Shown here one piece after another: positions 1 to 60,685 of a DNA stretch of 60,685 nt (within the stretch, counting starts at the first letter, position 1; every line of letters starts with the position of its first letter). The notes under the pieces are model-generated. The model did no database searches. It was given only the letters and a program-made list of their open reading frames with translations, and had not been told where the DNA came from. This stretch comes from Oopsacas minuta. Its lineage: Eukaryota; Animalia; Porifera. The position numbers were made by a program, and so were the translations under genes. The stretch spans positions 1 to 60,685 of the forward strand of contig JAKMXF010000304.1 in assembly GCA_024704765.1 (NCBI GenBank), in the 5' to 3' direction.

Positions 1-1585
<1,585 letters not shown>

Positions 1586-1593
1586 ATCTAGAT

Positions 1594-1990
1594 GAAATAA
1601 TTTTCTCTCGAAGAGCGCGACATCATTTCGGAAGCGGTTAGACTCACCAATATTGTTCTTATCAATCCAGCTACAAATGCCATCAGCGAACTTTCGTTCT
1701 CTGCTATCCGAGATTGAAGACTTATCTACGTTTATCAATGGGGCAGCCTCGGCTGAACGCTGCATATACACAAAGAAAACCTGATGAACTTCAATAATTG
1801 ATTGGCCAATCAATTTTCGAGCACTGAACACCGAATAACTGTTTTTGTTACGTTTTCAAAACAGGACATGTAATCTAGTGTTTCTACTATGAGACTACTA
1901 TATATTTTTATTAATTAATTCCCAATGTTTTAACTGTACATTTATTGGGCCATGCCACCAAGGTTGGTTTTATTTCTAGCCGGACAACTT
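1594..1990 (+). pseudogene. 3' remnant of a ZMYM1-type hAT transposase (dimerisation domain) and its 3' flank
   Basis: The plus strand reads NIVLINPATNAISERSFSAI..LKTYLR..MGQPRLNA across frameshifts. Boundaries are approximate. Confidence 0.6.
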
Positions 1991-2850
1991 TTTGAAGCAG
2001 TTGTAATATCAGGATTTCCGCTTAATTGCACGTTGCAAGTAATCAAAGATACTATCGTGAGCTAACTTCTAATGAAAAGAGCTTACAGCTTGTCTTCCCG
2101 ACAACGAGCTGGAATCACTCATGAATCTACAAGTACAATTGAAGTCTTTCCTATTGCACCCTTTAACTCATACTTACGTGTACTAGATTGGTTCCTGAAA
2201 ATATTATGCCGGATAGCAGCGGGAAGACGCAGCAGGGGTGATCATATAAATATTAGAACAAGCCATAAACTGGTTAGACAACGGATTAAAGAAGTTACGA
2301 ATATTGAGTTTGACCAACCTGGAGGAAGTGGGAACACTAGACCTGGTAATTCAGCTCCTTTGTCCATTTCTGATGATCTCCCTTTTAGAACAGCGCTCCT
2401 CATACCTCAAGAAAACGTTGAAAATCTTAAATTTGGCAGAGAAATATTTCTGCTCTACTTCATGTAACTATTTCCTCTCAGAACATCAATGTTAGTAACT
2501 TCAAGGTACTATAGGACTAAATATATCTCCTTCTTTTAAATCATTACCCCTAGGTTTCAATTACACCTACAGTTCATAAATTTCTAGCACACACCTTATC
2601 AATTTATAGAAGTGAAGATAATCGTGGCCTTAAGATATTCTCTGAAGAAGGTTTGGAACAGGCATATAGGCTAATATGCAGGTTTAGTGAGTATCAATCG
2701 CGAAAATCAGAATTAATTTCAGAAGTGAAAGATGCATTCACCCGAATATACGTAGTAGGAGAGCCAGTCTCAATGAGAAGTTTCGTAACTGTCAAATGTA
2801 AGAAATGTGTGGAGAGTTGGGACAGCAACGAGGTGATAAAGCGAACTTAA
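1975..2850 (+). pseudogene. Decayed C-terminal half of a second RAG1-like/Transib transposase
   Basis: It aligns by eye to the intact 26761-28893 protein: SGFPLN..QRAGITHESTS..PFNSYLRVLDWFL..FDQPGGSGNTRPGNSA versus SGFPIN..QRVGITHQPTS..PLHAYLCVFRWFM..VDIPSSQGGTSTTGNIA, and ITPTVHKFLAH..RGLKIFSEEGLE versus ITPSLHKLLAH..KGLQNLSEECLE. It contains stops and frameshifts. Confidence 0.85.
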
Positions 2851-3597
2851 TCTGCGACAGTTCAGATATTGATTCGATTTTGAACCAATTGCTAGGGGTC
2901 ATTGATAATGTTTAAACAAATGTGCTAACAACTATAACACAGGTCAACAAGTTTTTTCATCACAGAGCATATATGATTTTCTAACATGATCTTTTGTCCT
3001 GATTTCAAATCAGCTCTCCGGTTTTATCTATCACGTGTGGCTTTTCATAAAATCCAACCATTTTATTCTATTATTTTCAATAATAGAATTCTAAATATTA
3101 TAAAATTTTACAATTGCAAAGTAACACAATTTGTATATTCATGCATTATATCCCAATTTACTAGCTCAATATTCCTCTTTTTTTTAATCAATCAATCTGG
3201 TTTCTCATAATACATCGCAGATGTATCAATACACCAGACAGTTTTGCTATTTTTGTGGCTCCTTTTGTTTAAAATCACAACATACCATAACAAATGACCT
3301 CAAGAGAATATATAGCCACTATTTTGATTGTCCTTTAGGTGATCAAGATAAGATGTGGGCGCCTCATGTGATTTGTTCTGCTTGTTCTAGTGGCTTACGG
3401 AATTGGATGAACAAAAGGAAACTTCAATGCCTTTTGCAATACCAATCAATGGTTTGGAGGGAACCAAAGAATCACTACGATGATTGCTATTTTGCATCGT
3501 AAATACCACTGGGTTTTCGATGAGAAACAAATATAAAATATTTACTCAGATTTGGGATCTGCTCGCAGACCAGTTTCTCACTATGTCTCCTTGCCTA

Positions 3598-6500
3598 CAG
3601 GGTCGGCGACAGGGGGTAGCTTGGGGTAAAACCGGGGGCCCGGGTCAAATAGGGACCCCGGGTCGGCATGTGATTGTTTCTTTAGGATTTAAGATGTTTA
3701 TTGTGTCTTGTATGTACATGTAAGCTCGTATCACAATATAAATTCCTTTGTTTCACTAATAGAACAATTACTTTTATCAATATAATACTTAGCAAACAAA
3801 GGATTCTGTCATTAATAGTTGTCATTAATTTATTCCATTGTTTGAAACCTTATTATTCATCTATTCCCTTCAACACTATAAAATATGGAATTATAGAAAT
3901 TGCTCTATTTCAATTATTAAATATTTCAATTTAAAGTCTACATCCTACGTTCATAAATCAGGTGCGCAAAAATGTCAAGAGAAGCGGGTAAGAGATGGAG
4001 AGAGTCGATGAAAGGTCTGCAAACATTATTTCAAGTTAGAATTCTCAAACGATGAAAATTCAGCAATTATAGAAGGAGTATTGAATGAGATTATTGTTGA
4101 TGCCATGGATATTGTTGAGAATAAAGAAGTTTCTGAATACAATTCAGAAGTTATTGCTACTAGTGTTTGTGAATTTGAGACTCAAGTGAGGATATATGAC
4201 ATTGGAGCTTTACAAGATCATTTTTCAAAGAAAGAGATTGAAGAGTGAGTGAATCCTGGGCCTCAGCCTAAACTATTATACATTCCTCCAGATGTGACAG
4301 ATCAAGTTTTTCCATTCTCTCTGTTCATGAAAAGAAGCTCAAATGGGGAATCTGAAAACAGAGATTGGCTTGTTTAAAGTCAATGTAAGAATGCTTTGTT
4401 TTGATTTCCGTGCAAGCTATTTGCATATACAGAAAATTGTAACAGGTCAACCCCTTCATATCTAACATCGGTAAATGGTTGTGGCCCTAGTACAAAGTTG
4501 AAAATACTATTTGATCTTATACCTTCTCATGAAAATAGTACAAATCACAAACGATGTTACTTAGAATGGCGTCAATTGGAGATGCGTTTACTGCACAACT
4601 CTACAATTGATATGCAGTTTCACGCAAACATCACAACCGAAATTTCTAAATGGAGGGAATTACTGTAAAGGATCATTGATGTTGTCCTCTTCTTGGGGGA
4701 AAGGGGTTCATCATTTAGGGGAGATACTCATGCTATTGGAGACGTTCATAATGGCAATTTTCTTGGAACAATTGAACTCACATCTCATTATGATCCGGTA
4801 CTTTGTGAACATGTTACAAAAGTGCGATAATCCCAGAAGGTGGGAAAACGTTTACAGGCCCATTGCCTTTCTAAGGACTCTCAAAACGAATTTATCCATT
4901 TATGCGCAGATAAAGTTCGTCATTGCAGTCTAGAAGAACGAAGTAGTGCTAAATATTTTTCTATCATGGTAGATGCTACTCCTGAAATTTCGCACAATGA
5001 GCAAACACCTTTGTGTTAAGATTCTTGACTCGAGAACACAATAAGTACATAATTCGTGAACGTTTTTACTTTCCTTGATGACTCTGGGAAAACTGGTTCA
5101 GAGATCGCTACTATGATATTATCATTTCTAACAGAAAATGACATTCCTTTTAAAGACTGCAGAGGTCAGAGGTATGACAATGCCAGTAATATGTCGGGAG
5201 GGTATAATGGAGCTCAAAACATTTTAAAGCAAGAGAATCCTTTAGGCACTTTCTCACCTTGCGGGTGCCAAAGTCTAAACTTGTGTGGTACAAAATCAGC
5301 TTTATGTTGCAAGGATGCAATAACATTTTCGGGTCAATTCAAAGAATTTACTGCATATTTTCAGCAAGTCCAAAGAGATGGGCATTCTTGTTCGTAACAC
5401 ATTGGAATTTCGCTCCCTGGTCAATCCCATACGAGGTGGACTGAGAGGAATGATAGCGTCCGCCCCTTCACTACACATTTACAAGGTATTAACTTATCCT
5501 TAAATGAATTACTGGAGCTTAATCTAACTGCAAAAACTAAAACAGAAATATTTGGTGCCATAAAGTATGTTTCTAGTTATACATGCGTGCACATGTCAGC
5601 AATATGGTAAAAGTTTTAGTGGCTATAGATGAACGAAATCAAGTAATCGAGGCTCGCGATGCAACAATTGAAGTTGAAGTACGGAATTTAGACGATCTAC
5701 TTAATGAACTAAAAACTCTAAATGAAAATTGGCCATCTACTTTACGGGAAGTTAATATAGTTGCCAGAGCTCTAAACATAGAACAACCACTGCCTGTACG
5801 ACAAAAGAAAAGAAAACAGTTCTTTGACGATAATAATGTTGAAAGAAATAACGAAATTTCAAATGAGGCAGAATACCAGGCTACCTTTAATCATATTATT
5901 GACTGCGTTTTGGAAGGCCTGACTACGCGATACCGAGCTAATTATCAAATTAATCAACTATTTGGATTCTTATGGAATTACCTCGATACAAGTGAAGAAA
6001 ATATTATCAAGCAATGTAAAGACCTCAGAGCACATTATGATACGGATATATCGGACAAAGAACTTCAAGTTGAAGTTTTACATCTCAAAACGATTCTTCA
6101 TGCCAACTTAAGCGATTATTCATTGGATCCACTTTCGCTTCTAAACAAAATACGAAAAATAAATTGGAGGGAATATTCCTGAATGTATGCATTTCCTTAA
6201 GGATATTTTTAACTTTACCGGTTACAATAGCCTCAGCCGAACGATCATTCACTAAGCTAAAATTAATCAAGAACTACTTGCGGAGTACGATGTTGCAGGA
6301 AAGACTAAGCGATCTCATAATTTTAGGCATTGATAGTGAGCTTGCTAGACTAGTAGATTTCACGCAGGTAATTGATTCATTCGCATCTACTAGAGCAAGA
6401 AGAGGCTTTTGCTAAGCTCAACTTATTGAGAGAATTCATTATTTATTCTAATATATTCTACTTATTATATTATTTAACATACTTAATGTCTATACTAGGG

Positions 6501-7992
6501 CGTTCAATAAGTCTTGCGGGTGATATCATAGAATATGATACAAACACAATACACACTAATCACTATATAATTTATTCAAAGTAATCGCCTCCTGCAGATA
6601 CACAAAGTTTTAACCTTTCCCCACACTTGTAAACACATTTCCGCACTCTTCTTTGGGAATGGATTTGAAGTACCGGTGCAGGGCCGTTCCGAGTGCTTGT
6701 GATATGTGAAAATATTTTCCTTGAAGGTAGATTTTAAGCTTGGGGAATAACCAAAAATTGTACGGAGCTAGATCTGGTAAGTATGGTGGATGGGGAAGTA
6801 ATTCTAACCCTTCTACATCCAAGAAATTATTGGTAAGCTTAGCTGTATGGGAACTAGCATTATCAATTAAAATCTTCATTCCTCGAGTTCCGGTTGTCGG
6901 GCGGTACTTTTCTATATTTTTTATCAAATTTGCAAGCACTTGCTCTGTAATGAAGGACCAGTAACAGCATTGCCACTCTCACAAGGTAATTACAAGATAA
7001 TTCCACGATTACTGAAGAAGATGATATACATAATCTTAGGTTTTCTGAAGTCGGGCCTAGGAATGTTCGCCGGTTGTTGTAGCCCCTCACCCATGATCGC
7101 TACTTATACTTGCTATAGGGTGTTGAATAGTACACCCACGTCTCGTCACCAGTAACACTCACTGTTAGGCGTCTAGAATCGCAGTTCTTTTAAGTTTTCA
7201 AGAGTTTCTTGGCAATATTCAGTCGTGCCAACCTTTGATTCTCACTGAGCTTGTGCGGACCCATTTCCCACAAATCGATCGGTAGCCAAGCTCAGTCGTC
7301 AGAATTGTACGAATAGCTCCGATGAAATCTCCATACTTTGTTTTAACTGATTGACGGTAATGCACTTGTCTTCCATGACCATACTTTCAATGAGTGCTAT
7401 ATTCTCTGAAGTGGTGGCGGATACCGGTCTTCCAGATCGAGGCAAATCTGTGACATTAGCATCACCAGATCTAATACGGACAGCCCAATGCTCTACAGTA
7501 GATCTGGAAGGGCAATCCACGCACAATATCACCTGTAACTCGGTGAAGATCTGTACGAGCTGGATCTTGAGTACTGTGCGAAACTCTATGTAAGCTCGCC
7601 ATTCGAGGTTGTAATTATCATCCTTTGAAGCCATAAATTCAACAGTGGGTATAAATTGACTACACGTAACTATCTCAAAAATTCATAATTTGTATTGAAT
7701 GCTTGAGCTTGAAACTTTCAGTATGGAGTTTAACTATATGGGCTTATAATATATGAAAGTTAGATATATTACTTGACTAATTCCTAAGATATATCATGAC
7801 CCACAAGACTTATTGAACGCCCTGATATTACGTACATGAATTTACTCAAATTTCAGGATAAGTTTCTAGTTGCAATAGATTTTTGTCTAAGGTCACAGGT
7901 ATTACAAAAATTGACTTTTTGTCAGTGCTAAGGTGATGGAGGGGCCGGACAGAAATCTTACTAGGGGCCTGTATATTCTGTTGCCGGCCCTG
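3598..7992 (+). mobile_element. hAT (ZMYM1-like) DNA transposon inserted in Chapaev3; decayed transposase about 3972-6415
   Basis: TIRs are CAGGGTCGGCGACAG and CAGGGCCGGCAACAG (rc), with a degenerate 8-bp TSD CTTGCCTA/TTTGCCTG. Motifs include CRGQRYDNASNMSG, FSPCGCQSLNL and FLTLPVTIASAERSFTKLKLIKNYLRSTM. Removing the element rejoins the Chapaev3 reading RPVSHYVSLP|VPTP. Confidence 0.88.
6495..7825 (-). mobile_element. mariner (DD34D-type) element, 1331 bp, decayed, inserted in the hAT 3' region
   Basis: TIRs are AGGGCGTTCAATAAGTCTTG, flanked by TA. The HTH segment reads RSGDANVTDLPRSGRP and the catalytic segment IDNASSHT...PHPPYLPDLAPYNFWLFPKLK, where the third D position is N with 34-residue spacing. 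Confidence 0.9.
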
Positions 7993-10234
7993 TTTGCCTG
8001 TCCCCACTCCTGCGTTATATGGATTTGATTCTCTTTCTGATGATGTAGATACTTCGTCGTATTCAATGGACGAATCTTCTATTGGTTCAGAATACGTCCC
8101 TGAAGATAGTAATTTAGGGCCCAAAAACCTTCACACAAGATGAATTGAATGACCTTGTCAGGAATCTTGATCTGTCGAAGGAAAGCCAGAACTTCTTGCA
8201 TCAAGGCTTCAGCAAAAGAAATTACTCATTAGACTGTTATAGTGTCCCACTACAGTGAACGAAATTTGATTTGGCTCATTATTTTACAGTTGATGGTCCT
8301 CTCTGTTATTCTAATGATATTGACGGGCTGTTTTCTAGTTTGTCATAGGAACATTCATCTTCTGATTGGCGTCTATATATTGATTCATCGAAACGTAGCT
8401 TGAAGGCCGTTTTAATGCATAACCGAAATAAAAATCCGGCAATTCCAATTGCTCACTCTGTCATCTAAAAGAGTCCTATGTAAACCTGGAAGAGGTTTTG
8501 GTTGCGATCAAATATAGAACACACACGTGGAATATATGTGGGGATCTTAAGGTCATTGGTCTGTTAATGGGATTGCGACAAGGATTCACCAAATATTGTT
8601 GCTTTCTTTGTTTATGAGACAGTCGTACAACAATAGATCATTACAAAAGCCTGATTGGCCCAAGAGAATCAATTATGAAGTAGGAACATCCAATATTGAA
8701 TATACACCGTTGGTAGATCCAAATAATATATTTTACCACCTCTTCATATAAAATTTCGATAGATGAAAACTTTCGTCAAAACAACGGATAAAACAAATTC
8801 TACAGGGTTTCGCTATATTGTTGAGAAATTCCGAAACTAGGTGATGCTAAGCTTAGAGAGGGTGTATTTATGTGGACCACAAATTAGGGAAGTTTTCAAG
8901 GATGAAGAGATTGACAATATAATTCAGCTAAAGAATTCACAGCTTGGAAATCTTTCAAATAGATTTGTGCAAACTTTTTAGGTAATATGAAGTCAACGGA
9001 GTATATAGAGGGAGTAAAAAACTTAATTCAATCATATAAAACATGGGATGCCGCATATCATTGAATTACACTTTTTGCACTCCCATCTTGATGTTTATCC
9101 AGAAAACCTTGGTGCTGTAAGCGATGAACAGGGCTAACGATTTCACCAAGATATTCTCAGAATGGAAAATAGATATCAAGGTTTCTGGAATTACAGTACG
9201 ATGGCGGACTATTGCTGAGGGTTATACAGGGATGAACCCAATAGAGTTTACAAAAGAAATTCTTACTCTCAACGTTTTGGACGTCTTAAATATTTTATTT
9301 TTGTTTATTCAACTTATATATCTCACAAATGTGAAAATTTTCAATTTCCTATTACAAAATAGTTAGATTCTAATTTGATATTCAAATAATTATTGAATTA
9401 CTCATATTGAGACTCTAATAACAAGTAACATTAGTTAGCTGAACAACATTTTAGTGTTAATGAAGCATAATAAAATATGTAATATTTCGAAATTGAATTC
9501 GAAAATTTCAAGCTAGAATATAAAAAATGTATAGGTGTTAGAGAGGAATGAATGGCAGATTTGAAATCAGCACAAAAAAAGTAGTCTCGAAAATACCCAT
9601 TTTTGCTTGATGAGAATAATAAATGAAATTTGGTGACCTGTGTAATAAGTTAATTGTATTTTGTGAATCTTGTGAAAAATAGTTGAGTCAAACATGACAT
9701 CAACATAGAAACAGTTTAGCTTGAGATACCATAGTAAGCAAAAGTATAAAATGGCATGTTGGTATCATTTGGTTTCGCCGAACGTTGCTGAACAAATGTT
9801 TATAGATAGTATTATTAGATAGTGTGTCAAGCGAGTAATATCCTGAATAATGAGAAAGTTTTGATCACAACTAAATATGTTTGCATTATCCATATTATAT
9901 AATCCATAATTATGCTTTATCATTACAAAGTTTAAGTACAGGAATTAATTCAATTTCACATAAATTGGGTTTGGGTTGTAAAAGTAATATTAAAAACTGC
10001 ACCCAGTAAAATTTTGATAGTATTTTGAAGGTTGAAATTATATTTATAGGAATTTAAGTTGAGTAAAAAAAATATGATCTCAAAAGGCCAGAAAATTACC
10101 ATAATTTGGTGATACTTTGAGCTAGTACAAAACTCATGTATGTTGATTCAGATAAAAAGCAATCGTAAAGTTGGATACACCTAGATATTGCTAATCATTC
10201 TCAAAATATATATTAACAAGATTTAAATATTAAA

Positions 10235-10267
10235 ATTTCCCCTACTGGAAACGAATAACCCACTGTA
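10235..10267 (-). repeat. Probable 3' TIR of the decayed RAG1-like element (TACAGTG-18 bp-GGGGAAAT on the minus strand)
   Basis: It has the same heptamer-to-GGGGAAAT spacing (18 nt) as the 3' TIR of the intact element, and lies about 0.7 kb downstream of the 1975-2850 ORF once Chapaev3 is removed. Confidence 0.55.
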
Positions 10268-10487
10268 TCATAGTCCGAATTAGAAAAATAAAAGGGGCAC
10301 TCGAAGAAAATTAGCTCTAAATGAGGCGCTGAGTATAAAAAGTTTAGTAATCAGTGACCTATAGAACATACAAGCCTGTATTAGGATTTATGACAATTAT
10401 TTATGTTTGATGAATATCATAAATAATATCGATCAGTATTCTAAGATCAATCACACAAAGGTAATAATGTATTTAATATCATATTTG

Positions 10488-11036
10488 TATGTCCAGAATT
10501 GTTGAAGAAATTGAAAGCCCCCAGGGGCTGATTTTTTGGCATAAAGAGGTATTTTGAGCCTGGCTCGGACGAAAATTCATGCCCATGACGAAAGTATGAC
10601 ATCATTGTAACCCTTATGGATTCTCGAAAAAATCACTTTATTGGCCACTGCTCAGCCAATATACAAGATAGAAATTTGAAATTGAAATAACAGGTACCCC
10701 TCAATGTTACAAATGTCCTGACGTCAAGATTTTGACCAAATGCAAACTCATCACGGGATTATTACGTCATCATAACTTAAAAAATATTAAATTTTGAAAA
10801 AATTCATTTCTTGAAGGCACGAAGTGCCGAGATTACTAACCAAAGCGACATAGCATCTCCAGTGTCGCTACAGAAGGCCATTGAATGTAATTAGGATGGA
10901 ACATGGATAATATATCTAAAAATTTTAATTATCCTGTGAATTCGAGGAATGTAGTGCCGAATATTTAGCCGTCTAGATCTTAAGCTAAACTGGAGCACAA
11001 AGATGTTGTGCAGCGACCTAGCAAGAGAAGCGCTAG
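10488..11036 (+). mobile_element. Non-autonomous Helitron-like repeat, family A
   Basis: It shares blocks with other copies (GAAGAAATTG.AAG.CCCCAGGG.CTGATTTTTGGCAT, ACTGCTCAGCCAATATAC, CAGGTACCCCTCAATG, CAGAAGGCCATT) and has the 3' end GCGACCTAGCAAGAGAAGCGCTAG-T. Confidence 0.6.
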
Positions 11037-12059
11037 TAGGTTAATAAAATTGATTGATTTGCAAATATTACTCTAAACTTTCAAATAAAAAATAGATGTA
11101 AAAGGCAATTCTGGAACTGGAACTATCTGTTAAGGTGGAATCATAACTATGACATAGCGTTCTGAAATATTTCCCGAACATAAATTTGGTTATTTATAGG
11201 TTATAAGTATATTTCCTTATATACAAGTTTAGTTTGCTTGCCGAACGTTCCCTATATGTCATGTGATTTTGTGTTCAGACCTGAACATATATAATGCCAC
11301 AAAAACAAAAAAAGCTCATTTCATTGGATTAGATTCCTTGTATATTTACTATTAATAGGGTAAAGTGTAGAAAAGTTTAACAAACCACCACTGTTATCAC
11401 AATTGAAAAAAGACAGTGGTTTTGAAATTTTAGAGAAAACTCTGTCAAACCCCAAATATTCAATATTTGTGACGTTATAACTTACAAACCTCATGAGCAA
11501 ATGATTTGAAACTTGAACATATATGTTGACTAGTTAGTAGCTACTCACACAGCAATGCTAAGACAAATTTGATTATGTTGGTGATATGGCTAGATGACCT
11601 GCTATGGAATTCTCAAATATATTTTCCTAAGAGAGAGACTCTAAAATGATTTGGCGGAGCTCGCAAATGTATTTACGACACTGCGGCTGGAGATTCTTCC
11701 AGTTTTCAATCAATTCTTAACATACAAACAAAAGGGCTGGGGACATACCTTGGGTGGGCCGAACTCTGGCCCGCGGACCATAGGTTTGGACACCACTGGG
11801 TTATGGGAACACTTATTAGAAATTTTGTATCATGAGCAGTTTAGCACCCTCTGGCCGACATATTGATCTAGTTTAGATATGTTTGGCCATGTTTGGTCTA
11901 GCTGGGTCATATGACCACAGTTTGAGAAATCATTGTATACTTCTTTGGCCATTTTGTAAGACATAACTAATGGAACATACATTTATTGATATATGACTTC
12001 AACGGATTTGAAAATTACATCAGGAATAGTGTTGGAAGGTATTTGACATATATAAGTAC

Positions 12060-12917
12060 CTGTATAGAAGAGTAAACGTTCTTGAATGAAAACCATTTTA
12101 CGGCGTCATCATGCAAATTATCTTGATATACTTCATCTGCCAATAACAATAAACGTTGCTCATTACAGAATTTTAAAATTTCAACTTGCATATGAAAAGG
12201 TAAACATTGACCTGTAGGATTACCAGGATTAATTACTACCATTGCGCGAGGTATTGATTTTCCCTGGTTTAATACGAGAGCTTCCTGAAGTTCATCCATA
12301 CTCAAACCCCAGTCATTATCCTCATCTAAAAAATAGGGAATCGGAACAATACCGAAGTAAGATAAACAAGCAGTATATAAAGGATATTGAGGTATAGGAA
12401 TAAGTATCCCCGAAGGAATATCGTCTTGAACCTTAGCAATACAAGAAATAATGTTGAAGATAATCTTGCTTGCTCCATCGCTTAGAAAAATATTTCTAAA
12501 ATCTGCTTGACAATTATCTCGATATGAAATATAATTTGCCACCTCTCTTCTGACAAATTCGAAACCAAATGAATCTGTATATCCGCCAAAACTGGTAATA
12601 GAGGATATAATAGATTTTGCCCTAATGAGGACATCTTCTGGAAATAGGCTGCAAGCACCGGGTAGGTCAATAATGGGTGGATATGCGCAAAGAGAGATTA
12701 ACTGACGACCAAATGTAATAGGTTTCGAACCCAGATTTTGTGGATTACCTAAATTCAAATAAGTTAATTCATTAAAAGGCCATTTGTGATCAACATCTAA
12801 TTCAAGAGCAATTTCAGAGGCACGAGTTGGGATTAGGCCCCTAACAGCATATTCAACATTCAAAATATGGGGATTAAAATTTAAAGTAGAAAATGGCTTA
12901 GAATTATTAAGAGCCAT
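12060..12917 (-). CDS. GPT: Alanine aminotransferase (PLP-dependent class I), first coding exon
   Basis: Motifs include EYAVRG, NLGNPQ, GGYTDSFG, IFLSDGAS, IPIPQYPLY, VVINPGNPTGQ and LLADEVYQDN. ATG is at 12917 and a GT donor follows ATACAG at 12059. The PLP-lysine exon was not found in the window. Confidence 0.92.
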
Positions 12918-13521
12918 ATAAATAATGCTAGTAGACAAATAAAGATATAGAAAAACACTAATACACTACTATATGAAGGGCGAACAAGGATGATGAGGAA
13001 ATATTTTTTCGAAAGTGTTCATTGAAATAAAGTTTATTTACTATATCGTTCAACGGATTACTATCGCAGGATTGCCTACCTATAAATATAGAAAATAGGG
13101 GAGCTTACTCAATATCTGTGCTGAGTGAGGAGGCAGCAAGTGATACGTAAATTCCTTCAAATCAATAATGGCATTTGCTTTGGCTCAAAAGCTGACCGAA
13201 TCGTTGGCTCACCCTATCTATCCATAATATTAAAACAAAATCAATCTATGTATAATAGGATGCATTCGTTGCCACTTTATTGGAGACAACAGTTGTCTCA
13301 TTATTTTTATGTTATTTACATCCCAAAGAATCATAATGTGCAATTTCAATAGAAATCAACAAGAGTTTAGGCATGCACAATTCAATTATTCCAAAGTACA
13401 GGCTTTGCAATGGGATTTGACCAGATGTTTTCGCACAATTCTCAAAAACTGTAAATCTGATGGGACTAGAAACAATATACCATATATTTGGTTCATTTGG
13501 AGGGGTTTGTTTCTGGTCTAA

Positions 13522-13545
13522 TCTATATTCTCAAATCTCAATTGT

Positions 13546-13580
<35 letters not shown>

Positions 13581-13830
13581 TTGTTTGTTTGTCCTTTGTC
13601 AAATAAAGGATTTACGGTATCCAAATTTGAAATCGTAGTATAACTGAGTTTATCAAGGAAGTAAATAGAAATCGATAAAACTTAACTAAATTTATCGAGT
13701 ATGCTGAGCCTGAATATTGTAAACAACATCAATATTACTAAATCTCAATTGTTGCCTATCTGTTTGTTTGTCCATTGAATATCTCGAGGCGCAATGCACC
13801 GAGTTCATCGCGAAACGACGGGCTCGTACA
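13522..13830 (+). repeat. Family B repeat (Helitron-like 5' TCTATA start with a (TGTC)n/(TTTG)n microsatellite)
   Basis: It begins A|TCTATATTC followed by the microsatellite. Blocks GGATTTACGGTAT, CAAGGAA.GTAAATAGAA and TAAAACTTAACTA recur at about 37700-38040; related blocks occur at about 39410-39530 and, reversed, at about 52100-52370. Confidence 0.55.
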
Positions 13831-14244
13831 CATTTATAGTATAATGATCATCATTTCCTAGATAAAGGAAAAAAAAGGGACTCGCTAATAGAATCCTATT
13901 GGGTAATTCAAAATTAAATGCAAAAATATCTTAAACAGTGCAAACTTAGGTTATCAAAATGCATTACTAATAGACACAAACAACACTCAAATTACCCAAG
14001 TCTAAGGTGAAAACACTCTAGCCCTATAAAAAAGTACACTTTCAGAAACCTTTCCTAAACATGGAAAAATACCATCGATAATATATATGTTGGAATAATC
14101 GAATTGGGCACCCCTAAACCCCTGTTGAATTCCTATGAAATTGTATATTATGAATATTTAGGGTATAAATAACTGAAAAAATGGTGAGCAAAAGTGTTGT
14201 TTCCAATATAAGGGTCAACTGATACACCTTAGTGCATATATATA

Positions 14245-14470
14245 GGTCTGTATGTCCAGAATTGATTGAAGAAATTGGAAGACCCCAAGAGCTGATTTTT
14301 GGCATACAGGCGTATTTTGTGTCAGCATGGACAAGTTTGAGCTTGGACGAAATTCACACCTATGACGAAATTATGACGTCATTGCCACCTTATTGGATTT
14401 TCGAAAATTCACATTATTAACAACTGCTCAGCAAATATACATTGTAGAAATTTGAAAATTAAATATTTCC
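14245..14470 (+). repeat. Family A Helitron-like repeat, partial copy
   Basis: It has the same conserved blocks as 10488-11036. Confidence 0.6.
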
Positions 14471-17400
14471 CAACTATAGGCATAAAAAATGCCTTGTCCG
14501 TATTATTGAAATTTAAGAGATGATACAATTTTCTTACATGACCTATCATTCATGATATGAAATTTTCTGAAATGTGGCATAGTCTAGATTGGATGGTATA
14601 TGTTTCTATTCTTGAAGAGAAACATGACCACAGCAAGTGCTTACTACCGTCTTTGTAATATGAAATGAGCTAGGGGGAATGAAGTGAAGAAAGTCCAGAG
14701 AAGGGGCGAATGTAAAAGTAGGAAGATATATATATACTTATGCTACTATACGCAGAATTTCGAAATAAGGACACCCAACTTGTTTCTTGTTGCACGGGAA
14801 CATGTGACAATACTTCTTATTATAGTAACAGTTGAAGTAATGACGCAATCGTGGGCTTGATGTGTTTTGTTTGATAAAAATGTATAAACTGTATTCATGA
14901 AACAATGTGAATATCCTCGCTATCGTCGTGGAATATAATTACAGTGAACTCCGCTGAATCGGGAAATCCGCTTAATTAATGTATCAACGTTGGTATTTAA
15001 ATATCTAATTACTTTTGAACGAAAACAGTTATCATGATGAAGTGGTCAGATACCTCATTTATCATATTAAATAACATAACTAGGTACTTAGCAACGGAAA
15101 TATAGAATGGAATTCACACATAAAAATTATGTTGCGCATTGAAGCGTATTTAGTAGTTTAGTATGTCAAATATATTACATAATTGAATACCTCTTGAAAA
15201 TTTCCAAGCTATCTGATGCTATCTGTATTTTTGCGGCCTCTCCAATTTAGGAAATAATCGAGTTTTGGAAAAACATTTGTGGAAAATGAAAAAGGATAAA
15301 ATTTGGAAAGTTGGGAGTATTTTCCAAGTATTTACGCTTTTAAACTGAATGAAGAAATGCTTTATTGAGGCTGTGGAAGATGAAATGACTAAAATATAGA
15401 AAATGTATGAAAAGCAGCCAGATTGAATTTGATGAACATTTTTAATTTGCAATTCTACATTTCGCAGGTAAATTCCATGAACTTTGACAAGCAAGTGTAT
15501 GCGCTATAAGAATTTAATCACATTTATTTTTGGATTGCATAGTAAGTAAGTAAGTAATGGTTAACATATTCGAAGTTCAAAAAATCAATTCCATGACAAT
15601 TAATATTTTCCCTATTCCGGGCGCAAACCACTGTGTGAAGCAACTGTAAATTTAAATGCTGTAACTTAGAGGCAAAAAGTCACCCTTTGGTAAGCATTTC
15701 GAAAAATTTATGAGATTACTAAATCCAATATCAAGTTGAGAACACCCTTGTTATTGGAGATAGTACTTCTCAAGTAAAGAAATTATATATGTTACTATCC
15801 TAGAATAATTGAGTTTCTATTGGAATAATATATGCCATCGTTGCCATTGTGGAGTGGAATAATTTTGTGTACGATCAATACAACATGTTATGTTTTAACA
15901 GAGTGCAACGATATTTTGAGAACTGGTTTAGGATAGTGAAGCACAGTACTTACACTTATGAAACAAGAATGAGAGTAAACTGATATCATTAGGTCGATTT
16001 TTGTAACTATAGAGGATAGCATTGCTGCATGTAAATCTGCTTTTATGCAATTTGGAAACAAAAAATTTATAAAGAAAAGAAAAAGCAAGTACAAAATGTA
16101 GAAAAGTGTAAGGAGGTATGGTCTAAACGGAAAAGACCAAACAAAGCTATATAAACCTTCCGAATACAATATTTCAAAGGCATTTGAAGTATTAAATCGA
16201 ATAATTGACCATTAGTTAATCTACAAAAGCCGTAGTAAATACAGAAATAAAAGTACCAGAGGAAGTTCAGAATATTAGTTTACCCTATGAGGAAGTAGAA
16301 ATAAAACCGATTTAGACCATAAAGAATTGGGTGTACTAGATTATACATTTCCTAAATTCTAACCCATTATTTATGAGACGAAATATATTTGTGAAAGGTT
16401 AATTCACTAGTTTATGCTATATATGAAATCCACAAAATTCAAGTAATTTGTAATAGTGTTTACATTATTTCTTATGACAAGTTTGAATGGAGAGAGTTGG
16501 TGTCTTTGATGTACACTACGTCGGCGAATGTATTTCTTAACCAATTTCAATAGTTCCGTGGGCAGTAAATATTTACATATATGTATAAATAAGGTATCTT
16601 GTACAAAGTAAAGATCATCATAGCCCTGAATACTGTCTCTAAATTCATTTCTATGAACGATCTTGAGGAAAATTTCTATAATATGAGAGTGGTATAATAA
16701 TATAGTGTTATTCATCTGTGCTATTACACAAGTAATGTATATCAACTTTTTTGTGTGTTGGTTAACTACAAAGAAGTTCCTAAATTAAAATATTTGTGGA
16801 AACAAGTTGCAATGGGAACAATAACAAATATGAGAATATGACTTCCTATACATACTAATGATCTAAGCAAGTGCTGTATAGTCTTACAAGTATAGTCTGT
16901 ATAATAATTACCATACTAAGCAACTCAAGAAAATTGAGAAAAAACAAAATAAAAATCAAGTAAAATATCATAGAAAGTACTAGCGACCCCTGGTATTTTA
17001 AGGAAATGAATTATAAGATTCGAATTATGGTATCTATAAATTTTGGAGGGGTTCTGAAGAATATTAACTTCAAGAATTAATCTCAAATTTTGAATTCGAA
17101 TTCACCTGTTTATCGAATTTGGAGGTCGTTGCTGGTGATAGTTTTTAGTGTTTCACAAAAATATCGATATTGTATATACATCTCTATCTCAACTATCGAT
17201 TAGCATAAAAATATTTTAAATTCAGTCGGGTTTAGGGTAGAAACATGAGTTTAAACTAACCCTACTTTATGTAGAATATGATTCATCCCCTATCACTCCT
17301 AATCCCTACTTAAAAATTGAATTTCTCTAGCTCCATAAGTTGTTTTTATTTGTTGATGAAAATAATTTACATAAACGTCCATGAGACCAAAGTATGCATA

Positions 17401-19131
17401 GAGATTTCAGAATAGAATTGTGACTTTTAGGCGTAAATTCAAGGGAGTCGTGACTCTAAAATTTTAACCAAAAATTACTAAAAGTAACAGTTTTAAAAAT
17501 GCAAAATTATTTTGTAAACTTCTTTTCTCCACTTTCTAATGATATTACTTTCGTTTAAATCTGATGTGGATAAGTGAGTCAAATTAGAGTCTGAAGTGAC
17601 CCTAGTCAAATAGTCTCTAACCTCTTCAGTTAATTTTAAAATGAAATATTTCAAAAATTAAAAATATTTCTAAAAATATACTTTAAACACAAAATCCACT
17701 AATCCTCAATAGTATGTAGAAGAAATATTGAGAACCCGGTCAAATTCCAGATTATAGTTGACACGTTTTCAAAACCTTAATGCTTATTCATCACACATAT
17801 TTTTACAATTCTGATGACATTTTCGTTATCCACCAACGCTATACATTCGAATAATAACAAGTTTTTTTTCTCTACTATATGGAAAGTCGATCAAAAAATA
17901 CCATTGAAGTGAACACGTTTTTAGAATTCGAATTGGTTGCTAACTCCTTATTCGTCTTTATAATAGCAATCAGCAATATTATTACCCCCAGTCCTGGAAA
18001 GACTTCTACACTATAAGCTCAAATTTTCAAACTGCCGGAACCCGACAACAAAGTTTTGATCATTGAATTCGGATTTATACCTATGGTCCCAATTTATTGT
18101 TTATTGTGTTACTATCATTTATACGCCCTGGTATTGCGATTTAACATTATCTGCGATATATAGAAGAAAGAACACTAATTGTTAGAATAGATCACACAAA
18201 GGGAAATTTGTTCAATAGCAAATTCGTCTGTTACCAAGAAATTTTAAGCAAAACTTGATTAACTATTTGCCCGGACAACACTGTACAAAATGTGACTAGT
18301 ATATAAGTGAATATTGCAAAATACTTCTACATACTGATTACAATATATGCAGTAGGCCATGAAACTATTTATTCCAATAACAACCCCAGCGATTATTCGA
18401 GTAGGGGCTTGTTTTGGGGATGAAATTTTGGTTCCCATTCCATTCCCACATGCTTTCCACGTGAGAATTCCCAAGCCACCCTGTTTGTTTTCAAATCAAT
18501 GCAATTCTTTAGAACGAATATTCGTTGACACAATAATTCATATTGTGTGTTGAACTTATTTTCAAGCAATTTTGAGATTGGCAGTCCACTCCCTTTTTGT
18601 GCAAGGAGCGGAGTTAGGAGCACCCCTCCTTTTTCATGCTAGGAGCGCTGAGCGGGAGTGGCTTCAAAATAAACAGTGCTTAATGCTCTGGTAATATGAA
18701 GGGTGGTCCTTTTAATTACATGCTGAAAACAGCTACTTCTGATAGTAACTGATGTGGGTGGGTAGGTGTCGAGAGTCTAAGGGAATCTCAACTCACTTAG
18801 CAGTGGTTCTGTCAGTTTGGGGGAACAGCACTTTACGGATTGTGCTCTCAAAACTCGGGTAGTACCGACCAAAGGGTGATATAATAAGACAAATATCCTA
18901 AGGATGAAACATCTTACGCGAAAATACGTGAGTAATACGAATCACCTTCATCATATAGTGATTCCTAAATTCATATGGGGATCCAGCCATATTGGATACT
19001 TAGCATGTGAATATCCACTCCATAGTAGTGGTTTCTTATATCAACGGAAACCGTACTTGTAGATATCTTCACTAATCCATAATCCAACTAAAACCAATCT
19101 GATGAAAATTCTATTCCTTAGCTAAAACATA

Positions 19132-19554
19132 ATGGGTCTAAACATTGGTAAAATGATGCAAGATCAATTGAATAAAACTCAAGAGTTCATGATCCAGCAA
19201 GGTCAATTAACAATGGATCGGCAGGGCGTGATGCAGGCAGAGATGTTTCGAAAACAAGCTGCTATAGGTGTTGCCAGAGCACAGGATACAGCTCTGTGGT
19301 TTGGCAGTTTCACACTCTGTCTTGCATTTGGTGCTACTGCTGCATTTGCTAAGACCAAAAATAAGGTGTTTTTTGGACTTCTCCTCCCTACCACTTTTAT
19401 TACCTGCTACTGGATTGATCTCGGATATTTGAATAAGATGAAGAGGATCAGTTCAACTGCTGAAGATTTATTGAAGAATCACAAAACCATCGCTCTACCT
19501 GGTGGCGCTCTAAACTTTAAAGAAATTGAAGCCAATAGATTAGGGAAAAATTGA
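19132..19554 (+). CDS. PLGRKT: Plasminogen receptor (KT)-like membrane protein, 140 aa, intronless
   Basis: It is colinear with PLGRKT/C9orf46: MG..IGK.M..Q.EFM, RQ..MQ.EM..KQ.A..VA, two hydrophobic segments, DLGY, AEDLL, LP.G.L.F..IE. Confidence 0.85.
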   Translation: MGLNIGKMMQDQLNKTQEFMIQQGQLTMDRQGVMQAEMFRKQAAIGVARAQDTALWFGSFTLCLAFGATAAFAKTKNKVFFGLLLPTTFITCYWIDLGYLNKMKRISSTAEDLLKNHKTIALPGGALNFKEIEANRLGKN

Positions 19555-20061
19555 ATATTCCCCTTTTCAAAATGTTAATCGCAAAGTTAACAAATTCTTT
19601 ATATATTATATACTGTAACGTAGGAATTTACATACTATCCGTTATTGAAGAATATCAAGTTTCCGCAAGAGATTCCTCAATTGGGAGCTCACACTACATT
19701 TGTTAGCCGGCTAGGGAAACCTATTTGGTGCGGAAAGAGAAATATAACATCCTGTTATATTATCTATCTCCTAGAATTAAGGGTGCAATAAAGTCAATCA
19801 GCATTTTGATTTAGTGTTATAAAACCTCTGAGCTTCGTTCTACATTTTTTCAAATTCCGATCAGAATTTTAATTGCTGTTGATAGCAATTTGCTAACTTG
19901 TTCCACTTTTGATGTGGCAATGGGGATGTTGGTGCTTCTGGGCTAGGTTTTGAAGACATATTTTTCATGAATTTATCTGAACATCGAATTTATTAATTTC
20001 TGATTTATGTTAAGTTTGGTGCACCTCATTCATTCATTGAGAACAGTAGTGTATATGTATA

Positions 20062-20590
20062 CAGTGAAACCTCGTTTAATGCAGAACAACGGTCTGTCTA
20101 AATTATTTCGCTTTATCCGGAGTAATCAGGGTTGCTAGAAAAGACCACTCTGGAAACAACACCTAGAAAGCCGTTATTCCCACCCTGGAAAAGGCAGCAA
20201 ATTTAGAAAATCACATGATTATATGTATGGCAACATTATCACATGCAAGAGACTGAAAATCTTGAGAAATTATAGTCTTGCTTCATAGATATTTTCCATA
20301 AATCATTTCATATATTTGAAGTAATAACATATGTTATTTTAGCGCATAGTTGTTGTTCCGGTATCTTTCAAGCTCTTTAGAATATTTTTAGGGCATAATT
20401 AATAAGTTATGGAGAGCTAGAAAACAAAGCTGCAAAGACCAGAAAAAGGCGAATTTCCATACCCGTCTTGCATAGAAAGGGAGTTTTTTTCCGAGCACTG
20501 GGCCATTATAGCGAGCTGTTTTTGTGTCTATATTTATTCGTCTTATGGAAACTTATTTATTCCCCTTTCATATTACGAGGTTCCTCTCTA
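20062..20590. mobile_element. Decayed pogo-like MITE
   Basis: The left end is TA|CAGTGAAACCTCG and the right end a degenerate CGAGGTTCCTCT|TA. Confidence 0.4.
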
Positions 20591-21979
20591 TATAATATAC
20601 GTCGATCATTTTCGGCCTTTCACTAAATATGTCATGGTTTGAAGCAATTTAAGGTTTTTCGTTAGTTTTTGGAATTGCCCATTATTTTTCAAAAGATACT
20701 GAAGCGCGTGTCGATTCAAACTTCCTCATCATTCATTAAGATCTTCTAAATAATTCAATGAGAGCTCCGTAAACTATTGTCTTAATATCTGTGAGAAGTA
20801 TGAGAAAATTTCTCAGCAAGGTTTTAGAATTTAGGTGAATATTTGGACTGTGAGTTGATTCAACATATTTACCTATGATGTGGAACAAAAATATTGTGAC
20901 CGACTTCCCTTACCCCAAAGGTTGTGACGCTTCTGGGCAAAGGGTGGGAATGGTTTAAACTTGGTGAGAGCTTTAGCTTCATATACGATTTTTGTCTTTC
21001 TACTTTTAATATGTACACTACATGGACAAAGTATTGAATACATACCCAATTTCCGCATAAATATGCTAAAGTAGGTTTAGTTATGATGCACAGTTAAAGT
21101 GGCGTACGGTGACCAATTTAAGCCTAACATTACGAAAATGCCTCTACTTTATTACACTAATACATTCAAGGACATACACACGAGTTAGTTAATTTGTCAA
21201 GTGAGCGACAATATGGTTAGAGGGAAGTATTTACAGAACGGGCGAGCAAACCGTGTTTTCTTATTTAAATACCTTCATTATTTTCAACATGACATTATGG
21301 AGCTCGTGGATATTATTACGTGGCCATTTTTGGTTAATAAACGTTTTGAGAATAATAACTTTAGGAGTTTGACTATCCCAATTGGTTACATACTAGGTGT
21401 AAATGTTGAACAGAGAATGAATCCAGGTGATAAAATTATATTATTATTCAATAGTTTGGGTAGGCTTAAATTCAAGGAAATACGGTATATCCAAAATATG
21501 AATTTGTTCCCGCGAGTTTGAGGTTGCCAGGCTAATACACTCCACTTGTCTATGATCTCTTGAACTATATTAAACCCCGATGTACACTCAATCTGTCTAG
21601 TATATTGGTAGAATAGGGTATAAACACATTAGGACAAAACGAAAGAAAATGCGCTACTCAGCCATCCTATCTATACAATTACTTCAATACTATGAACCTA
21701 CTTTCATTTTCATTAAGGTTTAGCCACCTACCACTGAACAAAAGCGGGTATTTTCTATTTCACCCCTGTAATTGTGATTCATATCTTCAGAAAAAATCTA
21801 ATTAGTTAGAAAGACGAATAGGTTTATATAAATATAATTATATAGTTATGATTATACTCTAACTTTGCAAATCTCTCTTTTCACATTTCCCTATATTTCT
21901 CTTCGTTAGCTTGGCTGAATATGTTATATTAAAACATTTCGTTGGGACTCAGATTTGGCAACACTACAGGAAATCTTTA

Positions 21980-22330
21980 TGTGGGAGAATGTTTGTATTT
22001 CCTGAATTGAATGAAGAATTTGGAAGACCCCCAGGGATGATCTTTGGCGTAAGGAGTATTTTGGGCCTGGATCGGACAAGTTGAGTCTTGGATGAAAATT
22101 TACATCTATGACGTAATTGGCACCTTTTGTTTATCAAAATCATAGTATTCGCCACTGCTCACCAAATATACATGAAAGATGTAAATTTGCCCCCTAAATA
22201 TGCCAAAGGTCCAGACTCCAGACATCATGATTAGGCCAAATGCAAACTCATGGGATTATTACGTCATCATGACATTACAAAAATTAAAATTTTTCAACGA
22301 GACATTATTTCCAACTATTAGGTGCAATTT
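21980..22330 (+). repeat. Family A Helitron-like repeat, partial copy
   Basis: Shared blocks include GAAGAATTTGGAAGACCCCCAGG, ACTGCTC.CCAAATATAC and GCAAACTCAT..GGGATTATTACGTCATCAT. Confidence 0.6.
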
Positions 22331-22448
22331 ACAATTTGTCCAATTGTCTTGTTTCGAATTCCTGAATTTATGGTATATATCTACCCTTTGAGGGATGAAC
22401 CTGACTGTCAACGTACTATATCATGTGTTACTTAGCACCTTAATTACA

Positions 22449-22554
22449 TGTACATTCACTACACCGTGATCATATTTAAACCATAAAGAATGTACATTCG
22501 CTACACTGGGATCATATTTATCCAATAAATACTTGTACATTTCCCTATACCAGT
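22449..22554. repeat. Minisatellite with a 42-43 bp unit, about 2.5 copies; related copy near 23097-23160
   Basis: The unit TGTACATTC.CTACAC.G.GATCATATTTA.. starts at 22449, 22491 and 22534. Confidence 0.7.
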
Positions 22555-25500
22555 CATTCTCAACAGAGTCCACTTGGCTCTCATGGGGAGGATTATGTTT
22601 AAGGATTATCCACCAGGTCTAATGGGTCACTGACTACTCAACATCGGTTCCATAGTCAATAAGTTTCGACTTGACCGGGTTCAAAAGTTGGACAAATATA
22701 TATATTATGATATCTAACCAATTATGATTGATTAAACATATCCAAACATAGAATTATTCATCGAATATAAAAAAGCGTTAAATAATTATGAATAATAATA
22801 CTTGTTCTGTAACATTCGAATCAGGCCCATGGTTCTCATTGAAGTTGCATAATACGAATCGAAAATAGATTCTAATCTTGGATTTTGGTAAGATAATCAC
22901 TCAATTATTAGAAAACAGTTGTTTGTTTGGTAGACTAACATAAAATTAATCATTACTATTACAAAAATTAAGGTATAATGATGATTCAAAGATAGGGAGC
23001 CATAGAAGAACCTTTGGGTCGCTAGGGGATGAATGCGACGTCGGACGTTAAGAAACACTGCCCTATATTATAGTAATATTTGATCCCATATAATTTTGTA
23101 CATGCACTACACTGGGGCCATATTTAAACCATTTATAATACTTCATTCTCTACACTGGAGTCTTATTAAGGATACTGAAGCTATTGCCATTTGTCTTTAT
23201 CTAAATATACCCAGTAATTGGTAACGTGTGCCATTTTGACTACGGATTGTTAGATGACTTGTGTTGTTTTACAACAGGATTTATAGTTCCACAATTTATT
23301 AAATAGGGAATATTTGAGCAAATAAATGCTTGCATTTAGACACATTCCTGATTGTGTTAACTTATTGGTTGTTAATTTGTTTCTCTTCACATATGTAACA
23401 AATTTATTCGGGAAAAAATGGGCCGTTTCTGCAAAATAGAACTCACATAGAAGTTGTTCTATCGACTAATCTTGTCCAAAATCCACAAATTACTATTAGG
23501 CATATTGTAGGCTATGCCTAGCAGTAAAGGCAACAATAATGGGGACGGGACGCGAATTGTTTAACTGCTGAAGCTACTGTCAAGTTTCTATGATGAAATA
23601 CAATTTTTATACTCAGTTTATTAAACTAGAATTCTTGAAGCAGCTTCAGGCATAATTGTATATATACATGACCTAGAGCAAAACTAAGAAGAAAGGAGTA
23701 GTTTACAAATTTTGCCAACGGGGGTAATTGAACCACGCACCCCAGTGCACTTTTTGGTGGCGGCATCTTTACAATATGTTCCACATAATTACACTAATCT
23801 CACTCAATCGCATACTAATTTATATCGGTTTGAATCATCATACAATATTGTATAACCATTATTCTATAGGAAAGCAGTTGCCAGACGATATAATTTATGA
23901 TATTTGTACAATGAAAAAATATTTTAGATATGAACTCTAATAATCCAAAAGCTAACCATCGGCTGAGCTGAGCTGCTACAAAAGTCAATGTAGTCTTTAA
24001 TTTGAGGCCATTGAACTGTATTCAGTTCATACCAGAATACAATACTTTTGTATGATCACATTGAGAAATTTTTCAAAAGATATCTATACGTGAATCATTT
24101 GAGCACAATGGAGCAGAGTAATCATTATAGAGACGGGTACTTTTCTCAACACACTTAACATACAAAACATCCCAAACTTTACAAGTTTAGTGTACTTAGG
24201 ATATTGGTAGCGGCAGTTGATAATTCTTTTTAGAATGCTGAAAGTAGCGGTGCAAACTCTGGGATATTTCGATGGGTTTCCTTTTACGGGTGTAATTTCT
24301 TTAGGAAAAAATTAAAAAAATTATCAACGCAAAAGAGCGTATGGGTTATGTAATACAATGTTTGTTGTGTAAAAATTGCTATTAACTGACATTTGGGAAA
24401 AATTTTTTAATTTTAAATTTTGAACTGTTCACATCCGAATCGCTTCGGCTTAAAAATCTCAAAAATGTTAACTAGGCTCATTATCTGGCTTGTGAATATT
24501 TATATTACCTCTATTCTATATTTGCGACAATTTCTCAAAACATTACGAACTTCTAACAAACCATTTCTGAGATATGTCCGCTTATATGTGAATATCTGAC
24601 GTTCGTTGAGCATATCCATCTTCATTTTTCATTTTTCATAAATGATCGAACCTCTTACTATACATCATTTCCTCTGTATTATTCATGTACATTATTGTCG
24701 CGTGCTATGTATAGTTATATTAGTACTCACTACTAACATTTAAGACTCTATTATTCGAGTTACGATCCTGAACAATGAACACCTATCCATAATTGGGTGT
24801 ATTAAACATATATCTTTAAATATTGATAGTGTATATGTAACAGTCAATGTGTAAAATCAGTCAATTTACAAATTGACTGATTCACTTAGGCAATTTATAA
24901 ATTGACTAGAATTTTCAGCCAATTTACAAATTGACTGAATCATTGGTCAATTTTTTTGATAGATTGCCTGAAAACATATTACAAATTTAAATCAACAAAG
25001 TAGTGAATAAATGAGAAATCTTGCAATTATTGTTATTCCAAAACATACACGTCTACTCAACTTAAGAATTGAAAATGTATAAGAGAAACCTGACTCAAAG
25101 TAGTGTATCCTCAATAACACATATCAAAGGGAAGCATCTATCGACGTGAAATATTCTGGAGTATAAAAGGCAAGGTATATGAACATCCTCATAACTCTAA
25201 AAGATGTCGGACACTAAGGAACAGTCTTTCCGTGAGGAGATGTTGAAACGAAAAAGCTCCGATGCCAAATCATTATTGATGACCAAACACGAGTATTTTT
25301 TGTTGCTTGAAGAGGTCAAAGTTGCATCTGACACCGCAAAGAAGTCCAACAGGCAGTACTATATCCTTGGCAGGTATGTGAAGAAATAATTATTGGTTCA
25401 ATAATTAAGCTTGAGTCATGGCTGCATTACTTGGATTAAGGTCAAATAAATGTTCTATACAATACCATAATTAGTTCTTTAATTGTATAGAGCCTAAGTA

Positions 25501-26454
25501 CGTACGTTGTTTTAGGATTCCTTGGCTGTACATGGAAAATATGCCAATAATATTGCGGACTACGGTTGTGTACTATGTTGCTGGCATCGATTAAGTGACA
25601 TATTTTATATATTTTGCAGGTACGAAATTCTTCAGTGTGGCGATGTTGAGAAGTTGATTCGAAAGCAAAGTGAAGGCTCCCAAGAAATTATTTACTTTAC
25701 TCACATAGATGATATGTTCGACATCATTAAACGTGCTCATGTTGCATGCGGCCATGGCGGTCGAGACAAGATGACTAAAGCTTTGAACAAATATGCAAAC
25801 ATCGCTCGCGACTCCATTGAGCTCTACAAATCTCTCTGTGTTTAATGTCAACAGAAACGTAAGCGTTCTACCACTAAGGGTGTTGTTGTGAAGCCAATTC
25901 TGCCCAAAGACTTTGGTTCCCGTGCTCAGGTTGACCTCATTAACATGCAGTCTATGTGTAAAGTTTCATATAGCTGGATCATGGTTATCAAGACCACTTA
26001 ACAAAGTATTGTGTATCACGCCTTTGACTTCCAAACGTGCTGCTGAAGTCGCGTGGCAACTGGTTGACATTTTCTTGTTACTAGGCGCCCCTCAAATTCT
26101 CCAGAGTGACAACGGCAGTGAATTTACAGCATCAGTCATCACTGAACTGAATGTTATTTGGCCTGATCTACTTATGGTCCATGGTAAACCTCGCCATCCC
26201 GAAAGCCAGGGATCAGCTGAGAGACTGAATTGTGACGTCAAAGACATACTAACGGCCTGGTTAGGTGACAATGACTCTACAGATTGGCCAACTGAGCTTC
26301 GTTTTGTGCAGTTTCAGAAGAACAGTGGTTACCATTCTGGAATTAAACAATCCCCATTCAAGGCCCTGTTTGGACGTGATGCACAAGTTGGACTACGTTC
26401 AGCATCCCTTTCTAATGAAATCCTAGAACGCCTTGTGTCCGAAGATGACCTAAT

Positions 26455-26490
26455 CACAGTGTGGCAAAATGGCCATAATGGGGAAATAGG
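26455..26490 (+). repeat. 3' TIR of the RAG1-like element: CACAGTG-18 nt-GGGGAAATAGG
   Basis: Read directly as CACAGTG TGGCAAAATGGCCATAAT GGGGAAATAGG. Confidence 0.95.
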
Positions 26491-26760
26491 TAAATGAATC
26501 TGTATTATCGCCACAATTATACTTACATATACTAAATCGACACTGTAGATTTCAAAAATACCAATGATTATTTAGTAGCACGACTATAAACCTAGTTATG
26601 ACGTAATTACTGACATTTTCTAATTTTTAACACTTGTGGTTCATTAGTGAGGATATTATGAAAGTTGATAATACATGCATGTCATGGTCTCTATTCTGCT
26701 ATTTGATAACGTACAATTTAAAGACCCTTAATTATGTATGACTATTGGATATACTTATTA

Positions 26761-28893
26761 TCATAAATCATCTGATAGTATACTATTATATAATATCTCT
26801 TGGAGGCTATTTGCAACGTCTCTTTTCTTCTTTGCGTGCATCAAACGATTCTGTACTAAGATGGGGTCACTACAACATAACAACCTGACTAAAATATCTC
26901 TAACATTATCAGTGAAAGAAGTTTTTCTTGCAAGATTCTCCCGATACCGCCTTACAAATTTATTGCAGGATTCTAAACATTCCTCAGAGAGATTCTGTAA
27001 TCCCTTACCATTATTATAAGCACCTATTAACTGAAACGAATGGGCAAGTAACTTGTGCAAAGATGGAGTGATGCTTGCCCATGGGTACTCAATTAGAATA
27101 AATTCGTACGTTTCTTTGCACAATTCTTGCATTTTGTCACAGTTAATCAAGTCACCACTGTTGAGGAGTCTTAACAAAACAGATAGATTTGTCTGGATCT
27201 TCTCTAATGATATTTTATCTGAAGGATTAATGGAAGAAGTGGCCCACGTCAAAAAGTCTCTCTTATTTAAAAAGCAGTCTCGCGCAATGTTACCAGTGGT
27301 TGAAGTGCCGCCCTGGCTTGAAGGGATATCGACACTGAAATTACATCTTTCCTGGAGTATAGCTCGAACCCGTTTCATGGAAAAATTTACTTTCGAGTTT
27401 GATGGCGCCCATACCTTGTGTCCTGCATCAAGATGGTATATCAACAGCATGAACCACCTGAATACACAAAGGTAAGCATGCAAAGGAGATGCAGCTATAA
27501 TATCGATGTTAGAAGTTGGTTGATGCGTAATACCAACACGTTGATTTGATGGGAGTTTCAAGTAATCTTCTTCATCAACCTCTTCAAAAAGTTGCCGAGC
27601 GTCGCTAATTAGTCTGTTAATAGGGAAACCAGAATGGGCCCATTCTAAGCTTTTAATTTGGCTATCCGTTGCAGTACACAGATGACAAGAAGCCCCACCA
27701 GCTCCATCCAGCAATCCTGCCATCTTGGTATCAAAAAGGGAACGGACTATCTCGACCTGTGCATGGCCTCCAATAAGAGATAACCCATCCTGTATGATAT
27801 GGTCTGTTTGAGGATTGACTATTGTATTCATGATAAGCTTTACACTAGAATAATCTTCTTTCAGAGCTATCAGTGCTACTGGCCTAAAGCAGAACGGAGA
27901 GTTGGGTGAGCTGTTATAGAACACGTCATTTCCAAGTGTGTCTGTAATTGATATTACTTTGAATCCGAACAAAATGAAAGTTTTTGTGCTTAATGCAGAA
28001 TTGTTGCTTTGTTGGTTATAGGTTTGATGACAACCGGAGCCATCCAATCCATCAGATATCTTAATTTTGAGTGGGTAGTGTGAATCAGGAACTGGGTCTA
28101 ATGTTGAAAGCAAGCGTTGAATGGTCAGACTAAGGATGGAATGATAAGAGACGCAAGTCCCAATTGACAATGCTTCGGGGTCTCTGACTATTTCCATTTC
28201 ATTTATTAGGCTTATTTCCCTACGATATTGCGAGACAAGTTTATAGGAAGGAAGCTTAACATCACCTTTGAGAATTCTTTTCAGATTCGTGTATTTACTC
28301 GCCCCAATTTCTAATCTGTCCAATATATAAGCACATTTAGAGATTTGTACTTTGTTCAATACACCGCTAAAAGATCCCTTATCAATTATTTCTCTGCACA
28401 TGTCTGAAGTATCACGGTCATAGGATTTATTTGAGACTAATTCTAAAGCTAGAGCGAGTAGTTGTTTAGGCTCAATCTTTTCTCTCTCTGCTAAAAAGTC
28501 CACATGCTCTAAAAGAACACCAAGTCTCGATCTGGAAGTCTTCATGTGACATTCGAGAATATGCTTCCGGGATTCAGTTACAATCTGTTCTGAAAAGTTT
28601 CGATTTTCAGAATCAGTGACTAAAGAAAATTCAGGATCAAGCGATATTCTCTTTCTTGGATTGGATATTGTTAGATGAGTAGAGTGGAAAATCATATTAT
28701 CCCATGTTTCAAGATCCTTCCTGCGGTAAGCCTCTCTGGATGTTAGAAGTGATTTAAATTTTAAATGAAGAGTAGCAGTTTCTTCTTCGGATAAATGGTT
28801 GTTCTCAATAAGTTTCCTAACAGAGACTGTAACACTTCTTCCATTCGAAATATACAAACTATATGCCTCATTGTTCGTGATTAGTACAGACAT
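26761..28893 (-). CDS. RAG1-like (Transib-family) transposase, intact, 710 aa from ATG 28893
   Basis: Numbered on the 713-aa track ORF: D287 (DGLDGSG), D391 (FDTKM) and E644 (SEECLESCNK..RRYR...ARK) match RAG1 D600/D708/E962. Zn ligands are C406/C409 and H616/H621. PNSPFCFRP matches RAG1 PNSELCCKP, and an NBD-like segment spans residues 110-175. Confidence 0.93.
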   Translation of the reverse strand: MSVLITNNEAYSLYISNGRSVTVSVRKLIENNHLSEEETATLHLKFKSLLTSREAYRRKDLETWDNMIFHSTHLTISNPRKRISLDPEFSLVTDSENRNFSEQIVTESRKHILECHMKTSRSRLGVLLEHVDFLAEREKIEPKQLLALALELVSNKSYDRDTSDMCREIIDKGSFSGVLNKVQISKCAYILDRLEIGASKYTNLKRILKGDVKLPSYKLVSQYRREISLINEMEIVRDPEALSIGTCVSYHSILSLTIQRLLSTLDPVPDSHYPLKIKISDGLDGSGCHQTYNQQSNNSALSTKTFILFGFKVISITDTLGNDVFYNSSPNSPFCFRPVALIALKEDYSSVKLIMNTIVNPQTDHIIQDGLSLIGGHAQVEIVRSLFDTKMAGLLDGAGGASCHLCTATDSQIKSLEWAHSGFPINRLISDARQLFEEVDEEDYLKLPSNQRVGITHQPTSNIDIIAASPLHAYLCVFRWFMLLIYHLDAGHKVWAPSNSKVNFSMKRVRAILQERCNFSVDIPSSQGGTSTTGNIARDCFLNKRDFLTWATSSINPSDKISLEKIQTNLSVLLRLLNSGDLINCDKMQELCKETYEFILIEYPWASITPSLHKLLAHSFQLIGAYNNGKGLQNLSEECLESCNKFVRRYRENLARKTSFTDNVRDILVRLLCCSDPILVQNRLMHAKKKRDVANSLQEILYNSILSDDL

Positions 28894-29539
28894 GATCCGC
28901 AAAAGGGCTACTTTAACATAGAAACATTATGATATATGATTGTAGAGTATTGGAATAACTAATAACCAGCAAAATATAGAATTTTACTGAAAAAATTTAA
29001 AACGTATGAAAAATATATTTTTCGGATTTTTGTCCGGTCCGGACAATGAATGACGTGATAAATTTTTGGGCAGCTTTTGGCAAGCCTGGAAAGTGATTAA
29101 ATAGTTGACTAAATATAGTAACATTACTTATATATTAATAACGTTTTGTCAAATTTTGTCAAACAAGAGATGCTACACTTCAATCAATGAGAAAAAATTC
29201 CAAATTATAACTTTGGGAGGGCCAAACTAGACACCCGGAAAAAAGTACAAATGAATATCTAGACTAACCTATCAATGATTAAATTGTTGTTACAATATAG
29301 ATTTATTATCAGAAGATGTTTTTCACTCTTATATTTAATATTTACATCAAATATGATTACATACATTAGGGCATAGGAATTTGAGGTTTGAAAATATATA
29401 TTTCTATTATTAGAAACACATAACAAAGTTGTGCGTAGTTAGGATTCCTAACTGCTTCTAATGCTGCCAATGATATTTTCGTACTAATTGAACTATGGAG
29501 AATTCGAAAAATGCATTGAAATATGTTTTTTAAAATATG

Positions 29540-29566
29540 CCTATTTCCCCATATTGCCACACTGTG
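29540..29566 (-). repeat. 5' TIR of the RAG1-like element: CACAGTG-9 nt-GGGGAAATAGG
   Basis: The reverse complement reads CACAGTG TGGCAATAT GGGGAAATAGG. Confidence 0.95.
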
Positions 29567-30690
29567 CTAATGGCTGCATATCAGCAATCTGACCCCTCTC
29601 AAGTCTCTCCAGGTAGCCAGACCACAGTTTCTCCAAATCTTCTTACCCCAAGAAGATAAGTCACCTGATCCCTCAGAAGCTACTCCTTCAACGTCTTTAT
29701 CTGCTCCTTCGTCTCAGGTAACTGCTATCCAAATACGGCACGACAACATTCAACTCAACCGCAAGAGAGCAGCTGAAGGACAGATAGCTCAGGTCGAACG
29801 CATGTTGAAACACAGTCGTCTAGAGCAGGTCGCTGAAAACCCTGGAGATAATGTAATTATTCTAATCCCTTTAGTGGATCGCGGTAGAGGAGATCCTCGA
29901 AACATAATGGGTGTAATTCTGGAAAGAAATGAAAATGACATGTACCGTATAGCAGTCCGTACAGGAATCCTGAAAGAATCTTACAGCCGAAATCAATTTG
30001 ATTTGTGTCCCCATCCGCTACACAGTGTGAATGATTTCACCACAGACAAAGAAATAGGCCTACGACAAGCTGTTCAACAAGGTCTAAGTGTGGTGGACAA
30101 GGGTTTGCCAAGTGTAACTGTACACAAAGTGGCAAACAATGCAAATCAAACAAATGTAAAAGTTTCAAGGCTGGACTTAAATGTAATAGCAAGTGTCACG
30201 CGAGCATGATCTGCCCCAACAAGATCTGAATGGGAACGATATATGAACTATTTAGTCAGTATGCTGCAATCACATGCTTTTAATGAATATTGATATCAAT
30301 TAATTAAATTCGTAATATGTTTTCAGTCAATCTGTCAAAAAAACTGATCAATGATTCAGTCAATTTATAAATTGGCTGAAAATTCTAGTCAATTTGTAAA
30401 TTGCCTGAAATTCTAGTCAATTTGTAAATTGCCTAAGTGAATCAGTCAATTTACAAATTGACTGGAAATTTCAGTCAATTTGTAAATTGACTGATTTTAC
30501 ACATTGACTGTAACATATATATATTATAATGTCATATATATATTAGATATGTACAAAGTTGAGCATAACGAATCTCTCGAGTTGTAAGTGTTTATTTTAG
30601 TTATTATCTAAAAATTTGAATCACTTAGATCTGAGTTTTCAGAATCAGTTACCCAATTCTGTAATTCTACTCTCTCTTCACCATCTTCAA

Positions 30691-32403
30691 TCAATTCGTC
30701 ATCAATATTAATTTCTTGAATATCTTTTTCGAAATTTTCTGTGTTTGATCTCGAAGCTTATCCCACTCTAGGTTATGATTGTATGTGACCGTACAATCAA
30801 CAAGGCGTTGAGAGTAATAGGATTTTCTGCTCTTGTCTTGAAGCGAAGATCCCATACTGTATCGTGAATCGAGTATTTCACTACTTTGCTCAGAACTAAT
30901 GGCTGCTCCTCCATCAAGGGTACTTTCATCACGATAAAAATACTCTTCATAAAGATCTGAGAAAATATGCGATTTCAAAACCATGCCACCCTGTGTTATG
31001 CTATGCCTCACGAAAATTTCTAATGCTGTCTTGCCATCCAATTTCCTTACATTGCATAGACACGTCTCTTTTACATGCTTCAATGCTATTAATGCACTCA
31101 CGAACTTTGCAGAATCTTTCGGGAATGGAATACATTCCAAATTATCTAAGAGCCTTGAACATCAATTGCCCTCGAGAGAGTACCATTCCAATATTCTAAT
31201 CTGAAGATATTATACTTGTGCAGTGCTGTACAATGAAGTTTGAAAAGTTTGCGTTCTCCTTTTCTCGATGAACAATCACTAGGCCTTGCAATACCCCATA
31301 GTGTGTTACTAATCCCAAAAGAATATGTAATGGAGCGAGAGCAATTTTTCCGAAACTGACTCAGTCCAAATAATAATAGGTTCATTGACGATGTTATGAT
31401 GTTTTTGGAAAGATCTATCAACAATTCTTCACGCTTCCTCGATTCATCAGATATCTCGGTACATAGAGTAACATTACGCCACAAACAAAATGGGCAAGGG
31501 AAAGTGCTGGAAGTTTGTTGGATCCCAACAAGCAGAGCTGCTAATTTAAATCATAAGCAATTTGGACGGGAAAATCAAAAGTGAATAATTTCTGTATTGA
31601 TGGAAATGTAAACTGTTGTTTCAGATTGTTATAGGTCCTAAGACCCTTTCCCATGGCAATGACAGAGTTAGTTAGGATACTATTAGGAGATGGCATATAT
31701 AAACCTCTAGGCTTCATCGAGAGAATATTCACAGATATTTTAAGGAAATCTTTCCTCCCATCGATATGTAATTTTAAGCAAGAAATTCGATTGAATTGGT
31801 TGCTGGTGACAATATCTAAAAGAACTTTGTTATCAATGCAAAAACCAATGGTGTCGGCTCTAGTGGAATAGCCATATTTTGACGATATATTTCAAATGTA
31901 ACTGGAGTCAAAATATCACCAAAGACAGACTATTTTCATCCCAAGTAATTACACAATTTCAACCTACATAGCCAACTGTAGATACCAAGATTTGGTTGTT
32001 GGAGCGTAAGGATGATGCAAACTAACTAGAATATGAAGATCGTCTCCTTGCATTAGTGTGTTTTTAGTGTATTTTGTTACAACTGCAGTACTGCAACCTC
32101 GAGCTTCTACTCTTTCTGCAAATAGCATACCTGCATTTGAAGTTTTTTGTGGGTGTGACATAATGCTTTGACAAAATTTCTCAAAGTTGTTCTCCATATA
32201 TCTCCCACACTTGCTATACATCGGTTTACATAGTGACTGTTCTGATAGCCTACCAGGTCTAGGGCCTGATTTTTAACCTTGATTATGTAATAATTATCAT
32301 CTCGATAATCTTTATCGAGTTTGTATGTTTTGCTATAATTGGCTTGCTTCCATAGCTCTGGCAAGGGAATCTCTCCGCCAACCACCTTCGTAACTGGTAT
32401 CAA
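30691..32403 (-). pseudogene. Decayed Chapaev-type transposase
   Basis: Across frameshifts it reads LKLHIDGRKDFLKISVNI, YDL.LAALLVGIQQTSSTFPCPFCLW, APLHILLGLV, KSHIF and SSEQSSE, the usual Chapaev motif order. Confidence 0.75.
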
Positions 32404-32409
32404 ATAGAG

Positions 32410-32696
32410 CCCAGAGATATTGCCAAGTTAACTTTGCATCAGAGGTGGATTATCTACTAAAACCAAAAGCAACCTGTAGCATTTGTAGGGCTGGGTTATC
32501 TAAACTAGACACAGGAAAATTAACCATCAATAAATGGGAAAAATCGCACGAATGTCAAGTTCCACAAACTATTGCAGAAAACCTATATATCAACAGAAGT
32601 ACTGTGGGGTATAACTCAGAAAATCGGTGTTGCATTTACCAGATCTTTGTATCTTTATCATCGAGAGATGATACTTCAGCTGGTAAAGCCATTTAG
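32410..32696 (+). pseudogene. Chapaev-type N-terminal Zn-finger segment, on the opposite strand to the rest of the transposase
   Basis: RYCQVNFASEVDYLLKPKATCSICRAGL...NRST...RCCIYQI resembles the Chapaev3 N-terminus at 3221 (YFDCPLGDQDKMWAPHVICSACSSGL). Confidence 0.5.
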
Positions 32697-32984
32697 AAAT
32701 ATCACGAATGAAATATTGTGGATTGAATTTCAAAATACAACTTAACCATCAAATATTGATAATACTATATATAGTAGATACATACGTATCTAGAAAATCA
32801 AAAAGCATTGTATATAACAAATGCTGAATTGTCAATCATAATCAGGATTTAATGGGCATGTTAATGTAGCCATATTTGTGGTTTCACAGACTTCTAGTCT
32901 AATTAGTATAAGAATATATATACGCTGTAAAAGTTTAATCATTTATGTTTAATACAACCAATTATGGATAGGTGTTCTTTGTTC

Positions 32985-35501
32985 GGTACAATTACACTAA
33001 TGTATCTCTTTTTATTGGTAAGAGATATCAAATCACTGCTAATAGATTTGAATAGAGTATGTTCAGAGAAGAATATTAATCGAAAGAAATCAACATCGGA
33101 TGAATACTGACAAAGTTGGAACATTTTTGGCTACTAAGGCAAATCCTATGGAGAAAATTGTATTATCGAATAGACCCAAATAATACTAATAGAATTGCTT
33201 GCATTAGACTATGCAATATAATTGGATGTGCATATTGCATTTTGAGGTTACCGAGTAAGAGATTTTGAGCTCAGCTTAACTACGACTGTAACAATGTAAT
33301 AAAAGGAATGCTAAACCACAGAAATATACTTCTGTAGCTAGTTACATACAATATATACAGGGTGACAAATACGTTTTGTCTCATTGAAAATTTATTATAA
33401 CTAAACCATGAACTAAGATATTGACTTGAAATTATGCTATAACTTAGCAAACTAAATATAGATTCATAATATATTCAATTGTTCGATATAGCCCCTTTTC
33501 TTTTTGATGACAGCTCTTAGCAGCTTGGGGTGGACTCGACAGCGGCACGCAACTTTTCCTGCGGGATTTTTTCCCATTCTCGGGATAAAGACGTTTTTAG
33601 AGACTTGATACTCTTGTGGGAAGTAGTGCACGCATTTGTCTCCAATATCGACCACAACGAGAAGTCCATCGGGTTGAGATCTGGGCTGGAAGGAGGCCAT
33701 TCCTCCTTGGAGATGAAGTCTGGGATATTGTTTCGTAACCACTGTTGGTTGACTTTCGCTGTGTGGGCTGGCGCACCGTCTTGCTGGAATAAAAATGTAC
33801 GATTATTTAACATGGTCTTACCAAGGCCTCTCACTACTGGGTCTAAAACGAGCTCCTGATATTTAACAACGTTTTATTGTTACGCCCGGTGGGATGAAAA
33901 CCAGTGGGGTACGGCCTTTTGCAGACACCCTCGTCCAAACCATCACTGACTGAGGATGCTGAACTCTTTGGACGCATCGATACTCTTGTGGTATGGAAGA
34001 TGGAGAAGAGACAATACTCGATCGTTTTGACGATTGTACGCCTGCTCGACCGTGAATAATTTCTCATCCGAGAATAAAATTTCATCAAGGCCAAAACTTG
34101 CGAGCCGGGCGAGAAAGCCTTGCTTCTGGCTAGTCTCTTTTCTTTAATCTGTGGCGAAATAAAGTGAACCTCCTCTTTTTGTAAGGAAATAGGCCCATAT
34201 CGCTCTTCACAATTGTTCGGACCGATTCTCTTGATATTTTGAGTTCTAACGCCATTTTTCGCATCGAACGTTGCGGATTTCGCTTAATCCGACTACGGAT
34301 AACCTTTCTCTTCTGGGTAGTGGTCGCAGATGTTGGACGTCCACTTCTCTGCCTGTCTGAGGTACTACCAGTGTCCTTATATCTTTTAATAGTACGATAT
34401 ATCAATTTCCTGCGCTACTTGGGGAAATTGAGAATCTTCAATATTTCGCTTTGGCTTTTCCTTTGCAAATATAATTTAACAATTGCCACCCTATTCTTCT
34501 CCATTTTGCCTAGAATCTTTTAGCTTGTTCAGAATGTACAGATTACCATTGAATACTTTAAATATATATATTGTTACTTATCTTACACTATAACTGTTTA
34601 ATCTGGTTCTTTAATAAGGAACTACACTACATCAAACATATGGGACAGAACTTATTTGTTACCCTGTACACATAAGAATTTATAAGAAATCTACACAGTA
34701 AACAAGGTATTACATGCATTATAATAATATCTAAATTGAGATACTATACTACAGGATACTGTGACCTAATTTCTGAAATGATGTTCTTGAAACAGTTGAA
34801 CAATTTTTCTTCCTCCAGCAATGTTCTGCCAGATAAGTATCGAGGAGTTCCGGATTAGTTGTCATCGAAATTCTGCTTCTTTTTTTAAAATGTCTCTAAG
34901 ACGATTCAATGGTTTGCGTATGCGTGCCCGTTGTTGGGTCCACAAAATTTTCACTATGATTAACTGTATAATGAGGAAATGTTCCGGAGTGTATTTGATT
35001 ATAGGAAGCCCATTTGCCAGACATTATGATACTTCGTACTTCCTGGGCGAATAAATTCGTTAACCAATGGAATAAATGTAGAAGCCGATCTTTCTGCAAC
35101 TGGTATCATAAACATATCACTAGTTCCCCTACAAACTCAACCAAACACCCATTGGCCAGATAGTAACCTACCACGACTGTATTTATTACATTGTTACAGT
35201 CGTAGTTAAGCTGAGCTCAAAATCTCGTACTCGTTAACCTCAATATGCAATATGCACATCCAATTATATTGCATAGTCTAATGCAAGCAATTCTATTAGT
35301 ATTATTTGGGTCAATTAGATAATACAATTTTTTCCATAGGATTTGGCTTAGTAGCCAAAAATGTTCCAACTTTGTCAGTATTCATCCGATTTTGGATTTC
35401 TTTCGATTAATATTCTTCTCTGAACATACTCTATTCAAATCTATTAGCAGTGATTTGATATCTCTTACCAATAAAAAGAGATACATTAGTGCAATTGTAC
35501 C
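32985..35501 (-). mobile_element. Merlin (IS1016/IS1595-like) element, internally deleted, ~319-bp TIRs
   Basis: It has GG termini, inverted arms at 32985-33303 and 35182-35501, and a perfect 8-bp TSD CTTTGTTC (32977-32984 and 35502-35509). The minus-strand remnant at about 34740-35105 reads KWASYN..HYTVNHSENFVDPTTGTHTQTIESS..LDTYLAEHCWR. Confidence 0.9.
33358..34666 (-). mobile_element. maT (DD37D) Tc1/mariner element, 1309 bp, frameshifted transposase 33464-34504
   Basis: TIRs are CAGGGT.ACAAATA.GTT.TGTC.CAT with a TA TSD. FQQDGAPAH...WPPSSPDLNPMD gives a spacing of 37. Confidence 0.92.
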
Positions 35502-38048
35502 CTTTGTTCAATGTCATAAGTCGAAAAATAGAGTCTCAAATGTTAGTAGTGAGTACTAATATCATTATTCATAGCACAAGGCATTAATGTACATGAATAA
35601 TACAGAGAAAATGATATATAGAAACAGTCTAGATCATTTATGAAAAATTGAAAATCGAGAGGGATATGTTCAACAAACGTCAGATATTCACATATAACCG
35701 GACATATCTCAGAAATGGTTTGTTAGAAGTTCGTAATGTTTTGGGAATTTGTCGCAAATAAAGAATAGAGGTAATATGCATATTCACAAGCCAGATATTG
35801 GGTCTAGTTAACAATTCTAAGATTTTTAAGCCGAAATGATTCTGATATAAACAGGTCAAAATTTCAAATTCCAAAAAACATTCCAGATGTCAGTAGATAA
35901 CAATTTCTTACACAACAAACATTGTATTACATAACCCATACGCTCTTTTGCGTTGATAATTTTTTCGTAAAGATTTTACACGCGTGTTTTGTATTGACTA
36001 TAATCTTTGTCAACACACAAGAAACCTCTTGAATTTTATATCTGTATTAGTCATTATTGCATCCCAAGAAATGGAATTTATGGACATCTTCGAGGTTGAA
36101 ACTACCAGTGCTATTGGACCCAAATTACTCAGGGTCAAAACATTTGGCCGCGCCTGGAAGATTATTTTTGTTAATATGATATCACAGTTGTGTTAGCAGA
36201 TATTGTTGTATAAAAGACCCAACAAAAAATTGTTTTAGCACTTTTTTAGTTGTATTTACAGCAAAAAACTGATTTTGTTGTAATTTGTAGAATCTAAATT
36301 ATCGTTAACGGTTTATCCTTAAGATCCGTTGCATTTAAATTAATTCACGGATTAACGAATAACCAAGTTATCCCTAAATATTTAACAAAATGAACATTTC
36401 AAGATAATTATCCGTACATAGAGCTTAAACGAATAGGTTACAATCCCCAGTATCGGCAATTATATATAATAATGGGAAAAAGTAGCTGTGCTGAAAGGGC
36501 CAAGTGGTGTCAGTATCTCGTAATGACGGTGATGTGATTTGTAATTACATAATTCAGTTGGTCTAAAATGAAATTAAGCCCAATTTTCATTGTATTAATG
36601 TAATTATCAGTTTCAATTTATTCTTCATCATCAATTTTATTCACTAGAGTAATTGCGCACTTTATGTCTTTATCGCATTTTTACCTGGCCGACTATACTT
36701 TAGTATAGTGTGAGAACTGTTCAAACTTTTGTCAGGCCTCTAGCAAAAAATAATGAAAGGAATGGTTCCAAAATTTCACACCTTTCGAGAGTGAAATTCT
36801 ACAACTTCTTACTATCCTATAATTTTGTTGGTTATAGATTTTTGCTCAGAGTAAATGAAATTTATTCATCATATAGCACTATTGTATCGGTAATAAGTCT
36901 ATTGTTCTTAGATGTTAAATATTTATTAGTTAAACAATACGTACTTCTAGTGCTATATAATATGGATTCATTGGATATCAAATTTAACGATGAATGAAAT
37001 ATTTTTCAAATTAACCACGGATAATTTAAAAGATATGTATATCCTCTAATATAACCTTTAATATTCGTAGAAGATTGTTTCATACAGCAAAAGGGGGTAA
37101 TTCAATACGCTGATTCCCAATTTGACACTTGAATTTATACCGATCAGATCTTCTACAGTATTCCCTTCTATCAATATTATTTAGTCGACTGATAATTATT
37201 GCAAAAATTGAACATTATATGGGCTGGATAATTATAGTAAATTTGTACATATATTGTTTGATGGAATTGATATCCTTCGCTCCGCTCAGAGAATATCAAA
37301 TTACAACCTGTGCCGACAGCTATGTCTATTAATTAAATGTTTAAAAATGGCACTATTAATTGGAGGCACTATGTGTAATAAGATTAAACCTAACCTCTCA
37401 TGGTGCCTCCAATTATTAGTGCCACTTTTAAAACATTTATTAATGGATGAAGCTGTCGGCACAGGCTGTAATTGTACATGTGTTTCTAACAGCCCTGGCG
37501 GAAGCTCGAGAAAGGTGGGCCGGCCTTGAATTGTGATCATCACAGAGTAAATTAAATTAATTTGAGGGGATTAAGAACTCCTTAAATATACATTACGAGG
37601 CAACTCCCATAGAGATTACATTTCTTCTCAATGTAAATCAAAGTTGAGCATAAGTTATGGCAGTTAAACTAAGTAATCAACTAGATATATCTAATTCTAT
37701 AATTTATATATTAAAACCCCAATTTTGTCTGTTTGTGGAATTGTTTGTTTGTTGTCAAGGAATGGATTTACGGTATTTAATTTTGAAATAGTCGCATAAT
37801 TATGTATTATTGTGTTTTTCAAGGAAAGTAAATAGAACTCTAATAAAACTTAACTAGATATATCAAACATGCTGAATCTGATTTTTACACTTTGGGATGA
37901 ATGATAGGTAAATTACTTTTGTTTTATAAAATCCAAGTATAAAGTAAAAATATTATCCAAATCTCGAATATACGTATAGGCTTGCTCAAAACGGCTACTA
38001 GGGATAATTAAATACGCTGAATCCGAATTTCGTATTTTCTTATATGTA

Positions 38049-39360
38049 CAGGGTGCGTTTTAAGTTCTGTCCCATCTTTATGTTTTATTGTATTATCTAT
38101 ATTCTAAGCATATCCTTAATACTACTATGTTGATTCTTTTACTATATTGTTTAGCTAGCACCTATACCTATTATACAATACACCATTCTCACGTATTAGT
38201 ATTTTCATTTGATGGAACACGAAAGGTCAGCTATTATTGAGTTAGCTAAAAATGGCAAGACTCAGAAAGAAATTTTGAAGTTGCTCAATATTCCCGCTAA
38301 TAGACGTAAGTTTGTCTATCGTACGATTCGGAGGTACAACGAGACTGGGGAAGTTTGTGACAAAGCAAGAAGTGGTCGTCCCCTTCAGTAACGACTCCAG
38401 CACTCCAAAAGTTGGTGCGGGAACGTATCCGTAGGAACCCACGGCGTTCTATGAGGAAAATGGCTCAGGAACTCAAAGTATCAGAGTCTTCAGTACGGAA
38501 AATTGTGAAAGTGAACTTAGGCATGCGTTCATTCAGAAGAAAGAGAGTTCACTTCCTAATTGAGCAAGTAAAGGTCAAGAGGCTTCAAAGATGTAAAGGA
38601 CAATTACGTAGGCACGTAAATCATGATATTAAAAAAATTGTATTCTCCGACGAAAAGATTTTCACCATTGAGGAAGCTTTGAACCCTCAAAACGACAGGA
38701 TTATATCACACAAGTCATCTACTATTGATCCAGATCTGAAGTACGTTCCTCGAGTCCAAAAACCACTTTCAGTAATGGTTTGGGCTGGAATATCGGCTGT
38801 TGGTCGGACGCCACTAATTTTTGTGCCAGCAGGCGTAAAATAAACTCCACAACTTATCGTGACTTAATTTTAGAGCCCATAGTGAAGAACCTTAGCCAAA
38901 CCATGTTTAATGGTGGGTCATTTGTATTTCAACAAGACGGAGCACCAGCTCACACATCAAATGTTACCCAAACCTGGCTTCAGAGCAATATTCCATGTTT
39001 TATTGAGAAAGAGCAATGGCCTCCATATAGCCCAGACCTGAACCCAATGGACTATTCGGTATGGTCCATTCTCGAAAGCAGAGTCTGTGCTAAATCTCAC
39101 AAGAGTATAGACTCTTTGAAGCGAAAATTGCGAGAAGAGTGGGAGAAAATACCCCAAGATGTACTCCGTGCTGCAGTTGAGGCCCTACCTGGCAGGATAT
39201 CAAGTGTCATTCATGACAAGGGAGGTTATATTGAGTAATCAGTGCGATTATGTAATTGTATTGATCATAGTAAACTGGTATAAAAGTTTAAATAGTAAAA
39301 GATCTATTGTAGTAAAGTTATGAGGATTTGACTATGGGACAGAACTTAAAACGCACCCTG
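38049..39360 (+). mobile_element. maT (DD37D) element, 1312 bp; transposase 38212-39238 with two frameshifts
   Basis: It has perfect 27-bp TIRs CAGGGTGCGTTTTAAGTTCTGTCCCAT and a TA TSD. Motifs are VFSDEKIF, VMVWAGIS and QQDGAPAH-x-SPDLNPMD (D37D). Confidence 0.95.
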
Positions 39361-39714
39361 TAAATTTATTGTTGTTATATGAATATGAAGTAAAATTTCA
39401 AAATTGAGGTAGAATCGTTCTTACAACGGCTTTACTAGGTAATCGAGCGTGCTGAGTCTGAATATGGGATTGTTAACAACATCCATAATACTAACTCTCA
39501 ATTGTTGTTTGTTTATTTGTGTGTCCGTTCATATGTAAATATATTGTTGTTTTTATGAGTATATAGGAAACAATTAGAATTATGTCAAAATTTAATTAGA
39601 TCCTTGTTTCAAACGGCTACAAAGAGGTTGACCTTACAAAATATTTCAATAATATAGGTGCAATATGCGTATATTTGTGAATTACATTGTCTTAAATATA
39701 TCTATACTATAGTG

Positions 39715-42101
39715 CAGTGGTTCTCAACCAAGGGGATATCCCCCCATTGGGGGGGATGGCAATACCGAAGAGGGGGGATACATATCCGGAGAGAACAATC
39801 TATACCTGGGGTGTGCGTAAATAATCTAGTCAGAGGAGGCTCCTCCTACCGCTACTTATTTAATATCTTTGTATTCAATTCCTCGCTCTTTTAAAGACCC
39901 ATTTGCATTATACGTCGATAAAATTAGTACTCAGATATAATTATTGTTAATACTTTGTAAGCCTTACAATGTAAGGGTTCGAAAAGATGGCATGCATCTG
40001 ACAAATATAAATTGCTTTTGTATGACAATAAATACTATGTATTCGATTGTGAATACGTTTTCGATGTGTGATTCCAATAATGTGAATAATATGGCATCCT
40101 ATTGATCGATACAATTTTCATTTTACAATCTACATAAATATGACTTAAAACTGTATCTACATTAGTTCATTTTCAATCCTATCATTGCAAGACTTTATTA
40201 TACAATCAGAAGATTATGTCCGAACCAAATGCAAAACGCAGAATTCGGCATTATGATCCCTCTTATCTGCAGTTTGGATTCATTTCTAGTCCTGACGAAT
40301 TAAACCTCTTTACTTGACCTGCCCCATGTATGCTTGGCGAATGATTCTATGAGGCCTCATCATTTAAAAGCGCATCAATTTTCAAAACATCCCACAGAGG
40401 TGGGGGGCCAATAGAGTACTTTTCGCAGAAAAAGAAAGTCTATTTCAATCAACAAAAATCTTTTTCTCTCTTCACTCAGTCTACCGATTTGAAATGTTGT
40501 ACTTTGGCATCCTATGAAGTATCTTTTCTAATCGCAAAGCTTGAAAAACTTCACACAGATGCAGAAACTCTAATCAAACCTTCACTGTTGGCTTGTGCAA
40601 ATCATGTTCTGGGAAGTGCGGCAGCTGAGAAACTAGACAAAATATCGTTATCTAGTGATACAGTAAAAAGGAGGATTAGTGAAATTTCACAGAATTTAGA
40701 AGATAAATTGGTTCGGCTTATAAAAAGGATATTCCTATCAGCATTCAATTAGATGGGTCAACATTTCGAGCAGAATCTACTCTTATTGTCTGTATGCGTT
40801 TCATCGATAACGACTGCATAAAGGAAGAATTGCTTTTCGTTGATTATTTTGAATGTCGTTGCACTGGACAAGATATCTTCAAGATGGCTAGATTCTATTT
40901 TGACTCACATCAGATTAGTTCAAACCCAGTTGTTAGTGTTAGTACAGATGGAGCTCGAAATATGACTGGTAGAGATGCTGGATTCTGGGGATGTTTTAAA
41001 AGGGAAGTCCCGCAGTTCAGTTTTATCCATTGTGTGCTTCATAAACAGGCGTTAGCTGCTAAAAATCTCCAGCCTGAACTTCATGAAACCTTGTCATCAA
41101 AGTTGTGAACTTTGTCAAATCAAGTCCTTTGAACGAACGTATACTAAGAAAACTGTGAAGATTCGGAAGCAGAACACGACGTCCTCCTTTTCCACACAGA
41201 AGTTCGCTGGCTTAGTAGAGGAAAGCTCTTGAACGAGTATATTCTATTATGATCAGTTATGCGAATTCCTAGTTCAAAACATTTCTTCAAGACAGAAGAG
41301 CTTTATCGATCTATTTCAAACTAAAATTAGCTTATCTCACTGAAATCTTCTCTTACTATAACCTGAGTAATCTTAGGTTGCAGGGAGATGGGACTTTTCT
41401 TCAAGCGGCTATAGAAAATGTGACTGCATTTCAAAATAAGTTGAAATTCTTTCGTTTACGTATACTGAGTAACCAATGGAACATGTTCCCACGTGTAGAA
41501 GCAATTTTTTCTCTTTCACCACATCTTGAAGTTAAATTTACTCCCCTTGTCGAAGAACATTTGATGAATCTAGTTACTGATTTTCCCAGTCGCTTTTCGG
41601 AAGTTCCATCAATCCCTAAATACCTGCTAACCCCGATGGATGTGTCACTAGAAGATATGATAGACTTTGACGACATGCTAGTTGATGAATTATTATATCA
41701 ACAGGCAAATGAGGGGGCAAAAGCTAAATATTCTTGTGTTTAAAAAACGAAATTCTGGTTTTTAGTGAAGGGGGTAGCACCAAATCTTTGCAAAACAGTT
41801 GGAAGATTGCTTCTGCTTCCATTTCCAACGACATATTTTTGTGAGAAAACATTTTCTTCAGCAAATTTTCTTAGGTCAAAACACCGCAGGCTACTTGACT
41901 TCAGGGAAGATTTAAGGATATCAGCATCAAATTATAGTCCAGATATTGAAATATTCGCATCTAATAAGCAATTACAAGGTTCGCATTAATTACTATTAAT
42001 TTGAATTAAAATAACTAATTTCAAATTATTTGGGGAGAGGGGGGCCAAAAGGGAGATCAAACTTCATGGGGGGGAAGGCCAAAAAAGGTTGAAAACCATT
42101 G
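39715..42101 (+). mobile_element. hAT (Charlie/Buster, ZBED-like) element, 2387 bp, decayed transposase about 40217-41989
   Basis: TIRs are CAGTGGTTCTCAACC and CAATGGTTTTCAACC (rc), with a perfect 8-bp TSD CTATAGTG. Motifs include [31 protein letters not shown] and PFPTTYFCEKTFS. Confidence 0.92.
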
Positions 42102-42769
42102 CTATAGTGCTCAAAGGAACAGTCAATTTGGAGAATAATGGATACCTCGTGGCGTAATGCGGGGAAATCATCCCGAAGTAAGTTACAACATATTGTAATT
42201 ATACTATAGAAGATCCTCGGCTTGAAATCGATGTCAAACATATTACTGAAATATGCAAAACTGAATTACATCAAAATATTTTCGCGAACTATGCACAGTT
42301 TCAATTCACGTATGTAATAGATCTTTGATACTGATATCGGGATTGAATATTATAAAGAATAAGGTTGAGTATTTATATTCTCTTCAATTTTAGTGTCATT
42401 TCGATGAACTTGTCTATAACGTCGGCACTGGCAAAAGTGGCTGCTATAGAAAGATTGATCGTTATACAGTTGTAATAACTTCATATTTCATTTCCAATTT
42501 CTTCAGAAAACATAGCAGAGACTTTGTCTCTGCATTTTCTAACAAGTGAATACGGACAGGAATAAGTGCGATTTTCTGACTTCAATAAAGGTGTTAAAAT
42601 ATCGTTTTTGGTGCAGAAATTGGTTAGAAAGAATTGGTAAACTGTTACTGTTCCTTTTCATTACGAACGTAAACCTTCAGCCGTATTCGGGTTATTAATG
42701 GCTGGACTATCACTTACTCCAAATATACATCATTACCCTTTGTGAAAATAGTCATATAAAGTCAGACAC

Positions 42770-43260
42770 CATATATATGTTTGTATGCTTAAAATTATTT
42801 GAAGAAGCTGTAAGACCCCCAGGCTGATTTTTGGCATAGAGGGGTATTTTGGGCGTGGCTCGTACGGGTTCATGTCTTGGACGAAAGTTCACACCTATGA
42901 CGGATTATAATACACTTTCATTTTTTAGGACTTTCGAAAATTCACATGGTTAGCTACTGCTCAACCAATATAATTGATCGAAAGTTGAAATTTGAATTAG
43001 AGGCACCCGACAAAATGCAAATGTCCTGACCTCAACACTTTGAAAAATTTCAAACTCATTATGAAACTATTACTTTGTCATATCTGTTGAAAATTCAAAA
43101 TTTTCAAAATTTCAAGAAAGTTAGGAATTTCTTAGTACACTAGGCCCGAAGTGTAGAGATTACTAAGCAAAGGACACTTAAAGTGCCAGTGTTCCAACAG
43201 AAGGCTATTTAATGGAATTTGAATGAACCATGGATAATATAAAATCAAAACTTCGGCAAA
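42770..43260 (+). repeat. Family A Helitron-like repeat
   Basis: It has the same conserved blocks as the other family A copies. Confidence 0.6.
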
Positions 43261-43879
43261 AATTCACCTCGAGACAACTTGTGTTGACTATATGTATATC
43301 TGTCGTGTAGCGACCCAAAAGCACTCACTATTGTAGCTGTTCCATACTTATGCCAATAACAGTGACAAAGCTTAAGGGGACATTAACAGGTTAAAGGGAC
43401 ATTGACAAGTTTACTCTCTAACCTGTCGATCTCTCTTGAACCTATTAATGCAATTTCCCTATGTGAATATAACAATAACTATCCAACCCTAGTCCAAAAC
43501 TTTGCCCCCGCCATTGCCTTATGTATAGAATGCTATGATTCAATTTATCAATTTTCTAAATGCTATTTTGCATCAACTTCAAATTCTTCATAATAACTAA
43601 ACTGCAGAGGTGTAGAGCACCTTGTCACTACTCCATAATATTATACTGTTTATAAATTATATTCCTCTTATTTTGTTATTTGTGTTGGTTTCAGTAATGT
43701 CAAGCCCTTCTAATGGCTGCTCGGTACTTCCGATTGTTCTTATTGACAATCTATATGTACTCAGGTCGTATCACTTTGCGACCTACTTCAGCCTATTCCA
43801 GTCACTGCGTACACCATACACTTACTAACTTTAGTAACCTAGTCGTACATGGAACATAATCACTCTAATTATGTGAGCC

Positions 43880-46190
43880 TTTCAGATTCGGTCTTTGGAA
43901 TACTCGCTCAGTGAATTATATAATCTTTGTGGCTGAATGTCGTACTTTAAATTCGCTTGGATGTTTATCATATGTGAGACATGGTTTAATTCTACCAATA
44001 ACACGTCCATTTATATGCTGCAGGATATGTGCCTGGCTTTCAATTGACTAACCTTCAGCGTGTTCAGCGAGGTGGAGGGTTTGCTGTTATCGCGGGATCT
44101 GGACTAAAGATTGTTAAAATACAGCCCAAAATTCTCTAATTTGAATACCCAGAGTCTAGGTTTTCAAATGGGGCCGCGTCGTTAGTCCAAATTCGTATAT
44201 ATGCATTAGTCCAAATTCCATATGTTGCGTTAGTCCAAATATCAAATTCGGCATTGGTCCAAATTTTTGGTGATGCTTTTGTTAGTCCAATATCAAAACC
44301 GTCATTAGTCCAATTTTCGGTGATATTTGCTTGAGTTGGATCTGTAGCAGGCTGTGAGCTTGTGAGTTGCTGAGAGTATTTAGAACTCACGTTGGAAGGT
44401 GCTAGAATTGGCTTTTGACAGGATTATCTAGCTAGATTGGCTTGAGCTGAGAAGATGAGCATTTTAGTAGACTATTTGGATAACTGGTGTGGTGTTTGAT
44501 TGGATTCGAGTTGGATCTGGAGCAGGCTGTGAGTTACTGAGAGCATTTAGATTCAAAACATCAAAGTAAATGACAAAATTTTCTCGCGACAAATTTTCTC
44601 CCTGAATGCATACATTCGATCACCAAAAATTTTTGACTAATGCTGATTCACTACTTGGACTAACGCAAACATCTGAAATTTGGACCAATGTATACATACG
44701 AATTTGGACTAATGTATGCGCCCTATTTGAATGAGTCCAGTAGACTTACATCTGTTAGTTGGGACGTTTTCTTTCGCCTAATCTCAACCTATCGCCCCCA
44801 TCTACGTGTAACAATGATACACCAATTAATCAGTGTATTTCAGATTGTCCTGTTTTAATTGAGCTGATATTCAATTCAAGTACTTATTGTTTTTGTTTGG
44901 GATTATATTTTTCACATTGAAATCCTACAACCCACCAAGAAAATTTTTAATTGAGATTCTAACAACATGACTGAACCCAACATGAGACAAGTTGTACGCC
45001 ATACCTTGGATTGGTTATTACAAGGGAGACGGACAGTGCCATGATATCATCAAGGTATTACCAGATTTTTGGTGTTGCACTTTCTGATCACTCATATTGT
45101 TTTACAAGTCTGTTTTCGCGCGCCCTAGGCGAACCAAAATTCCTATTTTTTCAAGAAATATCCGGTCGCTAAAATTCAATGAGCACTTATTGACCTCATT
45201 GAATACCCTTCTCTTGAACACTATATATTCTCGAATCCCAGACTTATCCCTAATCTTCCATTTTATCGAAGATAAACGAGAGGGCAGTACACATGTAATT
45301 AGATTCTCATCTAGCCTCTATTTCCCTATTTCATTCGATTCAGTCGGCATACCGTAAATTCCATTACACTGAAACTGCCCTAGTAATGTTGTTCAACTAT
45401 ATTATATGTTTGATAGACGCTGGTGGGAGAGTAGCCTTGGTGCTTTTGATACAATCGACCATTGCATTCTCATTGAAAGGTTAGAAAAGAGGTTTGGAGT
45501 AAAAGGAAAGTTCTTCCTGGATTGGAATCTTATTTATCCTTTAGGCAACATAAATCTAAGTACATTTCCTTTATTTCCAAATCCATGCCCGTACCAACAT
45601 CTGCACCTATCTGTATCTACTCTGACATTTAGAACCTGTAAATAGTATCAGAAGCTTGGGTTTGTCTTGGATTACAATCTGTTAGTTAATGTAATCTCAA
45701 ATAAATGAAGTTTGCAGTTCAGTGGCTTTATCCTTACTTAAGATTGAACAAATTGTTGAGTACTTGAATACAAAGTCTTCTCAGAAAATTATTCATGCTC
45801 TTATCTCTAGCAAACTGGATTACTATAATTCATTATTCTTGAGAATGCCAGATCGTGAGCTAAACAGGTCGTAAAGGATTCAAATTCTGCTGCTCGCTTG
45901 ATTTCAGGAATCAGAAAATATGATCGTATAATACCAGTATTGAAAAGCCTGCTCTGGTTGCCATTAAAGGCACGAATTCATTTCAATATTCATTGCTACA
46001 TATCCATACACTTTTGTTGTCCTGAATACCTGGGCACCTTACTCTAACCTGCCAACATGCTTATCTACTTAGGTTGTCTTTTCCTATTATGTTGAAACAA
46101 CTTAGATCTAGATTATGTTGTTATTGCCATCGTGCTTTCCAGGTGCTGCTCTAAGGCTATGGAACTCTCTTCTTATTGAGGTTAAGTATA
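43880..46190 (+). mobile_element. Decayed, internally deleted L2/CR1-type LINE (APE endonuclease and RT remnants)
   Basis: Endonuclease motifs are LWNTRSVN, ICETWF, QRGGGFAVI and TYRPP. RT motifs are AFDTIDH.ILIERLE..FGV.G and SKLDYYNS...NSAARLI.G.RKYD.I.PVLK.L.WLP. Confidence 0.75.
44170..44724. mobile_element. 555-bp MITE with arrays of TTAGTCCAA in its TIRs, inserted in the LINE endonuclease
   Basis: The ends GGGGCCGCG and AGGGCGCAT (rc) are flanked by AT. TTAGTCCAA repeats occur on the left and TTGGACTAA repeats on the right. An internal duplication GTTGGATCTG.AGCAGGCTGTGAG is present. Confidence 0.7.
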
Positions 46191-46233
46191 GTTATTCATT
46201 CCTGTATTAAAAATACACTTGAAAATATACGTA

Positions 46234-47086
46234 CAGTCAGGGGACAAAAGTATTCGAACACACAAATATATTGTCATAAATTGTATACTCTTTCCCGCTC
46301 CTATATATTGTGTAGTCTATAATCGTAGCTGCTATCTAGTAATTTGCATAGAATAACAAAAAATATTTTCGATTTACCTTTTTGAAGGTGTTAATTATTA
46401 ATAATTATTAGATAATTATTGATAATCAAAATATGTGGTAATTCAAAGCCTATTAAGAATCTATAATTTCTGACTTGATATTTGAATTCTACTTAGGCGA
46501 GTTACCCCAGATTGAAATTTCCAATCGGATTGAACAATTTTTACCAGAGTTATAGAAGAATTTCAATTTGTCCCACTTGTGCCACTACAAGGAAATCAAC
46601 TAGGGTTGGGAGGAATAAGTCGAAGTAATATTTTCGAATGATATGACTATGCTAACCCTTGAATTCCAAAATAACCTCTTGGTAGCGGCCACTTGTGCCA
46701 ACTTGGGCAAAAGGTGGCACCAATGGCACAAATTGAACTTCATCTATAACTCTGGGAAAAATTGTTCAATCGGATTGGAAATTTCAATCTAGGGTAACTC
46801 GCCTACGTAGAATTCAAATATCAAGTCAGAAATTATAGATTCTTAATAGGCTTTGAATTACCACATATTTTGAATATCAATAATTATCTAATAATTATTA
46901 ATAATTAACACCTTCAAAAAGTGTAAATCGAAAATATTTTTTGAAATTCTTGAAAAACATATGTTATTCTATGCAAATTACTATATAGCAGCTACGAATA
47001 TAGACTACACAATATATAGGAGCGGGAAAGAGTATACAATTTATGACAATATATTTGTGTGTTCGAATACTTTTGTCCCCTGACTG
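46234..47086. mobile_element. 853-bp Tc1-type foldback MITE with ~360-bp inverted arms
   Basis: The termini are TA|CAGTCAGGGGACAAAAGTATTCGAAC and its reverse complement followed by TA. The arms align over most of the element's length. Confidence 0.92.
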
Positions 47087-47287
47087 TATATGTACGAACA
47101 GTATATTGATAACACTAAATGATAGCAAGAGAGTTTATTAGACTGAATTTGTATTTGTGAAACTGTATTGGACTGTATGTGTATATTTCTTTGAACTGTA
47201 AAAGCTTTGGGAGATTAATGTGTGGGAAGCGTTCCAAGAATTTTTTTAAATATTATTATTATTATTATTATTTATCTTATTTATAGA

Positions 47288-47624
47288 ATGCTTCTAAAAT
47301 GCATAATTTGCTTGCTTCTCATATATTTGCCCAATTCTGTTGCAATTTTGCGTGGACCCAGAACCCTGGTATTGCTAGAAAATGAATACCAAATGTTTTC
47401 TCATTCAATCTTCTTTTCCCAGCTTGAGGAACGTAAGTTTGTTCTTTCATATCGTCTAGCTGATGATTCTTCTCTCTCACTCTCTTTATTTGGCGAATAT
47501 CTATACGATAACCTATTGATTATGGCACCATCGACTGAAGAGTTTGGGGGCGAATTATCTGCCCAATCTATTGTCGATTTTATTGATAGCGGACGTAATG
47601 CTTTTATTTGTATCAATTCTAAAG
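47288..47624 (+). CDS. DDOST: Oligosaccharyltransferase 48 kDa subunit (OST48/WBP1), exon 1
   Basis: A signal peptide is followed by RTLVLLEN, HSIFFSQLEER, LSLFGEYLYDNLLIMAPSTEEFGG and IVDFIDSG. A GT donor is at 47625. Confidence 0.93.
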
Positions 47625-47975
47625 GTACTATTTTTGCATGTCTTGAGTCTGAATTTACTTTCTAGATCTGCACTTAGTTTCTTTTCGAGTTCCTTACAGC
47701 TTTACCCTATTCCTGGAAAGAGCGCCAGGGCGCCCATTATTTTTGTGTAGATCTATGATTCCGGCACCTCCGTTATTTTCGAATAGTCTTAAAATGTGAT
47801 AGCGAATCATTCTGAAATTTATTCATAAAATCATGGTAAATTAGCCAAACTCCTTCGAAATGAGTGAGAAAATGAAAAAGTTATACCAAAAATACCGCCA
47901 TAAGCGAAACTTTATGGGGCAAATTGCAGATTGAATTTCGAAGACAATACTATCGCTATATTCCTTTAGTTACAT

Positions 47976-48423
47976 CAGCATTTCTCAACCTTTTTCTGTC
48001 GGTCGCCCCCTCGATGACCGGGCCATCCCTCACATCCCCCTCGTCCCATGCCGTTTGTATATTAATTCTATTACCAAATACTAAGGCATTATATCTAAAT
48101 TTTTCATTTGTATAAGTTTAGTGTGAAGGTTGGGCCTGGTGCCCGGTTACAAGATTTTTCAGATCGGGACTGATTTTGGTCAAGAAGAGCCGAAGGTCAC
48201 CACGTTTGGTTATCTCCAGCCTATTCCTCTTCTTTTTGAGAAGTCCAACAATGGCTGAGAAACCCTCTCACGAGTACGATGTTGGAAAAGCCATCAGTCG
48301 GATATTTCAGCTTCAACTTGTGCAGAATGAAACATTGTTCGTCGCCCCTCAGTCGTGTTATCGCTCCCCTCGGGTCTCATTTCGCCTCCACGGGGGCGAT
48401 ATCGCACACGTTGAAAAACACTA
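47976..48423. mobile_element. 448-bp non-autonomous hAT (Charlie-type) MITE
   Basis: Termini are CAGCATTTCTCAAC and TAGTGTTTTTCAAC (rc), with a perfect 8-bp TSD AGTTACAT. Confidence 0.85.
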
Positions 48424-48563
48424 AGTTACATCAATTGAATCATATGGTAATTAATTTTTTAGAACAGTCTATTCAATGTTGCTGAAATACTAAACAAAGC
48501 AATTTCAGAGGCTACGAATTATTTTGTTGCTACCATTATACGTCCTTTAGAATAAATTAAAAA

Positions 48564-49095
48564 CTAGTGCGCTTCGCTTGCTAGGGCGCTGCTCTATAGC
48601 TTTGTCTTATGAAACAGCATAATTTCTTGAATCTTTTTCGAATATATTACCCATGGTTCATCTAATTACATTTGTCCATTATCCACCAAAATACATTTAT
48701 TGGCAATCTGTCGTGACCTGGAGCTACTACTTGGCTTGGCTTGGTAGTCTCAGCACTTCAGGGCTCTAGTATTAGGAAATTCATAAAATTTTGAAATTTC
48801 TAAAATATTTATTTTTTGTACAGTAATGATGACGTTATAGTTCCATGATAGATTTCCATTTGGTCAAAGTCATGACGTCATGTTATTTTGCTATATAGGG
48901 GTATCTGTGATTATTTTTCGCAGCTTTTTTATCTTTCAAATTGATTGATCATTGGTTGATTCTGTCTTGCCATATTTCCATCATATGTGTGAATTTGTTC
49001 CAAGACTCGAACTTGTCCGATTCGAACACAAAATACCCCTGTATCTAAAAGCCTCTATGCCATAATCAACCATGGTGTTTTTCACTTTCTTCAAT
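48564..49095 (-). mobile_element. Family A Helitron-like repeat with an intact 3' end
   Basis: The minus strand ends GCGCCCTAGCAAGCGAAGCGCACTAG-T, and the internal blocks match family A. Confidence 0.65.
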
Positions 49096-50782
49096 CAATT
49101 GAAAGTGAAATGGTTTACCTGTGCAGTTGTTGGTTTCTTGGTAAGAATCCTTAGTCTGTGCTTATCCTATTCACTTGAGAATTTCTGACTAAATATTCGC
49201 AAACATTAGGCTTCAATTTCCCAAAAATGTGTTAAGTGGCTCAGTGTCAGAGGCGACATTCGAGATAGCGAAAGTCTTTTCTATATTTCCAGGATAGTAG
49301 AATGAGAGGAAAAGAAAATTCGTTCAAGTTATCTGATATTCGAGTTACCGGTTTTTGACTGTTTACATGTAATGTTCCATATACAAATGCTATTTTTCAT
49401 TCTTGTCTTAAGAGATTATACTCTCCATTTCCTAGAATGTTTCCTACAGTTAGAGTGCGGAGATAACAACGATAATTCTCTGGACAGCACAATGTTGGTA
49501 TCTTTGGATTGTAAACGGGATTATCCAAAATTGGATAAGTGTGGAGTTGGCAGCGAACAAATCAAGTACACTTTAACAAGTCATAATTATGCAACAAGTA
49601 CATGTGGAGAGATGCCATTTGGACCATATCGATACTAACCTGGGAGGTTTCTCTCATTTTATTTCACTCATTCTAACACCTCAGTGATGAACCGTGACGT
49701 TTCAATAACTGGGAACATTTTTATTTAGTACATCCGGTGCAGAATTCACTTATCATTTCCTAATCCACAATACTCTAAGCCAGTTAATACGTAAGATCTA
49801 AAGAGACAATTGCCATCCGGAGATAGTCGCTTTAATCCAGCTACAGACCCTTTGTAACATGGCACAGCTAAAATCAACTTCAAACTATTGTAAGGATGGT
49901 AGCATTATATAATCCTTTTTTTACTTGTTAGAGCCATTTGTTTGGGAAATTCCTTGCCTTTAACTTGATGATTGTCTACGTTAATCAAGAATGGATACTT
50001 ATTATGTAAATTTGTACTAAATGATGCTATCCGCTTCCTAGATTCCCTATCTGAAGAAATCAAAATTTCAGATGAAACATTGTCAATCGCAAAAGGATTC
50101 ACAGAGTTACTTAACCAGGTAGTTGAAAATTGTGAATCCAAAGGCTGAGTGACAATAATTGCACACCCCTTTAACTCTTCAAGCATTTAATTCCTTATAG
50201 ATTCATAGGAAAATGATTCTATTTCAAGATAATCCGAGTCTAGGTGTGAACTAGAAATGGAGAATATTTATCAATTCGAATGTCAAACGACTTTCCGCAA
50301 AACCAGTTAAGATTGAATTATACTTGTAATTATCTGTTAAATTCTCAACATATGCATGTTTTGTACCATGCTAAACTAAGTCTATCTAAGTTGGAGTGTC
50401 AAGTCATACTCATACCTGATTACATGTATTGCTATATTTGAATATTGTAACAGACTACAATTTTGATTGGATGACCGCACACCCCAAACACCATTATTTT
50501 CTCTGAAATTACCCTAATAATGCTAAAGAATAATTTCCTGAACAAATTCTGCTCATTTCCAAATTTACGAAAATATGCTAGATGTTTGGTCACCCTATAG
50601 ACGTTCCGCTTATGCATTTTAGTTTTTCGACTAGCATTAGTTATTCACATATGATAAAGTGTATGTACTTTCTTCTTACTTTGTTCCTGGCATTTAATAC
50701 CAGACATAGTAGATATAACAAATGTAATCTCAGAGGTGCAGAAAGGATCATATTTATTTGTTAGAATTGAGAGGCAAGAATA

Positions 50783-52091
50783 CAGGGTGCAGCAAAAGTT
50801 CTGTCCTAAACCTAATTTGAAATATCTCACAAACCCATTAACAGATCTGGCTAATTCTTTGCTGGATCATTTATTACTTATGTTGAATTTAAAATAAGAT
50901 ATTATTGTTCAATATAGCCACCTTTCTTACTTACCACAGCTTGGAGTCTAGTCCTAAATTGGTATACTGCGCGCCGGAAGTGATCCTGAGGTATTTTCAG
51001 CCATTCTCGCTGCAAGCAAGCCTTGAGAGAGCTAATATTTGCGTGAGAACTTGCGCATACCTTCTGCTCCAAGATGGACCAAACAGAATAGTCCATAGGA
51101 TTCAAGTCCGGACTGGAGGGTGGCCATTGCTCTTTAGAAATGAAGTCTATTTTTTGATCTCGGAACCACTGTTGGGTAGCGTTAGCTGTATGAGCTGGAG
51201 CGCCATCCTGCTGGGAGGTCCAACTCGTATTTCCAAAGTTCTTACAACCGAAACCCTTCACTTCAGCATCCAGAATGAGTTCACGATAGGTTTTTGAATT
51301 GATTTTCACACCAGACGGAACAAAAATAAGATTAGTCCGGGAGTTTGCGGAGATTCCCCCCCATACCATGACCGAAGCTGGCTTTTGCCTTCTCGGTATG
51401 AATCGAAGTTGTTCTGGGATGTCTTGGACGCTGCTTGAGATGATACGATCATTCTGAGGGTTGGAAACCTCTTGAATCGTGAACAATTTCTCATCGGAGA
51501 ACAATATTTTGTTCACGACTGATTGGCCGGCACGCGATAACAGACATCGACTTCTTTGCAGCCGCTTTTCTCTAATGGCCTTTGTAAGCATGTGAACTTT
51601 CCTGCGTTTGAGAGACTTTAACCCTTGGTCATCGTGCACTACGTGTCCAATAGCTCTAGAGCTTATTTCAAAGTCACGAGACATTTTCCGCATGGAACAC
51701 CGGGATTTCGGACGATTCTTTTCTTTATCTTCGCCTTTAGTTCTCGTGTCCTTACATTACGCGGACGGCCACTCCGAGTTCTGTCTTTCAAGCTTCCAGT
51801 CTCCTTGTATCTCTGGATAGTACGATATATCAACTTTCTACCCACGTTCTTGCTCTGAAGAATTTTCAAAATCTCGCCTGGGGACTTCTCTGCACGAAAT
51901 AATTCTAAAATTTGTGACCTTTTGGCTTCCATGTCTCTAATTAGAAATATTTGTTAGTAATAGAGAGAATGCTTTAGTACTTCAGTAAACATACATCAAT
52001 ATAGATTATGGCCCCATAAGGTTTCATTATTCCACTATAGCTATGTATAATTGATTGTCAAACAATGGGACAGAACTTTTGCCGCACCCTG
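50783..52091 (-). mobile_element. maT (DD37D) element, 1309 bp; transposase 50902-51932 with one frameshift
   Basis: TIRs are CAGGGTGC.GCAAAAGTTCTGTCC with a TA TSD. Motifs are LFSDEKLF, VMVWGGIS and QQDGAPAH...SPDLNPMD (D37D). Confidence 0.94.
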
Positions 52092-52522
52092 TAGAACTTT
52101 GAATTTAATGGAATTTAGGTAGTAATTATCCAATTGAATTTACAAAAACAACAACAAATATAGATATAGAGAAACTTGATGAATGCGAAATTCGGATTCA
52201 GCGTACTTAGTTACCCCTGGGTAGCCGCTTAGACAAGCCTGTATGTATATTTTGAGACTTGGATATATTTTTTCTTTATGTTTATAAAACAATAAGATAT
52301 TTACATAAGATTAATCCAAAAGTGTGAAAATCGAGTTCACCTGATATTGATTTCTAGTTACTTCAAGGATAAACACGAGAATACATAGTCATGCGACAAT
52401 TTCAAAATTGCATACCGTAAATCATTTCTTGACAAGAGACAAACAACATTTGAGGTTTATTAATATTGATATACATGCATAAGTATTATCAATGAAGTTT
52501 AGAAATACCATATATATCCATA

Positions 52523-52990
52523 CTAGCCCGCTTTGCTTGTTAGGTTGATGTACGGCTGGCGGAAGTATCCTTGATCTTAGCTACATTTGTCCATGCTTTA
52601 GGGTCGTTACGCGACGAGATATACTCTGCACTACGTCCAATGATTTTTATTTTGGAGAATTTTTTTATTATCATTGGTTTATCCAACCTCCATTGAATGG
52701 TCTTCTGTGGTACTACTGGAGCTCTTAGGTGGTTTTTGTTTGGTAATCTCGGCAACCAGCACCAAGTGTATTATGAAATTCTAAAAAATACCGAATTTCG
52801 GGAAATTTGATTTTTGTACTGTCATGATTACGTAATAATCCCATGATGAGTTAGTATTAGGAAATGCATGACTTCCTGATATTTGGTTCATTGAATGGTA
52901 CTTGTGATTCACTTTCAAACTTTGGTAATTATTTTGGCTGATCAGTGTTAAATTTTCCGAAATTCTCAAACATGACAATGTCATCATAAT
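52523..52990 (-). repeat. Family A Helitron-like repeat, diverged
   Basis: The minus-strand 3' end reads CAACCTAACAAGCAAAGCGGGCTAG-T, and the block CTCAT.ATGGGATTATTACGTAATCATGAC is present. Confidence 0.55.
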
Positions 52991-53468
52991 TTTGTTTAAT
53001 TTTAATATTACTCAAAGTAGAGGTTTTATGGACCACATTAATCATTTTACTTTATAAAATTACGTAGACTATTGTGGAAGTGGTCATATTCCCCTGTATT
53101 TCACTTTTGCCTTTGGCTCTTTTTCGCCATTTTGACTCCTTTACCCGTTGAAATATATCTAATGTACTTGTAAGTATATTCCAGTAACACTACATTCAAT
53201 GTTCACGGCATAATTAATCAAATGGTTTAGTCTTTGATATATTGACAGTGTTGACTCCCAAACGGACACTCCGAAAAGTGGACAATCCCTCTACAATTGA
53301 CAAACCTCTTGAACGGAATGAATTTGCTCTCATACATGTATTACTTATGGGCCTCCGAGATGTGGACAACTCTCTAAAACGTACAGAAGCCATGTCATCA
53401 ACGTGTCTGTCCATTATTCAGAGACTCCACTGTTTAATATATTGATAGGTTAATTAATACATCATATT

Positions 53469-54136
53469 CAGGGTTTCATCCAGGCGCGTATTTTAAAAAG
53501 ATATTATAGTTAAGCGCGTGAAAGTTTTAACAGCTAGGCGCATGGACGCGCCTGAGTTAGGCGCATAACACGCGCCTAGGTTAGTATCGACAAATAATTT
53601 AATGGGTCACGTCGATGTATAAAATCCTATATATTGAGTTATATAACAGTTTATAAGATGAATTCAGTTGTTGAATTCATTGATATTTTAAAATAATTCG
53701 GAAAGGTATAATTAACGGGATGAAGCTTGATAATTCACGATATGTATGTCGAGTCCTAATACTACTAGATAGCAGAAACTGTGATTATTCATAATAGTCT
53801 TGGGTTCATGCGCCAAAGCTTGAATACTTGGTCAATGAATACATCGAAATAAGAATTCGGTAAAGTTCTTGCAAATTATAAGGCCAATTAATATCAGAGA
53901 TTTTCGGAAATTCAGGCCCTTGTTGGCTAATTCGAACAAGATCGGCTATATGATAAAGTGTCAAAGCATATCTAGAATCCGAACATATTCTACTATAATA
54001 TGAAAAACATCGTTCGACAGAACAGCTACCAAGAGAATTAAGTTTGGGACTCTCGAAAATTCAAATTATCTAGGCGCGTAAGTGAAATCGAGGAATCATT
54101 TAGGCGCGTTACATTTAAAAGCTGGATGAAACCTTG
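53469..54136. mobile_element. 668-bp hAT MITE
   Basis: TIRs are CAGGGTTTCATCCAG and CAAGGTTTCATCCAG (rc), with a TSD ATCATATT/ATCATACT and subterminal GGCGCG repeats. Confidence 0.85.
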
Positions 54137-54751
54137 ATCATACTATACTACATAGTCATATATTTGTGCCATTGGCATTTTGATTAAATTCCAAAAAATG
54201 GGGGTAATATTCCCAAAATTTGTAAACTTTCGAATCTGATAAGTCAATCCATTTGACACCTATCTTAGTGAGATTTTGAGATTTCAGTTAGATTGGAACT
54301 CGTACCTAGAATTAGCACTTTGGATACAATACACATCAAAATATCAAGTTGTAGTTCTTACCAGTTCCTAAATTAATTTCAGACAAATAATCATTAATGC
54401 ATTAATATATTGACAATTGTTGCATGGTTAAATGACGCATAAAACTTATTGTATACGATTAGTCTAAGGTGATACGCAGTTAGTGTATTTTGAAAAAAAG
54501 TGGTACAGTTTGTCCTGAAATTATGTCAGTACCTTAAACTCATAACCACAATGATTGAAATTTTTCTTGTAACTAATATTACGTATCATAAACATGTGGA
54601 TATTACGTAATTACCAGCACTTCATAAATTATTTTATAATGAAGTCTAAGTATATGAGCACAGGGGCTGTCCCAGGATTTTTGCATAACGAATCTACGTT
54701 CTAGTTTAGTATTTACTATAATTTTTGGGTCCAGGGATTCCCGAACAAGTA

Positions 54752-56116
54752 CCGGGTGGGGCCAAAAAAACAGAACCCTAAGTGATTTTCGGTCACTCTG
54801 CTTATGCCTTTTGTACTAATAAAATAATATATTAGGATATGGTAGATACCTCTCTTAGGAGCTGTAATGGCAAGCAGTGGAGCACAGAGAAGCGGATATA
54901 CTGTGTCAAGCTCTACTACAAGTTACATTCTTACAATGCTGTACAGACCAAATTTTCGCAAGATTTTAAGCAGCCAAAAGCACCCAGCAAATCCATTATC
55001 TTTGGATAGATCAAGAATTTGAACAGGAGGGCACTGTTAAGAACCTCAACTCTAAATTAGATAGTCGTTTGAGCTACTCAGGGAGGAAAAGATCTGTACG
55101 GATTAAGTTATCGAAGCCGTTCGTCAGTCGTTCTTCACTCCCCAAAGAGGTCGACAAGAAAGAGGTGTCAATTGGTTGGCTTATCACGCACTACACTTCG
55201 CAGGGTTCTTCATGATGACTTAAGACTATATGCATATTCGTATACAGATACACCAGAAACTCGCAAATTCCAACAAGGTCAGGAGATTTGAGATGGCTAA
55301 GTGGTTACTTGCTAAGATTGAGACATCAAAGATCTTCTTGGATCATCTCTGGACAACTGACGAAGCTCATTTTCATCTTGATGGGCAGGTGAATTCTAGA
55401 AACAACGTCTACTGGGTTTAGAACGACCAGCAGAAGTGACAGAAAACCTCTACATTCTCAGAAGGTCACAGTTTGGGCTGCATTCTCAATGAAGGGGGTA
55501 GTTGGCCCGCTGTTCTTCGAGGAGCAAGAAAATACTGTGACATTTACACCGACCGTTACCTTAAGATTCTGGAAGTCTTCTGAAAGGAGCTTGAAGAGAA
55601 CTATAGAGGATACCTGCCCAAATTCTGGTTCCAACAGGATGGAGCAACCCACCATACTTCCAACAAAAGCCTGAATTGGATCAAGAACCACTTCGGAAGC
55701 CGAGTGATCAGTCGCAAGTGTGACCATGAGTGGGCACCCTACTCTCCGGATCTCAGTCCTCCAGACTATTACCTCTGGGGGTTCCTGAAGGACAGGGTAT
55801 ATGCTACAAAGCCAAGGACACTCGGAGAACTCAAGAAAAAGATCCAGGAGGAGATGAGAAGCATCTCAAGGACAAGTTGCAAATCAGTGATGCAGAACTT
55901 TGTTTTACGACTGGGAAAATGAGCAAATCTAAATGGATGGCCATCTCGAACATGTTCTATAGATCAAGAACCACTTGAGCTAGGATATAGTATAAACTTG
56001 CATTTTTGATTTAAAAGCTTGAAAGTAGATAATATTTAAGTTTTAATTCTCTACCCTTGAAGAAAGTAGAAAAATAACAAATTTATTACCGGTTCTGTTT
56101 TTTTTGGCCCACCCGG
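54752..56116 (+). mobile_element. rosa/Visitor (DD41D) Tc1/mariner element, 1365 bp, decayed transposase about 54867-55978
   Basis: TIRs are CCGGGTGG(G)GCCAAAAAAACAGAACC with a TA TSD. Motifs are WTTDEAHFHL and FQQDGATHH...WAPYSPDLSPPDYYLWG, with a spacing of 41. Confidence 0.92.
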
Positions 56117-56562
56117 TACTTTCCTATTATTCTATTGTTGGATGACATTCATGAACATGTTTTTGTTTATTCACAGCGAACAAAATATTTTAGAATTCAG
56201 ATCATATAAGACCAAAGTGTCAGGGAATAGATTAGTACATGATGACAGAAATTATTTTCTAGTCAAACCAACGTAGCTTGTGAAAAACATTTTCAGAAGT
56301 TCAGGAATTTTCACAAAGCCTAGGAGAAAGTTTGGGCCCCATACAGGGACGATGTGACAAAGGTTGGATGGTATACCGGCACTGCGGCTCCCAAATAGTT
56401 TACATAGCGCCTAGGCCACGTTAATGGACCCTAGCTATGCTCACTACTCCTACCATATTCCTAGAAATTATATACTCAGATTGCATAAGTCTATCAAATG
56501 ATCCCTAATGAATGCAGTGGCGACATTCTTCAGGATCGCGACCTGAGGTTGGGAACCACTGA

Positions 56563-57165
56563 TCTATACTAATAAATCCAATTTATCTGTATGTATGTAT
56601 GTATGTATGTATGTATGTATGTTCAAAACTTATTTAAGAAACTGCAAGTCCCCCAGGGCTTACTTTTTAGCATACAAAGGTATTTTGGGCCTCTCAGACA
56701 TGTTTGAGTCTTGGACCAAAATGCAGACATGACGTCGTTACCTTTTTGGATTTTCAAGAATCACAGTATTTACCACTGCTCAGCCAATATACATGATTGT
56801 ATTTGAAATTTGAATCACAGGTACCCCTCAATGTGACAAATGTCCTGACGTCATCATGACGCTACAAGAAATTTTGATTTTCCAAATTTCGGAATTCCTT
56901 TATGCCAGAGGCACGAGTGCCCATATTAAAAGCAAAAAGCCACGTGAGAGCTGCTGTAATACCCAGTAGGCCATTATTTTAAAATTTGGATGGAACATGG
57001 ATAACATATTTTCATATTGCACAAAAAATGAACCCCGAGTCATGTAGTGCTAAGTATAGCCCGTCGCGAGCGACCGCAAGCATCAAGGAATGTAGCTGTT
57101 TAATGTTTAATCTAATCTGAGGCTCTAAGCTGTCACCTGCAACCTAGCTAGCGAATCGCACTAAT
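56563..57165 (+). mobile_element. Family A Helitron-like repeat, near full length, with a (TATG)n microsatellite
   Basis: It starts A|TCTATACTAATAAA, followed by about 9 TATG units and the family A blocks. The 3' end is GCAACCTAGCTAGCGAATCGCACTAA-T. Confidence 0.65.
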
Positions 57166-57189
57166 GTATATAAATTTATGATCATATTT

Positions 57190-57620
57190 TGGAGTTGATT
57201 GAAGAAACTGGAAGAAGTAAAGCGTTGATTTTTGGCATGCTGCAGTATTTTGGGTCTGGCTTGGACCATGTCGAGTCTCGGAAGAAAATTCACGCCTATG
57301 ACTAAATTATGACATTGTTGTCGTTTTGTGGAAATTGAAAATTACGCCAATAGTCAGTGCTTGACCAATATATATGATTAAGTTTTGATTTTCTATCATA
57401 GATTCTCCTGAATTTCTCGGATGCTCTGAAGTCATGATTTTAACCAGATGTCAACTCATCTGTGAATTTCACGTCATAATGACGTTACGATAATCACAAT
57501 TTTTGATATTTTTGATAATTTGATAATTCTCGAGACACAAAGTGTCAGATTCCTCTCCAAATGCCACGTAGCAGCCTCTGTTTGTATCACAGAAGGCCAT
57601 TAATTGGAATTTGATTGACC
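57190..57620 (+). repeat. Family A Helitron-like repeat, tandem diverged copy
   Basis: It has the same blocks and follows the previous copy directly. Confidence 0.55.
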
Positions 57621-58767
57621 ATGCATATTACAACTTTCGTTTCCCCTTTGTCAGCCTTGGCTTTCGTCACGGTTCAGTTAGTGGTGTTTATAACTGCTCA
57701 TGCGATGGAAATATCTAAATCTTGCTTGGTTTGCTTGAAATAGTAGAATAATACACATAAGTATTATAACCTTTTACCTCAAATCTTGGTCATTTGGGGA
57801 GGATTCAATTTATCTATATTCTTGTCAGGTACCGAAAAGTGTCAGTAGCAACCATGAAGTTGACAATGTAGTTACCATAGAACTTCTAGTGGATAGAATC
57901 AATATGTTGAGGTCCAAAATCTGCCATCCTTATAGATTCTCTAAAATACTAAGTGCCAACCATGAAATGCATTCAAAAACTCTGTTTCAAGTGTATATTT
58001 CAAAAACCAGTTCTAATTATTTGAAATTCTAAATATATTTTATTGATTCAGAAAATAGCTCGTCAATTTGCATATTTATTGGATGTATTACTTGATAAAC
58101 ATCGTTCATGTTGATAATGTACTCATCATATATTTTTTCGATTGATAATGACCTCATTAATTATTAAATTGTCTCTAGCACAAATGACAATTTTAAGCAG
58201 ACTAATTCTGATGACATTTCTGAGTTTTATATTGTCCTAATTCATGCTGGCGTACCACTCATAACCGTTTGCGTACTCATGTTCGGAACCTCTGCTCTTA
58301 AACTTCATATATGCATTTCCTGAATCTTAGAACTCTTCAGAATTTTCTACATCTTGTTCTTATGTATGGCGTCTTTTGAAAGCAGTCTGCTTATCCACAG
58401 TAATTGTACTTTTCAGTGTATGTGCATGATTGCTTTCATGGCTTTTTGCGCACATTCCCCAATTATGTCCAAACCTGGCTATTTTCTCCAAATGTGTCCA
58501 TAAATTCACAATAATTTTTGTTAGCTATTTTGACTTATGATTAGATGATATTATTATTATTTTTAGGTTCTAACCAACCTAAAATGTTTTGTATTCTGAT
58601 ATTTTCATTTTTAATTCTCACGTTCGATATTATCATCATTTCTACACTCAGTTCCTGTGTCTATTCAAAATTCTTTTAAATTTCTCTATTTTTTCTTCCT
58701 CATCTTTCTTTCAGTTTCTTACTAGACTATTCCGTAATTTTTACTCTTGATTTTGATATTTTTCTAG

Positions 58768-59123
58768 TTTCTAATTTTCTTCGTGATATTTGCTTGAAAT
58801 GTGGTGTTAATATTGATGAATCTGAAATTGTGGCTACTGATCATTTTAATCGTCTACTTGTCCATGATCCACTGAACTCAATGATGTTAGTTCCTAGTTA
58901 TAACTTGATCTCACCCCAGAATTTTCTTAGTTTCTCACACAGTGGGTATTCAGAAAGTTTTCTTTTGTATCATGGCGTTGGCCTAAGATTGAATGAAACT
59001 AATCCTTTGTTGATTAAAGTTCTCTCTGGATTTACTTCTACATATACATCTATGCCACTTGAGCCTATAGCTTATTTCCCTAACTCAATTGGTTCAGAAA
59101 CAATTTTAATCAGCGCACTTCAG
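58768..59123 (+). CDS. DDOST: OST48 exon 2
   Basis: The exon reads CGVNIDE...DHFN...LLYHGVGLRL...NPLLIKVLSG..STY...ETILISALQ, and a GT donor follows at 59124. The ARNNAR exon lies beyond the window. Confidence 0.88.
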
Positions 59124-59369
59124 GTAATGCAAACATAAATGATATAATCCCATGTTTTTTTCATCACATTATAGATCTATATTGTAAATAACTTTTACAT
59201 TACCAAATACTACAGATGAGATTTCAAAATTCGTATTCAATGACTTAATTATATTTTACAGAATATTTTATTTTATGAAATGTTGGCAAATCTTTGAGGT
59301 ACCATGGATGGCATATCTAATAAATATTCAGTAAAACTCAAAAGGTTTAATGTTTTCGCCGAATCCAGA

Positions 59370-59620
59370 TTATTTGCCACTGCTCAGCTAATATTTTCGA
59401 TATTTTGTTTTACATTTGAACCACAGGCACTCCCTAATGTCTTGAAGTCAATTTTGGCCAAATAATACTCCACATAGAATTATCACGTTACTATGACTGT
59501 ATATAGTATCAAAAATCTATTATTTCGAAAATTTTAGAATTTTTAACACTTCAGCCACTAAAATCCAAGATTGCCATCCAAATGCGATGTAGTGCGTCAC
59601 TGTAACTACAGAATGACATT
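59370..59620 (+). repeat. Family A Helitron-like repeat, partial copy
   Basis: Blocks CCACTGCTCAGC.AATAT and CACAGGCAC.CCCT.AATG are present. Confidence 0.5.
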
Positions 59621-60353
59621 AAATATGGTTGAGTCGCGACCAATAACAGTGATAAATTTTTCTACTTTAGTTTACATGAGGCACTTAGCTGTAGTATAGC
59701 GACTTTAACCGATGCGTGCTAATAATCATTTATATACAAAGGCGTTTCTACCCAAAACCTTTTATTTCTAACAATCATGAAGTATCCTGATATATTGCTT
59801 CTTGCTATTTTCACCTATCTACGCCCTCACAAGTTGTTGGGCCGTTGTTGATTTTTGCCACAAAATGTTGGTCGAAAGTCATTTTTTGCCATTATCTATT
59901 CAAGTACAAATTCCAACGGTTGTCAATTTACATTTTGGCTCGGAATTCAAAAAATCAAGAATATATTATGCTCATCTCTCAAATTGTCGTGATAATCCTT
60001 AATTGGTTCTACATTTTATATTCATTCGTGAATATATTTATGTAATTATCTTATGGTTTTAAATCTGCAGAATTGTACTTAATTTCGATAGACTAGAATA
60101 TTTCTTCGTTTCTTCCTGTTCTTTTGGATAGTCTCTCAATGAGACTTGTCAATCTGCTCAATCAACAAAATTAATCGGTGTATGTTCCTAATGAATTGAA
60201 ACACTAACCTGAGGGATTATACATGGAATTCCTAAGAACATTAGAAAAGATGTTGTCACTTTCCTAACTCCTATGAACTAGAAACGATTTCACATTTAAC
60301 CTTTGCTTGAATTGCCAAGATTGAAGAATTTAGTGTTTAATTATCTCCTAGAC

Positions 60354-60685
60354 CAGTGTTTCTCAAACTTTTTTCGGACAGCGCCCCTTGTCAACAATAT
60401 TCCCTCGATACCGCCCCCCTCCAGAAAGTCTAAATCTTTTTACTACACTCGTATTTGTTAATGATAATAAGTAATATTTATCAATTAATGAGAAGGGTGT
60501 ACTTGAGCTTGATGTTCGTCGATAATCCCATTTATATCTGGTTTCATATCAGTGAGCAGCAATCTCAAATCTCCGCATTGAGAAATATCGAGTCTGTTTC
60601 TTTGCTTCGTTAGTAATTGAACGACTGCACTAAAACCTCTCTCAACGAGATATGATGTCGGAAACGCCAGAACTAGCAGTTTTGC
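60354..60685 (-). mobile_element. hAT (Charlie/SCAND3-like) element 3' end, running off the window; transposase C-terminus 60485-60685
   Basis: The terminus CAGTGTTTCTCAAAC starts at 60354. The minus strand reads LAFPTSYLVERGFSAV..LLTKQRNRLDI...GDLRL.LT..KPDI......QVHPSH followed by a stop. Confidence 0.85.

Follow-up and report, generated by a model that had tools for sequence, protein, structure and literature searches.

The element at positions 26455–29566 of the window (the whole analyzed stretch of 60,685 nt) is very likely an autonomous Transib, a cut-and-paste transposon from the RAG2-less kin of RAG1, the recombinase of antibody genes. Its host is the glass sponge Oopsacas minuta (contig JAKMXF010000304.1 of assembly GCA_024704765.1), in which it forms part of a very young family of several copies that probably retains the ability to move. 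The element is of a known kind (the Transib superfamily has been known since 2005), is not a new recombinase class, and is apparently undescribed in sponges. No publication linking Transib with Oopsacas was found in the searchable literature, and where Transib occurred together with Porifera or sponge, the mentions looked incidental as judged by titles, abstracts, and term counts. In the O. minuta genome paper, Transib appears only within the combined RepeatMasker row "Mirage, P-element, Transib" (748 kb of the assembly). The element extends the well-documented intact Transibs to Porifera, and, being young, intact, multi-copy, and equipped with both a homologue of the RAG1 nonamer-binding domain (NBD) and asymmetric ends, it would offer a test of the origin of the 12/23 rule in a RAG2-free enzyme.

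Structure of the element and its transposase

The element comprised 3112 bp with inverted termini ending in CACAGTG and was flanked by the identical, unstranded target-site duplications CTAAT at 26450–26454 (left) and 29567–29571 (right), the ends and the duplication being read from the sequence. The 3′ terminus, on the stop-codon side (26455–26490, plus strand), was the long-spacer end and consisted of the heptamer CACAGTG (26455–26461), the 16-nt spacer TGGCAAAATGGCCATA (26462–26477), and the 13-nt box ATGGGGAAATAGG (26478–26490). The 5′ terminus, on the ATG side (29540–29566, minus strand), was the short-spacer end, with the heptamer at 29560–29566 (plus-strand letters CACTGTG, the reverse complement of the left CACAGTG), the 7-nt spacer TGGCAAT at 29553–29559, and the same 13-nt box at 29540–29552. 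The arms 26455–26472 and 29549–29566 were 94% complementary across 18 nt. Further ends of this family were not found elsewhere in the window, where matches to the terminus or box with two mismatches occurred at chance level.

The transposase gene (26761–28893, minus strand), recognized as an open reading frame (ORF) with homology to HzTransib, was a single uninterrupted exon of 2133 nt, with its ATG at 28893 and its stop at 26761, that encodes 710 aa; the length of 713 aa given in the ORF list results from a start at an upstream TTG. Except for antisense ORFs inside this gene, no further ORF of at least 80 aa was present within the element, whose internal non-coding flanks measured 306 and 673 bp, and thus a RAG2-like gene cannot fit. 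Accordingly, no RAG2-like (kelch/PHD) gene lay within the termini, and a convergent RAG2L gene beside the transposase was likewise absent.

The 710-aa transposase has a RAG1-core fold (AlphaFold2 model, pLDDT 90.1), in which an RNase-H-like DDE active site is combined with a zinc site of the C2H2 type. The catalytic codons, all on the minus strand, were D284 (28042–28044), D388 (27730–27732), and E641 (26971–26973), aligning with D125, D224, and E435 of HzTransib, respectively. The zinc ligand codons C403 (27685–27687), C406 (27676–27678), H613 (27055–27057), and H618 (27040–27042), also on the minus strand, were invariant or near-invariant among 44 homologues. A Pfam scan of the transposase gave no family at E ≤ 0.01, and the precomputed match to PF26100 (RAG1_RNase_H) was weak. 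The sequence-only reading, which had described an intact single-gene RAG1-like transposon of an invertebrate with RSS-like heptamers at both ends, a perfect target-site duplication, an uninterrupted 2.1-kb ORF with the full DDE triad and zinc ligands, and flanks of about 300 and 670 bp too small for RAG2L, was accurate in all these respects.

The N-terminal part of the protein contained two domains. Residues 1–72 (28678–28893, minus strand) formed a helical domain, confidently folded in the AlphaFold2 model and followed by a disordered linker (residues 74–106). No cysteine was present in residues 1–100, so that this domain is not a zinc finger, and the Cys/His-rich N-terminal region of the RAG1 type (zinc-finger/RING) was absent; a search of the ESM Atlas for relatives of residues 1–72 gave no match above noise. 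Residues ~106–178 (28360–28578, minus strand) formed a three-helix domain which, by both profile and structure, is a homologue of the RAG1 NBD. The best solved structure for its sub-profile A2 was the RAG1 NBD crystal 3gna (E = 4.5 × 10−7, aligned to residues 389–457 of mouse RAG1), and when the domain was modelled alone (pLDDT 87.6), the top 13 solved-structure matches were all RAG1 NBDs (rmsd 2.1 Å), with Foldseek E-values that were weak (0.6–4) for this very small domain. The GRPR/K motif was absent from the NBD-like domain, as was the C-terminal CCGHC zinc knuckle from the transposase.

Relationship to Transib, RAGL, and RAG1

Transibs are defined as RAG1 relatives that act independently of RAG2, produce 5-bp duplications, and have CACNNTG ends (Kapitonov and Jurka 2005, PMC1131882), and the features of this superfamily, namely, a single DDE ORF with a C2H2-containing core, a 5-bp duplication, CACNNTG heptamer ends, and no RAG2L, were all present. 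Related sponge families had 5-bp duplications as well (GTCAG, GGTAT, and AGGTT). In the single-sequence search of solved structures, the transposase matched HzTransib 6pqn with 96.7 bits (E = 1.2 × 10−26) and BbRAG1L with 22.6 bits (E = 3 × 10−4), and RAG1 gave no match at E ≤ 0.01; the profile search recovered all three (E = 1.1 × 10−82, 5.4 × 10−60, and 2 × 10−39 for HzTransib, BbRAG1L, and RAG1, respectively). Sequence closeness thus decreases from the solved HzTransib transposase to amphioxus RAG1L and then to RAG1. The model matched the HzTransib hairpin-forming complex 6pqx with Z = 34.2 (23% identity, rmsd 2.7 Å, 468 residues), and the alignment reached the very C-terminus of the transposase. 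The closest ESM Atlas clusters consisted of arthropod and cnidarian Transib-like proteins. Homologue searches, word-indexed with a single sequence as well as with a profile, returned only sponge-type relatives. In a tree made up entirely of unnamed database proteins, all eleven sponge-type sequences formed one clade (SH-aLRT 100%). Score ranking and the predicted structure favour placement in Transib over RAG1L/RAG1. For the sequence-only reading, a place inside ordinary Transib clades would have spoken against its proposal, and in substance this is the case. The protein scored far nearer to HzTransib than to amphioxus RAG1L or RAG1. The proposal of a new kind of element is not supported in view of the definition given above, and the data give no support to a programmable-end recombinase.

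HzTransib, the Transib characterized biochemically and structurally (bioRxiv 10.1101/2023.08.20.553239; PDB 6PQN, 6PQR, 6PQU, 6PQX, 6PQY, and 6PR5), is likewise a single gene without RAG2L. It is the best match in both sequence and structure, yet identity is only 21–23%, and the sponge protein has ~180 extra N-terminal residues (the helical domain 1–72 and the NBD-like domain); the solved HzTransib chain, whose alignment begins with its residue 21 paired to model residue 179, has no NBD equivalent in this alignment. The sponge element also differs in belonging to a sponge-specific clade and in its high copy number, whereas a genome is reported to contain usually a single autonomous Transib or very few of them (PMC4411706). 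Among insect elements, Nozomi and its Drosophila relatives are Transibs with 42.8% identity to HzTransib (bioRxiv 10.64898/2026.08.26.747230). With RAGL transposons (ProtoRAG/BbRAG1L-RAG2L, PDB 6B40, and hemichordate RAGL-A), the element has in common the RAG1-like core fold, CAC-type termini, and the 5-bp duplication, and with PflRAGL-A also an NBD and ends of unequal length (bioRxiv 10.1101/2023.08.20.553239); it differs from them in having neither RAG2L nor a Cys-rich N-terminal region, CCGHC tail, or GRPR/K motif, and in the bit scores given above. Compared with jawed-vertebrate RAG1 and its 12/23 RSS, the heptamer is identical to the RSS consensus CACAGTG, the DDE and zinc ligands are kept, the NBD is homologous, and the second box is likewise asymmetrically placed. 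However, the sponge sequence is a mobile element and not a domesticated gene, identity to RAG1 is 16–18%, and the sponge transposase is not expected to depend on RAG2.

Alternatively, the element might be a RAGL-type (RAG1L-RAG2L) transposon whose RAG2L was lost and whose closer kinship is with the RAG lineage, not with Transib. Consistent with such an origin are the NBD-like domain, which is missing from the solved HzTransib, structural alignments to RAG1 spanning model residues 105–687, and the missing CCGHC knuckle, as in jawed-vertebrate RAG1. Nevertheless, an NBD, asymmetric ends, and CCGHC have all been reported in Transibs (bioRxiv 10.1101/2023.08.20.553239; PMC1131882), the knuckle is retained by sister families of the same sponge clade, the Cys-rich N-terminal region is missing, and the C-terminal tail can be aligned with HzTransib to its last residue. 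Together with the rank of HzTransib, far above BbRAG1L and RAG1 in the sequence scores, this makes RAG2L loss from a RAGL ancestor very improbable.

Asymmetric ends and a proposed mechanism

The 13-nt box was separated from the heptamer by 7 nt at the 5′ end and by 16 nt at the 3′ end. This arrangement was common to five sponge Transib families, in which the box started at position 15 (5′ end) or 24 (3′ end), corresponding to a shift of 9 nt, roughly a helical turn, at a protein identity of only ~40–46%; the CACAGTG ends and the heptamer-16-box layout of the 3′ end recurred in the four families other than the one studied here. A 12-like 5′ end combined with a 23-like 3′ end has been described for some Transib families (PMC1131882). 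Neither the NBD-like domain nor the asymmetric ends are new among Transibs, both having been already reported. The sponge spacing differs from both the 12/23-like Transib ends and the RSS in its offset of 9 nt (7/16) rather than 11, and would correspond to ~12/21 if the nonamer were taken to match the box's A/T core; the box ATGGGGAAATAGG itself differs from the nonamer ACAAAAACC.

If the enzyme works as its homologues HzTransib and RAG do, both ends of the element would be bound by a dimer of the transposase, the heptamer CACAGTG being read by the transposase core and the subterminal box, at 7 nt (5′ end) or 16 nt (3′ end), by a dimer of the NBD-like domain. Owing to the unequal box placement, a productive synapse might need one end of each type, by analogy with the 12/23 rule. 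Nicking at the heptamer border would then be followed by hairpin formation on the flanking DNA, and the excised element would be inserted with a 5-bp stagger and no RAG2-like partner. Tentatively, the element may represent a naturally active Transib, from an animal phylum among the earliest to branch, that enforces the pairing of unlike ends by means of an NBD dimer, without RAG2, GRPR/K, or a CCGHC tail. If this is true, the logic of the 12/23 rule predates the RAGL lineage and was already present in RAG2-less transposons, and dependence on the NBD once the knuckle had been lost, a course suggested for vertebrate RAG1, would have arisen independently within a sponge Transib clade whose sister families retain the knuckle. 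The element would then also provide a second biochemically tractable Transib beside HzTransib, one bearing an NBD.

Copies, recent transposition, and the insertion site

Nine full-length copies (3111–3112 bp) were retrieved from the single assembly GCA_024704765.1, at nine loci of O. minuta, each with its own flanks. The eight aligned copies were 99.6–99.9% identical, with 3–13 pairwise differences per 3112 positions, nearly all of them singletons. The ORF was intact in all nine copies, five of which encoded an identical protein and four a protein with 1–2 residue differences. Perfect 5-bp duplications, differing among loci, were found in eight of the nine; the duplication of copy L007 was imperfect, and copy L003 had a mutated heptamer (CGCAGTG). 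The transposase was letter-for-letter an annotated O. minuta protein, and 33 annotated proteins of this species were at least 90% identical to it. In unassembled DNA from the same sample, the left end of the element was joined to at least 11 different flanks. The near-identity of intact copies, eight of the nine with an individual perfect 5-bp duplication, points to very recent transposition, and the family has inserted recently at many sites with 5-bp duplications. The sequence-only reading, for which the absence of other copies would have spoken against its proposal, is clearly upheld on this point.

Contig depth over the element, summed in DNA runs from this sample, was ~17,000 against ~40 for single-copy sequence, a value inflated because the unitigs overlap. 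An estimate of hundreds of copies from this depth was set aside in view of this overlap and of the genome table, which limits Mirage/P/Transib to 748 kb; the copy number can be given only as an order of magnitude, from tens to a few hundred.

That the near-identical copies represent assembly duplication, haplotigs, or segmental duplication rather than transposition might be suggested by their common source in one assembly, but is extremely improbable: identity ended exactly at the element termini, every site carried its own 5-bp duplication, the flanks were unrelated with different neighbours (protein kinase C, glutamine synthetase, Ras, THAP, and others), and the various left-end flanks also occurred in the unassembled DNA. 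A more serious alternative to continuing mobility, although still the less likely one, is a family that was recently amplified and is now silenced or inactive, with copies intact through youth and not through current function. The mutated heptamer of L003 and the imperfect duplication of L007 are in line with it, whereas the intact ORFs of all nine copies argue against it, as does an apparently lower density of variant sites in coding than in non-coding parts (12 in 2133 bp versus 14 in 979 bp; numbers small and the difference not significant). The family is thus considered probably still able to move, and the suggestion of possible activity in the sequence-only reading is plausible given these near-identical intact copies, eight of which have their own perfect duplication. 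As far as can be judged from sequence, the element makes a promising candidate for a Transib that is active in nature, and insertional mutation in the compact 61-Mb genome of O. minuta probably still arises from this family. In RNA run X4, 67% of the sampled words of the ORF were present, a figure that could equally result from carried-over genomic DNA, as the element has multiple copies.

The insertion interrupted an integrase-like ORF of another repeat (25913–26454, plus strand, resuming at 29572; weak Pfam rve match, E = 0.0094) ~30 codons ahead of its stop. Reads from this sample and from three further organisms contained the host repeat in uninterrupted form. One DNA run from this sample yielded a contig with the structure flank-CTAAT-flank (joint 26449→29567, with five letters fitting both sides), but this contig was rejected as an empty allele: it differed at the nearby positions 26411 and 26415 and had ~4 times the single-copy depth, and it is therefore taken to represent paralogues of the interrupted host repeat. 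Elsewhere in the window, a Transib fragment (1997–2814, ~30% identical) and two DDE_3 fragments (38780–39238 and 50902–51693) were identified, which, together with the interrupted integrase-like ORF, roughly agrees with the earlier statement that all other transposases in the window are decayed.

Structure and insertion site of the element

The element occupied positions 26455–29566 of the window (3112 bp), began with CACAGTG and ended with the reverse complement of this heptamer, and was bordered on both sides by the target-site duplication CTAAT (26450–26454 and 29567–29571), as the sequence-only reading had described in claiming RSS-type heptamer ends and an exact duplication. The sole long ORF lay on the minus strand, with its ATG at 28893 and its stop codon at 26761, and encoded a transposase of 710 aa (713 aa in the ORF list, because the list begins at a TTG upstream of this ATG). 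The non-coding DNA inside the element comprised 673 bp upstream and 306 bp downstream of the ORF and therefore left no space for a second gene; the view of an intact single-gene RAG1-like transposon was thus upheld.

The element interrupted an integrase-like ORF of another repeat (25913–26454, continuing at 29572) approximately 30 codons before its end. The Pfam rve match of this ORF was weak; we take its resemblance to GIN1/Ginger-type integrases as a lead. Three read runs of the same sample (X1–X3) were assigned to DNA, since their depth was flat across genic and non-genic DNA. In X1 (depth about 40-fold), one contig spanned the host site without the element (flank-CTAAT-flank, joint 26449 to 29567) and confirmed the insertion and the 5-bp duplication. 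Compared with the window, this contig carried differences at positions 26411 and 26415, and its depth was about four times the single-copy level, which pointed to other copies of the host repeat, and its interpretation as an empty allele was set aside. Relatives of the element with 90–99% likeness, as well as the empty host site, were found in the read runs of three other organisms (X5, X6, and X8).

The Transib and the interrupted ORF lay inside a unit of about 5.7 kb (24832–30519) flanked by inverted repeats of 100–190 nt made of TCAGTCAATTTGTAAATTGACTGA-like palindromic motifs (arms at 24832–24990 and 30304–30519). This unit was nested within a larger inverted-repeat pair of about 460–650 nt (24315–24775/35504–35965).

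Transposase fold and the NBD-like domain

A single-sequence search of solved structures identified HzTransib (E-value = 1.2 × 10−26, 96.7 bits) and amphioxus RAG1L, BbRAG1L (E-value = 3 × 10−4), with no match to RAG1, and a profile of 44 homologues matched HzTransib, BbRAG1L, and RAG1 (E-values = 1.1 × 10−82, 5.4 × 10−60, and about 2 × 10−39, respectively). The AlphaFold2 model was confident (pLDDT 90.1), and its top structural match was the hairpin-forming complex of HzTransib (6pqx; Z = 34.2, rmsd = 2.7 Å, 468 residues; model 179–710 versus HzTransib 21–500), followed by RAG1 (Z about 28–33) and BbRAG1L (Z = 28.5). Consequently, HzTransib was the best-scoring solved structure by single-sequence, profile, and fold comparison, whereas BbRAG1L matched more weakly in all three. 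In the sequence alignment with the solved structure, D284, D388, and E641 were aligned to HzTransib D125, D224, and E435 (catalytic numbering according to bioRxiv 10.64898/2026.08.26.747230), and C403, C406, H613, and H618 were conserved; the layout of the element, the fold of the transposase, and the conservation of its catalytic and zinc residues are regarded as established.

An exhaustive phmmer search yielded 2274 relatives, and full-length relatives beyond the sponge group had an identity of 26–34%. In an unrooted maximum-likelihood tree of database proteins, five O. minuta and six ENA-assembly sequences formed one clade (SH-aLRT 100%). The closest Atlas clusters contained arthropod and cnidarian Transib-like proteins. 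The single gene, the 5-bp duplication, the CACNNTG heptamer, and the lack of RAG2L together fit the Transib superfamily, of which this duplication and heptamer are hallmarks (PMC1131882; PMC7204232), and the earlier proposal of a new kind of recombinase was abandoned on these grounds. Remains of a second, diverged Transib-like transposase were located at 1997–2814 (plus strand). This decayed piece of the C-terminal part was 28–38% identical to the sponge families across about 280 aa, and its reading frame changed at least once.

In the alignments with RAG1, coverage began at model residue 105 (mouse RAG1 390) and thus included the nonamer-binding domain (NBD). For a profile of residues 100–182 and their homologues, the top solved structure was 3GNA, the RAG1 NBD (E-value = 4.5 × 10−7, RAG1 389–457). 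When this piece was modelled alone (pLDDT 87.6), the top 13 matches were all RAG1 NBD (rmsd = 2.1 Å), the Foldseek E-values being weak (0.6–4) for a domain of this small size. These data demonstrate the homology of this domain to the RAG1 NBD. The GRPR/K motif was not retained, and TESRK was present instead. Residues 1–72 form a separate N-terminal domain, for which an Atlas search gave only noise-level matches. The C-terminal CxxCGxxGH knuckle was found in the sponge-clade proteins P0002, P0003, P0004, and P0011 and in many distant Transibs; it was kept by the P0003 family and lost in that of the window. Conserved NBR motifs have been described in Transib transposases (Kapitonov and Jurka 2005, PMC1131882), and both the CCGHC tail and the GRPR/K NBD have been found in Transibs (Martin et al., bioRxiv 10.1101/2023.08.20.553239).

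Copies of the element and recent transposition

The 710-aa protein was fully identical to a protein of the glass sponge Oopsacas minuta (GCA_024704765.1), the window being part of contig JAKMXF010000304.1, and its 90%-identity cluster contained 33 annotated members. Nine full-length loci were retrieved (L001–L009, L005 being the window copy), five of which encoded the identical protein and four of which differed by 1–2 residues. The count of near-identical genomic copies proposed earlier as a check was thereby obtained: eight copies aligned end to end (3111–3112 bp) differed pairwise at 3–13 positions, and their 26 variable sites were nearly all singletons, a star-like pattern. Identity ended precisely at the termini, the flanks were unrelated and contained different genes, and eight of the nine copies had their own perfect 5-bp duplication (AAGTA, CTTTA, CATTA, ATTAG, TAGAG, GGCCG, TGTGG, and CTTGG); the duplication of L007 was imperfect, and the heptamer of L003 was mutated to CGCAGTG. 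Assembly duplication was ruled out as the source of the copies by the exact-terminus identity, the unrelated flanks, and these individual duplications. The pattern is what a recent burst of genuine transposition leaves behind, and insertion at multiple sites with 5-bp duplications is considered demonstrated. A genome is generally said to carry a single autonomous Transib or a few (PMC4411706), and at least nine intact copies are unusual against this statement.

Across the element, depth in X1 summed to about 9,000–26,000, and the left end was joined to at least 11 different flanks. Overlapping unitigs inflate this depth, and an upper bound is set by the pooled class "Mirage, P-element, Transib", to which 748 kb are attributed in the O. 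minuta genome paper. Copies and fragments together are therefore put no more precisely than at tens to a few hundred. The fourth run of the sample, X4, was assigned to RNA, since its depth was confined to an aminotransferase exon; 67% of the sampled words of the transposase ORF were found there, a result that carry-over of genomic DNA from a multi-copy element could also give.

Asymmetric ends, standing of the family, and other features of the window

The 5′ (ATG-side) end had the layout CACAGTG-7 nt-ATGGGGAAATAGG and the 3′ end CACAGTG-16 nt-ATGGGGAAATAGG. The 7/16 layout also occurred in four other families (loci L010 to L014) with proteins about 40–46% identical to that of the window, which establishes the end asymmetry as conserved; the box sequences of the five families were related but different, and a GGCCA-like motif recurred in the long spacer. 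The 9-nt box shift is the robust quantity, as the labels "9/18" or "12/21" depend on the chosen box start. Related intact Transibs with perfect 5-bp duplications were found in ENA assemblies ERZ25071281 (L010, 712 aa, GTCAG), ERZ25069837 (L013, 712 aa, GGTAT), and ERZ25072730 (L014, 684 aa, AGGTT), the source organisms presumably being other sponges. At 10235–10267 (minus strand), the reverse complement read TACAGTG-18 nt-GGGGAAAT, a long-spacer layout with T for the first C of the heptamer, which could represent the degraded 3′ end of an element from a related family or could have arisen by chance.

By analogy with HzTransib and RAG, a transposase dimer would synapse one 5′ and one 3′ end, the heptamer being recognised by the transposase core and the box by a dimer of the NBD-like domain; cleavage would proceed by a nick and then a hairpin, followed by strand transfer with a 5-bp stagger, and every step would take place without a RAG2-like partner. 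The programmable ends suggested by the sequence-only reading were unsupported by the data. The NBD-like domain and the asymmetric ends are nothing new in principle. Both have already been reported for Transibs, including families whose 5′ ends are 12-like and whose 3′ ends are 23-like (Kapitonov and Jurka 2005, PMC1131882), and asymmetric ends in Transibs are also stated by Martin et al. (bioRxiv 10.1101/2023.08.20.553239).

The kind of element is already known, and the family seems to be undescribed. No paper linking Transib with Oopsacas was found in the searchable literature, and papers with both Transib and Porifera or sponges seemed, from their titles and term counts, to mention them in passing. 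By term search, "Transib" was absent from the main text of the O. minuta genome paper and occurred once in the paper plus supplements, within the pooled RepeatMasker class. The element is well suited as a candidate for a second model Transib, one that carries an NBD.

Among the other features of the window, an aminotransferase class I/II ORF (12003–13004, minus strand; Pfam E-value = 4.8 × 10−23) had an X4 RNA depth of 12,000–49,000 versus about 0–10 around it and probably represents a gene with very strong expression, or else has sequence in common with an abundant transcript. DDE_3 (Tc1/mariner-type) transposase fragments were present at 38780–39238 (plus strand) and 50902–51693 (minus strand). 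The segments 13673–13839 and 14341–14507 had 30–90 times the single-copy depth in the DNA runs and are therefore small high-copy repeats.
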